Source: an uncultured Solirubrobacterales bacterium
Lineage (GTDB): Bacteria; Actinomycetota; Thermoleophilia; Solirubrobacterales; 70-9
Assembly: GCA_963737575.1 (NCBI GenBank)
Contig: CAVTTJ010000006.1
Span: forward strand, 20,620-84,619
Reading direction: 5' to 3'
DNA length: 64,000 nucleotides
Notes under the pieces: model-generated
What the model saw: only the letters and a program-made list of their open reading frames with translations
The model's database searches: none
What the model was told of the DNA's origin: nothing
Part shown: piece after piece, positions 1 to 64,000 of the stretch
Layout: every line of letters starts with the position of its first letter
How positions within the stretch are numbered: position 1 is the first letter of the stretch
Program-made: the position numbers and the translations under genes

Positions 1-703
1 CGTTCCCGGTGCCGGCCGGCCCGTCGAATTCCGGGTCGAGGTTCCCATCGGAATCCCAACGCGCGAGGGCGGCATCCAAGCCAGAGGAGCCGACCGCGGT
101 GATGTGCCCGTCGGGGGAGACCGCGATGTCCTTGAGCTCGGCCCCCTCGGAGGTGATTTCGTCGGTCACGAATCCGGTGTTGGCCGGGCCGAAGGTCATG
201 TCGAGGGCGCCGTCGGTGTCGTAGCGGGCGATCGTGAACTGCGAGCGATGGGCGGGGGTCACGGTGAAGCCGCCGGCGATGATCTTTCCCGTGCCTGGTT
301 CAATCGCAAGTGATCTGATCTCCGCGCCGAATTCGGCCAGGACCCCTTCCCCGAATAGCCCCGGCGCTTCCCTCGAGACGCCATTCACTCCAAATGTCGG
401 GTCGGGCGTGCCGTCGCTGCGGAACCGCCCCAGGACCCAGCCGCCGTTTGGTTCGACCGGTTCTTTGGCGAGGACCCCGCCTCCGACCAGGACCCGGTCA
501 TGGCTGTCGAGGACCATCGCGTTGCCGGACTCACGGGCTCCGGGGAACGAGGCGTTGATGCTCGCGAAGCCGGTGCCGCCGAACGAGGAGTCTGGGATGC
601 CGCCGCCGGCGAGCGCCGCGGATGGAGCGACCATCAGGGCCGCCAGCGTCAGCGCCGGGGCGACGCGCCGCGCTGCCGAGACGAGGCACCCAGGGCCGAG
701 CAT
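1..703 (-). CDS. secreted beta-propeller protein with delta-60-type repeats (N-terminal part only; the gene runs off the left edge)
   Basis: Absent from the ORF track because there is no stop in the window. Reverse translation from the ATG (complement of 701-703) gives a signal peptide MLGPGCLVSAARRVAPALTLAALMVAPSAALA. Recurring units follow: RFRSDGTPDPTFG, RYDTDGALDMTFG, RWDSDGNLDPEFDG. Confidence 0.6.
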   Translation of the reverse strand, partial: MLGPGCLVSAARRVAPALTLAALMVAPSAALAGGGIPDSSFGGTGFASINASFPGARESGNAMVLDSHDRVLVGGGVLAKEPVEPNGGWVLGRFRSDGTPDPTFGVNGVSREAPGLFGEGVLAEFGAEIRSLAIEPGTGKIIAGGFTVTPAHRSQFTIARYDTDGALDMTFGPANTGFVTDEITSEGAELKDIAVSPDGHITAVGSSGLDAALARWDSDGNLDPEFDGPAGTGN

Positions 704-940
704 CGATCCAACCTAGCAGCGGGTCATCCTAAGCGCCCAATTTGCGGATCCGCGCCGGCCGCCCCCCTTGCGACGCCGTATTTCCCCGCTATGTTCACCA
801 CTGCGACCGGGAGGGACCGGCGCCCGCGGAAGCCCAGCGGTGAATCGGTCCCGAGGGTGGCGCGAGAAGCTTCTAGCGCGAAGGCTACGCGCGAGGCAGG
901 CGACGAGCGTCATCACCGGTCGTTTTTCGTGCTCGCGTCG

Positions 941-1579
941 CTAGCCGGCCCTGACGCCGCCGAAGAGGGCGAGCTCGAGCCACTTCCAGTGGCAGTCGAC
1001 CTGGTCGAAACCAACCTCCCGCAGCCATTCCAGCTGGTCCTCGAGCGGCGCGAGCTGGTCGGAGGGGTCGTCCTCTCTTTGGTCGAATCCGTAGGCCCGC
1101 TGGCTCAGGTCGTGGAGCTCCTCGGAGGGCGCCGCGACGCAGTCGAGGTTGTAGAAGGCGCCGCCGGGAGCGAGCAGGTCGAAGACCTCCCTGGACAACG
1201 AGCGCTTCCGCTTGTCGGGCAAATGGTGGATCGCGAGTGCCGAGACCACAAGGTCGAACTGGCCCCAGCGGTCGGCGAGCGGCTCCATCAGGTCGTGAAC
1301 CTCGAACCCGGCCCGCTGGTCGTCGGCGAAGCGCTCGGTCGCCGCCGCGACCATCGCCGGCGAGATATCGAGGCCGACCGCCTCGACGCCCGGGCGCGCG
1401 GCGGCGATCGCAGCAGGGAGATGCCCTTCGCCCGTTCCGAGGTCGAGCACCCGCTCGACCCGCTCGGGGACGAGGTGATCGACCAGCAGCCGCTCCGCAT
1501 CCGGCGCGTGGGGCAGCCGCTCGCGCCGCGAGGGCCACTCCTCGACGCGATCGGGCTCGAGCCACTCGCGCCCGGTCAT
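941..1579 (-). CDS. class I SAM-dependent methyltransferase
   Basis: Motif I VLDLGTGEGH and the later DLVVSALAIHHL are typical of Methyltransf_11/25. The start MTGREWLE overlaps the upstream stop (ATGA). Confidence 0.85.
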   Translation of the reverse strand: MTGREWLEPDRVEEWPSRRERLPHAPDAERLLVDHLVPERVERVLDLGTGEGHLPAAIAAARPGVEAVGLDISPAMVAAATERFADDQRAGFEVHDLMEPLADRWGQFDLVVSALAIHHLPDKRKRSLSREVFDLLAPGGAFYNLDCVAAPSEELHDLSQRAYGFDQREDDPSDQLAPLEDQLEWLREVGFDQVDCHWKWLELALFGGVRAG

Positions 1580-2010
1580 CGGGACAGCCGCGCGAAGTGG
1601 TGGGCCGAGATCACCATGCCGGCGTTGAGGTAGAGCCGGTGCGCGTCGGCCCGATCGAGGCCGACCCCCGAGTCGAGGTGAAGTTGGTCGCACCCCAGCC
1701 GCTGCGCCTCCTCCAGCAGCCACTCGAGCAGCGCCCGCGCGTGGCCGCGGCGCCGGGCCTCGGGCAGGGTCGAGAGGTCGTCGACATAGAGGTAGTGGCC
1801 CCAGGCGAGGCTGTGGCCGCAGCGAAAGCCGGCCGCCGCCATCGCGCGCTCCTCGCCCTCCTCGAAGGCTCCGGCCAGGCGGTAGCCCTGCGGTCGCTGG
1901 GCCTCATCGACGATGCGGACGAACTCCGCCTCGTCGGCTAGGTCGGTCCGCAGAGCCCGCATCGCCTCGAACGCAAGTCCCGTCTCGGGCGGCTGCAGCT
2001 CGCGGACCAC
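1576..2010 (-). CDS. GNAT family N-acetyltransferase
   Basis: The C-terminal 144 aa of the 341-aa ORF carry an acetyl-CoA motif-A-like RRRGHARALLEWLLEEA. I chose the GTG start at 2010; the upstream part of the ORF is Arg/Pro-rich shadow. Confidence 0.75.
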   Translation of the reverse strand: MVRELQPPETGLAFEAMRALRTDLADEAEFVRIVDEAQRPQGYRLAGAFEEGEERAMAAAGFRCGHSLAWGHYLYVDDLSTLPEARRRGHARALLEWLLEEAQRLGCDQLHLDSGVGLDRADAHRLYLNAGMVISAHHFARLSR

Positions 2011-2095
2011 GGGCGGATCATATGTTTGCGGCGGCGGCCGGCGCGCGCGGTTTTCGCGCCTCCCAGCGGGTGACGGCGCCGAGTGCCGGAGGCGG

Positions 2096-2956
2096 CTAGG
2101 CGGGCAGGCTGTAGTTGCGCTGGGTGTGAGGGGCGTAGCGGGCGATTTCCTCGTCGGCGGGATCGACCTCGAGCCAGCCCGTGTGTTTGCGCTGGACCTG
2201 GCCGATCGCCGGTCGGGAGAACGAGTGCGCGGTGAGGCCCGCCCGCCGCGCCCCCGGGGGCGCGGCGCCCCGCGGGAGCCGCAGCAGGATGCCGGCATCG
2301 TCGGCCCCGAGTACGTCGACCGGGACGACGCTCGGGAAGCCGTCGTCCCCGATCCAGCCGAGAAGGCGGTGGGGGAGCGCGGCGGCGCGCTCGGCGGCGC
2401 GCCGATGGTCGAGGCGGGGCCCGGTCCCGTTCGCCGGCGGGCGCTGTGCTGCCGGGGCCTCGGCCGGGAGCGGCGAACCGTGGGCCGTCGCCCCGCCGGC
2501 GCAGGCCGGGTCGGGCCAGACGAGGACCCGCTCGACCGCGATCCCGATCTCGACCCGCGTCGCGTAGGCGCGCTGCCAGCGCCGCCAGATCGCAGGGGCA
2601 TCCCGCCACGGCTCGAACCGCTCCCAGCGCTCGGCGACGGTCGCCGGATAGTCGGGAATCGGGTCCAAGAGGGACGCGGTCCCCTGGACGAGCACGTACT
2701 CCGGGCGCCGGCTCAGTCCGTGGGTGCGGGTGTGGAAGGCCAGCGCGACCCGCGGGTCGCTCCTGATCCGCTCGAGCTTCCTCCATCCCCCGACCGAGCT
2801 GTTGATCGCGGTCAGGGTCCCCGCCGCTGCGTCCCGGGCCACCGCGTAGTTGTTGACGGGCAGCAGGACGGCGCCGGCGGCCGGGGTCGCATAGGCGAGG
2901 ACGACGACGAGGTCGCCGCCGATGATCTCGTCGACCTCGGCGCTCCAGAGCTCCAT
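2096..2956 (-). CDS. PPOX-class split-barrel protein (FMN/F420-binding family, two tandem barrels)
   Basis: Only the part from MELWSAEVDEIIGGDLVVVLAYATP looks protein-like. It is divergent from the TetR gene, with a 42-bp intergenic gap. Confidence 0.65.
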   Translation of the reverse strand: MELWSAEVDEIIGGDLVVVLAYATPAAGAVLLPVNNYAVARDAAAGTLTAINSSVGGWRKLERIRSDPRVALAFHTRTHGLSRRPEYVLVQGTASLLDPIPDYPATVAERWERFEPWRDAPAIWRRWQRAYATRVEIGIAVERVLVWPDPACAGGATAHGSPLPAEAPAAQRPPANGTGPRLDHRRAAERAAALPHRLLGWIGDDGFPSVVPVDVLGADDAGILLRLPRGAAPPGARRAGLTAHSFSRPAIGQVQRKHTGWLEVDPADEEIARYAPHTQRNYSLPA

Positions 2957-2966
2957 GCCCGCGACC

Positions 2967-2988
2967 TTACCAAATGGCCATTTGGTAA
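2967..2988. promoter_or_regulatory. perfect 22-bp palindrome, candidate TetR operator
   Basis: TTACCAAATGG/CCATTTGGTAA is centred in the 42-bp gap between the divergent PPOX-like and tetR genes. Confidence 0.6.
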
Positions 2989-2998
2989 CGTTCGGGCG

Positions 2999-3631
2999 AT
3001 GGCGACCAGGACGAGGAGGCGGCGGCTGACCCCCGAGAGGCGGCGGGAGATGATCCTTGCCGGGGCGACCGAGCTGTTCGCCGTGAATGGCTACGACGGC
3101 ACGTCGATGGGCCAGATCGCGGAGGCGGGCGGGATCACACCGGCAGTCATCTATGACCACTTCCCGGCCAAGTCGGAGCTCGCGATCGAGCTGCTCGAAC
3201 GACATACCGAGGAGCTGCTGCGGCAGGTGGGGGAGACCCTTCAGAGCGCCGGCGGCGGGCCGGCGGAACTGATGAGGGCGGGAGTCGACGCCTTCTTCGC
3301 CTACGTCGAGGAGCACCCGTTCGCGTGGCGGATGATGTTCCGCGACCCGCCCAGCGACCCCGATGTCGCCGCCGCCTACAGGCGGCTCGACCGCCGCGCG
3401 ACGGCCGGGATCGCCGCCTTCGTCGAGATGGGGGCGGGTGGCGCGTTGGCGCGCTTCGAGAACCCGGGGCGGGCGGCGGAGATGTTCGCCGAGGCTGTGA
3501 AGGGTGCCCAGAACGGGCTCGCCGCCTGGTGGTATGAGCACCCCGAGATTCCGAGGCGCGAGGTCGTCGACCGCATGCTCGAGTTCTCCTGGGCCGGGCT
3601 GGAGCGAACGGCGCGGGGCGGCCGTGACTAG
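2999..3631 (+). CDS. TetR/AcrR family transcriptional regulator
   Basis: N-terminal HTH: RREMILAGATELFAVNGYDGTSMGQIAEAGGITPAVIYDHFPAKSEL. Confidence 0.9.
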   Translation: MATRTRRRRLTPERRREMILAGATELFAVNGYDGTSMGQIAEAGGITPAVIYDHFPAKSELAIELLERHTEELLRQVGETLQSAGGGPAELMRAGVDAFFAYVEEHPFAWRMMFRDPPSDPDVAAAYRRLDRRATAGIAAFVEMGAGGALARFENPGRAAEMFAEAVKGAQNGLAAWWYEHPEIPRREVVDRMLEFSWAGLERTARGGRD

Positions 3632-3986
3632 CCGCGTCGACGACGGCCTGTTGCTGCGGGCGCTGGCGATCGCCCATGCCCTCGTCGGCCTCGTCTTCTT
3701 CCGCGAGGAGATCGGCTCGATCCGGCGCGCGGGGATCCTCGCCGCCGTTCCCCACCGGGGCCCGCGGGCGACCGCCTTCTGGTTCCTCGTCCCGTCTCCG
3801 CTGGTCTGGGTCGTCGGCCGCCTCCTCAGCAGCGCCGAGGTGGCCGGTGACTGGGACGCGGTCCGCCGCGCCCACCGCGCGAGCCTCGCCGGCGCCGCGC
3901 TCGCCGTCGCCTGCATGCCGCTGTCGGGTTTCTGGGGGTGGCTGGCGATCTCGGCGCGCGGGCTCTGGCGGTCGCGGGGAAGATGA
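3624..3986 (+). CDS. small integral membrane protein (DUF6463-like)
   Basis: The GTG start overlaps the tetR stop. It has 3-4 hydrophobic helices (LLLRALAIAHALVGLVFF, AFWFLVPSPLVWVVG, GAALAVACMPLSGFWGWLAI). An ATGA overlap couples it to the next gene. Confidence 0.5.
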   Translation: MTSRVDDGLLLRALAIAHALVGLVFFREEIGSIRRAGILAAVPHRGPRATAFWFLVPSPLVWVVGRLLSSAEVAGDWDAVRRAHRASLAGAALAVACMPLSGFWGWLAISARGLWRSRGR

Positions 3987-4813
3987 GGAGCTGGCTGCCC
4001 GGCCCGAGCCCTGACGGGGCCTGCCTCGTCACCGGGGCGAGCTCCGGCATCGGATGCGCGATCGCGAGGTGCCTCGCCGCGAGCGGCCGCGGCGTCATTC
4101 TCACCGGCCGGCGCGAGGACCGGCTGCGGGATCTTGCCAGCGAGCTCTCCTCGGCGGCGGTGCGGGCGGAGTGGATCCGGTGCGACCTGGCCGATGCCGC
4201 GGCCCGGCATCGGATCGCAGGCGAGGTCGAGTCGCTCGGCCTTCGGGTCGACGTCCTCGTCAACAGCGCCGGCCTCGGCAGCCATGGGCCGTTCTCGCGG
4301 CTCGACCCCGCGCGTGAGCTCGAGCAGGTCCGGGTCGGTTGCGAGGCGATTGTCGACCTATGCGGCGCATTCGTCCCGGCAATGGCCGAGCGGCGCCGGG
4401 GCGCGGTGCTGATCGTCTCTTCTGGCCTCGGGTTCCAGCCGGTGGCGAGGCAGGCCACCTACGGTGCCGGCAAGGCGTTCAGGATCTCCTTCGGCGACGC
4501 CCTCCACGCCGAGCTCCGCCCCGAGGGCGTCGCCGTCTCCACCGTCTGCCCCGGTCCCGTCGACACCGAGTTCTTCGCCGCCAACGGGCCCAACCCGGCC
4601 CAGGGGCTGCCCCGGTTCCTCTGGCGCAGCGCCGACCAAGTCGCGGCGGCCGCGATCGCGGGCCTCGAGCACAACCGCAGGGTGGTGATACCGGGGGCGC
4701 CGCTGCGGGCGCTGATCTCCGCCTCGCGCCTGACGCCTCCGGGCCTTCGCCTCCGCGTCGTCGCCCACGCCCTGCGCCAGGCGCCCGCGGTCGCGGGGCC
4801 GGGACGCGACTAG
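3983..4813 (+). CDS. SDR family oxidoreductase
   Basis: Carries the TGASSGIG cofactor motif, NSAG, and the YGAGK catalytic motif. Confidence 0.85.
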   Translation: MRSWLPGPSPDGACLVTGASSGIGCAIARCLAASGRGVILTGRREDRLRDLASELSSAAVRAEWIRCDLADAAARHRIAGEVESLGLRVDVLVNSAGLGSHGPFSRLDPARELEQVRVGCEAIVDLCGAFVPAMAERRRGAVLIVSSGLGFQPVARQATYGAGKAFRISFGDALHAELRPEGVAVSTVCPGPVDTEFFAANGPNPAQGLPRFLWRSADQVAAAAIAGLEHNRRVVIPGAPLRALISASRLTPPGLRLRVVAHALRQAPAVAGPGRD

Positions 4814-4827
4814 ACTCGGCCGCGCCG

Positions 4828-5319
4828 ATGCCGGACGCCCTGACCCACGTCAGCGCCTTCCGCACCGCGGCCGAGCGCCGCGACCTCGAGGGGCTCCTTG
4901 CGACCTTCAGCCCCGACATCGTCATCCGCTCGCCGGTCAGCGCGCGATTGCGCTTCGAGGGGCCCAAGCAGGTGCGGGAGATCTTCCGCGTCGTGCTCGA
5001 CCGCCTCGAAGTGATCGAGTACTACGAGGAGCTCGGCGACGACACCTCCCGCGCCCTCTTCTACCGCGGGCGCCTTGCCGGCGCCGAGGTCGAAGAGACC
5101 CAGCTGATCCGCCTCGCGCCCGACGGGCGGATCCGCGAAATCGTCTTCTTCATCCGGCCCTTCCCCGGCCTTGCCGGGGTCGCGGCCGGCCTCGCCCCGG
5201 CGCTCGCCCGCTCGCGCGGCTTCGGGGCCGTGCGGATCGCAGTCATGGCGGTCTTCGGCTCGGCGCTGCGTCTCGCTATCTCGCTCGCCGATCGGGTCGG
5301 CGTTCGGCTGATTGGCTAG
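4828..5319 (+). CDS. NTF2/SnoaL-like fold protein with a hydrophobic C-terminus
   Basis: The sequence reads MPDALTHVSAFRTAAERRDLEGLLATFSPDIVIRSP..., which has an NTF2-like N-terminus. The call is weak. Confidence 0.5.
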   Translation: MPDALTHVSAFRTAAERRDLEGLLATFSPDIVIRSPVSARLRFEGPKQVREIFRVVLDRLEVIEYYEELGDDTSRALFYRGRLAGAEVEETQLIRLAPDGRIREIVFFIRPFPGLAGVAAGLAPALARSRGFGAVRIAVMAVFGSALRLAISLADRVGVRLIG

Positions 5320-6512
5320 TCGCGCTTGACGCGCTTGACGAGCTTGACCTTCCGCTCCTTGGTCAGCGGGTCGCCTTCTGTCGGGGTGTAGGTGATCTGG
5401 CCGGTGACCGTCACCTTGCCGCTACGGGAGAGTCGGCGCTTCGCCCTTCCTCGGGCCCGGATCGTGAGCTTCGAGCCACCGGTCGCGGCGACAGCCTGAG
5501 CAGCAATCCCGCTGCCGGCAAGCGACACCGCGCCGGGCCCGGGTACCTCGACCGTGAGCGTCGCCGTGCCCCTGCGCTTGTTCCGCTTCAACTGGCCGAA
5601 GCTGAAATCGTTCGGGGGCTTGGGCGTCGAGAGTTCGATTCTGGCCACGCCCGTGGCGTCGGTGGTTATCAGGAGATTGCCCGCGGCTGAGGGTGCCGCG
5701 AAGCTCGACCCGCCGCCCCCGCCGCCGGCCGAGCATCCGTTGGCGGACCCGCCGGCGCCGCCGCCGAAATAACCGCCGCCCCCACCGCCGCCGACCTCGC
5801 TGTTGGATCCGCCCATCCCCGCTTCTCCGCCCCTGGCGAGCACTCCACCTTCGCCGTCCGGAGCGTCTGATTTTCCTCCGGTCCCACCGGGTCCCCCGGC
5901 TGCCTGATTGCCCGCGATCCCGCCACCGCCGGGGGTGGTGCCGCTGCATCCGATCAACTGCCCGGCCTGGCCGTCCTCGCCGCCGCTTCCACCTTCGCCG
6001 CCGCTGGTCTGTTCGTTCCGGCCCTGGTCCCCGCCCCCACCGCCGCCGGCGGCGACGACCAACCTCGAGCCGAGGGTGTCGGGTGCGCCGGTGCACGTCG
6101 TTGCCGCCTGGGAGCAGGTTCTGATGTCGGTGGCGCCCCCGCCCCCACCGCCCGCGGTCATGAAGCCGCCGAACCTGGAAGCCCCCCCTCCATTGAAGCC
6201 GCCGGCTCCTCCCGCCGCGCCGTCGTGCCCGGTGCCGCCGACCTCGATGAACAGCACCTGGCCCGGGGTGACGGCGAGATCGCCCTCGAGTCGGGCTCCA
6301 GGGCCGCCCGATCCGCCGATGTTCCCGGGGTCATCGGACCCGCGCCCGCCCGTTGCGCCGACCGCGACGTAGTGAAGCGAGGTGACACCGGCGGGCACGG
6401 TGTACGTCTGCTCCCCGCCTGTGAAGTCGAAGGTCCGGGTGGCCGCCGCCGCCGGTGGCACGAAGGCGAGCGAGGCCAGGCCGACGAGGCCGATCGCCGC
6501 TCCGATCCGCAT
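5316..6512 (-). CDS. secreted glycine-rich protein
   Basis: Signal peptide MRIGAAIGLVGLASLAFVPPAAAA, followed by long GGxGG tracts. The C-terminus has an Ig-like module (GTATLTVEVPGPGAVSLAGSG) and a basic tail KERKVKLVKRVKRD. Confidence 0.75.
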   Translation of the reverse strand: MRIGAAIGLVGLASLAFVPPAAAATRTFDFTGGEQTYTVPAGVTSLHYVAVGATGGRGSDDPGNIGGSGGPGARLEGDLAVTPGQVLFIEVGGTGHDGAAGGAGGFNGGGASRFGGFMTAGGGGGGATDIRTCSQAATTCTGAPDTLGSRLVVAAGGGGGGDQGRNEQTSGGEGGSGGEDGQAGQLIGCSGTTPGGGGIAGNQAAGGPGGTGGKSDAPDGEGGVLARGGEAGMGGSNSEVGGGGGGGYFGGGAGGSANGCSAGGGGGGSSFAAPSAAGNLLITTDATGVARIELSTPKPPNDFSFGQLKRNKRRGTATLTVEVPGPGAVSLAGSGIAAQAVAATGGSKLTIRARGRAKRRLSRSGKVTVTGQITYTPTEGDPLTKERKVKLVKRVKRD

Positions 6513-6514
6513 GT

Positions 6515-7621
6515 CTAGTTGAACTCGATCACGCTGCGGATCCCGTCCTGGGCCTCCATCAGCTCAAAGCCCCGGTTGACCTCGTCGAGCGAGATCCGGT
6601 GCGAGATGAACGGCTCGACGTCGATCTCACCGGCCAGCGAGCGGTCGATCAGCTCCGGGACCTGATCGCGGCCCTTGACGCCGCCGAACGAGGAGCCGGC
6701 GACGCGGCGGCCGGTGATCAGGAAGCGGGGGACGATGTCGAGCGTCTCGCCCTTGCCGGCGACGCCGGCGACGGTGCACTGGCCCCATGCCATCCGTGCC
6801 GCTTCGACCGCCTGGCGCATGACGGCGACGTTTCCGGTCGCCTCGAAGGTGTAGTCGGCGCCGAAGCCGTCGGTCATCTCGAGGATCTGGTCGACGGCGC
6901 CGTCGCCGCCGGTGATCAGGTCGGTCGCACCCTGGCCGCGGGCGAGCTCGAGCCGGTCGTCGGAGAGGTCGACGCAGACGATCCGCTCGGCGCCCTGCAG
7001 GCGGCAGCCGGCGACCGCGCCGAGGCCGACCATGCCGGCTCCGAAGATGACGCAGGTGGTGCCCGGCTGCACCTTTGCGGTGTTGATCGCCGCCCCGAGG
7101 CCGGTCGAGAGGCCGCAGGCGAAGAGGCAGGCATGCTCGAACGGTGCGTCCGGGTTGATCTTGGCCAGGGCGATCTCCGGCATCACCGTGTACTCGGCGA
7201 ACGTCGAGCAGCCCATGAAGTGCCGGATGCCGTCGCCGTCGCGGGAGAGCCGGGTCGTCCCATCGGGCAGGTGGCCCTTGTTCTGCTCCTCGCGGATCGC
7301 CAGGCAGAGGTTGGTCCGCGGGTCGAGGCAGTGGATGCACTCGCGGCACTGCGGAGAGAAAAGCGTGACGACGTGGTCCCCGGGCGAGAGCGAGCCGACA
7401 TCGGGGCCGACCTGCTCGACGACGCCCGCCCCCTCGTGGCCGAGCACCGTCGGCGCGTACCCGGACGGGTCGGCCCCCGAGGCGGTGTAGAGGTCGGTGT
7501 GACAGACGCCGCAGGCCGCGAGCCTGACCAGAACCTCGCCCGCCTGTGGCTCGGCGAGGTCGACCTCCTGCACGGCGAGCGGCTCCCCGAACTCCTCCAG
7601 GACCGCCGCGCGCATCTTCAT
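6515..7621 (-). CDS. class III zinc alcohol dehydrogenase / S-(hydroxymethyl)thiol (glutathione or mycothiol) dehydrogenase-like
   Basis: Carries GVCHTD, GHEGAGVVE and the structural-Zn Cys cluster CRECIHC..C. FMGCSTFAEYTV and INPDAPFEHACLFACGLSTGLGAAINTAKV closely follow the class III ADH pattern. Confidence 0.85.
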   Translation of the reverse strand: MKMRAAVLEEFGEPLAVQEVDLAEPQAGEVLVRLAACGVCHTDLYTASGADPSGYAPTVLGHEGAGVVEQVGPDVGSLSPGDHVVTLFSPQCRECIHCLDPRTNLCLAIREEQNKGHLPDGTTRLSRDGDGIRHFMGCSTFAEYTVMPEIALAKINPDAPFEHACLFACGLSTGLGAAINTAKVQPGTTCVIFGAGMVGLGAVAGCRLQGAERIVCVDLSDDRLELARGQGATDLITGGDGAVDQILEMTDGFGADYTFEATGNVAVMRQAVEAARMAWGQCTVAGVAGKGETLDIVPRFLITGRRVAGSSFGGVKGRDQVPELIDRSLAGEIDVEPFISHRISLDEVNRGFELMEAQDGIRSVIEFN

Positions 7622-7640
7622 CGTCCGCCGCCCACCCCGA

Positions 7641-8843
7641 TCACTCGCTGGTGAACTTGGCGGCCTCCTCGTGGCCGCCGGTCGCGTCGCCCTCGCTGTA
7701 GGAGTGGGCCCCTGCCCCGGCCAGTTTGCCGCCGTCGACGATCAGGTATTCCTCGCGGATCGGGCGCCCCTCGAGGAAGCACTCGAGGATCTCGCGCGTC
7801 CCCGCCGCGTAGCGCGCCTGGGCGGAGAGGCTCGTCCCCGAGATGTGCGGGGTCATCCCGTGGTGGGGCATCGAGCGCCAGGGATGGTCGCGCGGCGCGG
7901 GCTGCGGGAACCAGACGTCGCCGGCGTAGCCGGCGAGCTGGCCGCTCTCGCAGGCGGCGGCGACGGCGTCGCGGTCGCAGATCTTGCCGCGGGCGGTGTT
8001 GATCAGGTACGCGCCGCGTTTCATCTTCCCGAGCAGCTCGGCATCGAACAGGTTCTCGGTCTCGGGGTGAAGCGGGGCGTTGATCGTCACCACGTCGCAG
8101 GCTTCGACCAGCGACTCGACGGTCGGGTGGAACGAGGCTTCCAGCTCCGCCTCGACCTCGTCCGGGAGGCGGTGGCGCTCGGTGTAGTGGAGGCCGACCT
8201 CGAACGGCGCCAATCGCCGCAGTACCGCCGACCCGATCCTGCCGGCGCCGAAGGTGCCGACCTGCATCCCCTCGAGGTCGTAGGACCGTGAGGCGCAGTC
8301 GGCGATATTCCAGCCGCCATCGACGACGACCCCGTAGGAGGGGATGTAGTTTCGGACCAGCGCCAGGATCATCATCACGACGTGCTCGGCGACGCTGATG
8401 CTGTTCGAGTAGGTCACCTCGGCGACGGTCAGCCCGTGGTCGATCGCCGCCTGGAGGTCGACGTGGTCCGACCCGATGCCGGCGGTGAGCGCCAGCTTCA
8501 GGTCCGGTGCATTGGCGATCCGCTCGGCGGTCAGGTAGGCGGGCCAGAACGGCTGCGAGATTACGACGTCGGCGTCCCCAAGCTCGCGCTCGAACACCGA
8601 GTCCGGACCGTCCTTGTCAGAGGTGACGACGAGTTCATGGCCGCCCGCCTCGAGGAACTCCCTCAGCCCCAGCTCGCCGGAGACGCAGCCGAGCAGCTCT
8701 CCCGGCGTGAACCCGATCGCCTTCGGCGTCGGCGTGGTCTGGCCACGGTGGTAGCCCTCGATCGTCGGCACCGCGTCGCGCGCGTATGTCGGCGGGTACC
8801 CGTCGATCGGATCGTCATATAGGACGCAGAGGACCTTCGCCAT
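7641..8843 (-). CDS. fdh: NAD+-dependent formate dehydrogenase
   Basis: Near-collinear with the classical Pseudomonas sp. 101-type FDH: MAKVLCVLYDDP, PFWPAYLT, GIGSDHVDL, GAGRIG, DVWFPQPAP, PHISGTSLSAQARY. Confidence 0.92.
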   Translation of the reverse strand: MAKVLCVLYDDPIDGYPPTYARDAVPTIEGYHRGQTTPTPKAIGFTPGELLGCVSGELGLREFLEAGGHELVVTSDKDGPDSVFERELGDADVVISQPFWPAYLTAERIANAPDLKLALTAGIGSDHVDLQAAIDHGLTVAEVTYSNSISVAEHVVMMILALVRNYIPSYGVVVDGGWNIADCASRSYDLEGMQVGTFGAGRIGSAVLRRLAPFEVGLHYTERHRLPDEVEAELEASFHPTVESLVEACDVVTINAPLHPETENLFDAELLGKMKRGAYLINTARGKICDRDAVAAACESGQLAGYAGDVWFPQPAPRDHPWRSMPHHGMTPHISGTSLSAQARYAAGTREILECFLEGRPIREEYLIVDGGKLAGAGAHSYSEGDATGGHEEAAKFTSE

Positions 8844-8905
8844 TCGCGTCCATCCTCTCGCAGGCGCGATCCGAAGGTCAAGTTACGGATAGGCTGCCAT
8901 TTCGC

Positions 8906-10738
8906 TTGAAGCTCGTCCGCCTCGTCCTACTCGTTCTCCTCGTTGCCTGCGTCTTCCCCGCCGGGGCGTCGGCCCTCGAACTCGAGGTCAACACGCTGAA
9001 TGACCCCGGGGACGGCAGTTGCTTCTACCCGGAAGAAGAATGCTCGCTCCGAGGCGCGATCTACGCGGCCGACGCCAGCGAGGAACCGGACACGATCACC
9101 TTCGAAGTGGCGGGGACGATCAAGCCCGAATCGCCGCTGCCGGAACTCGAAGGGTCGACCACGCTCGACGCGACGACCGCCCCCGGCTGGGAAGGCTCTC
9201 CCGTCGTCTACCTCGACGGGAGCGAAGCCGAATTCGAGGGGGGGACCTGGGGAATTCGGGTCAGGGAAAACTCCACCGCGAATGTCTACGGGCTGGCGAT
9301 CGGCGAATTCGGCCTCGGCATCTACTTCGAACCCGGGTCCTCCGGCCAGGCGTGCGGGAACTACGTCGGCACCGACATCACCGGCACCCAGGCGCGGCCC
9401 AACTTCGACGGCATCTGGGTCGACGAAGGGGCGCGTTTCGTCCGGGTCGGGCGCCAGTGCGGGGAAATCGGCGGCAACCTCGTCTCGGGCAATACCGAGT
9501 GGGGGATCGTCGCCGCCGGCGAGGAACTCGAAATCGACCAGAACCTCGTCGGCACAGATCGGTCGGGGGAAGCTCCTCTTCCCAACGGCCCCGACCCCGA
9601 AGAAGTCGAGGCCGAGGGCGGCGGCATCCGCGTCGGCCCGCACGCGGTCGAAGTGACGGTCGGCGGGATCGACGATCTGGCCCCGCCCCACAACGTGGTC
9701 GCATTCAACCGTGGCCCCGGCGTGCTGGTCCAGAAAGGGGCCATGTTCGCGACCGTCCGCGAGAACTCGATCTTCGCCAACGAGGGACTCGGGATCGAAA
9801 GCCCGGGCGCATCGGTGACCGCGGAGATCGCGAGCGTCGGGAAAATCATCGAAGGGACGGCGACGGTCACCGGCACCGTCCACGGGCTCCCGAACCGCGG
9901 TTACGACCTCGAATTCTTCAGCAGCGAAGAGTGCGACCCGTCCGGGTTCGGCGAGGGTCGCCACCTCGTCGGCAGCATCGGCGACGAAGTCGAAACCGAC
10001 GCCTCGGGCTCGTTCGACTTCACCGCGACACTGCTGGCGCTGGTCCTGCCCGGGGCCCACTTCATCACCCTGACCGCGACCGATGTCCCCAGGACCTCGA
10101 CCTCCGAGTTCTCGAACTGCGTCGCTGCGACCTCTGGGCCCGAAGAAGGGGAGAAACAGCCCCCACCCCCGCCGCCTCCTCCACCGCCGCCCCCGCCACC
10201 GGTTCCGGTCAACGGCCAGAGCGTCACGGTCGCGCCGAAATCCGGGCGGGTATTCGTCAAAGTCCCAGGCTCGACCAGGTTCGTCCCGCTCGAGTCGCTG
10301 GCATCGATCCCGGTCGGTTCGATCATCGACGCGACCAACGGCCGCGTCACCCTGACCTCGGTCGACGCCAACGGGGTCACACAGAGCGCCGACTTCTACG
10401 AAGGCCGCTTCCAGGTGCAGCAGGCCCGGGGCGGCACCTTGGTGACGCTGCGTCTGCGCGGCGGCGACTTCAGCTCCTGTCCGACGGCGGGCTCGAGCGC
10501 CCATGCCGCGAAGCGCTCCGGGCGCAGGCTCTGGGGCTCGGGGAGCGGGCGCTTCCGCACCCAGGGCAACTTCGGCTCGGCCTCGGTGATCGGCACGATC
10601 TGGCTGACCGCGGACCAGTGCAGGGGGACCTTCTTCAAGGTCAGGCGGGGCGTCGTGACGATCACCGATTTCGTCGCCGACAGGACCCTCTCGCTGCCGG
10701 CCGGGAAGAGCTACCTGGCGAAAAAACAGCAGCCCTGA
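8906..10738 (+). CDS. secreted CSLREA-domain / right-handed beta-helix protein with a poly-proline linker
   Basis: A TTG start gives the signal peptide MKLVRLVLLVLLVACVFPAGASA. It carries a CSLRGAIYAA (CSLREA-type) motif, parallel beta-helix-like repeats, and a 14-Pro run at 10160-10201. Confidence 0.8.
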   Translation: MKLVRLVLLVLLVACVFPAGASALELEVNTLNDPGDGSCFYPEEECSLRGAIYAADASEEPDTITFEVAGTIKPESPLPELEGSTTLDATTAPGWEGSPVVYLDGSEAEFEGGTWGIRVRENSTANVYGLAIGEFGLGIYFEPGSSGQACGNYVGTDITGTQARPNFDGIWVDEGARFVRVGRQCGEIGGNLVSGNTEWGIVAAGEELEIDQNLVGTDRSGEAPLPNGPDPEEVEAEGGGIRVGPHAVEVTVGGIDDLAPPHNVVAFNRGPGVLVQKGAMFATVRENSIFANEGLGIESPGASVTAEIASVGKIIEGTATVTGTVHGLPNRGYDLEFFSSEECDPSGFGEGRHLVGSIGDEVETDASGSFDFTATLLALVLPGAHFITLTATDVPRTSTSEFSNCVAATSGPEEGEKQPPPPPPPPPPPPPPVPVNGQSVTVAPKSGRVFVKVPGSTRFVPLESLASIPVGSIIDATNGRVTLTSVDANGVTQSADFYEGRFQVQQARGGTLVTLRLRGGDFSSCPTAGSSAHAAKRSGRRLWGSGSGRFRTQGNFGSASVIGTIWLTADQCRGTFFKVRRGVVTITDFVADRTLSLPAGKSYLAKKQQP

Positions 10739-10845
10739 CGCCCGCGCGCCGGGCATTTGCGTCCAGGAACGGCGCCAAACCTAAAGGATTTCTGACCGTA
10801 TGCCGAAAACTCGGTACGGTCCGGACCGCCCCGCCGCCCACCAGC

Positions 10846-12426
10846 ATGGCCATCCCCCAGTCGACAGCGAGCGCGAAGAGGCCGAAGGGCCACCGCAAGA
10901 AGCATCGGCACGTCTGGAAGGACAAGCACTACCGCTGGGTCGAAACACCCGACGGCGACTGGCGGGTCCAGGGCTACATCGTCCGCCACAAACACAAGCC
11001 GCCGCGCAACCACTACCGCGGCCCGGGCCCGAAACCGAAAAAGAAGACCAGGATCGCCCCGGTCGTCGTCAACGCCGACCCGCGCCCGGCAGGCGCCTAC
11101 CAGGGCCCGTTCGGCCGCGACCAGGCGGTTCGCCTGCTCGACCGGGCGGGCTTCGGCGCGGTCCCGGGCCAGGCTGAGCAACTGGCCTCGCTGGGCCTGG
11201 TCGGCGCGGTCCAGTCGCTCACCAGGCCAAGTGGCTCGGCGACGCTGACCGGGCCGGCACCGGTCGACGACCAGGGCGAACCGATCGCCCCCGCCGACGC
11301 CTGGGGCCACGATCACCTCTGGTGGCTCGACCGCATGATCCGGACCGACCAGCCGCTGGTCGAGCGGATGGCCCTGGTCCTCCACGATTGGTTCGCGACC
11401 TCGAACGCGAGCGTCTCCACCGCCCAGCAGATGATCGACCAGTCGAACCTCTTTCGCTCGGCCTGCTTCGGGTCGTTCCTCGACCTCTTCCAGGCGGTGA
11501 CGGTCGACCCGGCGATGCTGCAGTGGTTGAACGGCAACGAAAACCACAAGCAGGCCCCGAACGAGAACTACGGCCGCGAGATGATGGAGCTGTTCTCGCT
11601 CGGCGCCGACCGCGGCGCCTACACCGAGGACGACATCCGCGAACAGGCCCGCTCGCTGACCGGGTGGCGCAACGACTACGGGGAACTCGGCGCCTACAAC
11701 TTCCGCTTCGACCCCAAACGCCACGACCAGGGGACGAAGACGGTCTTCGGCCGCAGCGGCAACTGGGAATGGCGCGACGCCTGCCGGCTCTGCGTCGAGA
11801 ACCCGCTGCACCCCTCGTTCTTCGTCGAGAAGCTCTGGAGCTACTTCGTCCCGCAGCCGCCGTCCGACGCAACCAGGGACACGTTGATCGCCACCTACCA
11901 GGCCTCGGCGTGGGCGATCCGCCCGGTGCTCGAGGAAATCCTGTTGAGCCCCGACGTCTACCAGGGGCCGCCGATGGTCAAACCGCCGGTCGTCCACCTC
12001 GCCGGGATGCTCCGCTCGCTCCACCGCGGTATCGACACCGAAGCCTGGACCTGGCTCTGCGACCAGGCCGGCCAGCTGCTGTTCTGGCCACCGAACGTCT
12101 CCGGCTGGGACGACACCCGCTGGCTCGATACCTCGCGGATGCGCGCCCGCTGGAACATGGTCGACTACGCACTCGACGGCACCTCGGTCGACGTCTGGGG
12201 CTCCCCCTACAGCAGCACCGAGACTCCCGACGAAGCTCTGGCGAGGGCGCTGCAGTCATGGGGGGGGCCGACACTTCGCGACGAACACCGCGCCGAGCTC
12301 CTCGACTTCGGCCGCCGGGTCGAGTCGCTCGTGGAATTCGACTGGCAGGGTGGCCCCTATCGGGCGATGCGCCAGAACGCGCTCCTACAGCTGATCGGGA
12401 TCAGCCCCGACGTGATCCTGCAATGA
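10846..12426 (+). CDS. DUF1800 family protein
   Basis: Only the 3' 527 codons of the 1135-aa ORF are protein-like. Typical DUF1800 blocks are present: LHDWFATS, MLQWLNG..N....PNENYGREMMELFSLG, LTGW. The N-terminus is K/H/R-rich with no signal peptide. Confidence 0.85.
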   Translation: MAIPQSTASAKRPKGHRKKHRHVWKDKHYRWVETPDGDWRVQGYIVRHKHKPPRNHYRGPGPKPKKKTRIAPVVVNADPRPAGAYQGPFGRDQAVRLLDRAGFGAVPGQAEQLASLGLVGAVQSLTRPSGSATLTGPAPVDDQGEPIAPADAWGHDHLWWLDRMIRTDQPLVERMALVLHDWFATSNASVSTAQQMIDQSNLFRSACFGSFLDLFQAVTVDPAMLQWLNGNENHKQAPNENYGREMMELFSLGADRGAYTEDDIREQARSLTGWRNDYGELGAYNFRFDPKRHDQGTKTVFGRSGNWEWRDACRLCVENPLHPSFFVEKLWSYFVPQPPSDATRDTLIATYQASAWAIRPVLEEILLSPDVYQGPPMVKPPVVHLAGMLRSLHRGIDTEAWTWLCDQAGQLLFWPPNVSGWDDTRWLDTSRMRARWNMVDYALDGTSVDVWGSPYSSTETPDEALARALQSWGGPTLRDEHRAELLDFGRRVESLVEFDWQGGPYRAMRQNALLQLIGISPDVILQ

Positions 12427-12438
12427 GGAAAGGCTGAG

Positions 12439-13788
12439 ATGCACAACTGCTGCAACAACTACACCCGCTCCCAGCTCCTGCGCTCGGCCGCCGCCGAGGC
12501 GGGGAAGGGCCTGCCGGCGATCGAGCCGGGCATGCCGACACCTGCCGGGACCGGCCTTTCTCGCCGCAGCTTCCTCTCCTGGAGCGCCGGGCTCGCGCTC
12601 TCCGTCTACGGCGCCTCGAAGATCCCGATCGCGGCCTTCGAGGATGGGATCGCCCAGGCGGCGCAGAGCGACAAAATCCTCATCTCGGTCTTCTTCGACG
12701 GCGGCATCGACGCGCTCAGCGTCCTCGCCCCTGTCGGCGACCCGCGCTACTCGCAGCTGCGGCCGAATCTCGCGCTCTCGCCCGAAGCGGGGACCGAATT
12801 CACCGAGGACAACCGGCTGCGCTGGCACCCGGCTGCGGAACCGCTCTCGACCCTCCACTCCGAGGGCAAGGTCAGCGTCTTCCCGGCGATCGGGTACGAA
12901 CACCCCGACCAGTCGCACTTCACCTCGCGCCACTACTACGAGATCGGCGAGCTCGACGTCAGCTACCACACCGGTTGGCTCGGTCGCTACGTCGACCTGG
13001 TCGGGACCGACGACAACCCGCTTCAGGGCCTCTCGATGGACGGCACCCTCTCGCCGATGCTGGCGACCGCCGACAAGCCGGTCGCGGCGATCGACAGCGT
13101 CGACGGCTACGACCTCTGGTCCCCGGTCGGCGATCCGGTCTCCGAAGAGATGTTCCGAAGCTTCTCCAAGTTCGGGTCGCTGCCGGTCGACTCCCCCGGC
13201 CTCGGCCAGGTGCGCCGGGCGACGACCCAGACCGAGAAGCTGCGCCAGGACCTCGGCGGGGTCGGCGCCTTCACCAGCCCGGTGACCTATCCCGAAACGA
13301 ACTTCGCCCACATGCTCGCCGGGCTTGCCGCCTACATCGGGTTCGGGCTGCCGCTCAACGTGGTGACGATCAGCGCTGCCGGCGGCTACGACACCCATGC
13401 GGACGAGGCCACCGACCTCGACCGCAACCTGCGCGAGACCTGCGAGGGGCTGCTCGCCTTCCAGCGCGACCTCGAAGCCCGCGGCCTCGAGGACCGGGTC
13501 CTGGTCGAGATGTGGAGTGAGTTCGGCCGCCGGCCGGAGGAGAACGGCTCGGGCGGAACCGACCATGGCGCCGCCGGCGTCGCATTCGTGGTCGGGTCGA
13601 AAGCGAAGGGCGAAATGGTCGGCGAATTTCCCGGCCTCGCGACCCTCGACCCGCAGGAAAACCTACGCTCGACGAGCGACTTCCGGGCGATGTACTGCTC
13701 GCTGCTCGAGCAGTGGCTCGGGCAGGACGCGGGCCCGATCATCCCCGGCGCCTCCGGTTTCGCTCGGCCGGCGCTGGTGAAGGCGTGA
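12439..13788 (+). CDS. DUF1501 family protein (sulfatase/phosphatase-like) with a Tat signal
   Basis: The twin-arginine signal is SRRSFLSWSAGLALSV. The C-terminal block GRRPEENGSGGTDHG is typical of DUF1501. An RBS GAGGAAAGG sits upstream. Confidence 0.9.
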   Translation: MHNCCNNYTRSQLLRSAAAEAGKGLPAIEPGMPTPAGTGLSRRSFLSWSAGLALSVYGASKIPIAAFEDGIAQAAQSDKILISVFFDGGIDALSVLAPVGDPRYSQLRPNLALSPEAGTEFTEDNRLRWHPAAEPLSTLHSEGKVSVFPAIGYEHPDQSHFTSRHYYEIGELDVSYHTGWLGRYVDLVGTDDNPLQGLSMDGTLSPMLATADKPVAAIDSVDGYDLWSPVGDPVSEEMFRSFSKFGSLPVDSPGLGQVRRATTQTEKLRQDLGGVGAFTSPVTYPETNFAHMLAGLAAYIGFGLPLNVVTISAAGGYDTHADEATDLDRNLRETCEGLLAFQRDLEARGLEDRVLVEMWSEFGRRPEENGSGGTDHGAAGVAFVVGSKAKGEMVGEFPGLATLDPQENLRSTSDFRAMYCSLLEQWLGQDAGPIIPGASGFARPALVKA

Positions 13789-14339
13789 GGAGGGCCGCGG
13801 CCTCTCTCCTCGCCCTGGCGCTGGCGGCCCTGATCGTCGCGCCCTCCCTCGGCGCCGAGGCCTCGGCCGGCTGCTCCTGGAAGCGGCACACCAAGCACGT
13901 CGTCAAGCACGTGCGGCGTCACGGGAAGTCCCGGCGTGTGGTGCGGACGAAGCACTGGTGGACCTGTCAGCACACCCCCGCCCCCGCACTCGGGGCCGGC
14001 GCTCCGACGGTCCCGGGGTCCGCGCCGCAGCCGAGCGAAGAAGGGGCGACGGCGGGCAGGCTCGGCGTCAAGGCATCCGAGTACAAATTCATCCTCTCCC
14101 GTCCCAGCGTGACCGCGGGCGAAGTGGTCGTCGAACTCGACAACCAGGGCGAAGACGCGCACAACCTCAACCTCCAGCTCGCCGACGGCCAGGGGCCGGA
14201 ATTTCACCTTGGGGAAGTCGACTCGCAGAAACGGGCGACCGCGCGATTCACCCTTCCGGCCGGCACATACCGGCTCTGGTGCAGCCTCCCCAACCACGAA
14301 GAACTCGGGATGAAGGCGACACTGACGGTCGGCGGCTAG
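13785..14339 (+). CDS. secreted cupredoxin (type-1 copper) domain protein
   Basis: The GTG start overlaps the DUF1501 stop (GTGA). There is a signal peptide. The Cu ligand pattern is H(NLNL)...C-SLPN-H-EELG-M. Confidence 0.75.
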   Translation: MRRAAASLLALALAALIVAPSLGAEASAGCSWKRHTKHVVKHVRRHGKSRRVVRTKHWWTCQHTPAPALGAGAPTVPGSAPQPSEEGATAGRLGVKASEYKFILSRPSVTAGEVVVELDNQGEDAHNLNLQLADGQGPEFHLGEVDSQKRATARFTLPAGTYRLWCSLPNHEELGMKATLTVGG

Positions 14340-14352
14340 GCCGCCGCCCCGG

Positions 14353-15078
14353 CTAGCCGCGCGGCCCGGTCTCGCAGTCTTGCGATTTTCCCCTGCCGGG
14401 GCCGCCGTCGCAGTAGTCGTAGCCGCCGCCGCCGTAGAGCCGGTCGGCTCCCGGGCCGCCGTAGAGGCGGTCGTCGCCGGCATCGCCGTGGCACCCGTCT
14501 TCGCCGCGGCCCATCCTGCAAACGTCGCGACCGGGCCCGCCCCAGCAGCCATCGCTGCCGTCGCCGGCCTGGCAGTAGTCGTCGCCCGGCCCGCCGATGC
14601 AGTCGCTATTGCGGTTGCCGGTGATGCAGATGTCCCCCCCGCCGCCGCCGACGCAGCGGTTGCGACGCGATCCTTCGGGATAGCAGGTGTCGGGCTCGCC
14701 GTTGCCGATGAACTTGTCCGAGCCGGCTCCGAGGTAGGCGGTGAGGGGGACGGGGATGCGATTCAGGACCTTGACCAGGTCCGCGGCCGGCCCCGTCCGC
14801 ACGATCACCGCGCCGACGCCGCGCAGCGGGCAGGAGGCGGCAAGCCGGTAGCTGGTGAAGTGGCAGCCGCGCGGATGGGAGCGGGCCATGTAGCCGCTGA
14901 CCACGAGGCTCCTGTTCACGACCTGGAGTTCCAGCGTCGAGCCGGTGTTCGTGCCGTGGATGACGATCTGCCCCTCCGGCGTCGCGGTCCCGGCGCCGAG
15001 CGTCAGCAGGAGGCCGAACGCGCAGGCCGATGCGGCCGCGAGCGAGCGTGTCCGGCTGTACGCGTCTTTCCTGCCCAT
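14353..15078 (-). CDS. secreted protein with RTX-like Gly/Asp-rich Ca-binding repeats and many Cys
   Basis: It has a signal peptide. The C-terminal half carries GGPGDDYC, GGPGRDVC, GDAGDDRLYGGPGADRLYGGGGYDYCDGGPG. Confidence 0.7.
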   Translation of the reverse strand: MGRKDAYSRTRSLAAASACAFGLLLTLGAGTATPEGQIVIHGTNTGSTLELQVVNRSLVVSGYMARSHPRGCHFTSYRLAASCPLRGVGAVIVRTGPAADLVKVLNRIPVPLTAYLGAGSDKFIGNGEPDTCYPEGSRRNRCVGGGGGDICITGNRNSDCIGGPGDDYCQAGDGSDGCWGGPGRDVCRMGRGEDGCHGDAGDDRLYGGPGADRLYGGGGYDYCDGGPGRGKSQDCETGPRG

Positions 15079-15467
15079 ACAACTATTACCGAGGGGATAC
15101 TCGATCGACGGACGCCAAATATGTCATCGACCCGAGGGCGCGCCGATCTTACGCGAGACGCCTAACACCGAGTTGAGCAGCGGCGCCTGCGCGTCATGGT
15201 CTGCGCCCGGCCGAGTGCCCTCGCTCAGCGGAAGAAGGGCTCAGATCCGGCTAGTTTGAGACACTGTATCGGCGCGTAATAGGTCGATTTGCAGGGGAGA
15301 TGTCGCCAATGCCCAAAAAAGGGACATATCGGGTTGCATTTGGAGACTCGATCCTCTAGTCTTGCGCCCGCTCGCCAGGGAGGCGGGCCCGGGAAACATT
15401 TGACAGGGACTCTCGCACCGGTTCGATTAGGTGCAGGGTGAGGTCGAGCAGGGAAGGAGAGCATCGG

Positions 15468-17894
15468 GTGAGAGGCGCCAAGGAAACGTCTGCGACGTTG
15501 ATTGCGCACGCCGCGAACGGTCGCCGCACCGCCGTGGTGGCAATGCTCGCGCTGGCCGCCATCGCTGCCGTTGCGGTCCTCCCCTCGACAGCGCTTGCCG
15601 CAAGCGGCGGCTGGATCTCGACCGGCAGCTTCGGCTCGTTCGGCACCGGATCGGGTCAGTTTCAGGCCGACTACTTCGGGACCGGGGGCGGCGCCGCGGT
15701 CGACGAATCGACCGGCGACGTCTACATCACGGACACCGGCAACGCTCGGATCGAGAAGTTCGACGCCTCCGGCAACTTTCTCGCCGCCTGGGGGTTCGGG
15801 GTCGTCGACGGCAGCAACACGTACCAGGTCTGCACGGCCCCGAGCGGCTGCAAGGCCGGCCTCCCCGGCACCGCCCCCGGTCAGTTCAGCGACCCCGGCG
15901 GGATCGCCGTCGACAACTCCAACGGGCCGAACGCCGGAGACGTCTACGTCGTCGACGGGAACAATCCGAACGGCGCCGGCCAGAACGACAGGATCACCAA
16001 GTTCAGCTCCAGCGGTACCTACCTCAGTCAACTCGACGCCTCGACCTCCCCAGGTGGCGCCTTCCAGGGTCTGGCATTCAACGGCGCCGTCGCGGTTGAC
16101 GGCAGCGGCTTCGTCTGGGTCGCCGACGCCAACCAGCGGGTCCTGAAATTCTCGAACCAGGCGAACAACGCCTACGTCGTCGGGTCGCAATGGAGCTCGG
16201 GGCAGGCCGGCGCGATCGCGGTCAATAGCGCCGGGACGAAGGTCTACCTCTTCCCGTCCTGCTGCTATTCCCCGGCACAGGTATTTGACGCCGACGGGAC
16301 GAATCCCGGCAACAGCTTCGCCGGTGGCGGCTACACCGACCAGTTCGCCGTTGATAGGGCGACCGGACACGTCTTCGCCTCCTCCGGCGGCTATCAGATA
16401 GACGAATACCAGGCCGATGGAACGCCGATCTCGGGGACCACGTTCGGAGCCGGGATGTTCTCATTCTCCGATGGGATCGCGATCAACTCCGCGACGAAGA
16501 CGATCTATGTCGCCGACCAGTATGGGTCGAAGGTCGTCAAGTTCGTCCCCCGCATCGTCCCCGACGTGACCACGGGCGATCCCACTGGAGTCGGGCACAC
16601 GAACGCAACCCTGACGGGCCAGGTCGCTCCCGACGCGACCGGAGGCGGGGACGTCAGCGACTGCCACTTCGAATACGGGGAATCGACCGCCTACGGATCC
16701 ACCGCTCCCTGCGTCCCGGCGACTCCATACTCCGGCAGCACGGCTGTGACTGCCGACCTGACGGGCCTCGCCCCCGACGTCACCTACCACTACAGGCTCG
16801 TCGCGAGCAACTCGATCGGCCCCAACCAGGGCGCCGACAAGACCTTCACCCCGAACGCGGTACTGGACACCACCACCGGGACGCCCAGCGATGTCACCCA
16901 GATCAGCGCCACCCTCAACGGCTCGTTCACCGGCGATAACCACGACACCCACTACTACTTCGAATGGGGTACCGACAACTCCTACGGGAATACGGCACCC
17001 GCCCTTCCCGGCGGCGATGCTGGGACCACCACCGGCACCACCCCGGTGAGCGCGGACATCAGCGGGTTGAGCGAGTACACGTTCTACCACTACCGGCTCG
17101 TCGCCACGAACAGCATCGGCACCACCCACGGCGTCGACCGCGCCTTCTACAGCGCTCCGCCGATCATCCCGGACATCCAGGAAACCGGCGCGTCCGGCAT
17201 CACCCCCACGAGCGCGATGATCTCCGCCCAGATCAATCCGGGCTATGGCCAGACGATCTACATCGTCGAATACGGAACGTCGGCCAGCTACGACCAGCAC
17301 ACGGCGCCAGGACCCGCCCTGGACCCGGACAACATCCTGCATCCCGTCAGCCAGGGCCTGACCGGCCTCTCGTCCGCCACCACCTACCACTACCGGATCG
17401 TCGCCATCAACTTCGGCGGTGTCGGCCGCACCCCCGACATGACCTTCCGGACCTCCGACGTGCCGAGCGTCGACTCGACCTCGAGCACCGGAGTGGACAG
17501 CAGGAATGCAACGCTGACGGCGAGGATCAACCCGAATCTCTCCTCGACCACCTACCACTTCGAGTACGGCGTGGATGCCGGCTACGGATCACGGACGGCG
17601 GAGAGTGCTCCGATCGGCGCCGGAGCCGGGGACGAGGGCGCCAGCGCTCAGCTCTCGGGGCTCGCCCCGGGAACCACCTACCACTTCCGTGTCGTTGCCA
17701 CGAACGGCATCGGCAAGACGAACGGCAAGGATCAGACCTTCACCACTGCGCCGGCGCCCGTCGGCTCTCCCCCGCCGCCCGCTGTGCAGAAATGCAAGGC
17801 GGGATTCGCGCGCAGGCTCGGGAAGTGCGTCCGCAAGGGACGCCACCACCAGAAGCGTCATCGCCGCCATCTGAGAGGCCACGGCAATGGCTGA
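15468..17894 (+). CDS. operon gene A: secreted NHL-repeat propeller plus 4 FN3-like modules, polybasic C-terminal tail
   Basis: The GTG start lies 7 nt after the RBS GGAAGGAG. The signal peptide ends ...AVLPSTALA. NHL-like blades include GDVYITDTGNARIEKFDASGNF. Four modules end in YHYRLVASN, YHYRLVATN, YHYRIVAIN and YHFRVVATN. The tail is KCKAGFARRLGKCVRKGRHHQKRHRRHLRGHGNG. Confidence 0.85.
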   Translation: MRGAKETSATLIAHAANGRRTAVVAMLALAAIAAVAVLPSTALAASGGWISTGSFGSFGTGSGQFQADYFGTGGGAAVDESTGDVYITDTGNARIEKFDASGNFLAAWGFGVVDGSNTYQVCTAPSGCKAGLPGTAPGQFSDPGGIAVDNSNGPNAGDVYVVDGNNPNGAGQNDRITKFSSSGTYLSQLDASTSPGGAFQGLAFNGAVAVDGSGFVWVADANQRVLKFSNQANNAYVVGSQWSSGQAGAIAVNSAGTKVYLFPSCCYSPAQVFDADGTNPGNSFAGGGYTDQFAVDRATGHVFASSGGYQIDEYQADGTPISGTTFGAGMFSFSDGIAINSATKTIYVADQYGSKVVKFVPRIVPDVTTGDPTGVGHTNATLTGQVAPDATGGGDVSDCHFEYGESTAYGSTAPCVPATPYSGSTAVTADLTGLAPDVTYHYRLVASNSIGPNQGADKTFTPNAVLDTTTGTPSDVTQISATLNGSFTGDNHDTHYYFEWGTDNSYGNTAPALPGGDAGTTTGTTPVSADISGLSEYTFYHYRLVATNSIGTTHGVDRAFYSAPPIIPDIQETGASGITPTSAMISAQINPGYGQTIYIVEYGTSASYDQHTAPGPALDPDNILHPVSQGLTGLSSATTYHYRIVAINFGGVGRTPDMTFRTSDVPSVDSTSSTGVDSRNATLTARINPNLSSTTYHFEYGVDAGYGSRTAESAPIGAGAGDEGASAQLSGLAPGTTYHFRVVATNGIGKTNGKDQTFTTAPAPVGSPPPPAVQKCKAGFARRLGKCVRKGRHHQKRHRRHLRGHGNG

Positions 17895-17934
17895 GCGGGC
17901 ACGGTCGGTACCGCGTTCGAGGAGAGGAGCGAGA

Positions 17935-20900
17935 GTGTACAGAGGCACCGGTGCATCGACGAAGGCGGTTGCCACACGCCTTCGAGTCGTTCGTGTCGCG
18001 GCGCTTGCGCTGCTCGCTGCGCTCGTCCTCGCCACCGTCGGCGCGGGGAGCGCATCGGCCGCGATCTCACATGTCTGGGTAAAGAACTTTTCGGTTGCGG
18101 GCGCAAGCAACGCCATTCCGCAGGCCGTCGACGCCAACGGCAACATCCTCTTTTACGACAACAACAACAACACCGTCGTGCGCACGGACTCCGAAGGCAA
18201 TCCCGTGCCGTTCTCGGCGTTGGAATCAGACGTGATCGACGGGGAAGGGGGCAATGACTGTCCAAACACGCCGGCCGATTGCGACAAAGTCCCCACGGGA
18301 AGCTTCACCGGGAACACGAGCACCAACTACATACTCGTCGCGGTCGACAATTCGAGCGGGCCGGCGAGCGGGGACATCTATGTCGTCAACCCCGTGGGCA
18401 ACCCGTGGGAAGAGGTGCGCAACGGCCAGATCGAGGTTTTCGCCCCGACGGGGAAATTCATCGGCGAGATCGACCAGATCCAAGCCCAGCCGATCAACTG
18501 CCCGCAGCCGACCGGCAACCTCGCCGGTTGCGAGTACAGCGGCATCTCGGTCGACAAGAACGGTCTCATCTACATCTTCGACAGCCATTGGCCGCTGAAC
18601 CACATCGAGCGCTGGGTCCCGATCGACGAAACGCCTGCGGACGACCACTTCCTGGGCGAGCTCCAGACCAACAACTACGACAGGGAAGGGCATGGGTACG
18701 GCGAGACGACTGCCAACGTCCCGCTTCCCTGCGCGTTGGACTTCGGCGTCGCGACCGCCGACTACACCTACTGCGGCAGCGGAGCCGGCCCTCCGCGGCC
18801 GGACTGGCGGAAGTACCAGCCATCGGAGTACCAGAGGCCCGCGAACCAGGAATCGGTGCCGATGAGCTTCCTCCCCGATCTCGGCCCGTTCGGGCCGTCT
18901 GGCGGCCATGACTCGAGCTGCAACTGCCCCGAACAGGCATACGCCGATCAGTCGACGCAGCACATGTTCGTGATCGGCAACAACTACGAAATCGCGATCC
19001 AGGAGTGGGACAAGGACAACCACCGGGTCGGGCCCGCATTCGGCGGCGGGCACATCGGTGGCGCGGGCAGGGAAGGAATAGCGGTCGATGGCAGCAACGG
19101 CCCGAACCGCGGCAGCATCTACGTTCGGTCGAACGGATCGCAGATCGCGATGTTCGGCCCGCCGGTGACGGTTCCGGACATCAGCTACGGCCCCAGCGTC
19201 GTCGGCCACACGACCGCGAGCCTGAACGGGACGATCAGCCTCGCCGGCGGGACGAACGTGCAGGAATGCAAGATCGAATACGGGTTGACGACGTCGTATG
19301 GCACGTCCACGCCATGCGACCAGCCGACCCCGTATTCGAATGAAACAGACGTGAGCGCGCAGCTGTCGAGTCTCTATATCGAGGCCACGTATCACTACCG
19401 CATCGTCGTAACGAACGCGCTCGCCGGCAACTACGGGACCGATCAGACGTTCCGCACGCACGCGGTCCTCGATGCCAAGACCGAACCCGCCACGAACATC
19501 ACCATGAGCTCCGCGGAACTGAACGGATCACTCGATCCCGACGGGATGAGCACCCAGTACCACTTCCAGTGGGGAACCACGCAGCTGTACGGCCATGAAA
19601 CCGAAACGGCGGATGCCGGATCTGGCTCAGGGGACGTCAGCATGGCGCCGCAGACGATTTCGAACCTTCAGTCGGGGCGCACCTATCACTACCGGCTCGT
19701 GGCGGAAAACAGCCTCGGCACCACATTCGGCCCGGACGCAACGGTGAATGCCGCGCGAACTCCGGCGATCGATGGCGTTTACACGACGAGCGTGGGCGAA
19801 ACATCGGCCGACCTGAACGCGCGGATCAACCCCAGCGGGTTCGACACGTCATACCGCTTCGAATACGGCACGACGCCCGGCTACGGGTCGGTTGCTCCAA
19901 GCCAACGACGTCGACATCGGTTCTGGAGAAGTCGATCAGACCGTGACCGCTCATATTGCCGGCCTCGTCTCCGGGGTGACCTATCACTACCGTGTGGTCG
20001 CGACGAACCAATGGGGGACCACCGAAGGCGACGACACGACCTTCGACTACTTCCCACCAAACTGCCCGAACGCCCACGTGCGGCAGCAGGTAAGTGCCAA
20101 CTACCTCCCGGATTGCCGGGCCTACGAGCTCGTCTCGCCGGGTGACGCGGGTGGGATCCAGATGTTTTCCGGGAACGGGATTCCGCATCTGAACAACGCC
20201 CTACCGCCGGAATGGGACAACCTGCCTCAGAACAGCGGCTACGCGAGCAGCCCGGCGCGCTTCGCCTTCTTCGGCGCGCTGGGTGCAATCCCGGGCACCC
20301 ATGCTCCCAACTCCCTCGTCGACATGTATGTCGCGACGCGGACTCTCGACGGTTGGGTGACAACGTACCCGGGGCTTCGGGGTGACCAGGTGCTCGCGGC
20401 CGTGGGGCCCCACTGCAGCGCCGATCTGAGCCAGTGCTACGACTTCAACTACGGCGATCTGTTCGGCACCGACCCATCCAACAAGCAGTCCAAAGTTGCG
20501 TACAGCTTCAACGTCGACGGGTCGTTCCGCGGAAGGCTGCCGACGAACGCCGCGGTCGTGCCGAATTCAGCCGAATATCAGGGAACACAGCGAGCTTCGG
20601 CCGACTTCAGGCACTTCGTCTTCTCCTCGAACAACTACCCCTTCGCGGCCGGCGGCGTCGTCGGCGCGCCGGGGTCGGTCTACGACAACGACACTGAAAC
20701 CAACTCGATCACGATCGTCTCGAAGCTGGCAAGCGGAGATCCGATTCCGCAATCTGGAAAAGACCCGAACGAGTATCTCGGGATCCCCGCGGTCTCCTCG
20801 GACGGCTCGCACATCCTCATGTCCACCGCCTCGGCCACGCCCGAAACTTCCCATCTCTACATGGCCGTCAACGACTCCCTGTTCTACGACGTTTCGAAGG

Positions 20901-22060
20901 GTTTCGACGTCAAATTCGTCGGCGCCTCCAGTGACGGCTCAAAGGTCTTCTTCACCTCGAAAGAGCCTGTAACCGCCGATGATCACGACACCAGCGCAGA
21001 TCTCTTCATGTGGAGCGAGGCGAGCGACTCGATCACCCGAATCTCCCAGGGCGACGGCAACGGTGACACCAACGAATGCGTGACTCAGTGGGAGGGCATC
21101 AATTGCGGCGTCGTGCCGGTGAATACCGGCGTTTCGACGGATGACGTGGTCTCCGCGGACGGCGCCATCATGTTCTACTCGCCCGAGCAGCTGGATCCCG
21201 CCAATCCCGGCGTTCCGGGCGAGCGGAATCTCTACCTATATCGCAACGGCTCCGTCAGGTTCGTCGCCACGATGGATCCGGGGTCGGTGATCGCCAGGTT
21301 GCAGATGTCCCCCGACGCAACCCATTCGGCACTGCTCACCGACAGCACTCTGACCGGTTACGACAACACCGCCCCGGATGGCGTTTGCTCCGAAGATTCG
21401 GAAGGCGGGAAGCTGACCGGGCCGAAGTGCCGGGAGATGTACAGGTTCGATGCCGACACCGGAGTCCTGCAATGCGTGTCCTGCAACCCAACCGGGGAGC
21501 CGCCGTCGAACGACATCTTCGCCAGCGCGAGCGGGCGGTTCATGAGCGACGACGGGCGGACGTTCTACTCGACCCGCGATGCCCTAGCTCCGCGCGATAC
21601 TGACGGAATTCAGGACGTCTACGAGTTCGTGGACGGCAGGCCGCAGCTGATCTCGAGCGGCACCGGCAAACAGGACGAATGGGGAGGCGGTCTCCTCATC
21701 TTCCCGCCCTCTGTGGTGGGCCTCGAGGCGGTGAGCCGCGACGGGACAAACGTCTTCTTCTCCACCTTCGACACCCTCGTGTCCGAAGATCACAACGGGC
21801 AGTTCCTGAAGTTCTATGACGCCCGCACCAACGGCGGCTTCCCGGAACCGCCGCCGGCGCTTCCCTGCACCGCTGCCGACGAGTGCCATGGCGAAGGAAG
21901 CGCGACCCCGGCCGAGCCACAGGTCGGAACCGGCGCGCAGTTGGGCGGCGGCGGCAACGCCCAGGCGCCGAAGCCCGAAGGCAAGCGACACAAGCTCAGG
22001 AAGCACCGCAGGAGCCGGAGGCATCGCAGGCACGGCCAGAGGAGCGTGCGCCATGGTTAG
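17935..22060 (+). pseudogene. operon gene B: NHL propeller + 3 FN3-like modules + PD40/TolB-like propeller, about 1370 aa, interrupted by a 1-nt frame disruption near 19897-19901
   Basis: ORFs 17887..20145 (frame 1) and 19892..22060 (frame 2) join into one protein collinear with the paralog at 24872..28490. Frame 1 reads ...FEYGTTPGYGSVAP, then frame 2 reads ANDVDIGSGEVDQTVTAHIAGLVSGVTYHYRVVATN. The GTG at 17935 follows the RBS GGAGAGGAG; the ATG at 17887 is an alternative start. Confidence 0.8.
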
Positions 22061-24809
22061 TTCGGCTTCGGTCTCACGGATGTCCTGGGCGCGACGGGCG
22101 ATCTGCCTGATGTTCGTCTTCGCAGCGGTGTGCGTACTGGGTCCCGCGTCGGCCCAGGGATTCACGGGGATCAACCAGTTCAACATGAACTTTTCGACGT
22201 ATCAGGCCGGTGGCCATCCGGATGTCGACATCGACCTGAACATGGACACGAGAGGCTCGCAGGGCGGAGTGGCTACGACCCCACCGCCGGGGACCTGCGA
22301 CTGCCAGGACGTCGAAGGCATCGACATCCATTTTCCCACCGGGTTCATCGGCAGCCCAGGCACCGTTCCGAAGTGCTCGCTCGCGGACTTCAGCACCGCC
22401 GAATGCCCGGTTAACGCACAGGTCGGAGAGGTCGACCTCGGGTTCATCGGCCGCAAACCCATGTACAACATGCAGCCGAGGCCCGAAGAGGCGGCGCTGA
22501 CCGCCTTCGAAGTGCCGGCCACGAACTCGGCGGCGTTCACAGTTCTTCATGGGCGCACGGGCTCGGACTACGGGCTCGATGCCACGACGACGGGAATCTT
22601 CCACATCCTGCCGCTCGGCGTGCTCCACATCCATCTCTGGGGGGTCCCGGCCCTGCCGATCCACGACGTCAACAGATGGCCGAAGCAGACCGGCCTCTGT
22701 GTGCAGAACGAATATCCGAATCCGTGTTTCGGGGTGACGGCTTCCAACAGTCCGCCCACTCCGTACCTTGAGGCGCCAACCACCTGCGGCACGCCGCTGA
22801 CGGGCGCCGTCGACCTTCGCTACTACGACTTCACCAACGTCCGCGCCGAAACCTCGGTTCCGGGAACCGTCGGCTGCGATCAGCTGACCTTCAACCCGAG
22901 CCTCACGGCCCTGCCGACCACGACGCAGGCGGACTCCGCCTCCGGGATGGACGTCGATGTGGTCGTGCCGCAGACGCTGGACCCCTCGGTCCCCGCGCCC
23001 TCGGAGATCGAGGGGACGACCGTGCACCTGCCCGATGGATTCTCGATCAATCCGAACGCCTCAGACGGGAAGACCGCCTGCAAGGACGAGGAAGCGGCCT
23101 TCGGGACCGAGAAAGCCGCAGCCTGCCCAGAGTTTTCGAAGGTCGGCACCGACGTCATCGACAGCTCGGCGCTGCCGGGGCCGATCAGTGGCGCGATCTA
23201 TCTTGGGCAGCCGCAACCGGGGAACCGCTATCGAATCTTCCTCACCGCCGACGGTTTCGCGACGCACGTGAAGCTCCGCGGCACCGTGCAGCCGGATCCC
23301 GGCACCGGACAGCTCCTGGTCTCCTTCGAGAATCTGCCGCAATCGCCCTTCCGCGAGTTCAGCATGCACTTCTTCGGCTCCGAACGCGGCCTGCTCGCGA
23401 CGCCGACCCAGTGCGGCACATACCCGGTCAACACCGAATTCACGCCGTGGGACAACGAGCTGCCCACACAGCACTCGCTCTCGTCCTTCTCCGTGGACTC
23501 CGGTCCGAGCGGCTCTTCCTGCCCCTCGAAGCCTCGGCCCTTCGCGCCGAGCCTCATCGCCGGGACCGTTGACAACACCGCCGGAGCGCATACGCCCCTC
23601 ACGTTCCAGGTCAAGCGAAACGATGGCGATCAGAACCTCAGCGCGGTCAACGTGACGACGCCGCCCGGGTTCTCGGCGTCGCTGAAGGGGATCCCCTACT
23701 GCCCGCAGGCCGCGCTCGACCAGCTCCGGGATCCTGCCTATTCCGGCCTGGATGAGCTTTCCCAGTCGAGCTGCCCGGCCGCCAGTCAGATCGGCACGGC
23801 GACCGCCGGCGCCGGCGCCGGCACCCACCCCCTCTACACCCCCGGCAAGGTCTTCCTCGCAGGCCCGTACCAGGGAGCGCCCCTCAGCCTCGCCGTGGTC
23901 GTGCCGGCGGTCTCCGGGCCGTACGACCTCGGCAACGTGGTCGTCAGGGTCGCGGTCCGGGTCGACCCGACCACGGCGCAGATAACGGCGGTATCCGACC
24001 AGATCCCGCAGATCCTCGAAGGCATTCCGCTGAGGCTGCGCTCGATCCAGGTCAAGCTCGACCGGCGGGAGTTCGGCCTCAACCCGACGAACTGCGATCC
24101 CTTCTCGATCGAAACCTCGCTGACTGGGAGCGAAGGGACGGTTGCGACTCCCAGCGCGGGCTTCCAGGTGGCGAACTGCACCGACCTGGCCTTCGGTCCA
24201 AAACTCGGCCTTCAGTTCTCCGGCGCAACCAAGCGGAGGGGGCACCCGGCGTTGCAAGCGATTCTGCGGACCCGGCCCGGTGAAGCGAACATCAGCAAAG
24301 TCGTCACGAGCCTGCCGAAAACGCTGCTGCTCGACAACGCCCACATCCAGAGCCCCTGCACCCAAGTGCAGTACGCGCACGACGCATGTCCCGCCGGCTC
24401 GCAGCTCGGCTCCGCCACCGCCGAGTCTCCGCTGCTCGGCGAGCCGCTCAGCGGCCCCGTCTACCTGCGCTCGGGCAGCCACAAGCTTCCGGATCTCGTC
24501 GTCCAGCTCAACGGTCAGGTCGATATCGAATTGCTCGGCCGCATCGATTCCACGAAGGGAGGCGGCCTGCGGACGAGCTTCGAAACCGTGCCGGACGTCC
24601 CCGTCACCCGTTTTGCCCTCAGCCTCGAAGGCGGCAAGAAGGGACTGCTGCAGAACAGCTCCGACCTCTGCAAGTCCCCGGGCAGCGCCGGCATCCGGAT
24701 GACTGGACAAAACGGGGTGGTCGCCAGCAGCCGGCGCAAGCCCCAGGTGGACTGCGGCTCCAGCGCGAGCCACAAGCGCCATCTGCACAGGGCGAGGAGG
24801 CCACGGTGA
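22053..24809 (+). CDS. operon gene C: secreted 918-aa Cys-loop repeat protein of unrecognised family
   Basis: The ATG overlaps the stop of gene B, with the RBS GAGGAG 8 nt upstream. The signal peptide ends ...VLGPASA. An N-terminal STYQAGGHPDVD motif is followed by four modules of the form LPxGF...C...CPxxSxxG. The tail is SHKRHLHRARRPR. Confidence 0.85.
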   Translation: MVSSASVSRMSWARRAICLMFVFAAVCVLGPASAQGFTGINQFNMNFSTYQAGGHPDVDIDLNMDTRGSQGGVATTPPPGTCDCQDVEGIDIHFPTGFIGSPGTVPKCSLADFSTAECPVNAQVGEVDLGFIGRKPMYNMQPRPEEAALTAFEVPATNSAAFTVLHGRTGSDYGLDATTTGIFHILPLGVLHIHLWGVPALPIHDVNRWPKQTGLCVQNEYPNPCFGVTASNSPPTPYLEAPTTCGTPLTGAVDLRYYDFTNVRAETSVPGTVGCDQLTFNPSLTALPTTTQADSASGMDVDVVVPQTLDPSVPAPSEIEGTTVHLPDGFSINPNASDGKTACKDEEAAFGTEKAAACPEFSKVGTDVIDSSALPGPISGAIYLGQPQPGNRYRIFLTADGFATHVKLRGTVQPDPGTGQLLVSFENLPQSPFREFSMHFFGSERGLLATPTQCGTYPVNTEFTPWDNELPTQHSLSSFSVDSGPSGSSCPSKPRPFAPSLIAGTVDNTAGAHTPLTFQVKRNDGDQNLSAVNVTTPPGFSASLKGIPYCPQAALDQLRDPAYSGLDELSQSSCPAASQIGTATAGAGAGTHPLYTPGKVFLAGPYQGAPLSLAVVVPAVSGPYDLGNVVVRVAVRVDPTTAQITAVSDQIPQILEGIPLRLRSIQVKLDRREFGLNPTNCDPFSIETSLTGSEGTVATPSAGFQVANCTDLAFGPKLGLQFSGATKRRGHPALQAILRTRPGEANISKVVTSLPKTLLLDNAHIQSPCTQVQYAHDACPAGSQLGSATAESPLLGEPLSGPVYLRSGSHKLPDLVVQLNGQVDIELLGRIDSTKGGGLRTSFETVPDVPVTRFALSLEGGKKGLLQNSSDLCKSPGSAGIRMTGQNGVVASSRRKPQVDCGSSASHKRHLHRARRPR

Positions 24810-24871
24810 CGGCGGGGATTCTGAGACGAGCGATGAGTGGCATGACGATCACGAGAGTCAGGGGAGGGTCA

Positions 24872-27800
24872 GTGGCACGCCGACGGCACATCGGTCTATC
24901 TCGCGATCGGCCTGACGACGATCGGTCTGCTCCTCGCGGCGGCGCCCGCCGGTGCCACGACCGTCTACACGCACAACTTCCTCGGGTCGTTCGACGGTTC
25001 AGGCTCGAAAGGGCCGGGCAATGTTTCGACCGGGCCGCTCAACTCGGTCGGTCCGCTCGCGATCAACCAGTCGACCGGCCAGGTGTTCGTCTGGGACACG
25101 GGCATCGGGACGATCGACAAGTTCGACGCCAACGGAAATCCGCAGGCCTTTGCATCGCTCGGGGCCGGCATCAATTCGTTGAACATTCCGTATCTGGGCG
25201 GCCTGCCGATGTACTGCGACTGCGACATCGCCGTCGACAGCTCTGGCACCTCCAGCCAGGGGCGGATATATGAGTTCCAGGAGGGGCAGGTGACCTACGC
25301 CTATGAACCGGACGGTTCCTCCCTGAGCGGAAACTTCCCGCTGGCCTCGTTCGGCGACATGTGCGGAGGCGCCGTCGACTCCCAGGGCAACTACTGGTGG
25401 ACCGCATACGGGCAGGGAACGTTCGCCTACGACGCGAGCGGCACGCCGCTCAACAAATCCGTGGCACCGGAAGGAAACTGCCACCTCGCGATCGACTCCG
25501 CGGCGCCGGGCTCGCACCCGACGGCCGGCTATTTCTATATCGCCAACTGGAACGGAGCGGTCCACGCATTCAACCCGGAAGGCACCTTCGAGTACACCGT
25601 CGACGAAGAGGGGACCTCGGCCGTCGCGGTGGATCCCTCGACCGGAAACATCTACGCGGATCACGGGGACCACATCTCCGAGTGGGCTCCGAGCGATCCG
25701 GTCGGGTCTCCGAACACGCCGGGCGCCAAAATCAGCACCTTCGGTGAGCCTTCCCCCGGGTTCTCCGGGCTGCAGTCGAACACCTGCTACCCGACCCGGG
25801 GAATCTCCGTCAACGGCGTCACCCACTACGTCTACGTGTCGGACTGCGGGAGGGTGGACATATTCGGTCCGGGCCAGGCCGAGATCATCCCGACCGTCAC
25901 CACCGACGATGCCGACGTAGCGCCGACCACGGCGGTGCTCCACGGGCATGCAACCACCGACGGCGGCGGCGACACAAACGGGTGCTTCTTCGAATACGGC
26001 CTGACGGCGAGCTACGGGAAGACCGCACCGTGCGCCGACCCATCCGGCCCGATCCATGACGCCGATGGAAACATTGCCGTGACCAGCGCGCCCGTCTCGG
26101 AACTCGCCCAGGGCAGCACCTATCACTACCGGCTCGTCGTCACAAACACCAACGGGGCCGGTTATGGCACCGACCAGATCTTCAAGCCGCAGGGGCCGCC
26201 GGAGATCAGCAGTGTCGGTGTGTCTGAAGTCAACACCGACGGGGCGCGGATCACGGCCGCGGTGGATCCGTCTGGAGGCGACACCAGATATCAGTTCCAG
26301 TGGGGGTCGACGAACGCATACGGCAGCAGCTATCCGATTCCGGATCAGAAGCTGCCGGACACCAAGAACCTCCGGACCGAGAGGATGGTGCTCAAAGGCC
26401 TACAGCCCGGAGCCACGTACCACTACCGGATCGTCGCGCACAACGACCTCGGCTCCACCGAAAGCGGTGACCACACCTTCACCACGTTTTCCGAGAATCC
26501 ATCGGGCACGGACCCCTGCGCGAACGCCCACGCGCGCCAGCAGACCGGGGCGGCTCTGCTTCCCGATTGCCGCGCCTACGAGCTTGTCTCGGCTGGGAGC
26601 ACGGACGGCTACAACGTGCAATCGGACCTCGTGCTCGGCCAGGTGCCGCTGCCGGCGTTCCCCAGCGCCAGCGGTCGCGTGCTCTACTCGGTCCACTTCG
26701 GCACGATCCCTTCGGCGGGGGGCAACCCGACGAACTTCGGGCTCGACCCCTACCTGGCGACCCGTGGCTCGGACGGGTGGACGACACACTATGTCGGGAT
26801 CGACGCCGACGGGACCCCGACCAAAGGGCCGTTCGCCTCGCCCCTCGGGACGGCTGACGCTTCGCTCGAAACATTCACGTTTGCGGGCTCCAACCTCTGC
26901 GCGCCGTGCTTCGGAGACGGCACCACGGGCATTCCGCTTCGCATGCAGGACGGCACGCTGGTGCAAGGGATGAAGGGAAGCCTCGAACCGGGTCCGAACG
27001 CGGCGACCGACGGGCTCGTCGCGAAGGCGCTCTCCGCCAGCGGCACGCATCTCGTCTTCGGATCGACCTCGAAATTCGAGCCGGACGGCAACTCGAACGG
27101 CGACGTCTCGATCTATGACCGCAACCTCTTGACCGGAGTCACGCACGTCGTGTCCAAGACGCCGGATGGGGCAAACCTGCCGTGTCTTCAGGGGGCGGGA
27201 ACGTGCCACGGACCCGGGGACATCAACGGCATCGGCGAGCTCGACATGTCCGCGGACGGCTCCCGGATCCTCCTCGGCCAGCGGATGTCGACCGACGCCA
27301 GGGGCAACAACTACTGGCACCTCTACATGAACCTCGCCGATTCCGAATCCAGCGTCGACCTGACCCCGAACCCGGTCGCCGGTGCGATCTACGACGGCAT
27401 GACCGCGGACGGCTCGAAGGTCTTCTTCACGACCACCGACAAGCTCAGTCCGACGGCCGATACCGACTCGAGAGCAGACATCTACGAGGCGGACGTCGCG
27501 GGGAATGGAAGCGTGACCTGGCACCTGGTCTCGAGCGGCACCGGCGGAGCCGGGAACGTCGATTCCTGCAGCCCGGCCGCGAACCATTCGAGCGCTCACT
27601 GGAACAGCCTCGGTCCCGCCGGTTGCTCCGCCCTCGCCTTCGCCGGCGGCGCCGGGATAGCGAGCGGCGATGGGACGGTCTTCTTCCTCTCGCCTGAGAA
27701 GCTCGATGGCTCGGGAGTCCAGGACCAGCCGAACCTTTTTGTGGCTCGCCCGGGGCAGGCGCCCCGGTACGTGACGACGTTGGAACCGGACAGCACGTCC

Positions 27801-28490
27801 GTCACCAACGCGCTGACGCAGTCGGCGGTCCACAGCTACTCCGACTTCCAGGTGACTCCCAACGGAGAAGACGCGGTCTTCACGACCAAGCTCTCGCCGA
27901 ACGGCTACGACAATCGCGGCCACTCGGAGGTCTATCGCTATGACGTGGGCTCGGAAAGCCTTGACTGCGCCTCCTGCGCGCCCACCAATGCGTTTGCCAC
28001 CACAGACGCGCAACTGGCCCGGTACGGCCTCAGCGTCTCGGATGACGGCAGGGTCTACTTCACGAGCGGCGACCAGCTGGCGCTCAGGGATTCCAACGGC
28101 CACCGCGACATCTACCAATGGGATGACGGCAAGGTCGATCTGATCTCGACGGGAACCGGGAATTACGACTCCGGCCTGTTCTCGGTGAGCAATGACGGGA
28201 CCGACGTCTACTTCTTCACCCACGACACCCTCGTTCCAGAGGACGTGAATGCCCAGCTGGTGAAGCTATATGACGCCCGCAGCGACGGCGGATTCCCGCG
28301 TCTCCCCCCGCCGGTTCCCTGCCAGGCCTCGGACGAGTGTCATGGACCGGGGACCCAGGTTCCGCCGCCGCCCTCCGTCGGCACCTATGTGGGGACCGGG
28401 GGCAACGGCAAAGCCGGAGCCCGCAAGAAGCACAACCGTCACCGCAAACACCACCGTCGCCCGCGGCATTCACGGAGACATCATGGCTGA
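24872..28490 (+). CDS. operon gene B': NHL propeller + 2 FN3-like modules + PD40/TolB-like propeller, polybasic tail; the signal peptide is split by an apparent 1-nt frame disruption near 24887-24896
   Basis: Frame 3 is open from 24846 to 28490 and encodes ...VYLAIGLTTIGLLLAAAPAGATTVYTHNF..., but has no ATG, GTG or TTG before 25083. In frame 2, GTG 24872 (RBS GGGGAGGG upstream) gives VARRRHIG, the missing n-region of the signal peptide. The tail is KKHNRHRKHHRRPRHSRRHHG. Confidence 0.75.
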
Positions 28491-31261
28491 GCGGCAACCG
28501 AGCGAGGCAAGGAGAGTGACCGTGTTGAAGAGGGTGCTGGTGGTCGTGGTCGGCGTCGCGACGATGCTGCTCGTGGCATCGCCGGCTTACGCCAGCGAGG
28601 CGATCAGCTCGTTCACGGTCGATACGTCGACCACGCAGGCTGGCGGGCACCCTGACCTGACCACATCGATGACTCTCGACAGCCCGGGTGCGCCGGAGGT
28701 GGCGAAGGACGTGGCGGTGAGGATGCCGGAGGGGGTCTTCGGCAACCCGCAGGCGATTCGCCAGTGCAGCACCGTCGACTTCGCCCAGCAGGAATGTTCT
28801 CCGACATCACAGGCCGGCGTGGTGACGATTTCCGCCAACTATGGGGGGGACCCGGAAAACCTGCTCGGGAGCGCCCCGATCTTCGACATGGTTCCCGCGA
28901 GCAGTGACGAGACCGCTCGCTTCGCCTTCATCGTGCCGGGAGTGAACATCCCGATCAGTGTCCCGGTCACGGTGCGCACGGGGTCCGATTACGGCCTCAC
29001 CTTCAACGTCACCGGGATTACTCAGATCATTCCTCTCGCTTCAGTCGACTTCACCGTCTGGGGCATCCCGGCCGATCACTCGCACGACAACGAACGCTTC
29101 CTGATCGGCTCCCTCAGCCACCCGGCGGGATGCCCGGGCGAAGCCACCGCGATCTGCGCGTCCCAGTCGGGCAGCGCTCCGAACTCCGCCGGCATCCCGC
29201 CGCAGCCGCTGACCGACAACCCGACAACCTGCCCGGGGCAGCCGCTGACGGTGAGCGCCGAAATCCGGACCTACCAGGATCCGGCGAATCCCTCCGGTGC
29301 GGAGGCCGACTATCCGCCCTCCACCGGCTGCGAGCTGGAGACCTTCAACCCGGTGATGAATATGTCGCTGACCTCGACTGAGGCCGATTCCCCCGCCGGC
29401 CTCGACGTCACGCTGAAAGCGCCTCAATTCGAGAGCCAGGCTGCATCGCCGTCGGAGATCCGTTCGACGACCATCACCCTTCCGGAAAGCCTCTCGATCA
29501 ACCCGGACGCCGCCGACGGACAGCGCGCCTGCACGGATGCCCAGGCGAACTTCGGTAGCGACGGACCGGCGAACTGCCCCGACAACTCGAAGATCGGCAA
29601 CTTCGACGTCGAAACGCCGGCACTAACCGGCCCCCTCGTCGGGGCGATCTACTTCGGTGAACCGAAGCCCGACGACCAGTACCGACTCTTTCTGGTCTCC
29701 GATGGGTTCGGGATCCACTCAAAGCTCGTCGGATCGGTAAGGCCTGACCCGCAAACGGGGCAACTGACCATGAGCCTGAGGGATCTGCCGCAGGTTCCCT
29801 TCGAAGCGCTCAACGTTCATCTATTCGCCTCCAACAGGGGCCTGGTGGCAACGCCCACCCAGTGCCGCGTGTACGGCGTCGACTCGGTTTTCGTTCCCTG
29901 GAACACCAGCCTTGCGCCACAGCATTCGGCGCCGATTTTGAGCATCGATTCCGGGCCGGACGCAGAGCCCGTGCCCCGGTCCGATCAGGCCGTTCCACCC
30001 GAGCCTGGTGGCCGGTGCCTCCAACCCCGTCGCCGGCGCCTTCTCCAGCTTCACGCTGAGGCTCGACCGAAACGACGGCGACCAGTTCCTCGGCGATCTG
30101 AACTTCCGGATGCCTCCCGGCTTCACCGGAAACCTGCGCGGAATCAGCTACTGCCCGGATGTGGCGATCGGGCAGGCGGCAAACAACCTGGGCCGGACGG
30201 AGCTGGCGAGCCCGAGCTGTCCCGCCTCCTCCCAAATCGGGACCACCAACGTGGCCGCCGGGCCAGGTTCACACCCCTTCCACGCCGTCGGCAGGATGTA
30301 TCTGGCGGGCCCCTTCAAGGGAGCGCCGCTGAGCCTCGCCGCGGTCACACCCGCCCTCGCCGGCCCCTATGACTACGGCACCGTCGTGGTGCGGGTGGCA
30401 CTGCATGTGGATCCACTGACCGCCCAGGTCACCGCCGTCTCGGACACGGTCCCCCACATCATCGGTGGCGTCCCGATCCGGATGCGCTCGATCCAGGTCA
30501 ACATCGACAAGCCGAACTTCACGATCAACCCGACGAACTGCAGCCCGTTCTCCGTCGAATCACAGGGAATCGGCGATCAGGGGACGGTCGCGGACTTCAG
30601 CTCCTACTTCCACGCCGTCAACTGCGCGGCGCTTCCCTTCAAGCCGCAGATGACGCTCCGCCAGCTGGGCGGCCACAAGGCCACCGCCAGGAGCAAGGAC
30701 CCGGCGCTGCGATTCGACCTGCGGACGAGGCCCGGGGACGCCAACATCAAGTCGCTGACGGTGACACTGCCGAAGTCGTTCGCGATCGACCAGCGCCATC
30801 TCGGCAACATCTGCTCGAAAGCGCAGCTGGCCGCCGAACACTGCGCCGGCCGGCAGCCGATCGGTACCGCGAGCACAGTGACGCCGCTCCTGGATCAGCC
30901 GCTGAAGGGCCCGGCCTACGCGGTCTCGGGCTTCGGCAAACTGCCGCATGTCGTCTTCATCCTCGGAGGCCAGGTGACGATCATGCCGGAAGCGGAATCC
31001 TCCTCGGTCAACGGCCGACTGACGACGACCGTTCCCGTCGTTCCCGATGCGCCGATCGGCCACTTCCGCCTCAACCTCAACGGCGGAGGCCACGGCTATC
31101 TCACGAACACGCGCGACCTCTGCCGGCAGCAACCGATCGCGAGCGTCAGCTTCGTCGGCCAGAACGGATCGAGGTACGAACAGAAGCTGCCGATGAAGGC
31201 GGCCTGTGGAAAAGCCGGTAGGCAACGAAGTCACGAGCGCCACGGAGGAGGGGGACGATGA
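28483..31261 (+). pseudogene. operon gene C': paralog of gene C, interrupted by a 1-nt frame disruption near 29962-29968
   Basis: ORFs 28270..30372 (frame 1) and 30008..31261 (frame 2) join collinearly with gene C. Frame 1 reads ...SIDSGPDA, then frame 2 reads SPCPGPIRPFHPSLVAGASNPVAGAFSSFTLRLDRNDGDQ. The match in C is SGPSGSSCPSKPRPFAPSLIAGTVDNTAGAHTPLTFQVKRNDGDQ. The start is ATG 28483, or GTG/TTG near 28523 giving (M)LKRVLVVVVGVATMLLVASPAYA. Confidence 0.8.
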
Positions 31262-32790
31262 ACAGGCCGCGCTTTCGGCGCTGGGCCATCGCCGCCGCCG
31301 CAGTTCTGCTGCCGTTGCTGTTCGCTCAGGCCGCCCAAGCGATCTCGCTGATCAAAATCCGCGAGGTCTATCCGGGTGCCAATAACGACAGCTACGTCGA
31401 GCTGCAGGCCTACGGTCCCTTTCCCTTCGCTGGTGGAACGCTCCCCGGGAAATCCCTGATCCTCTTCACCCCGGACGGCACCCCGACGGACAGCTTCACC
31501 TTCATCCAGCACAACGAACTGGGCGCCGACAACACGTCCTTCCTGATCGGCGACACGGGCGTCGAAGGAACCTTCTCCGTCACCCCGGACATCACCGATT
31601 CCCAGATGAACATCGACCCGGCGGGGGGCGCCGCTTGCTGGAACGTCGGCGACACCCCCGTCGATTGCGTCTCCTGGGGAGACTTCAGCGGCCGCGAAAG
31701 CCTGGTCGCCTTCGCCGGAACTGACGTCGGCAACCCCGCCTCTCCGGGAGGAATCACGCCCGGGAAGTCGATCGAACGGACGATCGCCCCCAACTGCTCC
31801 ACCTGGCTCGAGGCGGATGACGACACCGACGACAGCGCCACGGATTTCCACGAGACGGGGCCGAACCCGCAGCCTGCCGGGAATTTCAATCCCGCGGAAG
31901 AACCGTGCCTCTCGGGGATGCCGGACGACACCGTGGTCAACCAGAAGCCGAGCGATCCGTCGGACTCCAACAGCGCCCACTTCACCTATGCCGCGACGGG
32001 TGCGACGAGCTACCAGTGCAAGCTCGATGCATTCCCGCGTTTCACCGCCTGCCCTGAAGGGGGTCAGGACTACTCCAACCTCGGCGACGGCCAGCACACG
32101 TTCCAGGTGCGGGCCCTGAACACACACGGCCCGGACAGGACGCCGGCGAAGTACACATGGACGGTGGACACCACGGCTCCGCAGGCGACGATCATCTCGC
32201 ATCCCCGTCCGCAAAGCATCGGTAGGGAGGCCACATTCACGTTCTCCTCGAGCGAGCCCGCCGGCAGCTTCATGTGCAGTCTCGACACAGAACCCCCCTC
32301 GAGCTGCGAATCGGGGATCACGCTGCACTCGCTGAGCACGGGCTCCCACACGTTCCACGTCGCGGCGTCAGACCTTGCGGGCAACGTCCAGGCACCGCCT
32401 GCCAGCTATTCATGGACGGTCGAATCCAACCCTCCGGTGACGACGATCGACAGCAAGCCGGACAATCCGACCACAAGCTCGACGGCGACGTTCACGTACC
32501 ACGCGAGCAGGCCGGACACGTTCTTCGAATGCAGCCTCGATGGGTCGAGCTTTTCGAGCTGCCCGACGAGCGGCGCGACCTACGCCGGGCTGACGGACGG
32601 GCCGCATACCTTCAGCGTTCGCGCGATCGACTCTGACAACGACACGGAGGCGAGCCCGCCGAGCTACGCGTTCACGGTGGGCACTCCCACTGCGCCGGCG
32701 AAGCACACCTGCAGGAAGGGCACCAGGAAGAAGATGGTCGGTGGCAGGCTGAGGTGCGCGAAGATCCGGCACCACAAGCGCCACCACTAG
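31258..32790 (+). CDS. operon gene D: secreted lamin-tail-domain (LTD) protein with 3 Ig-like Cys-pair modules and a polybasic tail
   Basis: The ATG overlaps the C' stop (ATGA), with the RBS GGAGGAGGGGG. The signal peptide ends ...LLFAQAAQA. LTD signature: IKIREVYPGANNDSYVELQ. Three repeats follow the pattern F.C.LD...F..C......L..G.HTF.V.A.D. The tail is KHTCRKGTRKKMVGGRLRCAKIRHHKRHH. Confidence 0.85.
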   Translation: MNRPRFRRWAIAAAAVLLPLLFAQAAQAISLIKIREVYPGANNDSYVELQAYGPFPFAGGTLPGKSLILFTPDGTPTDSFTFIQHNELGADNTSFLIGDTGVEGTFSVTPDITDSQMNIDPAGGAACWNVGDTPVDCVSWGDFSGRESLVAFAGTDVGNPASPGGITPGKSIERTIAPNCSTWLEADDDTDDSATDFHETGPNPQPAGNFNPAEEPCLSGMPDDTVVNQKPSDPSDSNSAHFTYAATGATSYQCKLDAFPRFTACPEGGQDYSNLGDGQHTFQVRALNTHGPDRTPAKYTWTVDTTAPQATIISHPRPQSIGREATFTFSSSEPAGSFMCSLDTEPPSSCESGITLHSLSTGSHTFHVAASDLAGNVQAPPASYSWTVESNPPVTTIDSKPDNPTTSSTATFTYHASRPDTFFECSLDGSSFSSCPTSGATYAGLTDGPHTFSVRAIDSDNDTEASPPSYAFTVGTPTAPAKHTCRKGTRKKMVGGRLRCAKIRHHKRHH

Positions 32791-32835
32791 CCGGCAAGCC
32801 GCCGCCCGAATATCCAGATTTGCTGGGCTTTTCAG

Positions 32836-32908
32836 AGCCGACGCCCGGACTTGAACCGGGGACCCCTTCATTACGAGTGAAGTGCTCTACCAACTGAGCT
32901 ACGTCGGC
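32836..32908 (-). tRNA. tRNA-Thr (anticodon CGU)
   Basis: The reverse complement folds as a cloverleaf: GCCGACG TA GCTC AGTTGGTA GAGC A CTTCA CTCGTAA TGAAG GGGTC CCCGG TTCAAGT CCGGG CGTCGGC T. No CCA is encoded. Confidence 0.9.
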
Positions 32909-32965
32909 GCGATCGCACATTCTATGAGCGAATCGCCCGCGGTTCCGTCGCGGCCGCGCGCGAGC

Positions 32966-33595
32966 ATGCCGGATATGAGCAAGACACGCCAGCCGATGCG
33001 CAGAGAGGAGAACGAAGTCGAGTTCGCCCGGATCGTCGCCTTCAGCGACGGCGTCTTCGCGATCGCGATCACGCTGCTGGTGCTCAATCTCCACATCAAA
33101 TCGGGGCTGCCCGGCGACCGGCTCTGGCATGAAGTTTGGGAACTGCGCGAAAACTTCATCGCCTTCGCGATCAGCTTCGCGGTGATCGGGCGCTTCTGGG
33201 TCATCCACCACCGCTTCTTCGGCGAGGTGAGGGCGTTCGAGGGGCGCCTGATCGCCCTCAACATCCTCTATCTGGCCTTCATCGTCCTGATCCCGTTCAG
33301 CAGCCAGCTGCTCGGCGAGTATGGGGGCGAGGCGGCGGCCGTCGTCGTTTACGCAGTCAATCTCGCAGGGTGCGTTCTCGTCGGGTTTCGGATGAATGCC
33401 TACGCCCGGGGGGCCGGGTTGGCGACAATCGACGACGCGACCCAGCGCGAGAACTCATTCCGCGCCCTCTTCATCGCGTCGGTGTTCCTGCTCTCGATCC
33501 CGCTCGCGTTCGTCGCGCCCGGCATCGCGCCGCTCCTCTGGCTCACGCTTTTCCTGGACCCGGCATCGCGGCTCGCGGCCCGCGCCGGGGGTTAA
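32966..33595 (+). CDS. TMEM175-family (DUF1211) potassium channel
   Basis: RIVAFSDGVFAIAITLLVL matches the family signature (FSDGVFAI.ITLL). It has about 6 TM helices. Confidence 0.8.
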   Translation: MPDMSKTRQPMRREENEVEFARIVAFSDGVFAIAITLLVLNLHIKSGLPGDRLWHEVWELRENFIAFAISFAVIGRFWVIHHRFFGEVRAFEGRLIALNILYLAFIVLIPFSSQLLGEYGGEAAAVVVYAVNLAGCVLVGFRMNAYARGAGLATIDDATQRENSFRALFIASVFLLSIPLAFVAPGIAPLLWLTLFLDPASRLAARAGG

Positions 33596-33615
33596 CGTTC
33601 AGCGGAGTTGCCTCG

Positions 33616-34242
33616 ATGCGACTCCGAATCTGCTTCAGCGCCGTAGCTCTCGTCGCGCTGCTCAGCACGCCTGCGGCAGCGTCCACCCGGCCACCGATGA
33701 GAAACGAGCGGCTCGCCTACTGGCCCGAGCGCGTTGCCGACACCCGCGCCTGGTCGCGGTTCATGTACGGCACCGCCACGTTCCAGCCGCGGCTGATCGT
33801 CGAGCACTGGACGGGCAGCACGACGCAGCCGGCGGCAATTCAATACTGGGACAGCGGCCCTGAGGCCACCTGGGTCCACTTCATCATCGATCCGCAGGGG
33901 CACATCACGCAACTCGCCCCGCTCGATGATCTCGCCAAGCAGGCTTTCGGCGTCTCGCCCTGGGCGATCGGGGTCGAGCACGTCGGGCGGACCGACGCCG
34001 AGGTTATGGACAACTCCCGATTGCGACGCGCGTCCTACCGGTTGACTTGCTGGCTCCGGCAGCGCCTGCAAATCCCCGTCAGGGGCGTGATCGGTCACGC
34101 CGAGGTGACCTCAAACCCGCGTTTCAGCTTCACTCCGGCAGGCTGGCGCTGGATCGAGGAAAGCGGCTATCAATTCCATACGGACTTTTCCCATCGGACG
34201 ATGGTCAGGTACCGCGACCGTCTGAGGACCCTCTGTCCCTGA
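33616..34242 (+). CDS. secreted N-acetylmuramoyl-L-alanine amidase (Amidase_2/PGRP fold)
   Basis: It has a signal peptide. Amidase_2-like blocks are present: LIVEHWTGS, VHFIIDPQGHITQL, WAIGVEHVG, GVIGHAEV. Confidence 0.65.
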   Translation: MRLRICFSAVALVALLSTPAAASTRPPMRNERLAYWPERVADTRAWSRFMYGTATFQPRLIVEHWTGSTTQPAAIQYWDSGPEATWVHFIIDPQGHITQLAPLDDLAKQAFGVSPWAIGVEHVGRTDAEVMDNSRLRRASYRLTCWLRQRLQIPVRGVIGHAEVTSNPRFSFTPAGWRWIEESGYQFHTDFSHRTMVRYRDRLRTLCP

Positions 34243-34244
34243 CG

Positions 34245-34646
34245 TCAGCCGCGTTCGACGATGAACGCGATCGAGCGTTCCGGGCGGGCACAGGTGACGG
34301 CCAGCCCGCGGCCCGCGATGCTTGTCAGGCAGCGGAAGCTGCCGACCGAGCAGGCCGACCTCGACTGGCCGGGCGCGGGGCTGCAGCCGGGGTTAGAGCG
34401 CCAGAGCGCGGCCACGCTTGCGCCTCGCGCGCAGCCGACGTTCGTGACCCGCAGCAGCAGGGTTTCTTCGCCGCCGGTCTTGCAGGCGCGGGACCTGATC
34501 CCGGTCGGGGCTTCGGGCGCCGTGCTCGTGCCCGCCGGCGTCGTTTCGGCCCCGGAGGTCGTTCCGCTCGACCCACCGGAGCCGCACCCCGCGATGAGGA
34601 GCGCGGCGAGCAGCGCCAGGGGAAGAAGTCGGGCGAGGGCTCTCAT
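34245..34646 (-). CDS. small lipoprotein, Cys-rich
   Basis: Lipobox LLIAGC after [15 protein letters not shown]. The start overlaps the stop of the upstream UDG gene. Confidence 0.6.
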
Positions 34647-35323
34647 CGGGAGTCGACCAACCTACCGGCGCGGGCGAAGACGGCGTCGAGCATCGGCACG
34701 GTGAGCTTCCCCGTGAATGTGTTCTGCTGGCTCGGGTGGAAGCAGCCGAGCAGCGTCCACTCTCCGATCCGGGCCTCCGCCTCATGCCCGAAGCGGGGCT
34801 TCGGGCGGGGGATCTCTGCACCCAGCTCGCGGAGCGCGCGGAGCGCACCATCCCACCCGAAGGAGCCGAGGGCGACCATGGTCCGGCACTCCTTGAGCAG
34901 CTCCAGCTCGCGGGCGAGGTAGGGCAGGCAGTTGTCCCGCTCCGCCGGCGTCGGTCGGTTGGCCGGCGGCGCGCAGCGGACGACGGCGGTGACGTATGCG
35001 TCCTCGAGCCGGAGGCCGTCGTTTCGATCGACCGAGGTCGGCTGGTTCGCGTAGCCGGCCCGGTGCAGCGCCGCGTATAGCCACTCGCCCGAGCGGTCGC
35101 CGGTGAACATCCGCCCGGTCCGGTTGGCGCCGTGGGCCGCGGGGGCGAGGCCGACGATCGCGAGCCGCGCGCCGGGGTCGCCGAACCCGGCCACCGGGCG
35201 CGCCCAGTATCTCTGGCCGCGGAACCGCCGCGGCGGCTCGGCCGCCGCCTCCTCGCGCCACGCGACCAGGCGCCGGCAGCGGCGGCAGGCGTGGATCTCG
35301 GCCTCGAGCGCCTCGTCGAGCAT
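34643..35323 (-). CDS. uracil-DNA glycosylase, family 5 (UdgB-type)
   Basis: Carries CRRCRRL and the motif [20 protein letters not shown], with Ala in place of the catalytic Asp/Glu as in family 5. Motif B is HPSQQN. Confidence 0.8.
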
Positions 35324-35352
35324 GGGACAGACAGCTTAGGCTTGCGGCTCGC

Positions 35353-35919
35353 ATGGGCCGGGCCACCATCGCTCTCCTCCTGATCGCCCTCCTGGCTGCC
35401 GGCTGCGGCAAGCCCGGTCACGGTGCGGAAACCGATTCCGAGAAGGGGTCCGATGCCGACATCCTCAATGTGGCGCTCGGCCAGGAGATGACAGCGCTGG
35501 AGGCCTATACCGAGGGGTCGGCGCTGATCGGGCCGCGATTCGCCCCCGCGGCCCGCCGCCTCCGCGCCCAGGAGCAGGAATACGTGAGTGCGATCGCCAA
35601 GGCGATACGCGGCCTCGGTGGGGAAGCCACCTCGACCGCATCCGGAATCGAACCGGACGAACTGCACAACCAGCGCGACGCGCTGACCATGGCCTACGAA
35701 CTCGAAAGCGCCGCGCTCGCATACGACGTCGAAGTAGCGCCGCGGCTCTTCTCCGACGCCCCGCAGACCCTCGCCGCCTCGCTCGCCGCGGGCCACGCGC
35801 AGCATCTGGTGGTCCTCCGTCAGGGCCTCGGCGCCCCACTCGCCGAGGCATTCCCGAAGGCCTTCGACGGCGGCGAAGTTCCTCCCCCTGGTGGCGATAC
35901 GCCGCCCGGTAAAGGATGA
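35353..35919 (+). CDS. ferritin-like-domain lipoprotein (DUF4439-like)
   Basis: Lipobox LLAAGC. The blocks LNVALGQEMTALEAYTEG and AYELESAALAYDVE resemble the ferritin-like DUF4439. Confidence 0.55.
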   Translation: MGRATIALLLIALLAAGCGKPGHGAETDSEKGSDADILNVALGQEMTALEAYTEGSALIGPRFAPAARRLRAQEQEYVSAIAKAIRGLGGEATSTASGIEPDELHNQRDALTMAYELESAALAYDVEVAPRLFSDAPQTLAASLAAGHAQHLVVLRQGLGAPLAEAFPKAFDGGEVPPPGGDTPPGKG

Positions 35920-35926
35920 TCTGCGC

Positions 35927-38125
35927 GTGACCGGGCCTCTGTACGCGATCGGCGGGTTCTGCTCCCGGCACCATTGGCCGACGATCGCCGTCTGGCTGGT
36001 GGCCGCCATCGTGCTGGTGGTGGTCGGCCAGGCCTCCGGCGACAAGACCAACGACAACCTGACCCTGCCCGGGACCGGCTCGACCACGGCGACCGAACTG
36101 CTCGAAGACAATCTGCCTGAACAGGCCTTCGGCAGCAACCCGTTGGCGATCGAAGCCACGGGCGGCGCCCAGCTCACCGACCCGAAGTACGCGAAGGCGA
36201 TCGAAGAAACCGGGAAACGGCTCAACGCGCTGCACTACGTGAACTCGGCGATCAGCCCGCTGACCCCACAGGGCGCCCAGTTCCTCAGCAAGGACCGTTC
36301 GGTCGGCTATTTCCCGGTGGTCCTCGGCGTCGGCCCGGGCGAACTGACTGAGGAGCAGGCGGAAGCGGTCCTCGACTCGGCGGAGCCGGCCAAGCGGGCC
36401 GGGCTCGAGACCTCCGTCGGCGCCTACGTCGGCCAGCAGCTCTCGAAGCCCGACACCGGAATCAGCGACGCGATCGGAATCGCCGCGGCAATCGTGATCC
36501 TGCTCTTCGCCTTCGGCACGGCGACGGCAATGGTCATGCCGATCGGCTCGGCGATCATCGGCCTCGCGATCTCGCTCTCGGTGATCCGCCTCCTGGAGAA
36601 CGTGGTCGAAGTGCCGAGCGTCGCCGCGACCCTGGCGACGATGATCGGCCTCGGGGTCGGGATCGACTACGCGCTCTTCATCGTCACCCGCCACAAACTC
36701 CAGCTCGGCGAAGGGATGGAGCTGCGCGAGTCGATCGCCCGCGCCACGGCGACGGCCGGCGGCGCCGTCGTCTTCGCCGGCTTCACGGTCGTGATTGCGC
36801 TCTGCTCGCTCGCCTTCGCCGGGATCCCGCTGGTCAGCACGCTCGGGTTCACCGCCGCGATTGCAGTCGTCGTCGCGGTCTGCGCGGCGGCCACGCTGCT
36901 GCCGGCATTGCTCGGGGCGCTCGGGCCGCACATCAACTCCCTGCGGGTGCCTTTCGGCAACAGCGGGCCGGACGAGGGCGAGCCGCACGGCTGGCGTCGG
37001 TGGGCCCGGGGGGTCGCCTCCCGGCCGTGGCGCTCGGCGCTTGCGGCCCTCGCGGTCCTCGTCACCCTGGCGCTGCCGATCTTCCAGCTCGAGCTCGGCC
37101 AGAACGACCTCAGCGCCCTGCCGAAGTCGACCACCGCGCGCCAGAACTACGACTCGTTGACGAAGGGCTTCGGGCCCGGCGTCAACGGCCCCCTGCTGAT
37201 CACTTCCAAGTTCCAGACCGCCGAGGAGGCCGAACGGTCGCTACCTGTCCTCGCCAAAGAAGTCGAAGCGGCACCCGACGTCGCCTTCGTCGCCAAACCG
37301 ACCCTGGACAAGTCCGGGACCGTCGCCGTCTTCACGGCGATCTCGAAATCGGCGCCCTGGGCGGACGAGACCGTGAGCCTGGTCGAAGACCTGCGCGAAA
37401 CGACGATCCCGAACGCCCTCAAGGGCACCGACGGCGCCGCTTACGTCGGCGGCCAGACCGCCGGCTACATCGACCTCGCCACGGAGATCGCCGACAAGCT
37501 GCCGCTGATGATCGGGATCGTCGTCGCGCTCAGCTTCTTCGTCCTCCTGCTCGCCTTCCGCTCCCTTCTGGTGCCGGTCAAGGCCGCGGCGATGAACCTG
37601 CTCTCGGTTGCCGCCGCCTACGGGGTCGTGACGGCCGTCTTCCAGCTCGGCTGGGGAGCCTCGCTGATCGGCCTCGACCACTCGATCCCGATCGTCAGCT
37701 TCGTGCCACTGCTGATGTTCGCGATCCTCTTCGGCCTCTCGATGGACTACGAGGTTTTCCTTCTCACCCAGATGCGCGAGCACTACCGCCAGAACGAAGA
37801 CGAGAAGGAGGCGGTGATCGAGGGCCTGGCCAACACCGGCCGCGTGATCACCTCCGCGGCGGCGATCATGGTCTGCGTGTTCACCAGCTTCGTGCTCAAC
37901 GGCAACCCGATCGTCAAGGAGTTCGGGGTCGGGCTGGCGGTTGCGATCGCGATCGACTCGACCCTGGTCCGATGCCTGCTGGTCCCCGCGGTGATGGTCC
38001 TGCTCGGCCGCCGCGCCTGGTGGCTGCCCGCCTGGATGGAGCGCTTCCTCCCCCACATCAGCATCGAGGGGGAGGAATACTTCGCCGAGCGCGACGCCGC
38101 CGCCGCGGCCCCGTCGGGCGACTGA
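35927..38125 (+). CDS. MMPL/RND-superfamily membrane transporter
   Basis: It has a duplicated 6-TM plus periplasmic-loop architecture. MMPL blocks are present: IGLGVGIDYALFIVTR and LFGLSMDYEVFLLTQMRE. The start is uncertain (GTG 35927 or GTG 35891). Confidence 0.85.
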   Translation: MTGPLYAIGGFCSRHHWPTIAVWLVAAIVLVVVGQASGDKTNDNLTLPGTGSTTATELLEDNLPEQAFGSNPLAIEATGGAQLTDPKYAKAIEETGKRLNALHYVNSAISPLTPQGAQFLSKDRSVGYFPVVLGVGPGELTEEQAEAVLDSAEPAKRAGLETSVGAYVGQQLSKPDTGISDAIGIAAAIVILLFAFGTATAMVMPIGSAIIGLAISLSVIRLLENVVEVPSVAATLATMIGLGVGIDYALFIVTRHKLQLGEGMELRESIARATATAGGAVVFAGFTVVIALCSLAFAGIPLVSTLGFTAAIAVVVAVCAAATLLPALLGALGPHINSLRVPFGNSGPDEGEPHGWRRWARGVASRPWRSALAALAVLVTLALPIFQLELGQNDLSALPKSTTARQNYDSLTKGFGPGVNGPLLITSKFQTAEEAERSLPVLAKEVEAAPDVAFVAKPTLDKSGTVAVFTAISKSAPWADETVSLVEDLRETTIPNALKGTDGAAYVGGQTAGYIDLATEIADKLPLMIGIVVALSFFVLLLAFRSLLVPVKAAAMNLLSVAAAYGVVTAVFQLGWGASLIGLDHSIPIVSFVPLLMFAILFGLSMDYEVFLLTQMREHYRQNEDEKEAVIEGLANTGRVITSAAAIMVCVFTSFVLNGNPIVKEFGVGLAVAIAIDSTLVRCLLVPAVMVLLGRRAWWLPAWMERFLPHISIEGEEYFAERDAAAAAPSGD

Positions 38126-38137
38126 TCGATTTGACCG

Positions 38138-38713
38138 ATGTTCCCTCTCAACCTCCCCAACGCGTTGACCATGCTCCGGATCCTCGCGGTGCCGGTCGTG
38201 GTGGTGACCCTGCTCGGGGAGACCTCGAACGGCGACGCCCTCGCCGCCGGTGTTTTCGCTCTCGCGGCGCTGACCGACGGGCTCGACGGCTACTTCGCCC
38301 GCTCCCGCGATGCGGTGACGACCTTCGGCAAGCTGATGGACCCGATCGCCGACAAGCTCCTGATCGCCGCCGCGCTCATCTCGCTCGTCTCGCTCGACCG
38401 TCTCGCCGCCTGGGTGGCGATGGTGATCATCGCCCGCGAGTTCGCCGTGACCGTCATGCGGGCGATTGCCGTCGAGCGCGGGATCGTGATCTCGGCGAGC
38501 TGGCTCGGCAAGCTGAAGACGGTTCTCCAGATCGCCGCCGTCTTCGCCCTGATCGCGGCCAACCCTGCGCCGGCCTGGGTCGACGCCCTCGTCTACCTGG
38601 CGGTCGCGGTGACCCTGATCAGCGGCGCCGACTACTTCTTCGGCCTCCGTCGACGACTCTCAGAGCGGTCGCATATGGCGACGACCGAAGGCCGGAGCCA
38701 TGGGCGGAATTGA
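38138..38713 (+). CDS. pgsA: CDP-diacylglycerol--glycerol-3-phosphate 3-phosphatidyltransferase
   Basis: Carries the CDP-alcohol phosphatidyltransferase motif DGLDGYFAR....TTFGKLMDPIADK. Confidence 0.85.
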   Translation: MFPLNLPNALTMLRILAVPVVVVTLLGETSNGDALAAGVFALAALTDGLDGYFARSRDAVTTFGKLMDPIADKLLIAAALISLVSLDRLAAWVAMVIIAREFAVTVMRAIAVERGIVISASWLGKLKTVLQIAAVFALIAANPAPAWVDALVYLAVAVTLISGADYFFGLRRRLSERSHMATTEGRSHGRN

Positions 38714-38769
38714 TTCGGCGTCAGCCGGCGCCGATCACAGTCTGATTCCCCTCGGCGCCGGGCTGACGC

Positions 38770-39774
38770 CTATGTCGCCGGAGCCTCCAGCCACTCGCGC
38801 CTCGTGAGGTGGCGGCGCTGATGCTCGCCGCCCTCCAGCTCCTCGCGCAGGTCCTCTAGCTTGCCGTAGCGCTCGGCGACGACGTTGTGGCGGTGAATCG
38901 TCTCGAGGTTTTCCTGGCGCGCCATCACGAACGCCTCCCCAGGCAGGTCGGGGTAGCCCTCGACCACCTGGCGCAGCATCTCCCGAACGCAGTCCTCGAC
39001 GAAGCGGGGGTTGGCGTGGGCCTTCTCGACCACCGAGAGCTCGTCGGGGCGCTTCATCAGCTCGTAGATCTCCGAGCTCATCGAGGTCTCGACGATCCGC
39101 AGCAGCTCCGGGGCGTCGATCCAGCTCGGCCCGCCCTCCGGGCAGCCGATGTGGAGCGTGCCGATCCCTCGCTGGTTGTGGGTGGCGATCGGCACCGCCT
39201 CGATCGCGGTCTCGATCTGCTCGGCGTCGAAGCCGCCCTCGGCCAGCCGTTCGCGGGCCACGCCGGCGACCATCTCCTGCGCGCAGGGGCATGCGGTCAT
39301 GCCCTGGGCCTGGACCCCGGTCAGCGTCCGCGTCCCTCGCAGCGAGGCCACCGCGGTCCCGAACAGCGTGTAGATCTCCTGGGTTCGGATGCCGCTCTCG
39401 GGGGTGGTCACCGTCTGCGGGTAGCGCGCCGTGACCGACACCTCGGCCCGGAGCCCGCCCTGGCGCTCGCGCACGTTCTGGGCGATGTGGGTCGCGAGGA
39501 CCTCGGCGCGAAAGGCCTCGCCGAGGACGACCTCGTCGATCGCCTCGGCGACGATTTCCTCGAACCGGGACATGTGGACCCCGGCCTGGCGCGGGTTGAG
39601 ATCGACGAAGCACTCGAAGTCGGCGTGGAAGAGGTTCTCGGCGCCGTCGGTCTTGACCCGGATCACCTTCTCGACCCCGGTGACGCCGACCCGGGAGAGG
39701 CTGACCATCGTCTCCGGGGTCCCGGCCTGGATGTCGGTGGCGGTGGGCGAGACCGTGCTCGGGCGAGTTGCCAT
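38770..39774 (-). CDS. folE2: GTP cyclohydrolase I type 2 (FolE2/MptA family)
   Basis: Family blocks are present: [22 protein letters not shown]. Confidence 0.85.
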
Positions 39775-39905
39775 CGGCCCAAAGGTTAGACGGCGGGGGG
39801 CCTCGGCAGTCGAGACTATCTCCCTATACTTCGGCCTTGCCGGAGCGTTGGGGCCGGCACCCCGGAGGGGGGAGACGTTGCACCGGAGGCAGTGAGATCG
39901 AGCCG

Positions 39906-41030
39906 TTGGAGACTGTCCCAGAGGGACTGGATCAGGATTCGGGTGCCCAGCCGTTCGCAGACCAGGAGGAGCTGCGAGGGCTGATCGCGCTGGGCCGCGA
40001 GCGCGGTTACCTGACCTTCGAGCAGATCGCCTCGACTCTCGAGGAGGTCGAGGTGACCAAGGAGCAGGTCAGCGGACTGCATGCCCATCTCGTCGAGAAC
40101 GGGGTCGAGGTCATCTCCGAAGACGGCGTCAGCGCCTACAAAGAGCAGCGCGAAGAGGCGGCAAACGGGCAGCCGAAGAAACCCGAGCTCGACCTGACGA
40201 TCGAACCGAGCCTCGACTCGCTCCGGCTCTACCTTCGGTCGATCGGGAAAGTCGACCTCCTGACCGCGGCGGAGGAGGTCGAGCTGGCGAAGCGGATCGA
40301 GCGCGGCGACATGCTCGCCAAGCGGCAGATGGTCGAGGCCAACCTGCGCCTCGTAGTCTCGATCGCGAAAGGGTATCTGGGGCGCGGGCTCAGCTTTCTC
40401 GACCTGATCCAGGAGGGTTCGCTGGGGCTGATCCGCGCGGTCGAGAAGTTCGACTATCGCCGCGGCTACAAGTTCTCCACCTACGCAACCTGGTGGATCC
40501 GCCAGGCGGTGACGCGGGCGATCGCCGACAAGGCGCGGACGATCAGGATCCCCGTGCACATGGTCGAGAAGCTGAACCGGGTCGCCCACGTCGAGCGCCA
40601 GCTGGTCCAGCGCCTCGGGCGCGAGCCGGAGGCGGCCGAGATCGCCGTCGAGCTGCGCTGGCCGATCGGCGACGTGCGCGAGATCCTGCGGGTCGCGCAG
40701 CTGCCGGTCTCGCTCGAGAAACCGGTCGGGGACGAGGACGAGTCGGAGCTCGGCGACTTCGTCGCCGACGAGGCGGTCGCCGAGCCGTTCGAGGAGGCGA
40801 GCGAACACCTGCAGAAGGAGGGGGTGCGCAAAGCGCTCGACGCGCTGCCCGAACGCGAGCGGCAGGTGATCGAGCTCCGCTACGGCCTCTCCGGGCTCGA
40901 ACCGCTGACCCTCGAGGAGGTCGGCCGGACCTTCGGGGTGACCCGCGAGCGGGTCCGCCAGATCGAGAACAGCACGCTGAAAAAGCTGCAGCGCCTGCCC
41001 GAGGCGCAGATGCTGCGCGAGACAGCCTAG
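39906..41030 (+). CDS. RNA polymerase sigma-70 factor, RpoD family (group 1 or 2)
   Basis: Regions 1.2 to 4.2 are intact: [95 protein letters not shown]. The start is uncertain. I chose TTG 39906, because the ATG at 39768 would overlap the divergent folE2 start. Confidence 0.85.
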
Positions 41031-41530
41031 GCGGGATCGAGCACGAAGACCGCGATCTCGCGGTCGAGCTTCTCCGCGTATTCGTCGAAGCCCGAGTACT
41101 GGACGTTGTGCTTGCGCCAGAGGTCTGCGCGCTCCTCGCCATCGGCGACCCTGGCCCGCACCCGCTGCTTTCTGCTCCCGATCTCGACGTCGGCGTCCGG
41201 GTTGGCCATCAGGTTCAGCGACCAGGCCGGCCTCGGCGCGTTGCCGGCGTTGGTATTGATGACGACTAACCGGCCCTCGTCCTCGAGGTAGACGACGGGA
41301 CACGTCCGAAGCTGCCCGGATTTGCGGCCGGTCGTCGTCAGCAGGAGGACCGGCGCTCTGCCGACCTTCCCCCCTATCCGGCCGCGCGAGAGCCTGTAGA
41401 GAGGCGTGTTCAGCTTCCCGGTCCAGCGCAGCCCCGTCGCCCCGAGCGACATCGAGAGGCGCGAGTAGAAACGGTCGCGAGGCACGACCGCGAGTATCTC
41501 AGAGCCGGCGCGTGGCGCCTTTCCCGTCAT
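41027..41530 (-). CDS. deazaflavin (F420H2)-dependent nitroreductase family (Ddn-like)
   Basis: Carries [50 protein letters not shown] and a C-terminal [11 protein letters not shown]. Confidence 0.8.
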
Positions 41531-41579
41531 ATGGACGGGAAAAGCGCCAGGCCCGACCAATTAGAATCACCAAGTTCCC

Positions 41580-41661
41580 GGGGGAGTGTCCGAGTGGTTA
41601 AAGGAGATTGGCTGTAAACCAATTGGCTCTGCCTACGCAGGTTCGAATCCTGCCTCCCCCA
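41580..41661 (+). tRNA. tRNA-Tyr (anticodon GUA), long variable arm
   Basis: The sequence is GGGGGAG TG TCCGAGTGGTTAAAGGA G ATTGG CTGTAAA CCAAT TGGCTCTGCCTAC GCAGG TTCGAAT CCTGC CTCCCCC A. No CCA is encoded. Confidence 0.9.
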
Positions 41662-42217
41662 TCAGTAGCCGGGTTCCAGCTGATATGCCGGATCCGTCGG
41701 CGGCGGCCCGCTCAGTTCCGCTTTCGTGAGATCCACCTTTCCCTCCTTCGGGGAAAAGGCTGACCACGCGGTTGCCTGCAAGTTCCACGAGCGCACTGAG
41801 CCGGCCGACGTGACTCGCTGAGACAAGGACGTGCCCACAAAGGGGCGGCGTATCAGCAGGCGCCTTGGCGTTCGGGTGGATGATCGTCGGCAGCCGCTCG
41901 TCCGTCAGAAGGGCGGGTGGTCGCAGATCCACTTCGACAGCTGCGCCATACAGCGCGTTCGCATTTTCCGTCCATGGGGTCACTCCGGCAAATGAGAGCC
42001 GTCGTCCGGCGGCGATCCGCCGGACGAGCTCGTCCTGCCTGACGATTGACTTGAGTCGGCGCGTGGTTTCGGGTGGGAGTGGATTTCGTACAAAGTGCCC
42101 AGAGGGACGGAGGTTGCAAGCCGTCAGTCCGGTCGAATCCGAGCTGCCGCCGCACCCGGCCGCGATCAGAGAACAGGCGAGAGCCACGGGGATCGAGAGC
42201 CGGCTGCCGCGAAGCAC
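41633..42217 (-). CDS. lipoprotein of unknown function
   Basis: Lipobox SLIAAGC after MLRGSRLSIPVALAC. The last 29 nt overlap tRNA-Tyr on the opposite strand. Confidence 0.55.
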   Translation of the reverse strand: MLRGSRLSIPVALACSLIAAGCGGSSDSTGLTACNLRPSGHFVRNPLPPETTRRLKSIVRQDELVRRIAAGRRLSFAGVTPWTENANALYGAAVEVDLRPPALLTDERLPTIIHPNAKAPADTPPLCGHVLVSASHVGRLSALVELAGNRVVSLFPEGGKGGSHESGTERAAADGSGISAGTRLLMGEAGFEPA

Positions 42218-42264
42218 GGCGCCAGCCTAAAGCCGCGGGAGGCCGCTGCTGGGATGATGCCGCG

Positions 42265-42984
42265 ATGGGCTCGGCTTCTCTCAGTGGGCGCGTGATCGCG
42301 ATCGCCGGTATCGGCGGCGGGCTCGGGGCGGTCGTCGCCGAGCGGCTCGGCGGGGCTGGGGCGACCATCTGTGGGGCGGATCGCGAGCAGGCGCATGCCG
42401 ACGCTGTCGGCGCGGCGCTCGGTCTGCCGGAGGATCGCTGGGACTCCCGCGCCGTCGACCTTCTAGACGAGGACGGAGCGCGTGAGTGGTGCTCGGCGCT
42501 GATCGAGCGGTTCGGCCGCGTCGACGGCCTGATGCACCTGGTCGGCGGCTGGCGCGGGGGAGAGCCGCTGCACACGGCGCCGCTGGAGGACTGGGCGCTG
42601 CTCCAGGACCTCCTGATCCGCACCGTCCAGCACACCAGCCGCGCCTTCCACGACGCCCTCGTCGCGAGCGGCAGCGGCCGCTTCGTGCTGGTCTCGGCCA
42701 AGCAGGCGCAGGCGCCCTCCAACACCAACGCCGCCTACGCCGCGGCGAAGGCGGCGGCCGAGGCTTGGACTCTGGCGCTCGCCGACGGCTTCCCCGGCAC
42801 CGGCGCCACGGCCAACATCGTCGTCGTCGAGGCGATCCTTACCCAGCGGATGCGGGAGGAGAGCCCCGGTGAGGAGTTCCCCACCTTCACCCCCGCCGAG
42901 CACATCGCAGACGCGATCGCATTTCTCTGTTCGGACGCGGCCGCGGAGATGAATGGGCAGCGATTGCTGCTAACGATGGGGTAG
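42265..42984 (+). CDS. SDR family oxidoreductase
   Basis: Carries a degenerate GxxxGxG motif AGIGGGLGAVV and the catalytic motif YAAAKAA. Confidence 0.75.
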   Translation: MGSASLSGRVIAIAGIGGGLGAVVAERLGGAGATICGADREQAHADAVGAALGLPEDRWDSRAVDLLDEDGAREWCSALIERFGRVDGLMHLVGGWRGGEPLHTAPLEDWALLQDLLIRTVQHTSRAFHDALVASGSGRFVLVSAKQAQAPSNTNAAYAAAKAAAEAWTLALADGFPGTGATANIVVVEAILTQRMREESPGEEFPTFTPAEHIADAIAFLCSDAAAEMNGQRLLLTMG

Positions 42985-43740
42985 ATGGCGAAGCCTGCCG
43001 AGGGGGAGATGACGATCAGGGAGCTGGCGGAGCGGACCGGGATGAGCGTCCGCAACATCCGCGCCCACCAGACACGCGGCCTGCTGCCGCCGCCGGTGGT
43101 CCGCGGCCGCACCGGCTACTACAACGAGGAGCACGTCGTCAGGATCGAGCTGACCCGCGAAATGCAGGCCGACGGCCTCAACCTCGAGGCGATCCGGCGC
43201 GTCCTCGAAAGCGGCGACGGATCGGCGGCGGCGATTTCTGACTTCACCCGCCAGCTGCGGGCTCCGTTCGAAGACGAGGCGCCGGAGATCGTCGAGGGGG
43301 GCGAGATCGCCGGGATCTGGGGCGAAGGGGCGAACCCGGAACGCCGCGAGCGGGCCGAAAAGATCGGCCTCGTCCGGACCCTGCCCGATGGCAGGATCGA
43401 GATCATCAGCCCGAGCATGCTGCGGGCGGCCGCCGAGCTGGCGGGGCTCGGGATCGGCCCGGAGGCGGCGCTCACGGTCGCCGAGAAGCTGAAACGCCAC
43501 GCCGACGGCTCGGCCCGCGCCTTCGTCGACCTCTTCTCGAAGGAGCTCTGGGGACCGTTCGAGGAGGCGGGCCACCCCGAGCACGACTGGCAGCGGATGA
43601 GCGAGGCCCTCGAACGGCTGCGGCCGCTGGCAGCGGGCACGGTGCTGGCGATGTTCAAGATCGCGATGGGGGAGGCGGTCGAGAAAGAGAGCGAGCGGAC
43701 CCTGCGGCGAGCCGCCCGCAAGACGAAAAAGAGGGGCTAG
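42985..43740 (+). CDS. MerR family transcriptional regulator
   Basis: The HTH reads MTIRELAERTGMSVRNIRAHQTRGLLPPP. The start abuts the SDR stop (TAGATG). Confidence 0.8.
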   Translation: MAKPAEGEMTIRELAERTGMSVRNIRAHQTRGLLPPPVVRGRTGYYNEEHVVRIELTREMQADGLNLEAIRRVLESGDGSAAAISDFTRQLRAPFEDEAPEIVEGGEIAGIWGEGANPERRERAEKIGLVRTLPDGRIEIISPSMLRAAAELAGLGIGPEAALTVAEKLKRHADGSARAFVDLFSKELWGPFEEAGHPEHDWQRMSEALERLRPLAAGTVLAMFKIAMGEAVEKESERTLRRAARKTKKRG

Positions 43741-43802
43741 GCCGGAATTTGCGGACGGGGGCGGCCGCCTGGCCGCCGAGCGCGAACGGATAATTTCCGC
43801 CC

Positions 43803-44975
43803 ATGAGCGATGCAGAGACAGCCACCGCCGGAGTCGCCGGCGGCCGCGCGCCTGAGGCGCTGGCCGGTGTCCTGCCCTCGCAGGAGCTGACCCGGGCGGT
43901 CGAGGCCGAATGGGTCAACTCGGGCGACTACCGGATCCGCCCCGAGGCGATCCAGCCGGCGAGCATCGACCTCCGCCTCGGCGACTTCGCCTGGGCGCTG
44001 CGCTGCAGCTTCCTCCCCGACATCGACTCGACCGTTGAGGAGAAGACCGAGGGCCTCGCGTTCCAGAAAATCGACCTCCGCGACGGCGCCGTCCTCGAGC
44101 GCGACCGGCCCTACCTGGTTCCGCTGATCGAGGAGCTTGCGCTGCCCGACGACATCAGGGCCAAGGCCAACCCGAAGAGCTCGACCGGCCGGCTCGACGT
44201 CTTCACCCGCGTCCTCACCGACCGCCACCACCGCTTCGACGAGATCCGTCCGGGATACCACGGGCGCCTCTACCTGGAGGTGGTGCCGCGCTCCTACGCG
44301 ATCCAGGTCCAGACCGGTCTCTCGCTCAACCAGCTCCGCCTCGCCCGCGGCGAGGTCCGGCTCGGCGACGATGAGATCCGCAGCCTCCAGGCCGAGTTCC
44401 CGCTCCTCTACCTCGACTCGCACGCCCTGCGCGAGTCGGAGCTCGCCCTCGCCGACGGCCTCTTCCTCAGCGTCGACCTCTCCGGGCCGAGCGACAGGAT
44501 CGTCGGCTACCGGGCGAAGAAGAACAGCCTCCCGATCGACCTCTCGCGGATCCGGGCCTACCGCTGGACCGACTACTGGGACCCGGTCTTCCCGGAGTCA
44601 GGCGGGAGGATCGTGCTCGAGCCCGAGATCTTCTACCTGCTGCTCTCGGCCGAGGGCGTCTGCATACCGCCGCAGATCGCCGCCGAGATGATGGCCTACG
44701 ACCCGACCGCCGGCGAGCTCCGCACCCACTACGCGGGCTTCTTCGACCCCGGCTTCGGCTACGACCCGGCCGGCGACCGCCACGGCAGCCGCGCCGCGCT
44801 CGAGGTGCGGGCGCGCGACGTCTCGTTCATGGTCGAGCACCGCCAGCCGGTCTGCAAGTTGGCGCTGGAGCGGACCACGGCGCCGGCAGAGCGGCTCTAC
44901 GGGGCCGACATGGGCTCCAACTACCAGGGCCAGGTGACGATGCTCAGTAAGCACTTCGAGGAGCAGAGCGGATGA
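43803..44975 (+). CDS. 2'-deoxycytidine 5'-triphosphate deaminase, long two-domain DCD family
   Basis: At 390 aa it is about twice the length of a canonical Dcd. Blocks of the dUTPase-like fold are present: ASIDLRLG, KSSTGRLDVF, GFFDPGFG. Confidence 0.7.
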   Translation: MSDAETATAGVAGGRAPEALAGVLPSQELTRAVEAEWVNSGDYRIRPEAIQPASIDLRLGDFAWALRCSFLPDIDSTVEEKTEGLAFQKIDLRDGAVLERDRPYLVPLIEELALPDDIRAKANPKSSTGRLDVFTRVLTDRHHRFDEIRPGYHGRLYLEVVPRSYAIQVQTGLSLNQLRLARGEVRLGDDEIRSLQAEFPLLYLDSHALRESELALADGLFLSVDLSGPSDRIVGYRAKKNSLPIDLSRIRAYRWTDYWDPVFPESGGRIVLEPEIFYLLLSAEGVCIPPQIAAEMMAYDPTAGELRTHYAGFFDPGFGYDPAGDRHGSRAALEVRARDVSFMVEHRQPVCKLALERTTAPAERLYGADMGSNYQGQVTMLSKHFEEQSG

Positions 44976-45417
44976 GCGAGCGCACCCGCCGCCGGCGTGC
45001 GATCAGCTCCCCTTCCAGCTTCTCGATCTCATCCCGCCGCCGCCGGACCAGCTCGAGCTGTTTGGCGATGTGGTCGAGCGACTCGTCGAGGATCTCGCGC
45101 CGCCGGACGGGGTCCTCGACGCCGGCCTGCCACTCGCGGCGCAACGCCGCGCGGGCGTCCTCGGCGGTGACGAGCGCCTTCAGCTCCTCGAGCGAGACGC
45201 CGAGCAGGTCCTTGAGGCGGAGCAGCTCGGTCAGGCGCTCGACGTCGCCGCTCTGGTAGGTCCGGTGGGCGCCGGGCTCGCGGTCGCCGGCCGCGGGGAG
45301 GAGGCCGATCTCCTCGTAGTAGCGGATCGTGCGCGGCGTCGTCCCGGTCAGCTTCGCGACCTCGCCGATCCGAAGCTGCTCGCCGCCGGACCCGTTGCCA
45401 CCACTGCCCGCGCTCAT
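44944..45417 (-). CDS. MerR family transcriptional regulator
   Basis: Only the last 157 codons of the 636-aa ORF are real. The HTH reads LRIGEVAKLTGTTPRTIRYYEEIGLL. The ATGA overlap couples it to the upstream MFS gene. Confidence 0.8.
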   Translation of the reverse strand: MSAGSGGNGSGGEQLRIGEVAKLTGTTPRTIRYYEEIGLLPAAGDREPGAHRTYQSGDVERLTELLRLKDLLGVSLEELKALVTAEDARAALRREWQAGVEDPVRRREILDESLDHIAKQLELVRRRRDEIEKLEGELIARRRRVRSLIRSAPRSAY

Positions 45418-46964
45418 CGCACTGCCGCCTCTTCGAGCAGGGAGTCGTCGGCCGGGCCGGGTGCGGCGACGTGGCTCGGTCGCAGCAGCGAGACACCGGC
45501 GCCGATGACAGAGGTCGCGGCGAGGACCCAGAGCGCTGTGTGCATGTTGTGGATGAAGGGCGCCAGCTGGGCTTCGGTCAGACCGGAGGCGAGGCCGGAG
45601 AAGATCGCGAAGAGGACCTTCTGCGGCACCGCCGCGGTCACGATCGCGAGGACGAAGGCGATCGAGATCACGGCGCCGGTGTTCTGCAGCATCGTCCGCG
45701 CTCCGGCGGCGATCCCGCGGCGATCGGCGGGGACGGTCCCCATCATCGCCGCGGTGTTGGGCGAGTTGAACATCCCGGAGCCGATCCCGACGAGGCCGAG
45801 CCAGAGCCCGCTCTGCCAGTAGGCGCTGTCGGCCTGGAGCGTCGTCATCCCGGCGAGCGCGACGGCGCCGACGAGCATCCCGAGCGCGGCCAGCATCCGC
45901 GAACCGTGGCGGTCGGCCCAGATCCCGGCGAGGGGGGAGGCGATTAGCATCCCGATCGCCATCGGGGCGAGCTTGATCCCGGCGGTGATCGGGTCGTCTC
46001 CCTGGGCGCCCTGGAAGTAGAAGACGAAGATGAAGAGGAGGGCGAACCGCGAGAGCCCGTTGATGAACGCGGCGCCTGTCGCGGCGGCGAACATCCGGTT
46101 GCGGAAGATGCCGAGGTCGAGCATCGGGGCGCTGCCGCGGTGCTCGATCAGCACGAACAGCGGCAGCAGGATGACGCTGGCGATCAGCGACCCGATCACG
46201 AGCGGGTCGTTCCAGCCGGATATGCCTCCGCGCGAGATTCCGTAGACGAGGCCGGTGAGGCCGAGGACGAAGGTGGTCGTCCCGGCGAGGTCGAGGCCGC
46301 GGACGGGGTCGCGGGAGGAGAGCTCGCGCAGGACCAGGGCCGCCCAGAGCGCCCCGGCGAGGGCAAGCGGCACGTTGAACCAGAAGACCCAGTGCCACGA
46401 GATCGAGACGAGCGCGCCGCCGAGGACGGGGCCGATGACGAGCCCGATCGCGGCGACCATCGTGTTGGTGCCCATCGCGACCCCGAGCTGCTCCTTCGGG
46501 AATGCGTCGGTGACCAGGGCAGGGCCGTTGGCGAAGATGAAGGCGCCGCCGATCCCCTGCGCGATCCGCCACAGGATCAGCTCGGTGCCCGATGAGGAGA
46601 ATCCGGCACCGAGCGAGGCGGCGGCGAAGACGACGAAGGCGCCGACGAATGCCGTCTTGCGGCCGAAGAGGTCGGAGAGGCGGCCGGCGGTCAGGACCAG
46701 CACGGTCGAGGAGATCATGTAGGCGAGGATCACCCAGACGAGCTGTAGGAGCGAGGTCCCGAGCGAGCGCTCGAGATCGGGAAGGGCGATGATCAGCGTC
46801 CCGGAGTTGGTGGCGACGAGGAGCATTCCGAGGCTGGTGCAGGAGAGGGCCCACCAGCGGTAGTGCTCGTGGTCGGCATCGACCCCGAGACTCGATCGGC
46901 GACGATCAAATCTCTTTCTTACGTTCACGTCAATTAGTCTAGCGCGGAGCGAAGCTGCCCGCAA
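45414..46964 (-). CDS. MFS transporter, DHA2 (EmrB/QacA-like, 14-TM)
   Basis: Carries MFS motif A (GRLSDLFGRK) and motif C-like (GIGGAFIFANGPALV). An alternative GTG start lies at 46928. Confidence 0.85.
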   Translation of the reverse strand: MRAASLRARLIDVNVRKRFDRRRSSLGVDADHEHYRWWALSCTSLGMLLVATNSGTLIIALPDLERSLGTSLLQLVWVILAYMISSTVLVLTAGRLSDLFGRKTAFVGAFVVFAAASLGAGFSSSGTELILWRIAQGIGGAFIFANGPALVTDAFPKEQLGVAMGTNTMVAAIGLVIGPVLGGALVSISWHWVFWFNVPLALAGALWAALVLRELSSRDPVRGLDLAGTTTFVLGLTGLVYGISRGGISGWNDPLVIGSLIASVILLPLFVLIEHRGSAPMLDLGIFRNRMFAAATGAAFINGLSRFALLFIFVFYFQGAQGDDPITAGIKLAPMAIGMLIASPLAGIWADRHGSRMLAALGMLVGAVALAGMTTLQADSAYWQSGLWLGLVGIGSGMFNSPNTAAMMGTVPADRRGIAAGARTMLQNTGAVISIAFVLAIVTAAVPQKVLFAIFSGLASGLTEAQLAPFIHNMHTALWVLAATSVIGAGVSLLRPSHVAAPGPADDSLLEEAAVR

Positions 46965-46984
46965 GCCGTCCGGGGCGGCATAGG

Positions 46985-47455
46985 ATGAGGGCGATGGCCG
47001 AGCGCACCTGGCAGGTCTATCTCTCCGGGGAGATCCACTCTGACTGGCGCGAGAGGATCGAGGCCGGTCTCGGCGAGGCGGGCCTCCCGGTCGAGTTCTC
47101 GGCGCCGGTCACCGATCATTCCGCCTCCGATGACGCCGGGGTCGGCACCCTGGGCGAGGAGAGCGAGCCGTTCTGGCGCGACCACATGGGCGCCGGCGTC
47201 AACGCGATCAGGACCCAGACCCTGATCCGCGCCGCCGACGTCGTCGTCGTCCGCTTCGGTGACAAATACAGGCAGTGGAACGCGGCTTTCGACGCCGGCT
47301 ACGCCGCCGCGCTCGGCAAGCCCTACGTGACCCTCCACGACGCTGAGCTCGACCACGCGCTGAAGGAGGTCGACCGCGCCGCCCAGGGGACGGCGCGGAG
47401 CGCCGAGCAGGTCGTCGACGTCCTCCGCTACGTGATCCGCGGCGAGCTGCCGTAA
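46985..47455 (+). CDS. YtoQ family protein (nucleoside 2-deoxyribosyltransferase-like fold)
   Basis: VYLSGEIHSDWRERIE and KYRQWNAAFDAGYAAALGKP are collinear with B. subtilis YtoQ as I recall it. Confidence 0.7.
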   Translation: MRAMAERTWQVYLSGEIHSDWRERIEAGLGEAGLPVEFSAPVTDHSASDDAGVGTLGEESEPFWRDHMGAGVNAIRTQTLIRAADVVVVRFGDKYRQWNAAFDAGYAAALGKPYVTLHDAELDHALKEVDRAAQGTARSAEQVVDVLRYVIRGELP

Positions 47456-47462
47456 TTTGGTC

Positions 47463-47948
47463 ATGTCCGCCGACGCCAACCGGGCCCTGATCGAGCGCTT
47501 CTACGCTGCCTTCGGGCGCACCGACGGTGCCGAGATGACCGCCTGCTACGCCGACGACGCGCATTTCCGCGACCCGGCCTTCGGCGATCTGCAGGGCGAC
47601 GAGGTGGGGGCGATGTGGCGGATGCTGACCGAGCGCGCGACCGACCTCGTGATCGAGCTCCACGAGCACGACGCCGATGAGGACCGGGGAAGCGCCCACT
47701 GGATCGCCCGCTACACGTTCACCGGCGGCCATCCGGTCGTCAACGACATCAGGGCGACCTTCCGCTTCGCCGACGGCCTGATCGCCGATCACGTCGATGA
47801 TTTCGACTTCCGGCGCTGGGCCCGCCAGGCGCTCGGGCCGTCCGGGATCGCCGTCGGCCTGCTGCCGCCGCTGCGCAACGCGGCCCGCCGCAAAGCCCGC
47901 GCCCAGCTCGACGAGTTCATGCAGGCCGAGAGCGCCAGGGGGCCGTAG
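47463..47948 (+). CDS. NTF2/SnoaL-like family protein
   Basis: The opening NRALIERFYAAFGRTDGAEMTACYADDAHFRDPAFG is typical of SnoaL_2. Confidence 0.7.
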   Translation: MSADANRALIERFYAAFGRTDGAEMTACYADDAHFRDPAFGDLQGDEVGAMWRMLTERATDLVIELHEHDADEDRGSAHWIARYTFTGGHPVVNDIRATFRFADGLIADHVDDFDFRRWARQALGPSGIAVGLLPPLRNAARRKARAQLDEFMQAESARGP

Positions 47949-47970
47949 CCCGTTCCGTCTTCGGTGCATG

Positions 47971-47984
47971 CGAACATATGTTCG
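47971..47984. promoter_or_regulatory. candidate LexA (SOS/Cheo) box
   Basis: CGAACATATGTTCG is a perfect palindrome matching the Gram-positive/actinobacterial GAAC-N4-GTTC core. It lies 2 nt upstream of ATG 47986. Confidence 0.6.
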
Positions 47985-47985
47985 T

Positions 47986-49023
47986 ATGAGGTGGGACGAG
48001 CTCAAGACCCAGAACGACCTGAGACTCCCCGGGGTCGGCGACGGCTCGGTCGTCCGCACCTTCGACGCGCCGGAGGCGATGGGGATCAACTTCCACGAGG
48101 TCCGCGCCCACTCGGCGATCAACCACGTGCCCGGTGGCCGCTACGGCTTCAACTACACGATCAACCCCTACAGGGGCTGCACCCATGCCTGCGTTTTCTG
48201 CTTCGCTCGCCGCACCCACACCTACCTCGACATGAACGCCGGGCGCGACTTCGAGCGTGAGATCGTCGTCAAGGTCAACGTGCCGGAGCTCGTGCGGGCC
48301 GAGCTGGCCCGGCCGAGCTGGAGGCGGGAGCTGGTAGCGCTGGGCACCAACACCGACCCCTACCAGTGGGTCGAGAGCCGCTACCGGATGATGCCCGAGA
48401 TCATCACGGCGCTGGAAGAGGCGGCGACGCCGATCTCGGTCCTGACCAAGTCACCGCTGGTGATGCGGGACGTCGATCTCTACGAGAGGATGTCGAAGCG
48501 GCTGCCGGTCTCGGTCAACCTCTCGATCCCGACCCTCGACCAGAAGGTCTGGCGGGCGACCGAGCCGCACACACCGAGCCCGGAGGCGAGGCTCGAGGCG
48601 GTGGCGGAGCTGCGGCGTCGGGGGATCGACTCCGGCGTCCTGATCGCGCCATTGATGCCCGGCATCAACGACAGCCCCGAGCAGGTCCAGCCGATCGTCG
48701 ATCGCGCCCGGGAGGCCGGCGCGACCTTCCTCGGCGGCGTCGCGCTTCACCTCCGCGACGAGGTCCGCGATGTCTTCTTCGCCTGGCTCGAGGCGAAACG
48801 GCCCGACCTGATCCCGAAATACGAGCAGCTCTACTCCGACCGCGCCTACATGCGCCCGGAGCAGCGACAACGAGCAACCCGCGCCGTCCGCGGCTGGGGC
48901 CGCACCCGAATGCAGGGGAAAGCCTCCGATCGAGCGACGCCGACCCCCCATCGGCGAAGAGAACAGAGCCTCTCACCTCGATCCGAGCCACAGAACCCGC
49001 TACCGCAGGAGGCCCTGTTCTAA
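47986..49023 (+). CDS. radical SAM protein, Rv2578c/SplB-like (DNA-repair photolyase-like)
   Basis: Carries the CxxxCxxC cluster motif (YRGCTHACVFCFAR) and the conserved N-terminal block NFHEVRAHSAINHVP. An in-frame alternative ATG lies at 47968. Confidence 0.85.
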   Translation: MRWDELKTQNDLRLPGVGDGSVVRTFDAPEAMGINFHEVRAHSAINHVPGGRYGFNYTINPYRGCTHACVFCFARRTHTYLDMNAGRDFEREIVVKVNVPELVRAELARPSWRRELVALGTNTDPYQWVESRYRMMPEIITALEEAATPISVLTKSPLVMRDVDLYERMSKRLPVSVNLSIPTLDQKVWRATEPHTPSPEARLEAVAELRRRGIDSGVLIAPLMPGINDSPEQVQPIVDRAREAGATFLGGVALHLRDEVRDVFFAWLEAKRPDLIPKYEQLYSDRAYMRPEQRQRATRAVRGWGRTRMQGKASDRATPTPHRRREQSLSPRSEPQNPLPQEALF

Positions 49024-49811
49024 CGGTCGCTGTCGGGGCTCACCGCAACCTTCCAAGTGAATCCGGTCCCGGGGCCCCCGCATGTGAGTCGATGACCCGC
49101 ATCGCGGGCGGGTCGCGGGAGCCTCCGGTCGAGGAGGGATGGAGAGGTCCAACAGCAATCGAGGCATCCTGCCGTGGGCGTTTGCAGCGACCGTGGTGCG
49201 TGGGCTGTTCTGGACGAGCGTCGGCCTGGCGGAAGTATCTGATCCGAGCCAGGAAGGCTCGGTGCCTTCGGCAGCCGGGAGCCTCTCGTCACCACCGAAA
49301 TCTATTCACCACACCTGAATGGTTGGGTCACGGTGACGGGTCAGCTTCTCGCCTTCTATTCCGACTACGAAGGGCGACCGCTGATCTATGGTCAGGTCAG
49401 AACCCCTGAACCCATTGACCTGCTCTACGTGATCCCGTTCACGATCGGAAGGTCGGGAAGGCTCAGCGAAACGGACCTCTTCGTACCGAAGGGAGGATGA
49501 GGGGAATCCAAGGGATCTGTGCAAACAAGCGACCTGACTTTTTCAAACCGCCTTACGACCTTGAATCGTTCTGCGCCCGCATTCAGGGCTGGGGTTGACA
49601 CTGCACCGCTTCCTATCGCAGCGAAGGCAGGCGAATGTCCTTCGTCAGCGCCACCTGTGCGGCCCCGTGGGACGTGGCCTCCGATGCCTACACCTTGCTA
49701 AGGGCAAACTGATCTACGGAGCAGGGGGAGAGACCACCGCCATGCCAGTCAAGAGAAGCTGTAGGCCGACTGGCAAGGTAAAGGGAGGCTCGCTCCGGCC
49801 CTAGCGGTTCT

Positions 49812-50678
49812 CTACTTAACCGTTTGAACTTTGAGCAGCCCCTCCTCAAAATGTGGCTTTCCGCCGTCCCGGTCCGTGAGCGGACAGAAGAAGATGTACT
49901 TACCTGGCTTCTTCAATTCGATCGTGGTCGTCTGCGAACCCCCGCCATCGACGATTGCGGTCGACTGCGATTCATTGGCATCCACGTATGAGGGTGGCGG
50001 CCCGTGTGAAGCCAGATCCTTTTCAATTTGGCTCAGCGGCGGCGCCTTGCCCTTGATCGGAACGGCTATGAGCAGGTGGACTGCCTCATTGCCCTTCGAG
50101 TTGAAGGTGATTTCGTTCTTCCCGGTCTTCAGTCCCGAGGTTTCCCACTTGTATTTGTCCTTGGCAGGATTCGCAGCGGTGACGGTCGCCGGGGTGCTGG
50201 GAAGGCCGCCGGAGGCTTCGCCTTCCAGTTCGAGAGGAGCCGTCGCCGGCGGTCCGCCACTGGGGCCCGAGAAGGCGGCAGCGTCGGCCAGGACGTAGTG
50301 GCCTTCGGGAAGGTTTACGACCGCGGCGCCGGATTGGCCTCCGGCAACCGATCCAATACCGCCTTGGAGCTTTATCCAGGAGGGGATTTTTTCACTGTTG
50401 CCACCGAGTTCTTTGAGCACATCTTCTTCGCTGTGGCTACCTGTGTACTGGATGAACTCCACCCCATGGGGTGCTTTACCTAGGTTCTTTAGCTCGACTT
50501 CGACCAGCCCGCCTTCCGAAGTCGTCGGAGCCTGAAAGCTGCTTTTCTTACCTGCTTCGCTGATCTTAAGCGAGAGCTGTGCGGGTGAGCTTTCGCTGCT
50601 ACTCCCACACCCGGCGGCAATCGCCACAGATGCGAAAAGAATCAATATTCCTGCGATGCGCTGACTGATAGCACGCAC
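49812..50678 (-). CDS. lipoprotein with two cupredoxin-like domains (putative type-1 Cu site in domain 2)
   Basis: Lipobox AIAAGC. The possible ligand set is H(LLIAV)...C-PLTDRDGGKP-H-FEEG-L. GC is about 54% by eye against about 70% in the flanks. The GTG start at 50678 lies 6 nt after GGGAGG; 50684 is an alternative. Confidence 0.7.
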   Translation of the reverse strand: MRAISQRIAGILILFASVAIAAGCGSSSESSPAQLSLKISEAGKKSSFQAPTTSEGGLVEVELKNLGKAPHGVEFIQYTGSHSEEDVLKELGGNSEKIPSWIKLQGGIGSVAGGQSGAAVVNLPEGHYVLADAAAFSGPSGGPPATAPLELEGEASGGLPSTPATVTAANPAKDKYKWETSGLKTGKNEITFNSKGNEAVHLLIAVPIKGKAPPLSQIEKDLASHGPPPSYVDANESQSTAIVDGGGSQTTTIELKKPGKYIFFCPLTDRDGGKPHFEEGLLKVQTVK

Positions 50679-50784
50679 TGTCACCCTCCCTAGTGATGGT
50701 TCTCGTCCCAGGAGCGCACCCTATCTGATCGACGGGAATGTTCCTCCCGACAACCCGTCCGACGAGGGCCCCGACAGCCCACAC

Positions 50785-51732
50785 TCACCCTTCGTCGAGA
50801 TGCTCGAACAGGCACTCCCGCGGGTCTTTGTCGGACCGGAACCGAAGAAACCTCGCGCCGTGCCGGATCCGGCCGGCCGATGCGTGGTCGTACCCGACTT
50901 CGATCACGAGCTCGGGCCGTAGTGCGACCCACTCGAGGTCGCGGCCGCCGGTCCAGCGGCTCGGCTCGGCCGTTCCCTGTTCTCCCGTCTCCAGGGGGGC
51001 GAGCAGCTCGCGCAGGCCCCGCTTTTCGGCCGCGGTGAAGCCGGAGATGTGGCCGACCGGCCGCAGGTCGTCGCCGTCGTAGAGGCCGAGGATCAGGGAC
51101 CCGACAGTCCCCTCCTCTTTACCGGGCCGCCAGCCGAGCACGACGCAGTCGATCTCGCGCTCGCGCTTCACCTTCGCCATCCCACGCCGTTTGCCGGGCT
51201 CATACGGGGCGTCGAGCTCCTTGGCCATCGCACCCTCGGTCGTCTCGATCCACTCCTCGGCCCGGCCGGGGTCGGGGCTGAGCTCGCTCAGCTCGATCCC
51301 GTTCCTGCCGGCGAGCGCCTCGAGCCGCGCTCGCCGCTCTCGCAGCGGCACGTCGAACAGTGAGTCGTCCTCCTCAGCGAGCAGGTCGAAGGCGACGAAG
51401 GTTGCGGGGATCTCCTTCGCGAGCAGGTTGATCCTCGACTCGGCCGGGTGGATCCGGCTCTGGAGCGCGTCGAATTCGAGCCCACCGGCGGCGTCGCGGA
51501 TTACGAGCTCGCCGTCGAGGACATAGCGGCCCGGGGCGAAGCTCAGCTCCGGGAAGTAGCGGCCGAGGGATTTCGCCCCCCGCGACTGGATGTAGGCCTC
51601 GTCGCCGTCGACGAAGACAATCGCGCGGAACCCGTCCATCTTCTGCTCATATGCCCACTCCTCGCCCCGCGGCAGCTCCTTGCGGGTCTTCGCCAACTGG
51701 GGCTTGATCGGAGGGCTAAGCGGGAGCGTCAC
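50785..51732 (-). CDS. ATP-dependent DNA ligase (stand-alone LigC-like, adenylation + OB domains)
   Basis: Carries motif I EQKMDGFR, motif III FVAFDLL, motif IV EGAMAK and motif V VVLGW. The GTG start overlaps the 3' end of the ABC ATPase gene by 17 nt. Confidence 0.85.
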   Translation of the reverse strand: MTLPLSPPIKPQLAKTRKELPRGEEWAYEQKMDGFRAIVFVDGDEAYIQSRGAKSLGRYFPELSFAPGRYVLDGELVIRDAAGGLEFDALQSRIHPAESRINLLAKEIPATFVAFDLLAEEDDSLFDVPLRERRARLEALAGRNGIELSELSPDPGRAEEWIETTEGAMAKELDAPYEPGKRRGMAKVKREREIDCVVLGWRPGKEEGTVGSLILGLYDGDDLRPVGHISGFTAAEKRGLRELLAPLETGEQGTAEPSRWTGGRDLEWVALRPELVIEVGYDHASAGRIRHGARFLRFRSDKDPRECLFEHLDEG

Positions 51733-52567
51733 CTAGTGCAGTCTGCCGCTTCCGGGCCCGCGCCTCGCCGGGGTCCGGGATCGGGACCGCGTCGAGCAGC
51801 GTGCGGGTATAGGCGTGGCTGGGGTGGTCGCAGACCTGGTCGGCGCTGCCGTGCTCGACGATCTTGCCCTCATGCATCACCGCGATCCGGTCGGAGACGT
51901 GGCGGACGATCGCAATGTCGTGGGCGACGAAGAGATAGCTGAGGCCGAACTCCTCCTGGAGGTCGGCAAGGAGGTTGACGATCTGGGCCCGGATCGAGAC
52001 GTCGAGCGCCGAGACCGGCTCGTCGGCGATGATCAGCGTCGGCCGCAGCGCCAGGGCGCGGGCGATCCCGATCCGCTGCCGCTGCCCGCCCGAGAACTCG
52101 TGCGGGTAGCGGTCGTAGTGCTCGGAGGAGAGGCCGACCCGCTCGAGGAGCTCGTGGACCCGCCGGCGCCGCTCGGCAGCGGACCCGACGCCCTGGCGGC
52201 GCAGCGGGTCGCCGATGATCTGGCTCACCCGTTTGCGCGGATTGAGCGACGCGTAGGGATCCTGGAAGACCATCTGCATCTGGCGGCGCAGCGGTCGCAT
52301 CTGGCGCCGGCTGAGACCGGCGATCTCGCGGCCCTCGAATCGCACCGAGCCCGAGGTCGGCTTCAACAGCTGCAGCGCGACCCGGCACAATGTCGACTTG
52401 CCGCTGCCGGACTCGCCGACCAGCCCGAGCGTCTCGCCGCGGGCGATCGAGAGGCTGACTCCATCGACCGCCTTCACCTCGCCGACGTGGCGGTCGAACA
52501 CCAGGCCGCGCTTGATCGGGAAGTGCTTGACGAGATCCTTGACCTCGAGCAGCGGCTCGTTGCTCAT
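51716..52567 (-). CDS. peptide/nickel ABC transporter ATP-binding protein (OppF/DppF-like)
   Basis: Carries Walker A GESGSGKST, signature FSGGQRQR and Walker B LIIADEP. Confidence 0.9.
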   Translation of the reverse strand: MSNEPLLEVKDLVKHFPIKRGLVFDRHVGEVKAVDGVSLSIARGETLGLVGESGSGKSTLCRVALQLLKPTSGSVRFEGREIAGLSRRQMRPLRRQMQMVFQDPYASLNPRKRVSQIIGDPLRRQGVGSAAERRRRVHELLERVGLSSEHYDRYPHEFSGGQRQRIGIARALALRPTLIIADEPVSALDVSIRAQIVNLLADLQEEFGLSYLFVAHDIAIVRHVSDRIAVMHEGKIVEHGSADQVCDHPSHAYTRTLLDAVPIPDPGEARARKRQTALGDAPA

Positions 52568-53598
52568 GCCGGCTCCTCCAGCCCGATCCTGCCCTCGACC
52601 TGGCGCAGGGCGCGCTTGCGCTCGGGCACGAGCCAGCAGCGGTCGAGGTGGCCCGCCTCGCCCTCGACCCTCGCGGTCAGGTCCGGCATCCGGCCGCAGC
52701 GGTCGAAGGCGTGCGGGCAGCGCGGCCTGAACGCGCAGCCCGCGGGGAGGCCGACCAGCGAGGGCGGGACGCCCCTGATCTGAGGCAGTCGGTGCGGCCG
52801 CTCCTGGTCGATCCTGGCCAGCGACCCGAGCAGGCCCCAGGTGTAGGGGTGCTGGGGGTCGTAGAAGATGTCGTCGAGGCTCCCCCTCTCGACCACCCGG
52901 CCGGCATACATCACCAGGACACGGTCTGCCACCTCCGCCACGACCCCGAGGTCGTGGGTTATCAACAGCGTAGCCAGGTTCCGTTCGCGATTGAGGCGCT
53001 GGAGCAGGTCGAGGATCTGCGCCTGGATCGTCACGTCGAGCGCGGTCGTCGGCTCATCGGCGATCAGCACCTCGGGCTCGAGCGCGAGCGCCATCGCGAT
53101 CATCGCCCGCTGCCGCTGGCCCCCCGAGAGCTGGTGGGGGTAGGAGCTCACCCTCAACTCCGGGTCCGGGATACCGACCGAGTCGAGCATCTCCACCGCC
53201 AGCACCCTCGCCTCCTTCTCGCTCGTGCGGCGGTGGGCGCGGACCGCCTCGACGATCTGGTCTCCGACTCGGTAGACGGGATTGAGCGAGGTCATCGGGT
53301 CCTGGAAGACCATCGCGATCCGGGCGCCCCGCACCTCCTGGAGCCGGCTCTCGCTGAGATCGATCAGCTCCTCGTCGTGGAGCTTCACCGAGCCCTCGAT
53401 CCGTGCGTTCGGCGAGCGCGTCAGGCCGATGATCGATTGCGCGGTGACGCTCTTCCCCGATCCCGACTCGCCGACGATCGCCAGCACCTCGCCCGCCGCG
53501 AGGTCGAACGAAACCCCGTCGACGGCCTGAAGGCGCCCCGCTTCGGTCACGAACCCGACCCGGAGGTCGTCGACGCTCAGCACCGGCTCGGGACTCAC
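52564..53598 (-). CDS. peptide/nickel ABC transporter ATP-binding protein (OppD/DppD-like)
   Basis: Carries Walker A GESGSGKSV, signature LSGGQRQR and Walker B LIADEPTTALD. A C-terminal Cys-containing oligo_HPY extension is present. Confidence 0.9.
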   Translation of the reverse strand: MSPEPVLSVDDLRVGFVTEAGRLQAVDGVSFDLAAGEVLAIVGESGSGKSVTAQSIIGLTRSPNARIEGSVKLHDEELIDLSESRLQEVRGARIAMVFQDPMTSLNPVYRVGDQIVEAVRAHRRTSEKEARVLAVEMLDSVGIPDPELRVSSYPHQLSGGQRQRAMIAMALALEPEVLIADEPTTALDVTIQAQILDLLQRLNRERNLATLLITHDLGVVAEVADRVLVMYAGRVVERGSLDDIFYDPQHPYTWGLLGSLARIDQERPHRLPQIRGVPPSLVGLPAGCAFRPRCPHAFDRCGRMPDLTARVEGEAGHLDRCWLVPERKRALRQVEGRIGLEEPA

Positions 53599-53662
53599 TT
53601 AAATGCCTCGCGCTTTGCTCGCGGCGCGAAGAACCAGAGATGCACGCTTGCTCGCTCCGCGC

Positions 53663-54622
53663 TCACTGCGCCGACTCCCCCAACCTCACCCGCGGGTCGA
53701 GGTAGGCGTAGGCGATGTCGACGAGGGCATTGAAGAGGACGACGAAGAAGGCGCCGAAAAGGGTGACCGCCATGATCGGTGGCAGGTCGAGGTTGATCGT
53801 CGACTGGTAGGCGTAGTCGCCGACCCCGTTGAGGCTGAAGATCGCTTCGGTCAGGATTGCGCCGCCGAAGACGACGGCGCCGAAGTCGAGCCCGAACAGG
53901 GTGACGATCGGGATCAGGGAGTTGCGCAGCACGTGGCGCCGCATCACCTGTCGCTCGGTCAAACCCTTCGCTCGCGCGGTGCGGACATAGTCCCCGCTCA
54001 TCGCGTCGAGCATGTTGGAGCGCAGGACGCGGCTGTAGAAGCCGACGTAGATGATCGCCAGCGTCACCCAGGGGAGAATTAGGTGATACGCCCATTCGAT
54101 CGGTTCTTCGGTCAGCTTCACGTAGCCGCCCGACGGAAAGATTCCGGTGTCGTAGGCCAGGTACTTGAGGAAGACGGCCGCGAGCACGAAGACCGGCATC
54201 GAGATGCCGACGATCGCCAGCACGGTCAACAGGCGGTCGGTCACGCCACCCGCCCGAACCGCCGACAGGTAGCCGAAGATCACCCCGAAGAACATCCAGA
54301 TCAAGGCGGCACCGATGCTGAGCGAGAAGGTCGCCGGCAGGCCCTTCGAGATCTGTTCGTTGACGTTGAGCTGGTTGCTGTAGGAGATCAGTTCGCCGGA
54401 GAAGATCTTCTTCATCATCGTCAGGTACTGCTGCGGAAGCGGATCGTTGAACCCCCACTGCTTGTTGATGCTTTCCACCAGCGCCGGGGTCGCGTTCTTG
54501 CCAGCCATCCGCTGCGCCGGGTCCGAGTTCGGGATCACGTTGAAGATCAGGAAGACGATGATCGAGATCGCGAACAGGACCAGGATCATTCCCATCAGGC
54601 GGCGGACGATGAACTGGCCCAT
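53663..54622 (-). CDS. ABC transporter permease (DppB/OppB type)
   Basis: It has the typical N-terminus MGQFIVRRLMGMILVLFAISIIVF and the EAA-like loop YVRTARAKGL. Confidence 0.9.
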   Translation of the reverse strand: MGQFIVRRLMGMILVLFAISIIVFLIFNVIPNSDPAQRMAGKNATPALVESINKQWGFNDPLPQQYLTMMKKIFSGELISYSNQLNVNEQISKGLPATFSLSIGAALIWMFFGVIFGYLSAVRAGGVTDRLLTVLAIVGISMPVFVLAAVFLKYLAYDTGIFPSGGYVKLTEEPIEWAYHLILPWVTLAIIYVGFYSRVLRSNMLDAMSGDYVRTARAKGLTERQVMRRHVLRNSLIPIVTLFGLDFGAVVFGGAILTEAIFSLNGVGDYAYQSTINLDLPPIMAVTLFGAFFVVLFNALVDIAYAYLDPRVRLGESAQ

Positions 54623-55680
54623 CAGACCGCCGGCCCCTCCGGCTCGACCAGGCCCGAATGGGCCTCGACCTCGAGCCGGACTCTCGATTTCGGGTCGAGC
54701 GCGTCACGGAGGCCGTCGCCGAAGACGTTTAGAGAGAGGACGCTCAGCAGGATCATCGCCCCCGGCAGGATCGTCAGCAGCGGCGCGCTGATGATCAGCT
54801 CGAACCCTGTCGAGATCATCGTCCCCCAGGACGAGTTCGGAGCCTGCACTCCGGCGCCGAGAAACGAGAGCGCCGACTCCAGCAGCATGTTGTTGGCGAT
54901 GTTGAGGGTGAAGAAGACGATGATCGTCGAGAGCAGGTTGGGCAGGAGCTCGCCGAACATCACCCGCAGCGGCCCGGCGCCCTGGGCGACCGCGGCCTCG
55001 ACGAACTCTTTCTCGCGCAACGCGAGCACCTCGCCGCGCAGCGGGCGCGCCATGTAGGGGACGTAGACGACCCCGATGATCAGCGTCGGTATCCAGATCG
55101 AGGTCCCGGAGATCGAGATCGGTCCGATCTGGAGCCCGCCGACCGCGAGCGCGGTCCCGAGCGCGATCCCTAGCAGGAGAACGGGGAAGGCCCAGATGAT
55201 GTCGAGGACGCGGGCGATGACGGCGTCGATCCAGCCGCGGTAGTAACCGGCCACCAGCCCGAGCACGATCGAGAGCAGCGTCGTGATCAGCGCCGCCGCG
55301 AGGCTGATGAAGAGCGAGGTTCTGCCTCCGTACATCAGCCGGACCATCTCGTCGCGCCCTAGCCGGCCGTCGGCGCCGAGGAAGAACTTGCCGCCGGCCT
55401 TGAGCCAGACCGGGCCGATCGGCTGCCCGTCGGGGGTGACGACATCGCGCTTTTCGCCGTCGACCGTGATCTTTTCGAGGGTGTGGGTGTCGTTCGGCCC
55501 GGTTTCGGCGACGTGCACGCTCCACAGCGGGGCGGCGAGGACGAAGACGACGATCAGGATGAAGAGGCCGAGGAAGCCGAGCGCGACCCGGTTCTGCCGC
55601 AGCCGGGCCAGCGCCAGGCGCCAGGGGCTGCGGCCCGACGACGCCCCCTGGTCCGCGGCGGGTTGGAGCTCGGCGGCCAC
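54622..55680 (-). CDS. ABC transporter permease (DppC/OppC type)
   Basis: The N-terminal OppC_N-like region reads RLRQNRVALGFLGLFILIV. The EAA loop is FVEAAVAQGAG. Confidence 0.9.
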   Translation of the reverse strand: MAAELQPAADQGASSGRSPWRLALARLRQNRVALGFLGLFILIVVFVLAAPLWSVHVAETGPNDTHTLEKITVDGEKRDVVTPDGQPIGPVWLKAGGKFFLGADGRLGRDEMVRLMYGGRTSLFISLAAALITTLLSIVLGLVAGYYRGWIDAVIARVLDIIWAFPVLLLGIALGTALAVGGLQIGPISISGTSIWIPTLIIGVVYVPYMARPLRGEVLALREKEFVEAAVAQGAGPLRVMFGELLPNLLSTIIVFFTLNIANNMLLESALSFLGAGVQAPNSSWGTMISTGFELIISAPLLTILPGAMILLSVLSLNVFGDGLRDALDPKSRVRLEVEAHSGLVEPEGPAV

Positions 55681-55707
55681 GCTCCTATTGTGCAGCAGCC
55701 CTCGCCG

Positions 55708-57351
55708 CTACTTGAATTGGAAGCTCGTCAGGTCCTGTCCGAACGTCGGGTTGAAGATGACCTTGTCGAGGTCGATTTCGCTCGAGACGAACGTGGTCAG
55801 CGTGCGCTGGCCGTAGGGCGCCCATGGCGCCTGTTCCATGTATTCGCGGTCCAGTTCGGCATATTCGGCTTCCTGCTTGGGCCCGAGCTGCTCCTTGCGG
55901 AGCCTGGCGATTTTCGCGTTCAGCTTCGGGTCGTCGATGTTGGCGAAGTTGTTGTTGTTGGTCGGCAGGATGGCTTCGCCGGCCAGCAGCGGCTGGAAGA
56001 AGTCGTTGGGGTGCGGGTAGTCCTGGTACCAGTCGACCCAGCCGGTGTCGAGGTCCGGCGTCGACGCGTTGCCGATGATCGTGAAGTAGTCATCGGCGTT
56101 GAGGATTTTCAGCTTGGTGCTGAAGCCGAGTTTCTTCAGCTGGTCTTCGTAGTAGGCGCCCGCTTCTTCCTGTGTCGGTTCGCTGTCGGTCCAGATCGTG
56201 ATGTTGGTGTCGGAGGGTTTGGCTTCGGCGATCAACTTCTTCGCCTTCGCGATGTTGTACGGGTAGAGGTCGAATGCCTTGTGGCCCGGGACTCCCTCCG
56301 GGATGATCTGGTGCAGCGATTTGAGCGAGCCGGCGTAGATCCGTTCGAGCGCTTCGGCGCTGACCGCGTAGTTGACCGCTTGGCGGACCTTGAGGTCGTC
56401 GAACGGCGGCTTCGTCATGTTCATCCAGAAGTAGTAGACGTTCGGGATGCCTGGCTCCTCGCGCAGCTGGGTCCCTTCGAACTTGCTCACCGTCTGCTGG
56501 TAGATCCCGGGCGGGATCAGGGCCTGCATCCACTGGGTGGTGCCCCGTTCGACTTCGCTGACCTGAGTAGAGGTATTGCGGACGATCTTGATGTCGATCT
56601 TGTCGACGTGGCCGCTCGGTAGGTCGGGCAGCAGCTTCGCGTTGTTCCCCAGCCATTCGGGGTTGCGGTCGTATTTCCAGCCCTGGCCCGGGTCGGAGCT
56701 GACGATCTCATAGGGCCCGCTCGCCGGCGGCGGGTCGGCGGAGAGGTTCTTGATCGGGGTGCTGGGGGGAAGGGGCGCGACGAACATCAGCCCGAGCTCA
56801 TTGGTGAAGGTCCCCCGCGGTTCGGTCAGATTGATGACGATTTCCCCGGTCTTGTCGTTCGTCTTGATCCCGGGAATCGGGCCCTGCTTGGTCTTCTGGA
56901 ACTGTTCCGCCCCGACGATCGATGACGTGTAGAACGGTGAGCCGCCCGAGTTGAGCTTGATCATTCTTTCTACCGCGAACCTGAAGTCGGACGCCTTGAT
57001 CGGGGTCCCGTCGGAGTATTTGAGGCCCTGCTGGAGCATCAGCGTGTAGGTCTTGCCGCCGTTGGTGATCTTCGGCATGCCCGTGGCGAGGCCGGGGACT
57101 ACCTTGCTGCCCGCCTCGTTGCTTTCGTGGGCATACGTCAGGAGCGGGATGTAGGTGTCGTACATCGCCGTCCAGCCTTCCGACGTGTATGAGAGGGCGG
57201 GGTCGAGGTAGTCGGGGAAGCCGGAGTAGGTGCCTATCAGGGTACCGCCTTCCTTGCCCCCGGATTCACCGCTGCTGCCACACGCGGTCAGGCCCACCCC
57301 CGCCGCGAGGCAGAGGACCGATACCGCAAGTGATGCCGCAAGCTTTCTCAA
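55708..57351 (-). CDS. ABC transporter substrate-binding lipoprotein, family 5 (peptide/nickel)
   Basis: The TTG start overlaps the stop of the upstream MFS gene. Lipobox GLTACG. The length and blocks are SBP_bac_5-like. Confidence 0.85.
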   Translation of the reverse strand: MRKLAASLAVSVLCLAAGVGLTACGSSGESGGKEGGTLIGTYSGFPDYLDPALSYTSEGWTAMYDTYIPLLTYAHESNEAGSKVVPGLATGMPKITNGGKTYTLMLQQGLKYSDGTPIKASDFRFAVERMIKLNSGGSPFYTSSIVGAEQFQKTKQGPIPGIKTNDKTGEIVINLTEPRGTFTNELGLMFVAPLPPSTPIKNLSADPPPASGPYEIVSSDPGQGWKYDRNPEWLGNNAKLLPDLPSGHVDKIDIKIVRNTSTQVSEVERGTTQWMQALIPPGIYQQTVSKFEGTQLREEPGIPNVYYFWMNMTKPPFDDLKVRQAVNYAVSAEALERIYAGSLKSLHQIIPEGVPGHKAFDLYPYNIAKAKKLIAEAKPSDTNITIWTDSEPTQEEAGAYYEDQLKKLGFSTKLKILNADDYFTIIGNASTPDLDTGWVDWYQDYPHPNDFFQPLLAGEAILPTNNNNFANIDDPKLNAKIARLRKEQLGPKQEAEYAELDREYMEQAPWAPYGQRTLTTFVSSEIDLDKVIFNPTFGQDLTSFQFK

Positions 57352-58688
57352 CGCCTGACCTCCGATTTGGGTTGAGTCGAGTTTTCGTCCTCGGGTGGGC
57401 TGGACCTTCCCCCCGGAATCAACTCCAGCATAGTCTCGCGGGGGCCCGGTCCCGCGCCAGTGGCCGAATCGGCGGCGATTTCAGGCGATAGCGGCCACCT
57501 CGTGCCCAGAAGCGGGGCCGCGATCGCCGCGGTGGCGACGACGCCGGCGCCGGCTACCAGGAAGGTCGCCCGTGGGCTGAGGCCGGTGGCGATTAGGCCA
57601 CCGAGGAGGTACCCCACCCCCGGGGTCGCCGACCCGATCGATTCGAGCACGCCGATGACCCGGGCCTGCATATTCGGCGTCGTCAGCTCCTGAACCGCGC
57701 TCATCACCGCGACCCACTGCACGCCGTTACCGGCGCCCCCGACCGCCGAGGCGACGCAGGCGAACGCGAGTGTCTGGGCCGCCCCGGTGCCCAGGTAGCC
57801 GGCCCCGACCGCGATCGTGCTGAAGAACAGCAGCACCGGCAGCGGCGCTCGCCGCAGGGCTGCGAAAACGACGCTCCCGATCACCATCCCGACGCCCCAG
57901 CTGCCGAGCAGCAGGCCGTATCCGGTGTCGCCCGCCCCGAGCGTGTCCTTCGCGAACACGACCTCGATCGGGATCACCGCCGAGAAGAAGACGAAGGCGA
58001 CGGCCTGGGCGGCGAGCAGCCGCCGCAGCGTCCGGTTCTCCCGTATGTAACCGGCCCCCGCCCGGACCCGCTCGCTCAGCCGCCCGGGTTCGGATTCGGC
58101 GTGCGGCAGCGGCCGGGCGGTGAGCAGGATCCATCCGATCGCGTAGAAGGATGCTGCGTCGAGCAGCAGCGCCGATTGGATCCCGAAGGCGGCGATCACC
58201 CCGCCCGCGAGGACCGGGCCGATCGCGGCGCCGCCGGTGAAGGCGACGTTGAGGATCGCGTTCCCCGCCCGCAGCTCGCCCTCAGGCTCGAGCATCGCGG
58301 CGCTGACCGAGCGCGTCAGCGACTTGGCGGTGAGTGCCAGCGCGCCGTCTACCGTCGCCACCGCGACCACGGCCGCGAGCGAGAAGTTGTCGGCGAGCAG
58401 CGCCAGCGCCCCGAACGCCGCCGCCTCCGCCGCGTAGAGCGCCGGCAGGACGAAGCGCGGGGGCGGCCGCTCGAGCCTGGCGACGACGACCGGGGTTAGC
58501 AGCGCCGGCACGAAACCGGTCCCGATGAACAGCAGCGTCGTCGCCATCGCGCTTCCGGTCTGCTCGAAGACGAGCACCGAGAGGGCGACGATCCCGAGCC
58601 AGTCGCCGAGCTCGTTGACGGCGTAGGAGAGGACCAGGCGGCGGAAGGCCGGGCGACGCAGCGGGTCCGTCAGGCGTGGGGCGGCCAT
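57348..58688 (-). CDS. MFS transporter (EntS/MFS_3-like, 12-TM)
   Basis: FRRLVLSYAVNELGDWLGIVALSVLV is typical of the enterobactin-exporter-like MFS_3 family. Confidence 0.8.
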   Translation of the reverse strand: MAAPRLTDPLRRPAFRRLVLSYAVNELGDWLGIVALSVLVFEQTGSAMATTLLFIGTGFVPALLTPVVVARLERPPPRFVLPALYAAEAAAFGALALLADNFSLAAVVAVATVDGALALTAKSLTRSVSAAMLEPEGELRAGNAILNVAFTGGAAIGPVLAGGVIAAFGIQSALLLDAASFYAIGWILLTARPLPHAESEPGRLSERVRAGAGYIRENRTLRRLLAAQAVAFVFFSAVIPIEVVFAKDTLGAGDTGYGLLLGSWGVGMVIGSVVFAALRRAPLPVLLFFSTIAVGAGYLGTGAAQTLAFACVASAVGGAGNGVQWVAVMSAVQELTTPNMQARVIGVLESIGSATPGVGYLLGGLIATGLSPRATFLVAGAGVVATAAIAAPLLGTRWPLSPEIAADSATGAGPGPRETMLELIPGGRSSPPEDENSTQPKSEVRR

Positions 58689-58703
58689 CTAAATCTGCAT
58701 TTC

Positions 58704-58735
58704 TTTGCACAAGTTCTGGTGCATTTGCACAAGTT
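58704..58735. repeat. two direct copies of TTTGCACAAGTT spaced 20 bp apart (candidate operator/promoter element)
   Basis: The copies lie at 58704-58715 and 58724-58735, each preceded by TGCATTT. They start 16 bp upstream of the MFS start codon, in an AT-rich 450-bp intergenic region. Confidence 0.45.
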
Positions 58736-59067
58736 TCAGCCTAGATGTGCTACAAACCTTCCAGTAAGCGAACCGATCTTCGCCGAAACCCGTGCAGAAG
58801 ATGGCTTCGTGGCTTCTATCGAAGGGATTGGTCATGGGCTACAAGAGGTAAGACTTCATAGACAGGCGTTAGCTCCACCGGAGTTCGCCGTCTAGGCATA
58901 GAGGGCTCCCCGTGTGGAGTCCTTTGCGCTTTTTAGAGGCAGATCGGCCAAATCCGCCTCGAATGCAAGGCAATGGCCAGTTGATCTACGCAGGTTGCCG
59001 ACTCGGCGACCAGGCTCTACCTTCCAGCCGTAGGTTGCGATCGTCGCAAGCCGGCTGCCAGTCGGAG

Positions 59068-59096
59068 GAAGCATTTCGCGACCAGCGAAATGCTTC
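59068..59096. promoter_or_regulatory. perfect 12-bp stem / 5-nt loop hairpin in the leader of the HD-GYP gene
   Basis: The hairpin is GAAGCATTTCGC GACCA GCGAAATGCTTC. It ends 42 nt before ATG 59139, and no U-tract follows on either strand. Confidence 0.45.
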
Positions 59097-59138
59097 AGGG
59101 CAGGCATTGGCCTGGCGATATCAAGATCAGCGCTATCC

Positions 59139-60545
59139 ATGCATACCGAGCGGCCGACACGTTTGAGCAACGCCATCCTGGCGATCGTCCTGGTCGCTGC
59201 GGTCCTGGCCGCTATTTGGCGGATCCCCAACGCCGACTGGGAAATGGGCCTGTTCGCCATCCTGCTCGGCTTCTCGATCTTCAGCGACGTGACGGCGATC
59301 GAGATGGAATCACGGCTGAAGATTTCGGGAAGTTTCCTCGCCATCGTCCTCGCGATGGTGTTCCTCGGCGCCACCCCGGCCGCGCTGATCGGGGTCATCT
59401 CGATCGTCGCCGGCTCGATCCGCTTTCGCGAAAAGTGGAACGACTTCTTCTTCAACCTCCTGACCTACATCACGTTCCCGGTGATCGTCGGCACCGCGTT
59501 CCACGAAATCGTCGATGCCACCGGGATCACGCCCTCCGACCCGATCTACTACTGCCTCGTCTTCGGCGTCTTTCTCGTCGCCCTGGCGCTCAACTTCTCG
59601 ATGATCGCGGCGTACACGTGCTATCTCGACCGCAGCTCGTTTCTGGACAAGGTGCGGACGTCGCTGGTCCCGCTTCTTCCTTCGGAGCTGGCCGCGGCCC
59701 TCATGGCCGTCGGGGTCGCCTTCATCTACGACCAGATCGGCCTCGCCGGGGTCGCGCTGTTCGGAATCGTCCTTGTCATCTTCCAGTACCTGCTCGGCGC
59801 CCTGCTCAAGTCGCAGGAGCGGGCGCAGGAGCTCGAGGTCCGGACCAAGCAGCTGGCCAGCTTCCAGGTCGGGATGTTGAGCGCCCTGCTGCGGACGCTC
59901 GACCTGCGGGACCAGATGACTGCGCGCCACTCGGCCGCGGTGGCCCGCTACTCGCGGGCGATCGCCCAACGCGCCGGCTTCTCCCGTCGTGAGGAGGAGC
60001 TCGTCCACATCGCGGCGCTGCTCCACGACATCGGCAAGTTCATCCTCCCGGACCGGATCCTGAAGGCGAACGTCCCGCTCACCGACGAAGATTGGATGCT
60101 GATCCGCCGCCACCCCCAGCAGGGGGCCCGGGTCGTCTCCTCGCTCGACGGCTACGGGCCGGTCGCCGAGATCATCCTCGCCCACCACGAGCGGATCGAC
60201 GGCAAGGGCTATCCCCGCGGCCTGCGCGGCGACGACATTCCCGAGCTGGCGCGGATCATCTCCGTCGCCGACACCTACGACGTGATGACGGCCCGCGACT
60301 CCTACCGGGCGCCGGTCTCCAGCTACGACGCGATCGAGGAGCTGCGGCGGGTGGCGGGGGAGCAGCTCGACGAGCGGTTCGTCGAGATCTTCATCGAGCT
60401 TCTCGAGGGCAAGGACGTCTCCTTCCGCCACGGCGAGGAGGCCGACTTCGAGAAGGAGCTGGCGCTCGAAGCGCGGATCGCCGAGACCGCCAGCCCCAGC
60501 GACGAGGTCGGACGCTTCCAGATTCCCCGCGTGCCTGTCGGCTGA
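59139..60545 (+). CDS. membrane-anchored HD-GYP domain protein (putative c-di-GMP phosphodiesterase)
   Basis: An N-terminal module of about 7 TM helices is followed by the HD domain HDIGK and HHERIDGKGYPRGL (HD-GYP signature). Confidence 0.85.
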   Translation: MHTERPTRLSNAILAIVLVAAVLAAIWRIPNADWEMGLFAILLGFSIFSDVTAIEMESRLKISGSFLAIVLAMVFLGATPAALIGVISIVAGSIRFREKWNDFFFNLLTYITFPVIVGTAFHEIVDATGITPSDPIYYCLVFGVFLVALALNFSMIAAYTCYLDRSSFLDKVRTSLVPLLPSELAAALMAVGVAFIYDQIGLAGVALFGIVLVIFQYLLGALLKSQERAQELEVRTKQLASFQVGMLSALLRTLDLRDQMTARHSAAVARYSRAIAQRAGFSRREEELVHIAALLHDIGKFILPDRILKANVPLTDEDWMLIRRHPQQGARVVSSLDGYGPVAEIILAHHERIDGKGYPRGLRGDDIPELARIISVADTYDVMTARDSYRAPVSSYDAIEELRRVAGEQLDERFVEIFIELLEGKDVSFRHGEEADFEKELALEARIAETASPSDEVGRFQIPRVPVG

Positions 60546-60578
60546 GCCTCCGGCCGAGCGATACGGTTCTCGCCGCCG

Positions 60579-61613
60579 ATGAAAGCCGTGACCTTCCAGG
60601 CGCCGGGTGAGATCCAGATCGAGGAGAAGGCCGACCCTGAGGTCGGCTCTCCCGATGAGGCCCTGGTCAGGGTCGAGGCGAGCGGGATCTGCGGCTCCGA
60701 CCTTCACATCTTCCACGGCCGGGTCCCGGTCGAGGTTGGGTTCACGATTGGACACGAGTTCGTCGGCACCGTGCTCGCCACCGGCGACGACGTCGAGCGC
60801 GTCGCCGAGGGCGATCGCGTCCTCGGCTGCTTCCACACCGCCTGCGGAACCTGCGCCGCCTGCCTGCGCGGCGACTATCACCGCTGCGAGCGCGGCCGGA
60901 TCTTCGGCCACGGGTCGAAGCTCGGAGACCTCCAGGGCGCTCAGGCAGAGCTGCTGCTGGTGCCGCGGGCGGACCTGACGCTGCGGCGGGTCCCGGAGGG
61001 GATCTCCGATGGCGTCGCGCTGTTCGCCGGGGACGTGATGGGCACTGGCTTCCACTCGATCGAGCACGCCGGGACGCGAACGGGAGACACCGTCGCCGTG
61101 CTCGGGCTCGGGCCGGTCGGGCTCTGTGCGGTCCAGGCCGCGCGCGCGGCCGGCGCCACCAAGGTCTTCGCGATCGACACGGTGGCCCCGCGGCTCGAGA
61201 TGGCGGCCGAGTTCGGCGCCGTCCCGCTGCACCTCACCGAAGAGGACCCCAAGAAGGCGGTGCGGGCGGCGACCGACGGCCGCGGGGTCGACGTCGTCGT
61301 CGACGCCGTCGGTGACCCGGGACCGCTGGCGATGGCGATCAGCCTCGTCCGCGACGCCGGCACCGTCTCGGGGATCGGCGCCTACGCCGGCAGGGGCGAG
61401 GTGCCGATCGGCCTCGCCTGGCTGAAGGGGCTGACGCTCCGGCTCGGCCTCGCCAACGTGATCGCCCACGTCGACAGGGTGCTGGCGCTGATCGAGGCTG
61501 GGAGCCTGGACCCGGCGCCGCTGGTCACCCACCGGATGAAGCTCGAGGAAGCCGCCGACGCTTACCGCCTCTACGACAACCGCGAGGCGCTGAAGATCGT
61601 CCTCACCCCGTAG
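60579..61613 (+). CDS. zinc-dependent MDR alcohol dehydrogenase (formaldehyde/threonine dehydrogenase-like)
   Basis: Carries ICGSDLH, GHEFVG, the structural Zn cluster CGTCAACLRGDYHRC, and GLGPVG. Confidence 0.85.
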   Translation: MKAVTFQAPGEIQIEEKADPEVGSPDEALVRVEASGICGSDLHIFHGRVPVEVGFTIGHEFVGTVLATGDDVERVAEGDRVLGCFHTACGTCAACLRGDYHRCERGRIFGHGSKLGDLQGAQAELLLVPRADLTLRRVPEGISDGVALFAGDVMGTGFHSIEHAGTRTGDTVAVLGLGPVGLCAVQAARAAGATKVFAIDTVAPRLEMAAEFGAVPLHLTEEDPKKAVRAATDGRGVDVVVDAVGDPGPLAMAISLVRDAGTVSGIGAYAGRGEVPIGLAWLKGLTLRLGLANVIAHVDRVLALIEAGSLDPAPLVTHRMKLEEAADAYRLYDNREALKIVLTP

Positions 61614-62388
61614 CGACCGCGGCCGGCGCCGGCTTGCGGTGGCGGCGGAACATCTCCTCGACCCAGACGTAGCCGGGCCGCTCCTTCAGCGGCTCGCGGA
61701 AGGCCTCGAGCCCGGCCGGCGCCCCAGCGTCGGTCGCCGCCGGGCCCTCCGGCGGCAGCACCACCGGGTAGAAGAGCGAGGCCGCGGTCAGGTCGGCGAC
61801 GCTGAACCGCTCGCCGACGAGGTACTCGCCCCCGTTCGCGGCGAGCTCCTCCTCGAGGCAGTCGAACGCGGCGACGATCTTGTTACGGGCCAGCTCCGCT
61901 GCCTTCGGGTCGGCGACACCGAATCGGACTCTCGTGTAGAGGCCGGCATAGGAGGTGACCAGGCCGCCGGCTTTCCGCAGCGGGCCGGGCACGGTCCCTT
62001 CGACCACCTTCTGAAAGCGCTCGCGGTCGTTGCGCAGTTCGTGCCAGGCCAACAGCCGTGAGTGAGGCCCGAGCTCCTCGTCGAAGAAGTCCTCGAGGGC
62101 GAGCGCGCGGCGGAGCTGGTCCGGGTCCTCCGGGTAGAGGGCGGGCTCGGGATTGCGCTCCTCGAGCGCGGCGATGATCGCGGTCGAGTCGCCGATGTTG
62201 CGGCCGTCGAGGGTGAGGACCGGGAAGGTGATCTGGCCGCCGCGGGTCAGCCAGAGCGCGACGGCCATGTGCCCGCCGGCAGGCGGTGAGCGCCGCTCGT
62301 GCTCGACTCCCTTCCAGGCGAGCGCCCAGCGGGCCTTCTCGCTGTAGTGGGAGACGGGGATCTGCCAGAGGGTCGGGAGCTCGCTCAT
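61603..62388 (-). CDS. glutathione S-transferase family protein
   Basis: The N-terminal thioredoxin-like fold reads LWQIPVSHYSEKARWAL...FPVL..DG..I.DS.AI. The start MSELPTLW was chosen. Confidence 0.7.
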   Translation of the reverse strand: MSELPTLWQIPVSHYSEKARWALAWKGVEHERRSPPAGGHMAVALWLTRGGQITFPVLTLDGRNIGDSTAIIAALEERNPEPALYPEDPDQLRRALALEDFFDEELGPHSRLLAWHELRNDRERFQKVVEGTVPGPLRKAGGLVTSYAGLYTRVRFGVADPKAAELARNKIVAAFDCLEEELAANGGEYLVGERFSVADLTAASLFYPVVLPPEGPAATDAGAPAGLEAFREPLKERPGYVWVEEMFRRHRKPAPAAVATG

Positions 62389-62426
62389 TTGCAATTCCTG
62401 GGCGCCCTGCCAGCATAGTCCGCGCA

Positions 62427-62702
62427 ATGCCACTGACCGAACAGGAGATCGAGGCGAGGCTGAGCGAGCACCCCGGCTGGGAGCGGGAGGGCCAGGCGAT
62501 CGTCAAATCGTTCAAGCGCGCCGACTTCGTCGGCTCGGTCAATTTCCTCAACACCATCGTCGAGCCGGCCGAGGGGATGAACCACCATCCCGACATCGAG
62601 ATCTCCTGGGACACGGTGACGGTCAGGCTCTCGACCCATTCCGAGGGCGGGGTCACCGCCAACGACTTCGAGTTGGCGGCGAAGATCGACGCCCTCGGCT
62701 GA
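62427..62702 (+). CDS. phhB: 4a-hydroxytetrahydrobiopterin dehydratase (PCD/DCoH)
   Basis: Carries the conserved core GMNHHPDIEISWDTVTVRLSTH. Confidence 0.85.
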   Translation: MPLTEQEIEARLSEHPGWEREGQAIVKSFKRADFVGSVNFLNTIVEPAEGMNHHPDIEISWDTVTVRLSTHSEGGVTANDFELAAKIDALG

Positions 62703-62722
62703 GCCGCGTCTGGCCTGGTGCG

Positions 62723-63139
62723 GTGGCCGACGAGCTGAAGATCGACGACGGGCTCGCGATTCCGCTGTCGGAGATTGAGCTGCGCGCGAGTCGCTCCTCC
62801 GGCCCGGGCGGCCAGCACGCGAACGTCACCGCCTCGCGGGTCGAAGCCGCGTTCGACGTCGAGGCCTCGCGGACGCTCGACGAGGGCCAGCGGGCGAGGC
62901 TGCTGGAGCGGGTGGGCCCGCTCGTGACCGCCGTCGCCCAGGAGGCGCGGGGCCAGGCTCGGAACCGGGAGCTCGCCCTGCAGCGGCTGGCGGCGAAGAT
63001 CGCTGCCGGCCTCCGGGTCCCCAGGCGACGACGCCCGACGAGGCCCAGCGGGGCGTCGCGCGAGCGACGGCTCGAGCAGAAGCGGCGGACCTCGCAGCGG
63101 AAGGCGGGCCGCCGCCCGCCGGCCGACGCCGGAGAGTGA
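62723..63139 (+). CDS. arfB: alternative ribosome-rescue factor ArfB (peptidyl-tRNA hydrolase, class I RF domain)
   Basis: Carries SSGPGGQHANVTASRV (GGQ motif) and a basic C-terminal tail. The start is GTG. Confidence 0.85.
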   Translation: MADELKIDDGLAIPLSEIELRASRSSGPGGQHANVTASRVEAAFDVEASRTLDEGQRARLLERVGPLVTAVAQEARGQARNRELALQRLAAKIAAGLRVPRRRRPTRPSGASRERRLEQKRRTSQRKAGRRPPADAGE

Positions 63140-63172
63140 CCGCGGCGGGGCGTCCTGGCAGACTCGGGAACG

Positions 63173-63520
63173 ATGCCGAAGCGCAGAAACAGGCGATCGC
63201 CCGAGAAGGCGGCAACGGTCTCCTACCGAGACGAGGAGGGCAACACCCTCATCCTGCGCGAGTCGCTGAGCGCGGGGACGATCAGGAAGATCGGTCAGGG
63301 CCCCTCGAGCGCGGCAGCTTCGGTCGACGACGCCTGGCGCCGCCGCTCCGAGCTGCTGTTCGAGCGCCTCGTCGTCTCCTGGGAGATCGCTGGCCTCCCC
63401 CTGACCGATCAGAAGATGCTCCTCGGGCGCTACCGGATGGCGGACTCCGCGACCCAGCAGTGGGTGCGGAAAACGATCGCGCAGCACCTCGAGCGTCATA
63501 TCCCGGACCTCGCCGGCTGA
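63173..63520 (+). CDS. hypothetical protein (115 aa)
   Basis: This is a clean ORF with non-shadow composition (MPKRRNRRSPEKAATVSYRDEEGNTLILRE...). I recognise no domain. Confidence 0.5.
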   Translation: MPKRRNRRSPEKAATVSYRDEEGNTLILRESLSAGTIRKIGQGPSSAAASVDDAWRRRSELLFERLVVSWEIAGLPLTDQKMLLGRYRMADSATQQWVRKTIAQHLERHIPDLAG

Positions 63521-63521
63521 G

Positions 63522-63637
63522 GACCGTGATCGTCATTTCATTCACCCCTGGGGTGAAATGGCGATCACGCCTGGGGAGCTGAGACCGTGATCGTCATATC
63601 AGTCACCTCTGGGTCGAAATGGCGATCACGCTTGGGG
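63522..63637. repeat. two tandem copies of a 61-nt element, each forming a 12-16 bp hairpin (REP/MITE-like or bidirectional terminator)
   Basis: Copy 1 spans 63522-63582 and copy 2 spans 63583-63637, at about 88% identity by eye. The stem is CGTGATCGTCAT(TTCA)...(TGAA)ATGGCGATCACG. The element lies between convergent genes. Confidence 0.7.
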
Positions 63638-64000
63638 GAGTAGGGGTTCGAGTGAGCGGACTAGGGAGCGCCCGCAGGCGAGAGCGGGGTCCTTCTCGGG
63701 GTTGTAGCAGGCGATCGAGGCGCCGATCAGCGCCTCCGAGGTGAGTAGCGGCGCCAGCAGGTCGCCGAGCTCCTCCCAGCTAATGCCGCCGCCCATCAGG
63801 TAGTCGGTCGCCGGAAAGGCCTCCCGGTCGAGGACGTCGACGTCGAAATGGAGCCAGAACGGGCCGGCGGCAGAGAGCGAGGCGGCGACTCTCTCGCCGG
63901 TCTCGCGGGCGCCCGCGGTGCGCACCGACTCGATCGGGTGCAGATGGGGCGCCGGGTCGAGGTCCTCCGGCTGGCGCATCCCGTCCTCGATCGATTCCTC
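63626..64000 (-). CDS. arginase/agmatinase/formiminoglutamase family protein (C-terminal part; the gene runs off the right edge)
   Basis: WLHFDVDVLDREAFPATDY..GGISWEEL and the IACYNPEKDP block are typical of the ureohydrolase C-terminus. The frame stays open to the window end. Confidence 0.7.
   Translation of the reverse strand, partial: EESIEDGMRQPEDLDPAPHLHPIESVRTAGARETGERVAASLSAAGPFWLHFDVDVLDREAFPATDYLMGGGISWEELGDLLAPLLTSEALIGASIACYNPEKDPALACGRSLVRSLEPLLPQA

Follow-up and report, generated by a model that had tools for sequence, protein, structure and literature searches.

The 64,000-nucleotide window analysed here, from an uncultured Solirubrobacterales bacterium (GCA_963737575.1, CAVTTJ010000006.1:20620-84619), carries an operon of six same-strand genes, A, B, C, B', C' and D, which together span 17.3 kb (15468-32790, plus strand; Table 1). 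Packing is tight: all five junctions overlap, by 4-8 nt each, with ATGGCTGA at both A|B (17887-17894) and B'|C' (28483-28490), ATGGTTAG at B|C (22053-22060), ATGA at C'|D (31258-31261) and, absent from the preliminary description of this DNA, GTGA at C|B' (24806-24809). A GGAG-type Shine-Dalgarno sequence precedes all six starts; that of A, GAAGGAGAG, lies 7 nt ahead of its GTG at 15468. The intergenic region 5' of A presumably holds its promoter and 5' UTR, and a search for a sigma-70 consensus upstream of A found none. Pfam and NCBIfam scans agree with the preliminary description that the operon genes are not interspersed with any enzyme, transporter, sortase or regulator. The six-gene layout and its overlaps are likewise borne out by reading the ORFs and junctions, but B, B' and C' are each interrupted as ORFs and can be read through only with a change of frame.

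Table 1. Genes, domains and apparent frameshifts of the operon
Feature	Position	Strand	Remarks
Intergenic region 5' of A	15079..15467	+	between divergent RTX-repeat gene and A start
Gene A	15468..17894	+	808 aa
A signal peptide	aa 1-44		hydrophobic N-terminus
A NHL beta-propeller	about aa 45-385		Pfam NHL 39 bits, cut-off 20
A four fn3-like modules	about aa 386-770		YHYR/YHFR motif; fn3 52.8 bits, cut-off 25
A tail	aa 771-808		CX10C + Arg/His/Lys; 14 K/R/H in last 25 aa
Gene B	17887..22060	+	about 1391 aa once one frameshift corrected; signal peptide, N-terminal propeller, three fn3-like modules, T domain, Pro-rich linker, basic tail ending RHG
B T domain	C-terminal		~600 aa, beta-propeller-like by model; starts CPNAHVRQQ..DCRAYELVS
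Apparent +1 frameshift in B	19895..19910	+	between ..GYGSVAP and QANDVDIG...; net +1 nt vs L083
Gene C	22053..24809	+	918 aa, intact
C signal peptide	aa 1-35
C module D1	aa 36-278; nt 22158-22886
C module D2	aa 279-496; nt 22887-23540
C module D3	aa 497-713; nt 23541-24191
C module D4	aa 714-902; nt 24192-24758
C basic tail	aa 903-918
Gene B'	24806..28490	+	about 1228 aa once signal-peptide-region frameshift corrected
Apparent +1 frameshift in B'	24880..24895	+	between ..GGSVARRRH and SVYLAIGLTTIGLLLAAAPAGA; one extra nt vs L083
B' NHL six-bladed propeller	nt about 24960-25859	+
B' two fn3 modules	nt about 25860-26489	+
B' T domain	nt about 26502-28289	+
B' Pro-rich linker and basic tail	nt about 28290-28487
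Gene C'	28483..31261	+	about 926 aa once one frameshift corrected; four-module plan like C
Apparent +1 frameshift in C'	29940..29955	+	between ..SIDSGPDA and QSPCPGPIRPF...; one extra nt vs L083
Gene D	31258..32790	+	510 aa; signal peptide, ~180-aa N-terminal domain, three weak Ig-like repeats, CX12C + basic tail

Are the three shifts, which the preliminary description overlooked, genuine? The signal peptide of B' has no in-frame ATG, GTG or TTG unless its shift is corrected. An ortholog of about 87% identity, L083, reads through all three sites (B' aa 1-113 and C' aa 15-922 each lie in one frame) and has at least seven breaks of its own at other positions, a pattern typical of assembly error; errors of long-read assembly are therefore the most likely explanation. 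Related MFD MAGs were assembled from Nanopore reads alone, with a single round of Medaka polishing (PMC12313526), and of two loci covering the same region with an identical C protein, B' is split in one (L001) and intact in the other (L002). The alternative, a decaying pseudogene cluster that makes no functional B, B' or C', seems improbable: downstream of each shift the shifted frame is still well conserved and stop-free. It would nonetheless account for three +1 shifts within 17.3 kb, none in a homopolymer run, when none is evident in some 20 flanking genes with full-length Pfam matches; that Pfam reveals no split domains in these neighbors means that the shifts may be real inactivating mutations. 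By our estimate, a uniform error rate would place all three within the operon with a chance of about 0.09. Dead copies are frequent in large paralog families.

The N-terminal NHL propellers and fn3 modules that had been recognised earlier hold up in Pfam, Foldseek and family-profile comparisons. The NHL repeat (PF01436) is identified by Pfam score in A, by fold in B' and through the B-family profile; fibronectin type III (PF00041) exceeds the gathering score in A and in B' (32.4 bits, cut-off 25), and the modules of B, at 17.6 bits under that cut-off, are 37-39% identical to those of A. Against the PDB, the B-family profile matches Pizza propellers (5e-43), the PknD sensor domain (1rwi, E=2e-25) and the PAL lyase 3fvz (1.8e-12); homologs carry PF08450. 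In an AF2 model (pLDDT 89.5, pTM 0.70), B' follows the plan propeller-fn3-fn3-propeller, and Foldseek aligns it with the NHL domains of Brat, Thin and TRIM71 (1q7f, 6d69, 8j72; TM 0.70-0.75, normalised by target length) and with propeller-fn3 ectodomains. Some propeller relatives are auto-annotated as lactonase or lyase, owing to the propeller fold.

A, B and B' resemble Mycobacterium tuberculosis PknD and TRIM/Brat proteins in their NHL propellers, and that of PknD is an extracytoplasmic actinobacterial domain too; unlike PknD, they have neither kinase nor membrane span, and they join fn3 modules and a second propeller-like domain, uncharacterised and 600 residues long, to the propeller. The ectodomains of ROS1, Sevenless and LRP2/LRP6, the top whole-chain Foldseek matches for B' (E 1e-18 to 1e-13), also alternate beta-propellers with fn3-type spacers, but the likeness is one of architecture only, at 9-11% identity and TM ~0.15, with no YWTD/EGF signature, membrane span or evolutionary link. 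As for the second domain, T, the PD40/TolB-like propeller proposed earlier for B and B' survives as a propeller-type fold in the model but not as a family assignment: PD40 (PF07676) reaches E=0.27 and 11.7 bits in the C-terminal half of B, against a cut-off of 20.9, and has no match in B'. Among the 60 PDB matches listed for the B-family profile, none covers T; in the AF2 model the region is beta-rich and matches multi-propeller proteins, and T may be called propeller-like at the level of fold only.

C and C' have no match in Pfam or NCBIfam, consistent with the earlier view of them as an unrecognised family, and the family finds no PDB entry by sequence; 9,944 cluster representatives match it in public data. 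The AF2 model of C (pLDDT 90.1, pTM 0.79) is all-beta, and its modules are mutually homologous (hhalign probability 85-98%, E 1e-12 to 7e-6): each is a beta-sandwich of ~200 residues, a previously undescribed module distinguished by a conserved Cys..CP loop and AG(G)HP motif. The preliminary description had allowed that these proteins might fall into characterised adhesin or S-layer families; by sequence comparison, neither C/C' nor the T domain of B belongs to any curated family or solved structure. The B-C pair is duplicated, with paralogs more divergent than the rough half of residues first estimated: C and C' are 42% identical over 919 aa, B and B' 33% over 890 aa.

The best Foldseek matches of C are the Ig arrays of adhesins and stalks (PrgB, 1e-10; integrin alpha legs, 5e-8; SdrD/ClfA; an RTX adhesin extender), generic matches at TM 0.16-0.26 and 6-11% identity. 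Like the Gram-positive stalk adhesins (PrgB Ig domains, 8beg; the MSCRAMMs SdrD and ClfA; Sgo0707) and integrin alpha legs, which form an extended stalk, C is a string of Ig-like beta-sandwiches; unlike the adhesins, it has no LPXTG/sortase signal, and its ~200-residue module is distinct. Relatives of 2-7 kaa contain 5-17 matched stretches of the C profile per protein, which would fit a fibre or stalk role.

D had been described as a lamin-tail protein, an assignment that is not detectable by sequence: the LTD profile (PF00932) has no match in D even at E<=5, none at E<=1 in any of 38 sequences (the N-terminal segment of D and 37 homologs; alignment A3), and no precomputed PF00932 match exists among 120 listed homologs of the N-terminal domain. 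This domain belongs to an uncharacterised Solirubrobacterales family (811 homologs, all hypothetical) whose profile has no PDB matches; Big_13, Y_Y_Y and Big_3_3 match D weakly, all under cut-off. D is accessory and not conserved as part of the cassette: outside the window it comes after C' in just two loci, L008 and the ortholog L083, and in L071 it is encoded on the opposite strand.

How would these proteins leave the cell and where would they go? In keeping with the signal peptides first noted in all six, every protein has one hydrophobic stretch at its N-terminus with an AxA-like site behind it, and a hydropathy scan finds no further TM-like window. All have an even number of cysteines, from 8 to 22, and many Cys columns are nearly invariant. 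Overlooked in the preliminary description, conserved Arg/Lys/His-rich tails stand at all six C-termini: the last 25 residues contain 9-18 K/R/H, versus at most 9 in all other ORFs of the window. At least eight are present in the tails of 69 of 74 C homologs and 48 of 50 B homologs, and R/K/H make up 60% of the last 25 residues in the B family. The element is 15-40 residues long, sometimes includes a CX8-13C knot, and frequently has Gly or Arg at its end.

No usable LPXTG occurs in the six proteins, which fall outside the LPXTG-type sortase-anchored class; in the last 100 residues of the chains the sole LPxT[GAS] match is LPCTA of B, which lies 65 residues from the end with no hydrophobic segment after it, and Pfam, NCBIfam and flanking-gene scans find no sortase within or adjoining the operon. 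Exosortase-type signals comprise a short motif, a transmembrane helix and a basic cluster at the C-terminus; signals for exosortase, archaeosortase or rhombosortase (PEP-CTERM, GlyGly-CTERM and similar) were rejected, as the last 70 residues of the six proteins hold no hydrophobic window (maximum KD 0.35) and no NCBIfam sorting domain matches. The sole NCBIfam match in this check, ScyF, falls in the NHL region, far under its cut-off. Since no known wall-binding domain (SLH, LysM, GW, WxL or CWB2) was found in the six proteins, a role of the tails as wall tether is purely conjectural, and metals, minerals or DNA are equally conceivable ligands of the His-rich tails. A precedent for charge-based retention exists: the basic C-terminal regions of Lactobacillus S-layer proteins bind teichoic acids, a non-covalent hold on anionic wall polymers like that proposed below, although those regions are folded and exceed 100 residues, versus 15-40 here.

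The operon is not a chance assembly of genes found scattered as singletons elsewhere, an outcome the preliminary description had considered. The order (A)-B-C-B'-C' (N-fn3-T / C / N-fn3-T / C), on one strand, recurs in almost all of 80 Solirubrobacterales loci; A often precedes the quartet. We define the cassette as propeller-fn3-T, four-module C, propeller-fn3-T and four-module C', with the C-type first, the C'-type second, and basic tails; the window operon has this arrangement, with tails in all six products. The C-type is always first and the C'-type always second in related loci, so the duplication is older than the amplification and both pairs have been retained together. That amplification, also overlooked at first, is considerable: two complete ~3 Mb chromosomes carry at least five loci each and three other MAGs six each, and the window operon represents a single copy of a cassette that is specific to this lineage and present at least 5-6 times per ~3 Mb genome in uncultured soil Solirubrobacterales. 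After the synteny and family checks, the first description of a dedicated multi-component secreted system that maps to no described one stands.

Might the copies be a variation repertoire of S-layer or sheath lattice components, expressed one cassette at a time, for example in phage or predator evasion? Cassettes are multi-copy, with paralogs 49-59% identical to the window C, and all products are secreted, beta-rich and enzyme-free; two-protein S-layers from one operon are known (Tannerella TfsA/TfsB). We nevertheless consider this quite unlikely. Pfam finds no SLH or other S-layer anchoring domain in the six proteins, which sets them apart from SLH-anchored S-layer proteins; a lattice unit of four or five distinct large proteins is unusual; and chains with up to 17 C-profile stretches point to filaments, not sheets. 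Repeat and promoter scans, themselves uninformative, showed no invertible promoter or recombination element.

The best, though tentative, reading, to which we give not quite even weight, is that the products form a Sec-exported, wall-tethered, heteromeric binding complex of stalks and heads, a reading that draws on sequence and fold models. The cassette products would leave the cell by the Sec pathway and assemble outside it into a disulfide-stabilised complex in which B and C proteins pair physically: (i) C and C' would be rods of four tandem Ig-like beta-sandwich modules each; (ii) A, B and B' would be ligand-binding beta-propeller heads on fn3 spacers; and (iii) the Arg/Lys/His-rich tails would bind anionic wall polymers, holding the complex non-covalently at the cell surface, conceivably as the sheath, fibre or S-layer accessory first imagined. 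Many divergent cassettes per genome might then supply different specificities for adhesion or soil-polymer capture.

Alternatively, the proteins could be freely released: the propellers would be enzymes or lectins acting on soil or plant polymers, the basic tails would make them adhere to anionic substrates (for example humic matter, clay, polysaccharide or eDNA), with the C proteins as spacers or carriers. The propellers may indeed be enzymes, as NHL and SGL-type propellers include some (the PAL lyase and PF08450 matches above); no recognised wall-anchoring domain or membrane anchor holds the proteins back, and TetR regulators near 37 loci suggest small-molecule induction. Yet no catalytic family reaches threshold in Pfam or NCBIfam, and the giant tandem-module relatives look like fibres. 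Strict retention of two B/C pairs argues for an assembled structure rather than independent enzymes, as do natural fusions, one joining an A-like NHL+fn3 region to C modules (P0130) and two joining fn3 to C (P0142, P0155). Free release is, on this evidence, unlikely.

If the stalk-and-head complex is real, Solirubrobacterales, an actinobacterial order among the most common in soil, may own an unrecognised envelope apparatus: a B·C·B'·C' complex built with an undescribed ~200-residue beta-sandwich module, a poly-Arg/Lys/His tail acting as a new C-terminal sorting or anchoring signal that dispenses with a membrane segment, and at least five divergent cassettes per genome for ligand capture. This wider proposal is possible, if doubtful; its role would be comparable to that of Lactobacillus csc clusters or Bacteroidota Sus-like loci. 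Multi-copy surface-protein clusters are already known as a kind. In Lactobacillus plantarum and other Firmicutes, the csc clusters (cscA-D; Siezen et al., 2006; PMC1534035) likewise encode nothing but Sec-secreted proteins, drawn from the same few families each time with one member of each per cluster; there are several clusters per genome, the proteins have novel C-terminal wall-association elements, and they are proposed to assemble at the cell surface into complexes that acquire substrates. The resemblance is one of organisational logic only: the protein families are unrelated, and Pfam and NCBIfam scans detect no DUF916, WxL or LPXTG in the cassette proteins, which excludes membership of CscA-D. 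The cassettes differ further in belonging to Actinomycetota (Solirubrobacterales), in the much larger size of their proteins (0.8-1.4 kaa), in having a duplicated pair, B-C-B'-C', as the unit, and in a putative anchor that is an unstructured poly-basic tail where csc proteins have a folded WxL domain.

The six forward-strand genes at 15468-32790 (A, B, C, B', C' and D, in that order) form a genuine operon: all strong coding signal in the interval lies on this strand, a GGAG-type Shine-Dalgarno sequence stands ahead of each start, and consecutive genes overlap (table). The start/stop overlaps listed in the preliminary description are borne out by direct reading of the junctions, to which we add a fifth, between C and B'. 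Its same-strand six-gene operon stands too, but with three genes frame-broken: the ORF list holds eight long ORFs instead of six because B, B' and C' each switch frame once. With frames joined, the products have 808 (A), 1391 (B), 918 (C), 1228 (B'), 926 (C') and 510 (D) residues. In this window of high GC content (63-74%), a promoter scan returned 0 promoters, and terminator-like sites were fewer than in shuffled controls. The downstream boundary is indicated by a TMEM175-type K+ channel gene, which also follows D in the ortholog L083 (ERZ25039487 contig_51618; ~87% protein identity); a tRNA-Thr gene lies 45 nt beyond the D stop.

Features of the operon and its surroundings (window coordinates)
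Feature	Position	Strand	Detail
Nearest TetR gene	about 3050-3628		about 12 kb upstream of the operon
Coding frame, 650 aa	8786-10738		weak beta-helix match; overlaps N-terminal part of ORF 9019-12426
Long ORF	9019-12426		DUF1800 match in C-terminal part
DUF1800 gene	about 10750-12426	+	paired with DUF1501
DUF1501 gene	12439-13788	+	paired with DUF1800
241-aa protein	14353-15078	-	RTX calcium-binding nonapeptide repeats; divergent from operon
A-B overlap	17887-17894	+	ATGGCTGA, read directly
Frame change in B	about 19895-19910	+	..GYGSVAP / QANDVDIG..
B-C overlap	22053-22060	+	ATGGTTAG, read directly
C-B' overlap	24806-24809	+	GTGA
Frame change in B'	about 24880-24895	+	within signal-peptide region
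B'-C' overlap	28483-28490	+	ATGGCTGA, read directly
Frame change in C'	about 29940-29955	+	..SIDSGPDA / QSPCPGP..
C'-D overlap	31258-31261	+	ATGA, read directly
tRNA-Thr(cgt)	32835-32908	-	opposite strand to D
TMEM175-type K+ channel gene	32882-33595	+	after tRNA-Thr(cgt)

Are B, B' and C' truly broken? The signal-peptide region of B' has no in-frame start codon unless its frame change is corrected. L083 runs in a single frame across all three sites; it has at least 7 frame changes of its own in about 15 kb, at different positions, and its genes are called as fragments of 85-1257 aa, an example of how poorly some long-read metagenome assemblies handle long paralogous genes. Compared with L083, the window is one base longer, net, at each site, and homopolymer runs occur at 0/3 sites. 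That the frameshifts are truly inactivating and this genome's copy is dead, which would be compatible with the family-level readings, is quite unlikely. About 20 flanking genes have full-length Pfam matches and none is split, and by our estimate the chance of all three errors landing in the operon is ~0.09, which counts against assembly error; yet L083 is in frame where the window is not, B' is intact in locus L002 and split in L001 (the same region, with an identical C protein), and the related MFD MAGs were assembled from Nanopore reads alone, with one Medaka polishing round (PMC12313526). Assembly or sequencing error is thus the likelier cause, and the three genes call for caution. Programmed frameshifting and conserved pseudogenes were rejected on the pattern in L083.

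C and C' (42% identical) are, as first supposed, an unrecognised family, matching nothing in Pfam, NCBIfam or PDB sequences. The AF2 model of C is confident (pLDDT 90.1, pTM 0.79) and all-beta. By profile-profile comparison, C consists of four modules homologous to one another, about 200-240 residues long (probability 85-98%, E down to 1e-12), each with a conserved Cys..CP loop. Foldseek matches (PrgB, integrin alpha legs, MSCRAMMs, an RTX adhesin extender and complement MG domains) are to generic tandem Ig-like arrays at TM <=0.26. The MG-domain matches, together with a CDCQ string, prompted a thioester or alpha-2-macroglobulin-like reading, rejected because Q85 lies outside the near-invariant columns and the MG matches have probability 0.2-0.6 and TM <0.1. 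A phage or mobile origin was also rejected: IMG/VR viral contigs hold no relatives, and the viral structure library BFVD gave just generic DUF11, fn3 and Big arrays. Close homologs of C number at least 1,620; all of them are labelled hypothetical, and their sources are Solirubrobacterales MAGs and soil metagenomes. At E<=1e-3 the C profile retrieves 9,944 cluster representatives, 3,945 of which reach E<=1e-30. Giant proteins from Actinomycetota MAGs (P0121-P0128 and P0511, which is MBI4897769.1; 2,112-7,167 aa) contain 5-17 C-profile stretches each; P0126, whose sequence was read, repeats C's D2-D3 di-module in tandem. The natural fusion P0130 joins an A-like NHL+fn3 protein to C, and fn3-to-C fusions also exist.

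A, B and B' are propeller proteins. Pfam matches A to NHL and to fn3/PhoD_N/Pur_ac_phosph_N, and B and B' to fn3-type modules; mature B', as modelled by AF2 (pLDDT 89.5), starts with a six-bladed NHL propeller, continues with two fn3 domains and closes with a large C-terminal domain rich in beta structure. The B' propeller resembles the NHL domains of Brat, Thin and TRIM71 (TM 0.70-0.75, target-length normalised), and the whole chain matches propeller-fn3 ectodomains (LRP2, ROS1, Sevenless) and tandem-propeller proteins. The B-family profile hits the extracellular sensor propeller of PknD at 2e-25. Genuine NHL domains form the N-terminal propellers, and the PknD sensor domain is closest to them; this agrees with the NHL-FN3 reading of B and B' in the preliminary description, whose PD40/TolB-like propeller lacks sequence-level support (E=0.27) and whose estimate that the paralogs share about half of their residues, in stretches aligned by eye, was too high, B and B' being 33% identical. 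Interpretation as a teneurin- or Tc-toxin-like protein (NHL plus shell) was rejected: YD/RHS repeats and toxin domains are absent from the Pfam and NCBIfam results.

How widely is this gene set kept together? Searching a single genome of each species with exact peptide patterns yielded 80 loci, none outside Solirubrobacterales or related MAGs, and when domain queries were mapped by tblastn, almost all of these loci showed the order [NHL-fn3] / N-fn3-T / C / N-fn3-T / C on a single strand (T being the ~600-residue beta-propeller-like C-terminal domain of B and B'); the B-C neighbourhood, a point raised earlier, is thus conserved. Wherever both copies are present, the window's C is the better match for the first copy and C' for the second, indicating that the duplication predates amplification and that the functional unit is the quartet; three distant loci (37-38% identity) have a single B-C pair. 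Two complete chromosomes of 2.9-3.1 Mb carry at least 5 loci each and three other MAGs at least 6 each, counts that are lower bounds because the scan relied on exact peptide patterns; elsewhere in the window (outside 15.4-32.8 kb), no further cassette or accessory family was found. Judged from gene order, this fixed two-pair architecture would imply an obligate hetero-complex.

The surroundings vary. One to four TetR genes lie within 10 kb of 37 related loci, on either side and either strand (e.g., L002, 19.8-22.4 kb; L057, 2.4-5.3 kb), and flank-ORF clustering places small secreted genes downstream of C' at 24 loci; neither adjoins the window's operon. Many related cassettes have further same-strand genes after C', encoding a membrane-anchored protein of ~214 aa and one or two secreted proteins of ~250 aa with no Pfam family (L006, L007, L010, L035, L038, L039, L043-L045, L048, L051, L057; about 19-22 kb per locus). 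These may be extra optional subunits occupying the place that D has in the window. No sortase or transporter occurs among the flank-ORF clusters. D follows C' only in L008 and L083 among related loci and is accessory. It has weak Ig-like repeats and an N-terminal domain from an unannotated Solirubrobacterales family (811 homologs); its earlier assignment as a lamin-tail protein is unsupported, since neither D nor 37 aligned homologs give an LTD signal.

How would such proteins stay on the cell? All six have, in keeping with the signal peptides described earlier, a single N-terminal hydrophobic segment with an AxA-like site; in no case is there a further TM-like window or a hydrophobic stretch at the C-terminus. 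Cysteines are many and even-numbered (8-22 per protein). The sole LPxT[GAS] match near a C-terminus has no hydrophobic segment after it, so no usable LPXTG exists, and sortase, exosortase or S-layer anchoring was rejected because the motifs and domains are missing (Pfam, NCBIfam, hydrophobicity). An S-layer or sheath repertoire is a distinctly unlikely reading. What the proteins do share is a basic tail: their last 25 residues contain 9-18 Arg/Lys/His, versus <=9 in every other window ORF, and at least 8 in 69/74 C and 48/50 B homologs. In B-family tails these residues make up 60% of the last 25; 26/50 have a terminal Gly, 24/50 end in -HG, -NG or -RG, and 20/50 enclose a CX8-13C knot in a Lys/Arg-rich stretch (e.g., CSKGFVKKHGKCIKK), as in A and D, a pattern that may fold into a small basic hairpin closed by a disulfide. 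Such a tail has no NCBIfam model and, to our knowledge, corresponds to no sorting or anchoring signal described so far; conserved, poly-basic and His-rich, it could be a new mode of surface retention in monoderm bacteria.

The most economical inference, which we hold tentatively, is that the co-translated proteins would leave by Sec-type secretion and assemble into an extracellular hetero-complex, with C and C' as stalks and A, B and B' as heads displaying propellers for ligand binding; the tails would hold it on anionic wall polymers without a membrane or covalent anchor, and multiple cassettes would provide different binding specificities. We favor this because the set is co-translated, secreted, disulfide-rich and non-enzymatic by every profile tested, because two propeller and two four-module proteins are always kept together, because natural fusions join heads to stalks, because tandem-module relatives look fibre-like, and because the basic tail is shared where membrane and covalent anchors are absent. 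Free release of the proteins, for a binding or enzymatic role, is unlikely. Of the dedicated multi-component cell-surface system first proposed, a conserved, uncharacterised secreted multi-component set stands; the surface structure is putative.

The closest organisational precedent for the cassette is the csc clusters of Lactobacillus plantarum and relatives. These multi-copy operons encode nothing but Sec-secreted proteins, which belong to four fixed families, bear novel wall-association domains and are proposed to assemble into surface complexes that acquire carbohydrates (PMC1534035); the cassette is not a member, as Csc families and WxL domains are all missing from the window's proteins. 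The structure of C recalls the Ig-like stalk adhesins of Gram-positive bacteria, without the sortase signal that those carry (as defined in PMC5817068). The component folds are of known kinds; neither the curated family libraries nor the searchable literature describes the C module family, the fixed two-pair cassette and its amplification, or the basic tail, and we found no description of the cassette proteins in the Solirubrobacterales literature. These bacteria are abundant in soils and almost unstudied. Curated databases lack a tandem beta-sandwich module family of this size along with its architecture and tail, and annotation of thousands of soil-metagenome "hypothetical proteins" would gain from their inclusion. 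If the cassettes are real surface machines, at least 5-6 of them, each roughly 15 kb long, would occupy about 2-3% of a ~3 Mb genome by our estimate from the locus counts. Upstream of the operon, the RTX-repeat protein is likely another secreted protein, without a basic tail, and the DUF1800-DUF1501 pairing beyond it is a common one of unknown function.

Follow-up and report, generated by a model that had tools for sequence, protein, structure and literature searches.

A position-independent cationic module on exported operon proteins of Solirubrobacterales as a candidate envelope tether

Main finding

The proteins of a six-gene operon in a 64-kb window (the whole stretch of DNA that was analysed, from a soil actinobacterium of the order Solirubrobacterales) are large, acidic, and adhesin-like, and they end in basic tails, for which there is about an even chance that they act as a polycationic, position-independent polyanion-binding module, which would hold exported proteins non-covalently to the cell envelope. 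Such a self-contained binding module is more probable than a C-terminal processing signal, and is favoured over a signal read by an enzyme given the positions at which the loop of the module occurs, the conservation of charge alone in its basic run, and the lack of a conserved adjacent enzyme. By sequence comparison, the module appears to be specific to the Solirubrobacterales lineage and to be kept in thousands of relatives.

The operon and its six tails

All six genes lie on the forward strand. Gene A (15438-17894) encodes a signal peptide, an NHL beta-propeller, FN3-like repeats, a P-rich linker, a Cys loop, and a basic run, with Pfam matches to NHL, fn3, PhoD_N, and Pur_ac_phosph_N, an AF2 model of pLDDT 88, and a body of pI 4.38 and net charge -35. 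The loop, CKAGFARRLGKC (17793-17828), is of the form C-x10-C, and it is followed by the basic run VRKGRHHQKRHRRHLRGHGNG (17829-17891; pLDDT <50), whose final GNG lies where A and the start of B overlap. Two reading frames, 17887-20145 and 19892-22060, together make up gene B (17887-22060), which is probably frameshifted near 19885-19895 in the assembly and comprises a signal peptide, a propeller-like region, FN3-like repeats, and a second large beta-rich region, the folded part ending at the conserved motif PCTAADECHG (21863-21892), after which come a G/P-rich linker and the basic tail KRHKLRKHRRSRRHRRHGQRSVRHG (21983-22057; net +13, 5 His). In gene C (22053-24809), a signal peptide precedes a chain of beta-sandwich domains (AF2 pLDDT 89) that matched no Pfam family and gave only weak multi-Ig matches in Foldseek (TM-score <= 0.16). 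Its tail, CGSSASHKRHLHRARRPR (24753-24806), begins at the invariant last Cys, where the family consensus is CGSxxRHKRH; both C873 and C901 are invariant in the family, and residues 904-918 have an AF2 pLDDT <50.

Gene B' (24846-28490) is a paralogue of B with its first in-frame start at 25083, and it is probably frameshifted near 24900, given the signal-peptide-like segment upstream (24846-25083), which has no in-frame start. The counterpart of the end-of-fold motif is PCQASDECHG (28317-28346), and the basic tail is KKHNRHRKHHRRPRHSRRHHG (28425-28487; net +10, 7 His). Gene C' (28483-31261), the paralogue of C, is split between two frames, probably by a frameshift at the CCCC run near 29965-29995; its tail, CGKAGRQRSHERHGGGGR (31205-31258), which runs from the last Cys, is weak (net +3), and the end segment GRQRSHERHGGGGR is just 43% K/R/H, with a net charge of +3. 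Gene D (31258-32790), the last of the operon, encodes a signal peptide, an N-terminal domain, Ig-like repeats (weak Pfam matches to Big_13, Y_Y_Y, and Big_3_3), a Cys loop, CRKGTRKKMVGGRLRC (32710-32757; C-x14-C), and the basic run AKIRHHKRHH (32758-32787), which has no gene behind it and hence holds nothing derived from an overlap. The same end is found on homologues of D in three related loci (L006, L099, and L122), and a tRNA-Thr gene (32835-32908, minus strand) lies beyond gene D.

The sequences and coordinates of the six tails are exactly those given in the initial annotation, which had also described all of them as almost pure K/R/H. Within the last 30 residues, the K/R/H density of the richest 12-residue stretch is 0.75-0.92 in A, B, C, B', and D and 0.50 in C', for which the description is too strong. 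The Cys loop that had been attributed to A and D, with a spacing of 11-14 residues, is present in both, and its spacing is correct for D and not for A.

Occurrence and conservation

None of the 33 other coding-like ORFs in the window carries a tail, their K/R/H density reaching at most 0.58. When the window was combined with 80 related loci, which are neighbourhoods of C homologues and not whole proteomes, a tail (12-residue K/R/H density threshold of 0.66) was found in 161 of 288 operon-family ORFs versus one of 450 other ORFs (Fisher p = 8e-81), the ORFs being called by a GC3 heuristic that covered ~67% of the loci. The possibility that such ends are equally frequent on cytoplasmic proteins, which would make them an artefact of composition, failed against this count. 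Nor does the module anchor surface proteins in general, given that none of the 149 other ORFs near the operons with a signal peptide, as called heuristically, passes the tail threshold.

Orthologues and distant paralogues keep the tails, contrary to the second possibility raised at the outset, and homologues as distant as 37% identity retain them. In family C, for which there are at least 1,620 homologues, tails are kept in 120 homologues at 53-83% identity and in loci at 37-42%. For family B, 10,358 representative clusters matched the core, and of 150 representatives that are mutually <50% identical, 128 pass a strict tail test and nearly all of the remainder are also basic, while C-x5-C-[HR]-G is found in 132, and is visible in the loci as well. 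In family A, the loop and/or the run is present in 105 of 120 homologues. In ~14 members of family A and several of family B, the module is swapped for a Cys-bracketed, K/R/A-rich stretch of ~50 residues, and, as a different basic element can replace the module, it is charge, and not sequence, that is conserved.

The loop was also sought through an unbiased DNA scan of metagenomes, in which it follows P/T/G-rich linkers on unrelated secreted architectures, including CarboxypepD_reg/SdrD_B repeats and FG-GAP with InlB B-repeats. The module follows such linkers on adhesin-type repeat proteins bearing signal peptides, and this post-linker position is filled by wall anchors in other Gram-positive bacteria. 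The Cys loop can also stand at the N-terminus of the mature protein, just past the signal peptide, occur as tandem copies, or lie within the protein (loci L133, L127, L121, L093, L130, L102, and L117), so that the module would work independently of its position.

Anatomy of the module

The tails are more than a matter of composition, with a defined motif: the consensus of the loop is C-[KR]-[KR]-G-F-V-[KR]-[KR]-x-G-[KR]-C-V-[KR]-[KR], followed by the K/R/H run. In its full form, the module is modelled as a flexible P/T/G-rich linker, a cationic one-disulfide hairpin of 12-16 residues, and a disordered run of 10-25 K/R/H residues. Many B proteins have the linker and the run, and family C has the run alone, straight after the last disulfide Cys. 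In the loops of 52 A homologues, both Cys are invariant and the G and V nearly so, while inter-Cys loops of 14 residues account for 10 of the 88 modules collected. The A loop is predicted by AF2, with moderate confidence (pLDDT ~56-60), to be a beta-hairpin with strands at 749-752 and 755-758, and the basic runs are predicted to be disordered (pLDDT < 50). In the run that follows the Cys loop, length and sequence vary and charge is retained.

The tails contain 24% K, 21% R, 12% H, and 1.4% D+E, against 8% K+R+H and 11% D+E in the bodies; relative to the bodies, D+E is 8-fold lower and His 6-fold higher in the tails. The bodies have an acidic pI of 4.2-5.3 and carry a net charge of -22 to -93, and the tails have charges of +3 to +13, plus 2-7 His. 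The His content of the tails ranges widely, many being near-pure Lys. Basic clusters of the Cardin-Weintraub type (XBBXBX, XBBBXXBX), such as ARHKRH and KRHKLRKHRR, occur in every tail, as a pattern and not as a homologous family, and segments with the XBBBXXBX pattern are established binders of heparin-like polyanions.

At the codon level, 91% of the Lys codons of the tails are AAG, whereas the bodies of the same genes use 39% AAA, a preference consistent with keeping slippery A-runs out of poly-Lys stretches that are translated. The pentapeptide RHKRH is encoded by six different codon strings in six loci, which, together with the AAG bias, argues that conservation acts at the level of the protein.

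Gene overlaps at the tail ends

The start of B lies over the stop of A in an 8-nt overlap, ATGGCTGA (17887-17894), and the same overlap is found at the B'/C' junction (28483-28490). The B/C junction (22053-22060) reads ATGGTTAG, the C'/D junction (31258-31261) is an ATGA overlap, and the GGGGR end of C' is encoded by GGAGGAGGGGGACG, the ribosome-binding region of D. Such overlaps end 57% of the operon-family ORFs versus 18% of other ORFs in the loci. The last 1-6 residues of the tails (..HG*, ..GNG*, ..GGGGR*) are by-products of the overlap with the ATG or ribosome-binding site of the next gene, a terminal R being read from CGATGA. These final residues, dictated by the signals that start the next gene, would lie outside the function of the tail.

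Absence of anchors, enzymes, and database matches

The tails had been described as lacking a hydrophobic anchor, and a C-terminal hydrophobic helix is indeed absent from the 288 operon-family ORFs, none of which has 17 uncharged residues in a row within its last 45. A regex search of the last 60 residues of these ORFs likewise found no LPXTG-like pentapeptide followed by a hydrophobic segment, and inspection of the tails shows none either. A sortase signal was rejected given this and the absence of any membrane-spanning stretch in the 288 ORFs. A signal for exosortase, archaeosortase, or rhombosortase was also rejected, as the six tail segments have no NCBIfam match at E <= 10 and no TM helix. 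The accompanying claim of a TM helix in every known C-terminal sorting signal was too broad, as the T9SS C-terminal domain is a sorting signal without one; this ~80-residue beta-sandwich was itself rejected as a candidate, the tails having no Pfam or NCBIfam match to it and being disordered in the AF2 models.

Against Pfam-A, the tails gave nothing at E <= 10 except a sub-threshold TIL hairpin (E = 0.03), and no GW, SLH, LysM, WxL, CW_binding_1/2, SH3b, or PG_binding family was found in the operon proteins or the isolated tails. Nor was any paper found that contains the motif strings or describes the signature. The neighbours of the operons include TetR regulators and small secreted proteins, and among the conserved neighbours of the 80 loci there is no sortase-like family.

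Proposed function and alternative readings

Under the envelope-tether reading, the N-terminal signal peptides would direct export of the proteins, which would then fold outside the cell, their many Cys being able to form disulfides there. The acidic bodies (pI 4-5) would then be tethered by their cationic end, through multivalent electrostatics, to envelope polyanions, for which the candidate ligands are wall polymers of the teichoic or teichuronic type, lipoglycans, and anionic lipid head groups, and possibly also extracellular DNA. Through the His residues, pH or metal ions would influence this binding. Cationic disulfide hairpins are known to bind LPS and LTA. The 10-20 positive charges that end a Sec substrate might, on the other hand, hinder its own export.

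The loop, with its invariant Cys and near-invariant G/V, and the recurrent RHKRH behind the last Cys of family C go beyond what charge alone would demand, and could be a recognition site. An enzyme such as a kexin-like convertase, or another protease or transferase, might read the loop and/or the R-H-K-R, cutting after K-R, so that the tail is removed or the protein covalently attached. The position-by-position conservation of the loop, the CGSxxRHKRH after the last Cys of C (R-x-K-R being a kexin/furin-type cleavage consensus), and the presence of the module where an adhesin-like protein would otherwise carry an LPXTG-type signal are consistent with this true sorting signal, which is nonetheless improbable: the module is also N-terminal, tandem, and internal, the run varies and can be substituted by an unrelated basic helical element, no hydrophobic segment holds the substrate at the membrane, and no conserved processing enzyme was found beside the operons in the 80 neighbourhoods. 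Equally doubtful is an assembly in which the cationic tails dock on the acidic bodies of partners (B with C, for example) to build an extracellular lattice, fibre, or coat, the primary ligand then not being the wall. The union of acidic body and cationic tail in every protein, the concentration of the module in the operon families, and the B and C genes, which are always paired, translationally coupled, and present in many copies per genome, would suit such a glue, whereas variable, disordered tails speak against specific protein-protein interfaces, and the same module is found on unrelated proteins encoded elsewhere.

A slightly smaller probability is given to adhesion to external anionic or metal-bearing material, i.e., clay, silica, humic matter, other cells, or metal ions held by His. 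The carriers derive from soil metagenomes, the tails are enriched in His, and K/R/H-rich peptides bind silica and metals; however, a protein whose tail alone bound an outside target would be left unattached to the cell, the His content varies and many tails are almost all Lys, and nothing in them is specific to a metal site. Very unlikely, and already contradicted, is an artefact with no function in the protein, produced by GC-rich codons, read-through, or the ribosome-binding site or start of the next gene. The overlaps do set the last residues, and the purine-rich AGG codon is somewhat enriched in the tails, but the tails extend over 13-35 codons, well past any ribosome-binding site, and that of D closes the operon. 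In addition, 449 of the 450 neighbouring ORFs of the same composition have no tail, D+E is depleted, and the tails persist at 37% identity with different codons.

Comparison with known systems

The substrates of sortase resemble the operon proteins in that the LPXTG signal is C-terminal on repeat-rich, adhesin-like proteins with signal peptides (SdrD_B/CarboxypepD_reg, FN3/Ig-type repeats), preceded by a P/T/G-rich linker and finished by basic residues. The tails differ in having neither an LPXTG-like motif nor a hydrophobic helix, in a basic part of 10-25 residues rather than a few, and in a module that is also found at the N-terminus, and no sortase is seen nearby. The choice-of-anchor, PEP-CTERM, GlyGly-CTERM, and PGF-CTERM families (NCBIfam) share the shuffling of a short terminal module among the unrelated exported proteins of one lineage, and the NHL part of A resembles the PEP-CTERM protein ScyF (E = 4.8e-15, well short of the cut-off), yet these families have a TM helix and a partner sorting enzyme, and the tails have neither.

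The loop itself, as C-x2-G-x5-G-x-C-V, is similar to hairpins of the EGF C-terminal sub-domain type, such as those of the insect ENF/stress-response peptides and the last hairpin of TIL. Its sole PDB profile match, to Stress Response Peptide-2 (5w54; KCPSGRVRRLGICV), was not significant (E = 0.96), nor were those to the last hairpins of TIL and TIL_2 in Pfam (E ~0.03, 14.6-14.8 bits against cut-offs of 24-24.5). The organisms and the context are unrelated, and convergence or a purely structural likeness is the most probable basis of the similarity.

Disordered K/R(/H) clusters that function through charge density, with a pH/Zn dependence where His is present, are also found in the polybasic polyanion binders, i.e., the Lys-rich C-terminus of mycobacterial HBHA, the Arg-rich segment of Neisseria NHBA, the Cardin-Weintraub motifs, and histidine-rich glycoprotein. 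These are not homologous to the tails, and their targets are host glycosaminoglycans; HBHA, moreover, has Ala/Pro/Lys repeats, with no signal peptide and no Cys loop.

Finally, the proposed principle, a basic terminus held on anionic envelope polymers without an enzyme, is that of the charge-based wall anchors, such as the GW modules of Listeria InlB and Ami, which bind lipoteichoic acid, the cationic anchoring regions of the Lactobacillus S-layer, and the secreted cationic adhesins of staphylococci, which re-bind the surface. Each such anchor is either a folded domain of ~80 residues or a protein that is basic throughout, with no sequence similarity to the tails, whereas the module described here is a disulfide hairpin of 12-16 residues and a disordered run on acidic proteins. 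If it is indeed a tether, it would do the job of the LPXTG, GW, and SLH anchors, but non-covalently and without a dedicated enzyme.

Organization of the operon

The six genes A, B, C, B', C' and D (B' and C' are paralogues of B and C) form a tightly packed operon on the + strand, between 15.4 and 32.8 kb of the window, which has a G+C content of about 68%. The operon comprises A (15438-17894), B (17887-22060, in two frames), C (22053-24809), B' (24846/25083-28490), C' (28483-31261, in two frames) and D (31258-32790). Typical signal peptides are found at the N-termini of A, B, C, C' and D, while in B' a signal-peptide-like segment without an in-frame start of its own lies 5' of the first in-frame start, with a probable frameshift at about 24900 (+). 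Two further probable frameshifts are located near 19885-19895 (+), where the ORF of B lies in two frames, and near 29965-29995 (+), where the two frames of C' meet at a CCCC run. Judging from the sequence, the assembly probably carries three frameshifts within one 17-kb operon, which reflect either errors of long-read assembly or the decay of gene copies, and sequencing errors may be responsible, given that most of the related genomes are long-read MAGs.

Enrichment of the polybasic tails

The initial annotation quoted the six C-terminal sequences at exactly the right coordinates, and its claim of a polybasic tail on every protein of the operon holds for A, B, C, B' and D, in which the best 12-residue K/R/H density of the last 30 residues is 0.75-0.92, and only weakly for C', with 0.50. 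The 33 other coding-like ORFs of the window reach at most 0.58.

A scan of one genome per species returned 110 stretches encoding relatives of C, of which 80 loci were kept (L001-L080), nearly all of them titled Solirubrobacterales MAGs and often several per genome. Their ORFs were called by a GC3 heuristic with a coverage of about 67% of the DNA and grouped by their BLASTP matches to the operon proteins. In these loci and the window taken together, a strict tail test (K/R/H density threshold of 0.66) was passed by 161 of the 288 operon-family ORFs versus one of the 450 others (p = 8e-81), and this sole exception itself has the Cys loop described below. Within these neighbourhoods, the tails are thus far from equally common on other proteins; an equal frequency was one of the two outcomes that would have overturned the initial annotation. 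A general tag of the secretome was also rejected for the neighbourhoods, given that the strict tail is missing from all 149 other ORFs that have a signal peptide by the heuristic call.

Anatomy of the C-terminal module

The tails are a modular end-piece, which in its complete form consists of a linker, a cationic Cys loop and a run of K, R and H; the C family has the run alone. Over 161 tails, the composition is 24% K, 21% R, 12% H and 10% G, with D+E at 1.4%, while the bodies, i.e., the proteins without their tails, contain 8% K+R+H and 11% D+E. In the window, the bodies are acidic (pI 4.2-5.3, net charge -22 to -93) and the tails carry a net charge of +3 to +13, plus 2-7 His. The tails have no hydrophobic segment, as first noted in the initial annotation.

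The loop C-[KR]-[KR]-G-F-V-[KR]-[KR]-x-G-[KR]-C-V-[KR]-[KR] is present in A, D and many relatives of B and B', with both Cys invariant, G and V near-invariant, and an inter-Cys spacing of 10 residues in 73 of the 88 modules collected and of 14 residues in 10 of them. In B and B', the folded part ends in P-C-x-A-[AS]-D-E-C-H-G, followed by a G/P-rich linker of about 25 residues and then by the loop, the run or both; this motif (window 21863-21892 and 28317-28346) is itself almost invariant, being found in 132 of 150 B-family representatives, and may serve as a disulfide, a metal site or a cleavage site. In the C family, the run begins directly behind C901, the last Cys, which is invariant and has C873 as its probable partner. 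Many Cys of this family are invariant in an alignment of 78 homologues, as is, or nearly so, the motif Q-A-G-G-H-P-D at the start of mature C (residues 51-56, window ~22200-22220).

AlphaFold2 models based on deep alignments are of high confidence in the bodies and present C as a chain of beta-sandwiches (pLDDT 89) and A as a propeller plus FN3-like domains (pLDDT 88). The basic runs have a pLDDT below 50, and the loop of A is drawn as a beta-hairpin with a pLDDT of about 56-60. No Pfam family covers C, a protein of 900 residues, for which a Foldseek search of the PDB returned only a generic multi-Ig likeness (TM-score ≤0.16), and PDB sequence searches with B' and D gave no match. The exact sequences of D and C were not on record in the contig index.

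Gene overlaps and codon usage

The A/B and B'/C' overlaps consist of ATGGCTGA, the B/C overlap of ATGGTTAG, and the C'/D overlap of ATGA, preceded by GGAGGAGGGGGACG, which means that the endings GNG, HHG, RHG and GGGGR, each followed by the stop codon, are set by the start codon and ribosome-binding site of the next gene. Across the 80 loci, such an overlap ends 57% of the operon-family ORFs versus 18% of the others, and this accounts for the R, HG and NG often seen at the end of the proteins. As the whole cause of the tails, this overlap was rejected, since it accounts for the last 1-6 residues only. The tail of D has no gene behind it, the next feature being a tRNA-Thr (CGU) gene on the opposite strand (32835-32908, -), 45 bases downstream, which marks the end of the operon.

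Lys is encoded by AAG in 91% of cases in the tails, and by AAA in 39% in the bodies. A high proportion of AAG is expected if poly-Lys has to be translated without slippage, and this bias is one detail in support of the polyanion-binding reading discussed below. The bodies also stand apart from the neighbouring genes, with AAA at 39% of Lys and GAA at 64% of Glu, versus 21% and 26%, and the operon region (window 16000-34000) has a G+C content of 0.63-0.66, versus 0.68-0.73 in the flanks, with a positive AT skew.

Conservation among homologues

The tails are kept in every family, and their absence from orthologues, the other outcome considered in the initial annotation, was not found. C-G-S-x-x-R-H-K-R-H and further basic residues form the end of nearly all of the best 120 among at least 1,620 matches to C (identity of 53-83%), and a basic run after the last Cys is still present in C-family loci at 37-42% identity. 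The motif R-H-K-R-H is spelt by six different codon strings across six loci, which indicates that its conservation acts at the protein level. A compositional artefact was rejected on the grounds of this codon diversity, the single passing ORF among 450 neighbours and the depletion of D+E.

The core of B without its tail matches 10,358 representative clusters, and among the best 150 of these representatives, which are mutually less than 50% identical, the strict tail is present in 128, while nearly all of the others are basic too. A search of these 150 for homologues with a different anchor ("choice of anchor") found no contrasting one, their ends being basic. D-like proteins with a D-type ending occur at L006, L099 and L122.

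In the A family, 84 of 120 homologues have both the loop and the run, 21 have one of the two, and about 14 have a different basic element. An alternative C-terminal element, in which two Cys enclose about 50 K/R/A-rich residues, replaces the hairpin and run in some A and B members (loci L009, L010, L012, L056 and L058; also P0331, P0333, P0337, P0342, P0344, P0352, P0374, P0382 and others). This element looks helical and ends in AAKRCRRNLRRAK.

The module outside the operon

A metagenome scan with one coding string of C-K-K-G-F-V-K returned 53 loci, mainly on high-G+C soil contigs, and in about 40 of them the loop and basic run form the extreme C-terminus. The carriers include A-, B- and D-like proteins as well as architectures unrelated to them, with CarboxypepD_reg/SdrD_B repeats (L083, L089, L105, L114, L118), with FG-GAP plus InlB B-repeats (L110), and others without any Pfam match (L082, L098). 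A signal peptide and a P/T/G-rich linker precede the module in L082, L083, L089, L105, L110, L114 and L118, which were read fully or scanned; L098 has the linker on a contig cut at its 5' end.

In seven loci the loop is not C-terminal. It lies directly after the signal peptide in L133, L121, L093 and L130, occurs as two tandem N-terminal copies in L127, and is internal in L102 and L117. The five loci with N-terminal loops encode small secreted proteins, in which a P/T-rich linker joins the loop to an uncharacterised domain. Two loop-coding strings were also run against viral contigs, in search of phage lysins or fibres that carry the module, and matched none.

Genomic neighbourhood and copy number

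Genes of TetR-family regulators lie beside the operons in 37 of the 80 loci (e.g., L004, L005, L033, L036, L037, L041-L043), and no conserved neighbouring enzyme was seen across the 80. Two families of small secreted proteins without a Pfam match, one of about 228 residues in 14 loci and the other of about 266 residues in 22, are found alongside the operons, often as a gene trio. Among the neighbours in the window are an RTX-repeat protein, a DUF1501 protein, a secreted Amidase_2, an MMPL transporter and a CDP-alcohol phosphatidyltransferase (14353-15123, -; 12427-13785, 33136-34242 and 35891-38710, +). These are all envelope-related, and the basic module is absent from each, including the amidase at about 33.6-34.2 kb.

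The (A)-B-C-B'-C'-(D) operon is present in five or more copies per genome of 2.5-3.1 Mb, as in OY969912.1 (L006, L015, L019, L039, L068) and OY970304.1 (L036, L037, L042, L043, L049); these two and OY970329.1 are closed MAG chromosomes with several operon copies. The paralogues constitute a very large unnamed system, which occupies several percent of the small genomes concerned.

Possible functions of the module

The retention or sorting signature proposed in the initial annotation is, as an observation, confirmed and far broader than the window, while its interpretation is borne out only in part. What recurs is a terminal module shuffled among exported proteins that are adhesin-like and acidic. 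The module is conserved in charge more than in sequence, except for the small hairpin, is usable at either end of the protein and can be replaced by another basic element. Given these features, together with the lack of a hydrophobic segment and of a neighbouring enzyme, the reading that fits best is a self-contained polyanion-binding module, to which we give an even chance. Multivalent electrostatics would keep the exported proteins attached to the anionic cell envelope, to DNA or to matrix, and His may add sensitivity to pH or metals. This reading draws on the anatomy of the module and on existing knowledge of cationic tails and of cationic hairpins closed by a disulfide.

That the tail is a genuine signal for sorting or processing appears unlikely. 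The loop and R-H-K-R, the latter also a site of the convertase type, are conserved position by position, as would suit such a signal, whereas the N-terminal and tandem loops, the variability of the run and the failure to find a partner enzyme nearby argue against it. The Cys hairpin and K/R/H run might be the address tag of a novel Thermoleophilia surface-display pathway, in which dedicated machinery would recognise the hairpin or R-x-K-R and attach or process a regulon of proteins of the adhesin-like kind; this appears quite improbable, and would amount to a new protein-sorting system if the tag did need such machinery. The tails may, on the other hand, act as glue in the assembly of the proteins of this operon, basic tail to acidic body, in keeping with the B-C pairing and the charge dipole of these proteins; this is improbable and does not fit the occurrence of the module on unrelated proteins. 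Adhesion to minerals, other cells or metals is a rather doubtful alternative, and a pure artefact is highly implausible, being contradicted by the enrichment, the depletion of D+E, the codon-diverse motif and the tail of D, which has no gene downstream.

Solirubrobacterales are abundant soil actinobacteria, almost uncultured, and to our knowledge nothing is known of the display of their surface proteins. In this poorly known lineage, the module is the mark of an uncharacterised and very large set of exported proteins, none of it covered by a domain model, and a profile of the module would improve the annotation of these genomes and define a candidate surface proteome. It would also offer a tag that is short and needs no enzyme, and that can be tested directly for binding to wall polymers, DNA or minerals.

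Comparison with known systems

Searches of the tails against Pfam-A and NCBIfam (E ≤ 10) gave no match except the last TIL-domain hairpin, at an E of 0.03, below the cut-off. The sole PDB match of the module profile was the insect Stress Response Peptide-2 (5w54), over C-x2-G-x5-G-x-C-V, with an E of 0.96. This likeness to EGF-type one-disulfide hairpins is structural and does not indicate homology. A 45-residue profile run against 5.8 billion proteins returned only seven weak matches, all of them small fragments; so short a module, with its biased composition, is poorly suited to such a search. A literature search on the surface proteins of Solirubrobacterales and Thermoleophilia, on polybasic tails with teichoic acids and on the motif strings found nothing relevant, and a review on how monoderm bacteria display surface proteins is silent on any tail anchor of this kind (PMC5817068).

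The operon proteins lack the defining features of LPXTG signals and of known wall-binding domains, and their tails lack those of exosortase-type signals and of the T9SS C-terminal domain. An address-tag pathway would parallel the sortase and exosortase systems in function, without their membrane-spanning signal. The module itself is undescribed and would fall under the non-covalent, charge-based retention of exported proteins, with a proposed working principle like that of GW modules, cationic S-layer anchors and heparin-binding polybasic tails.
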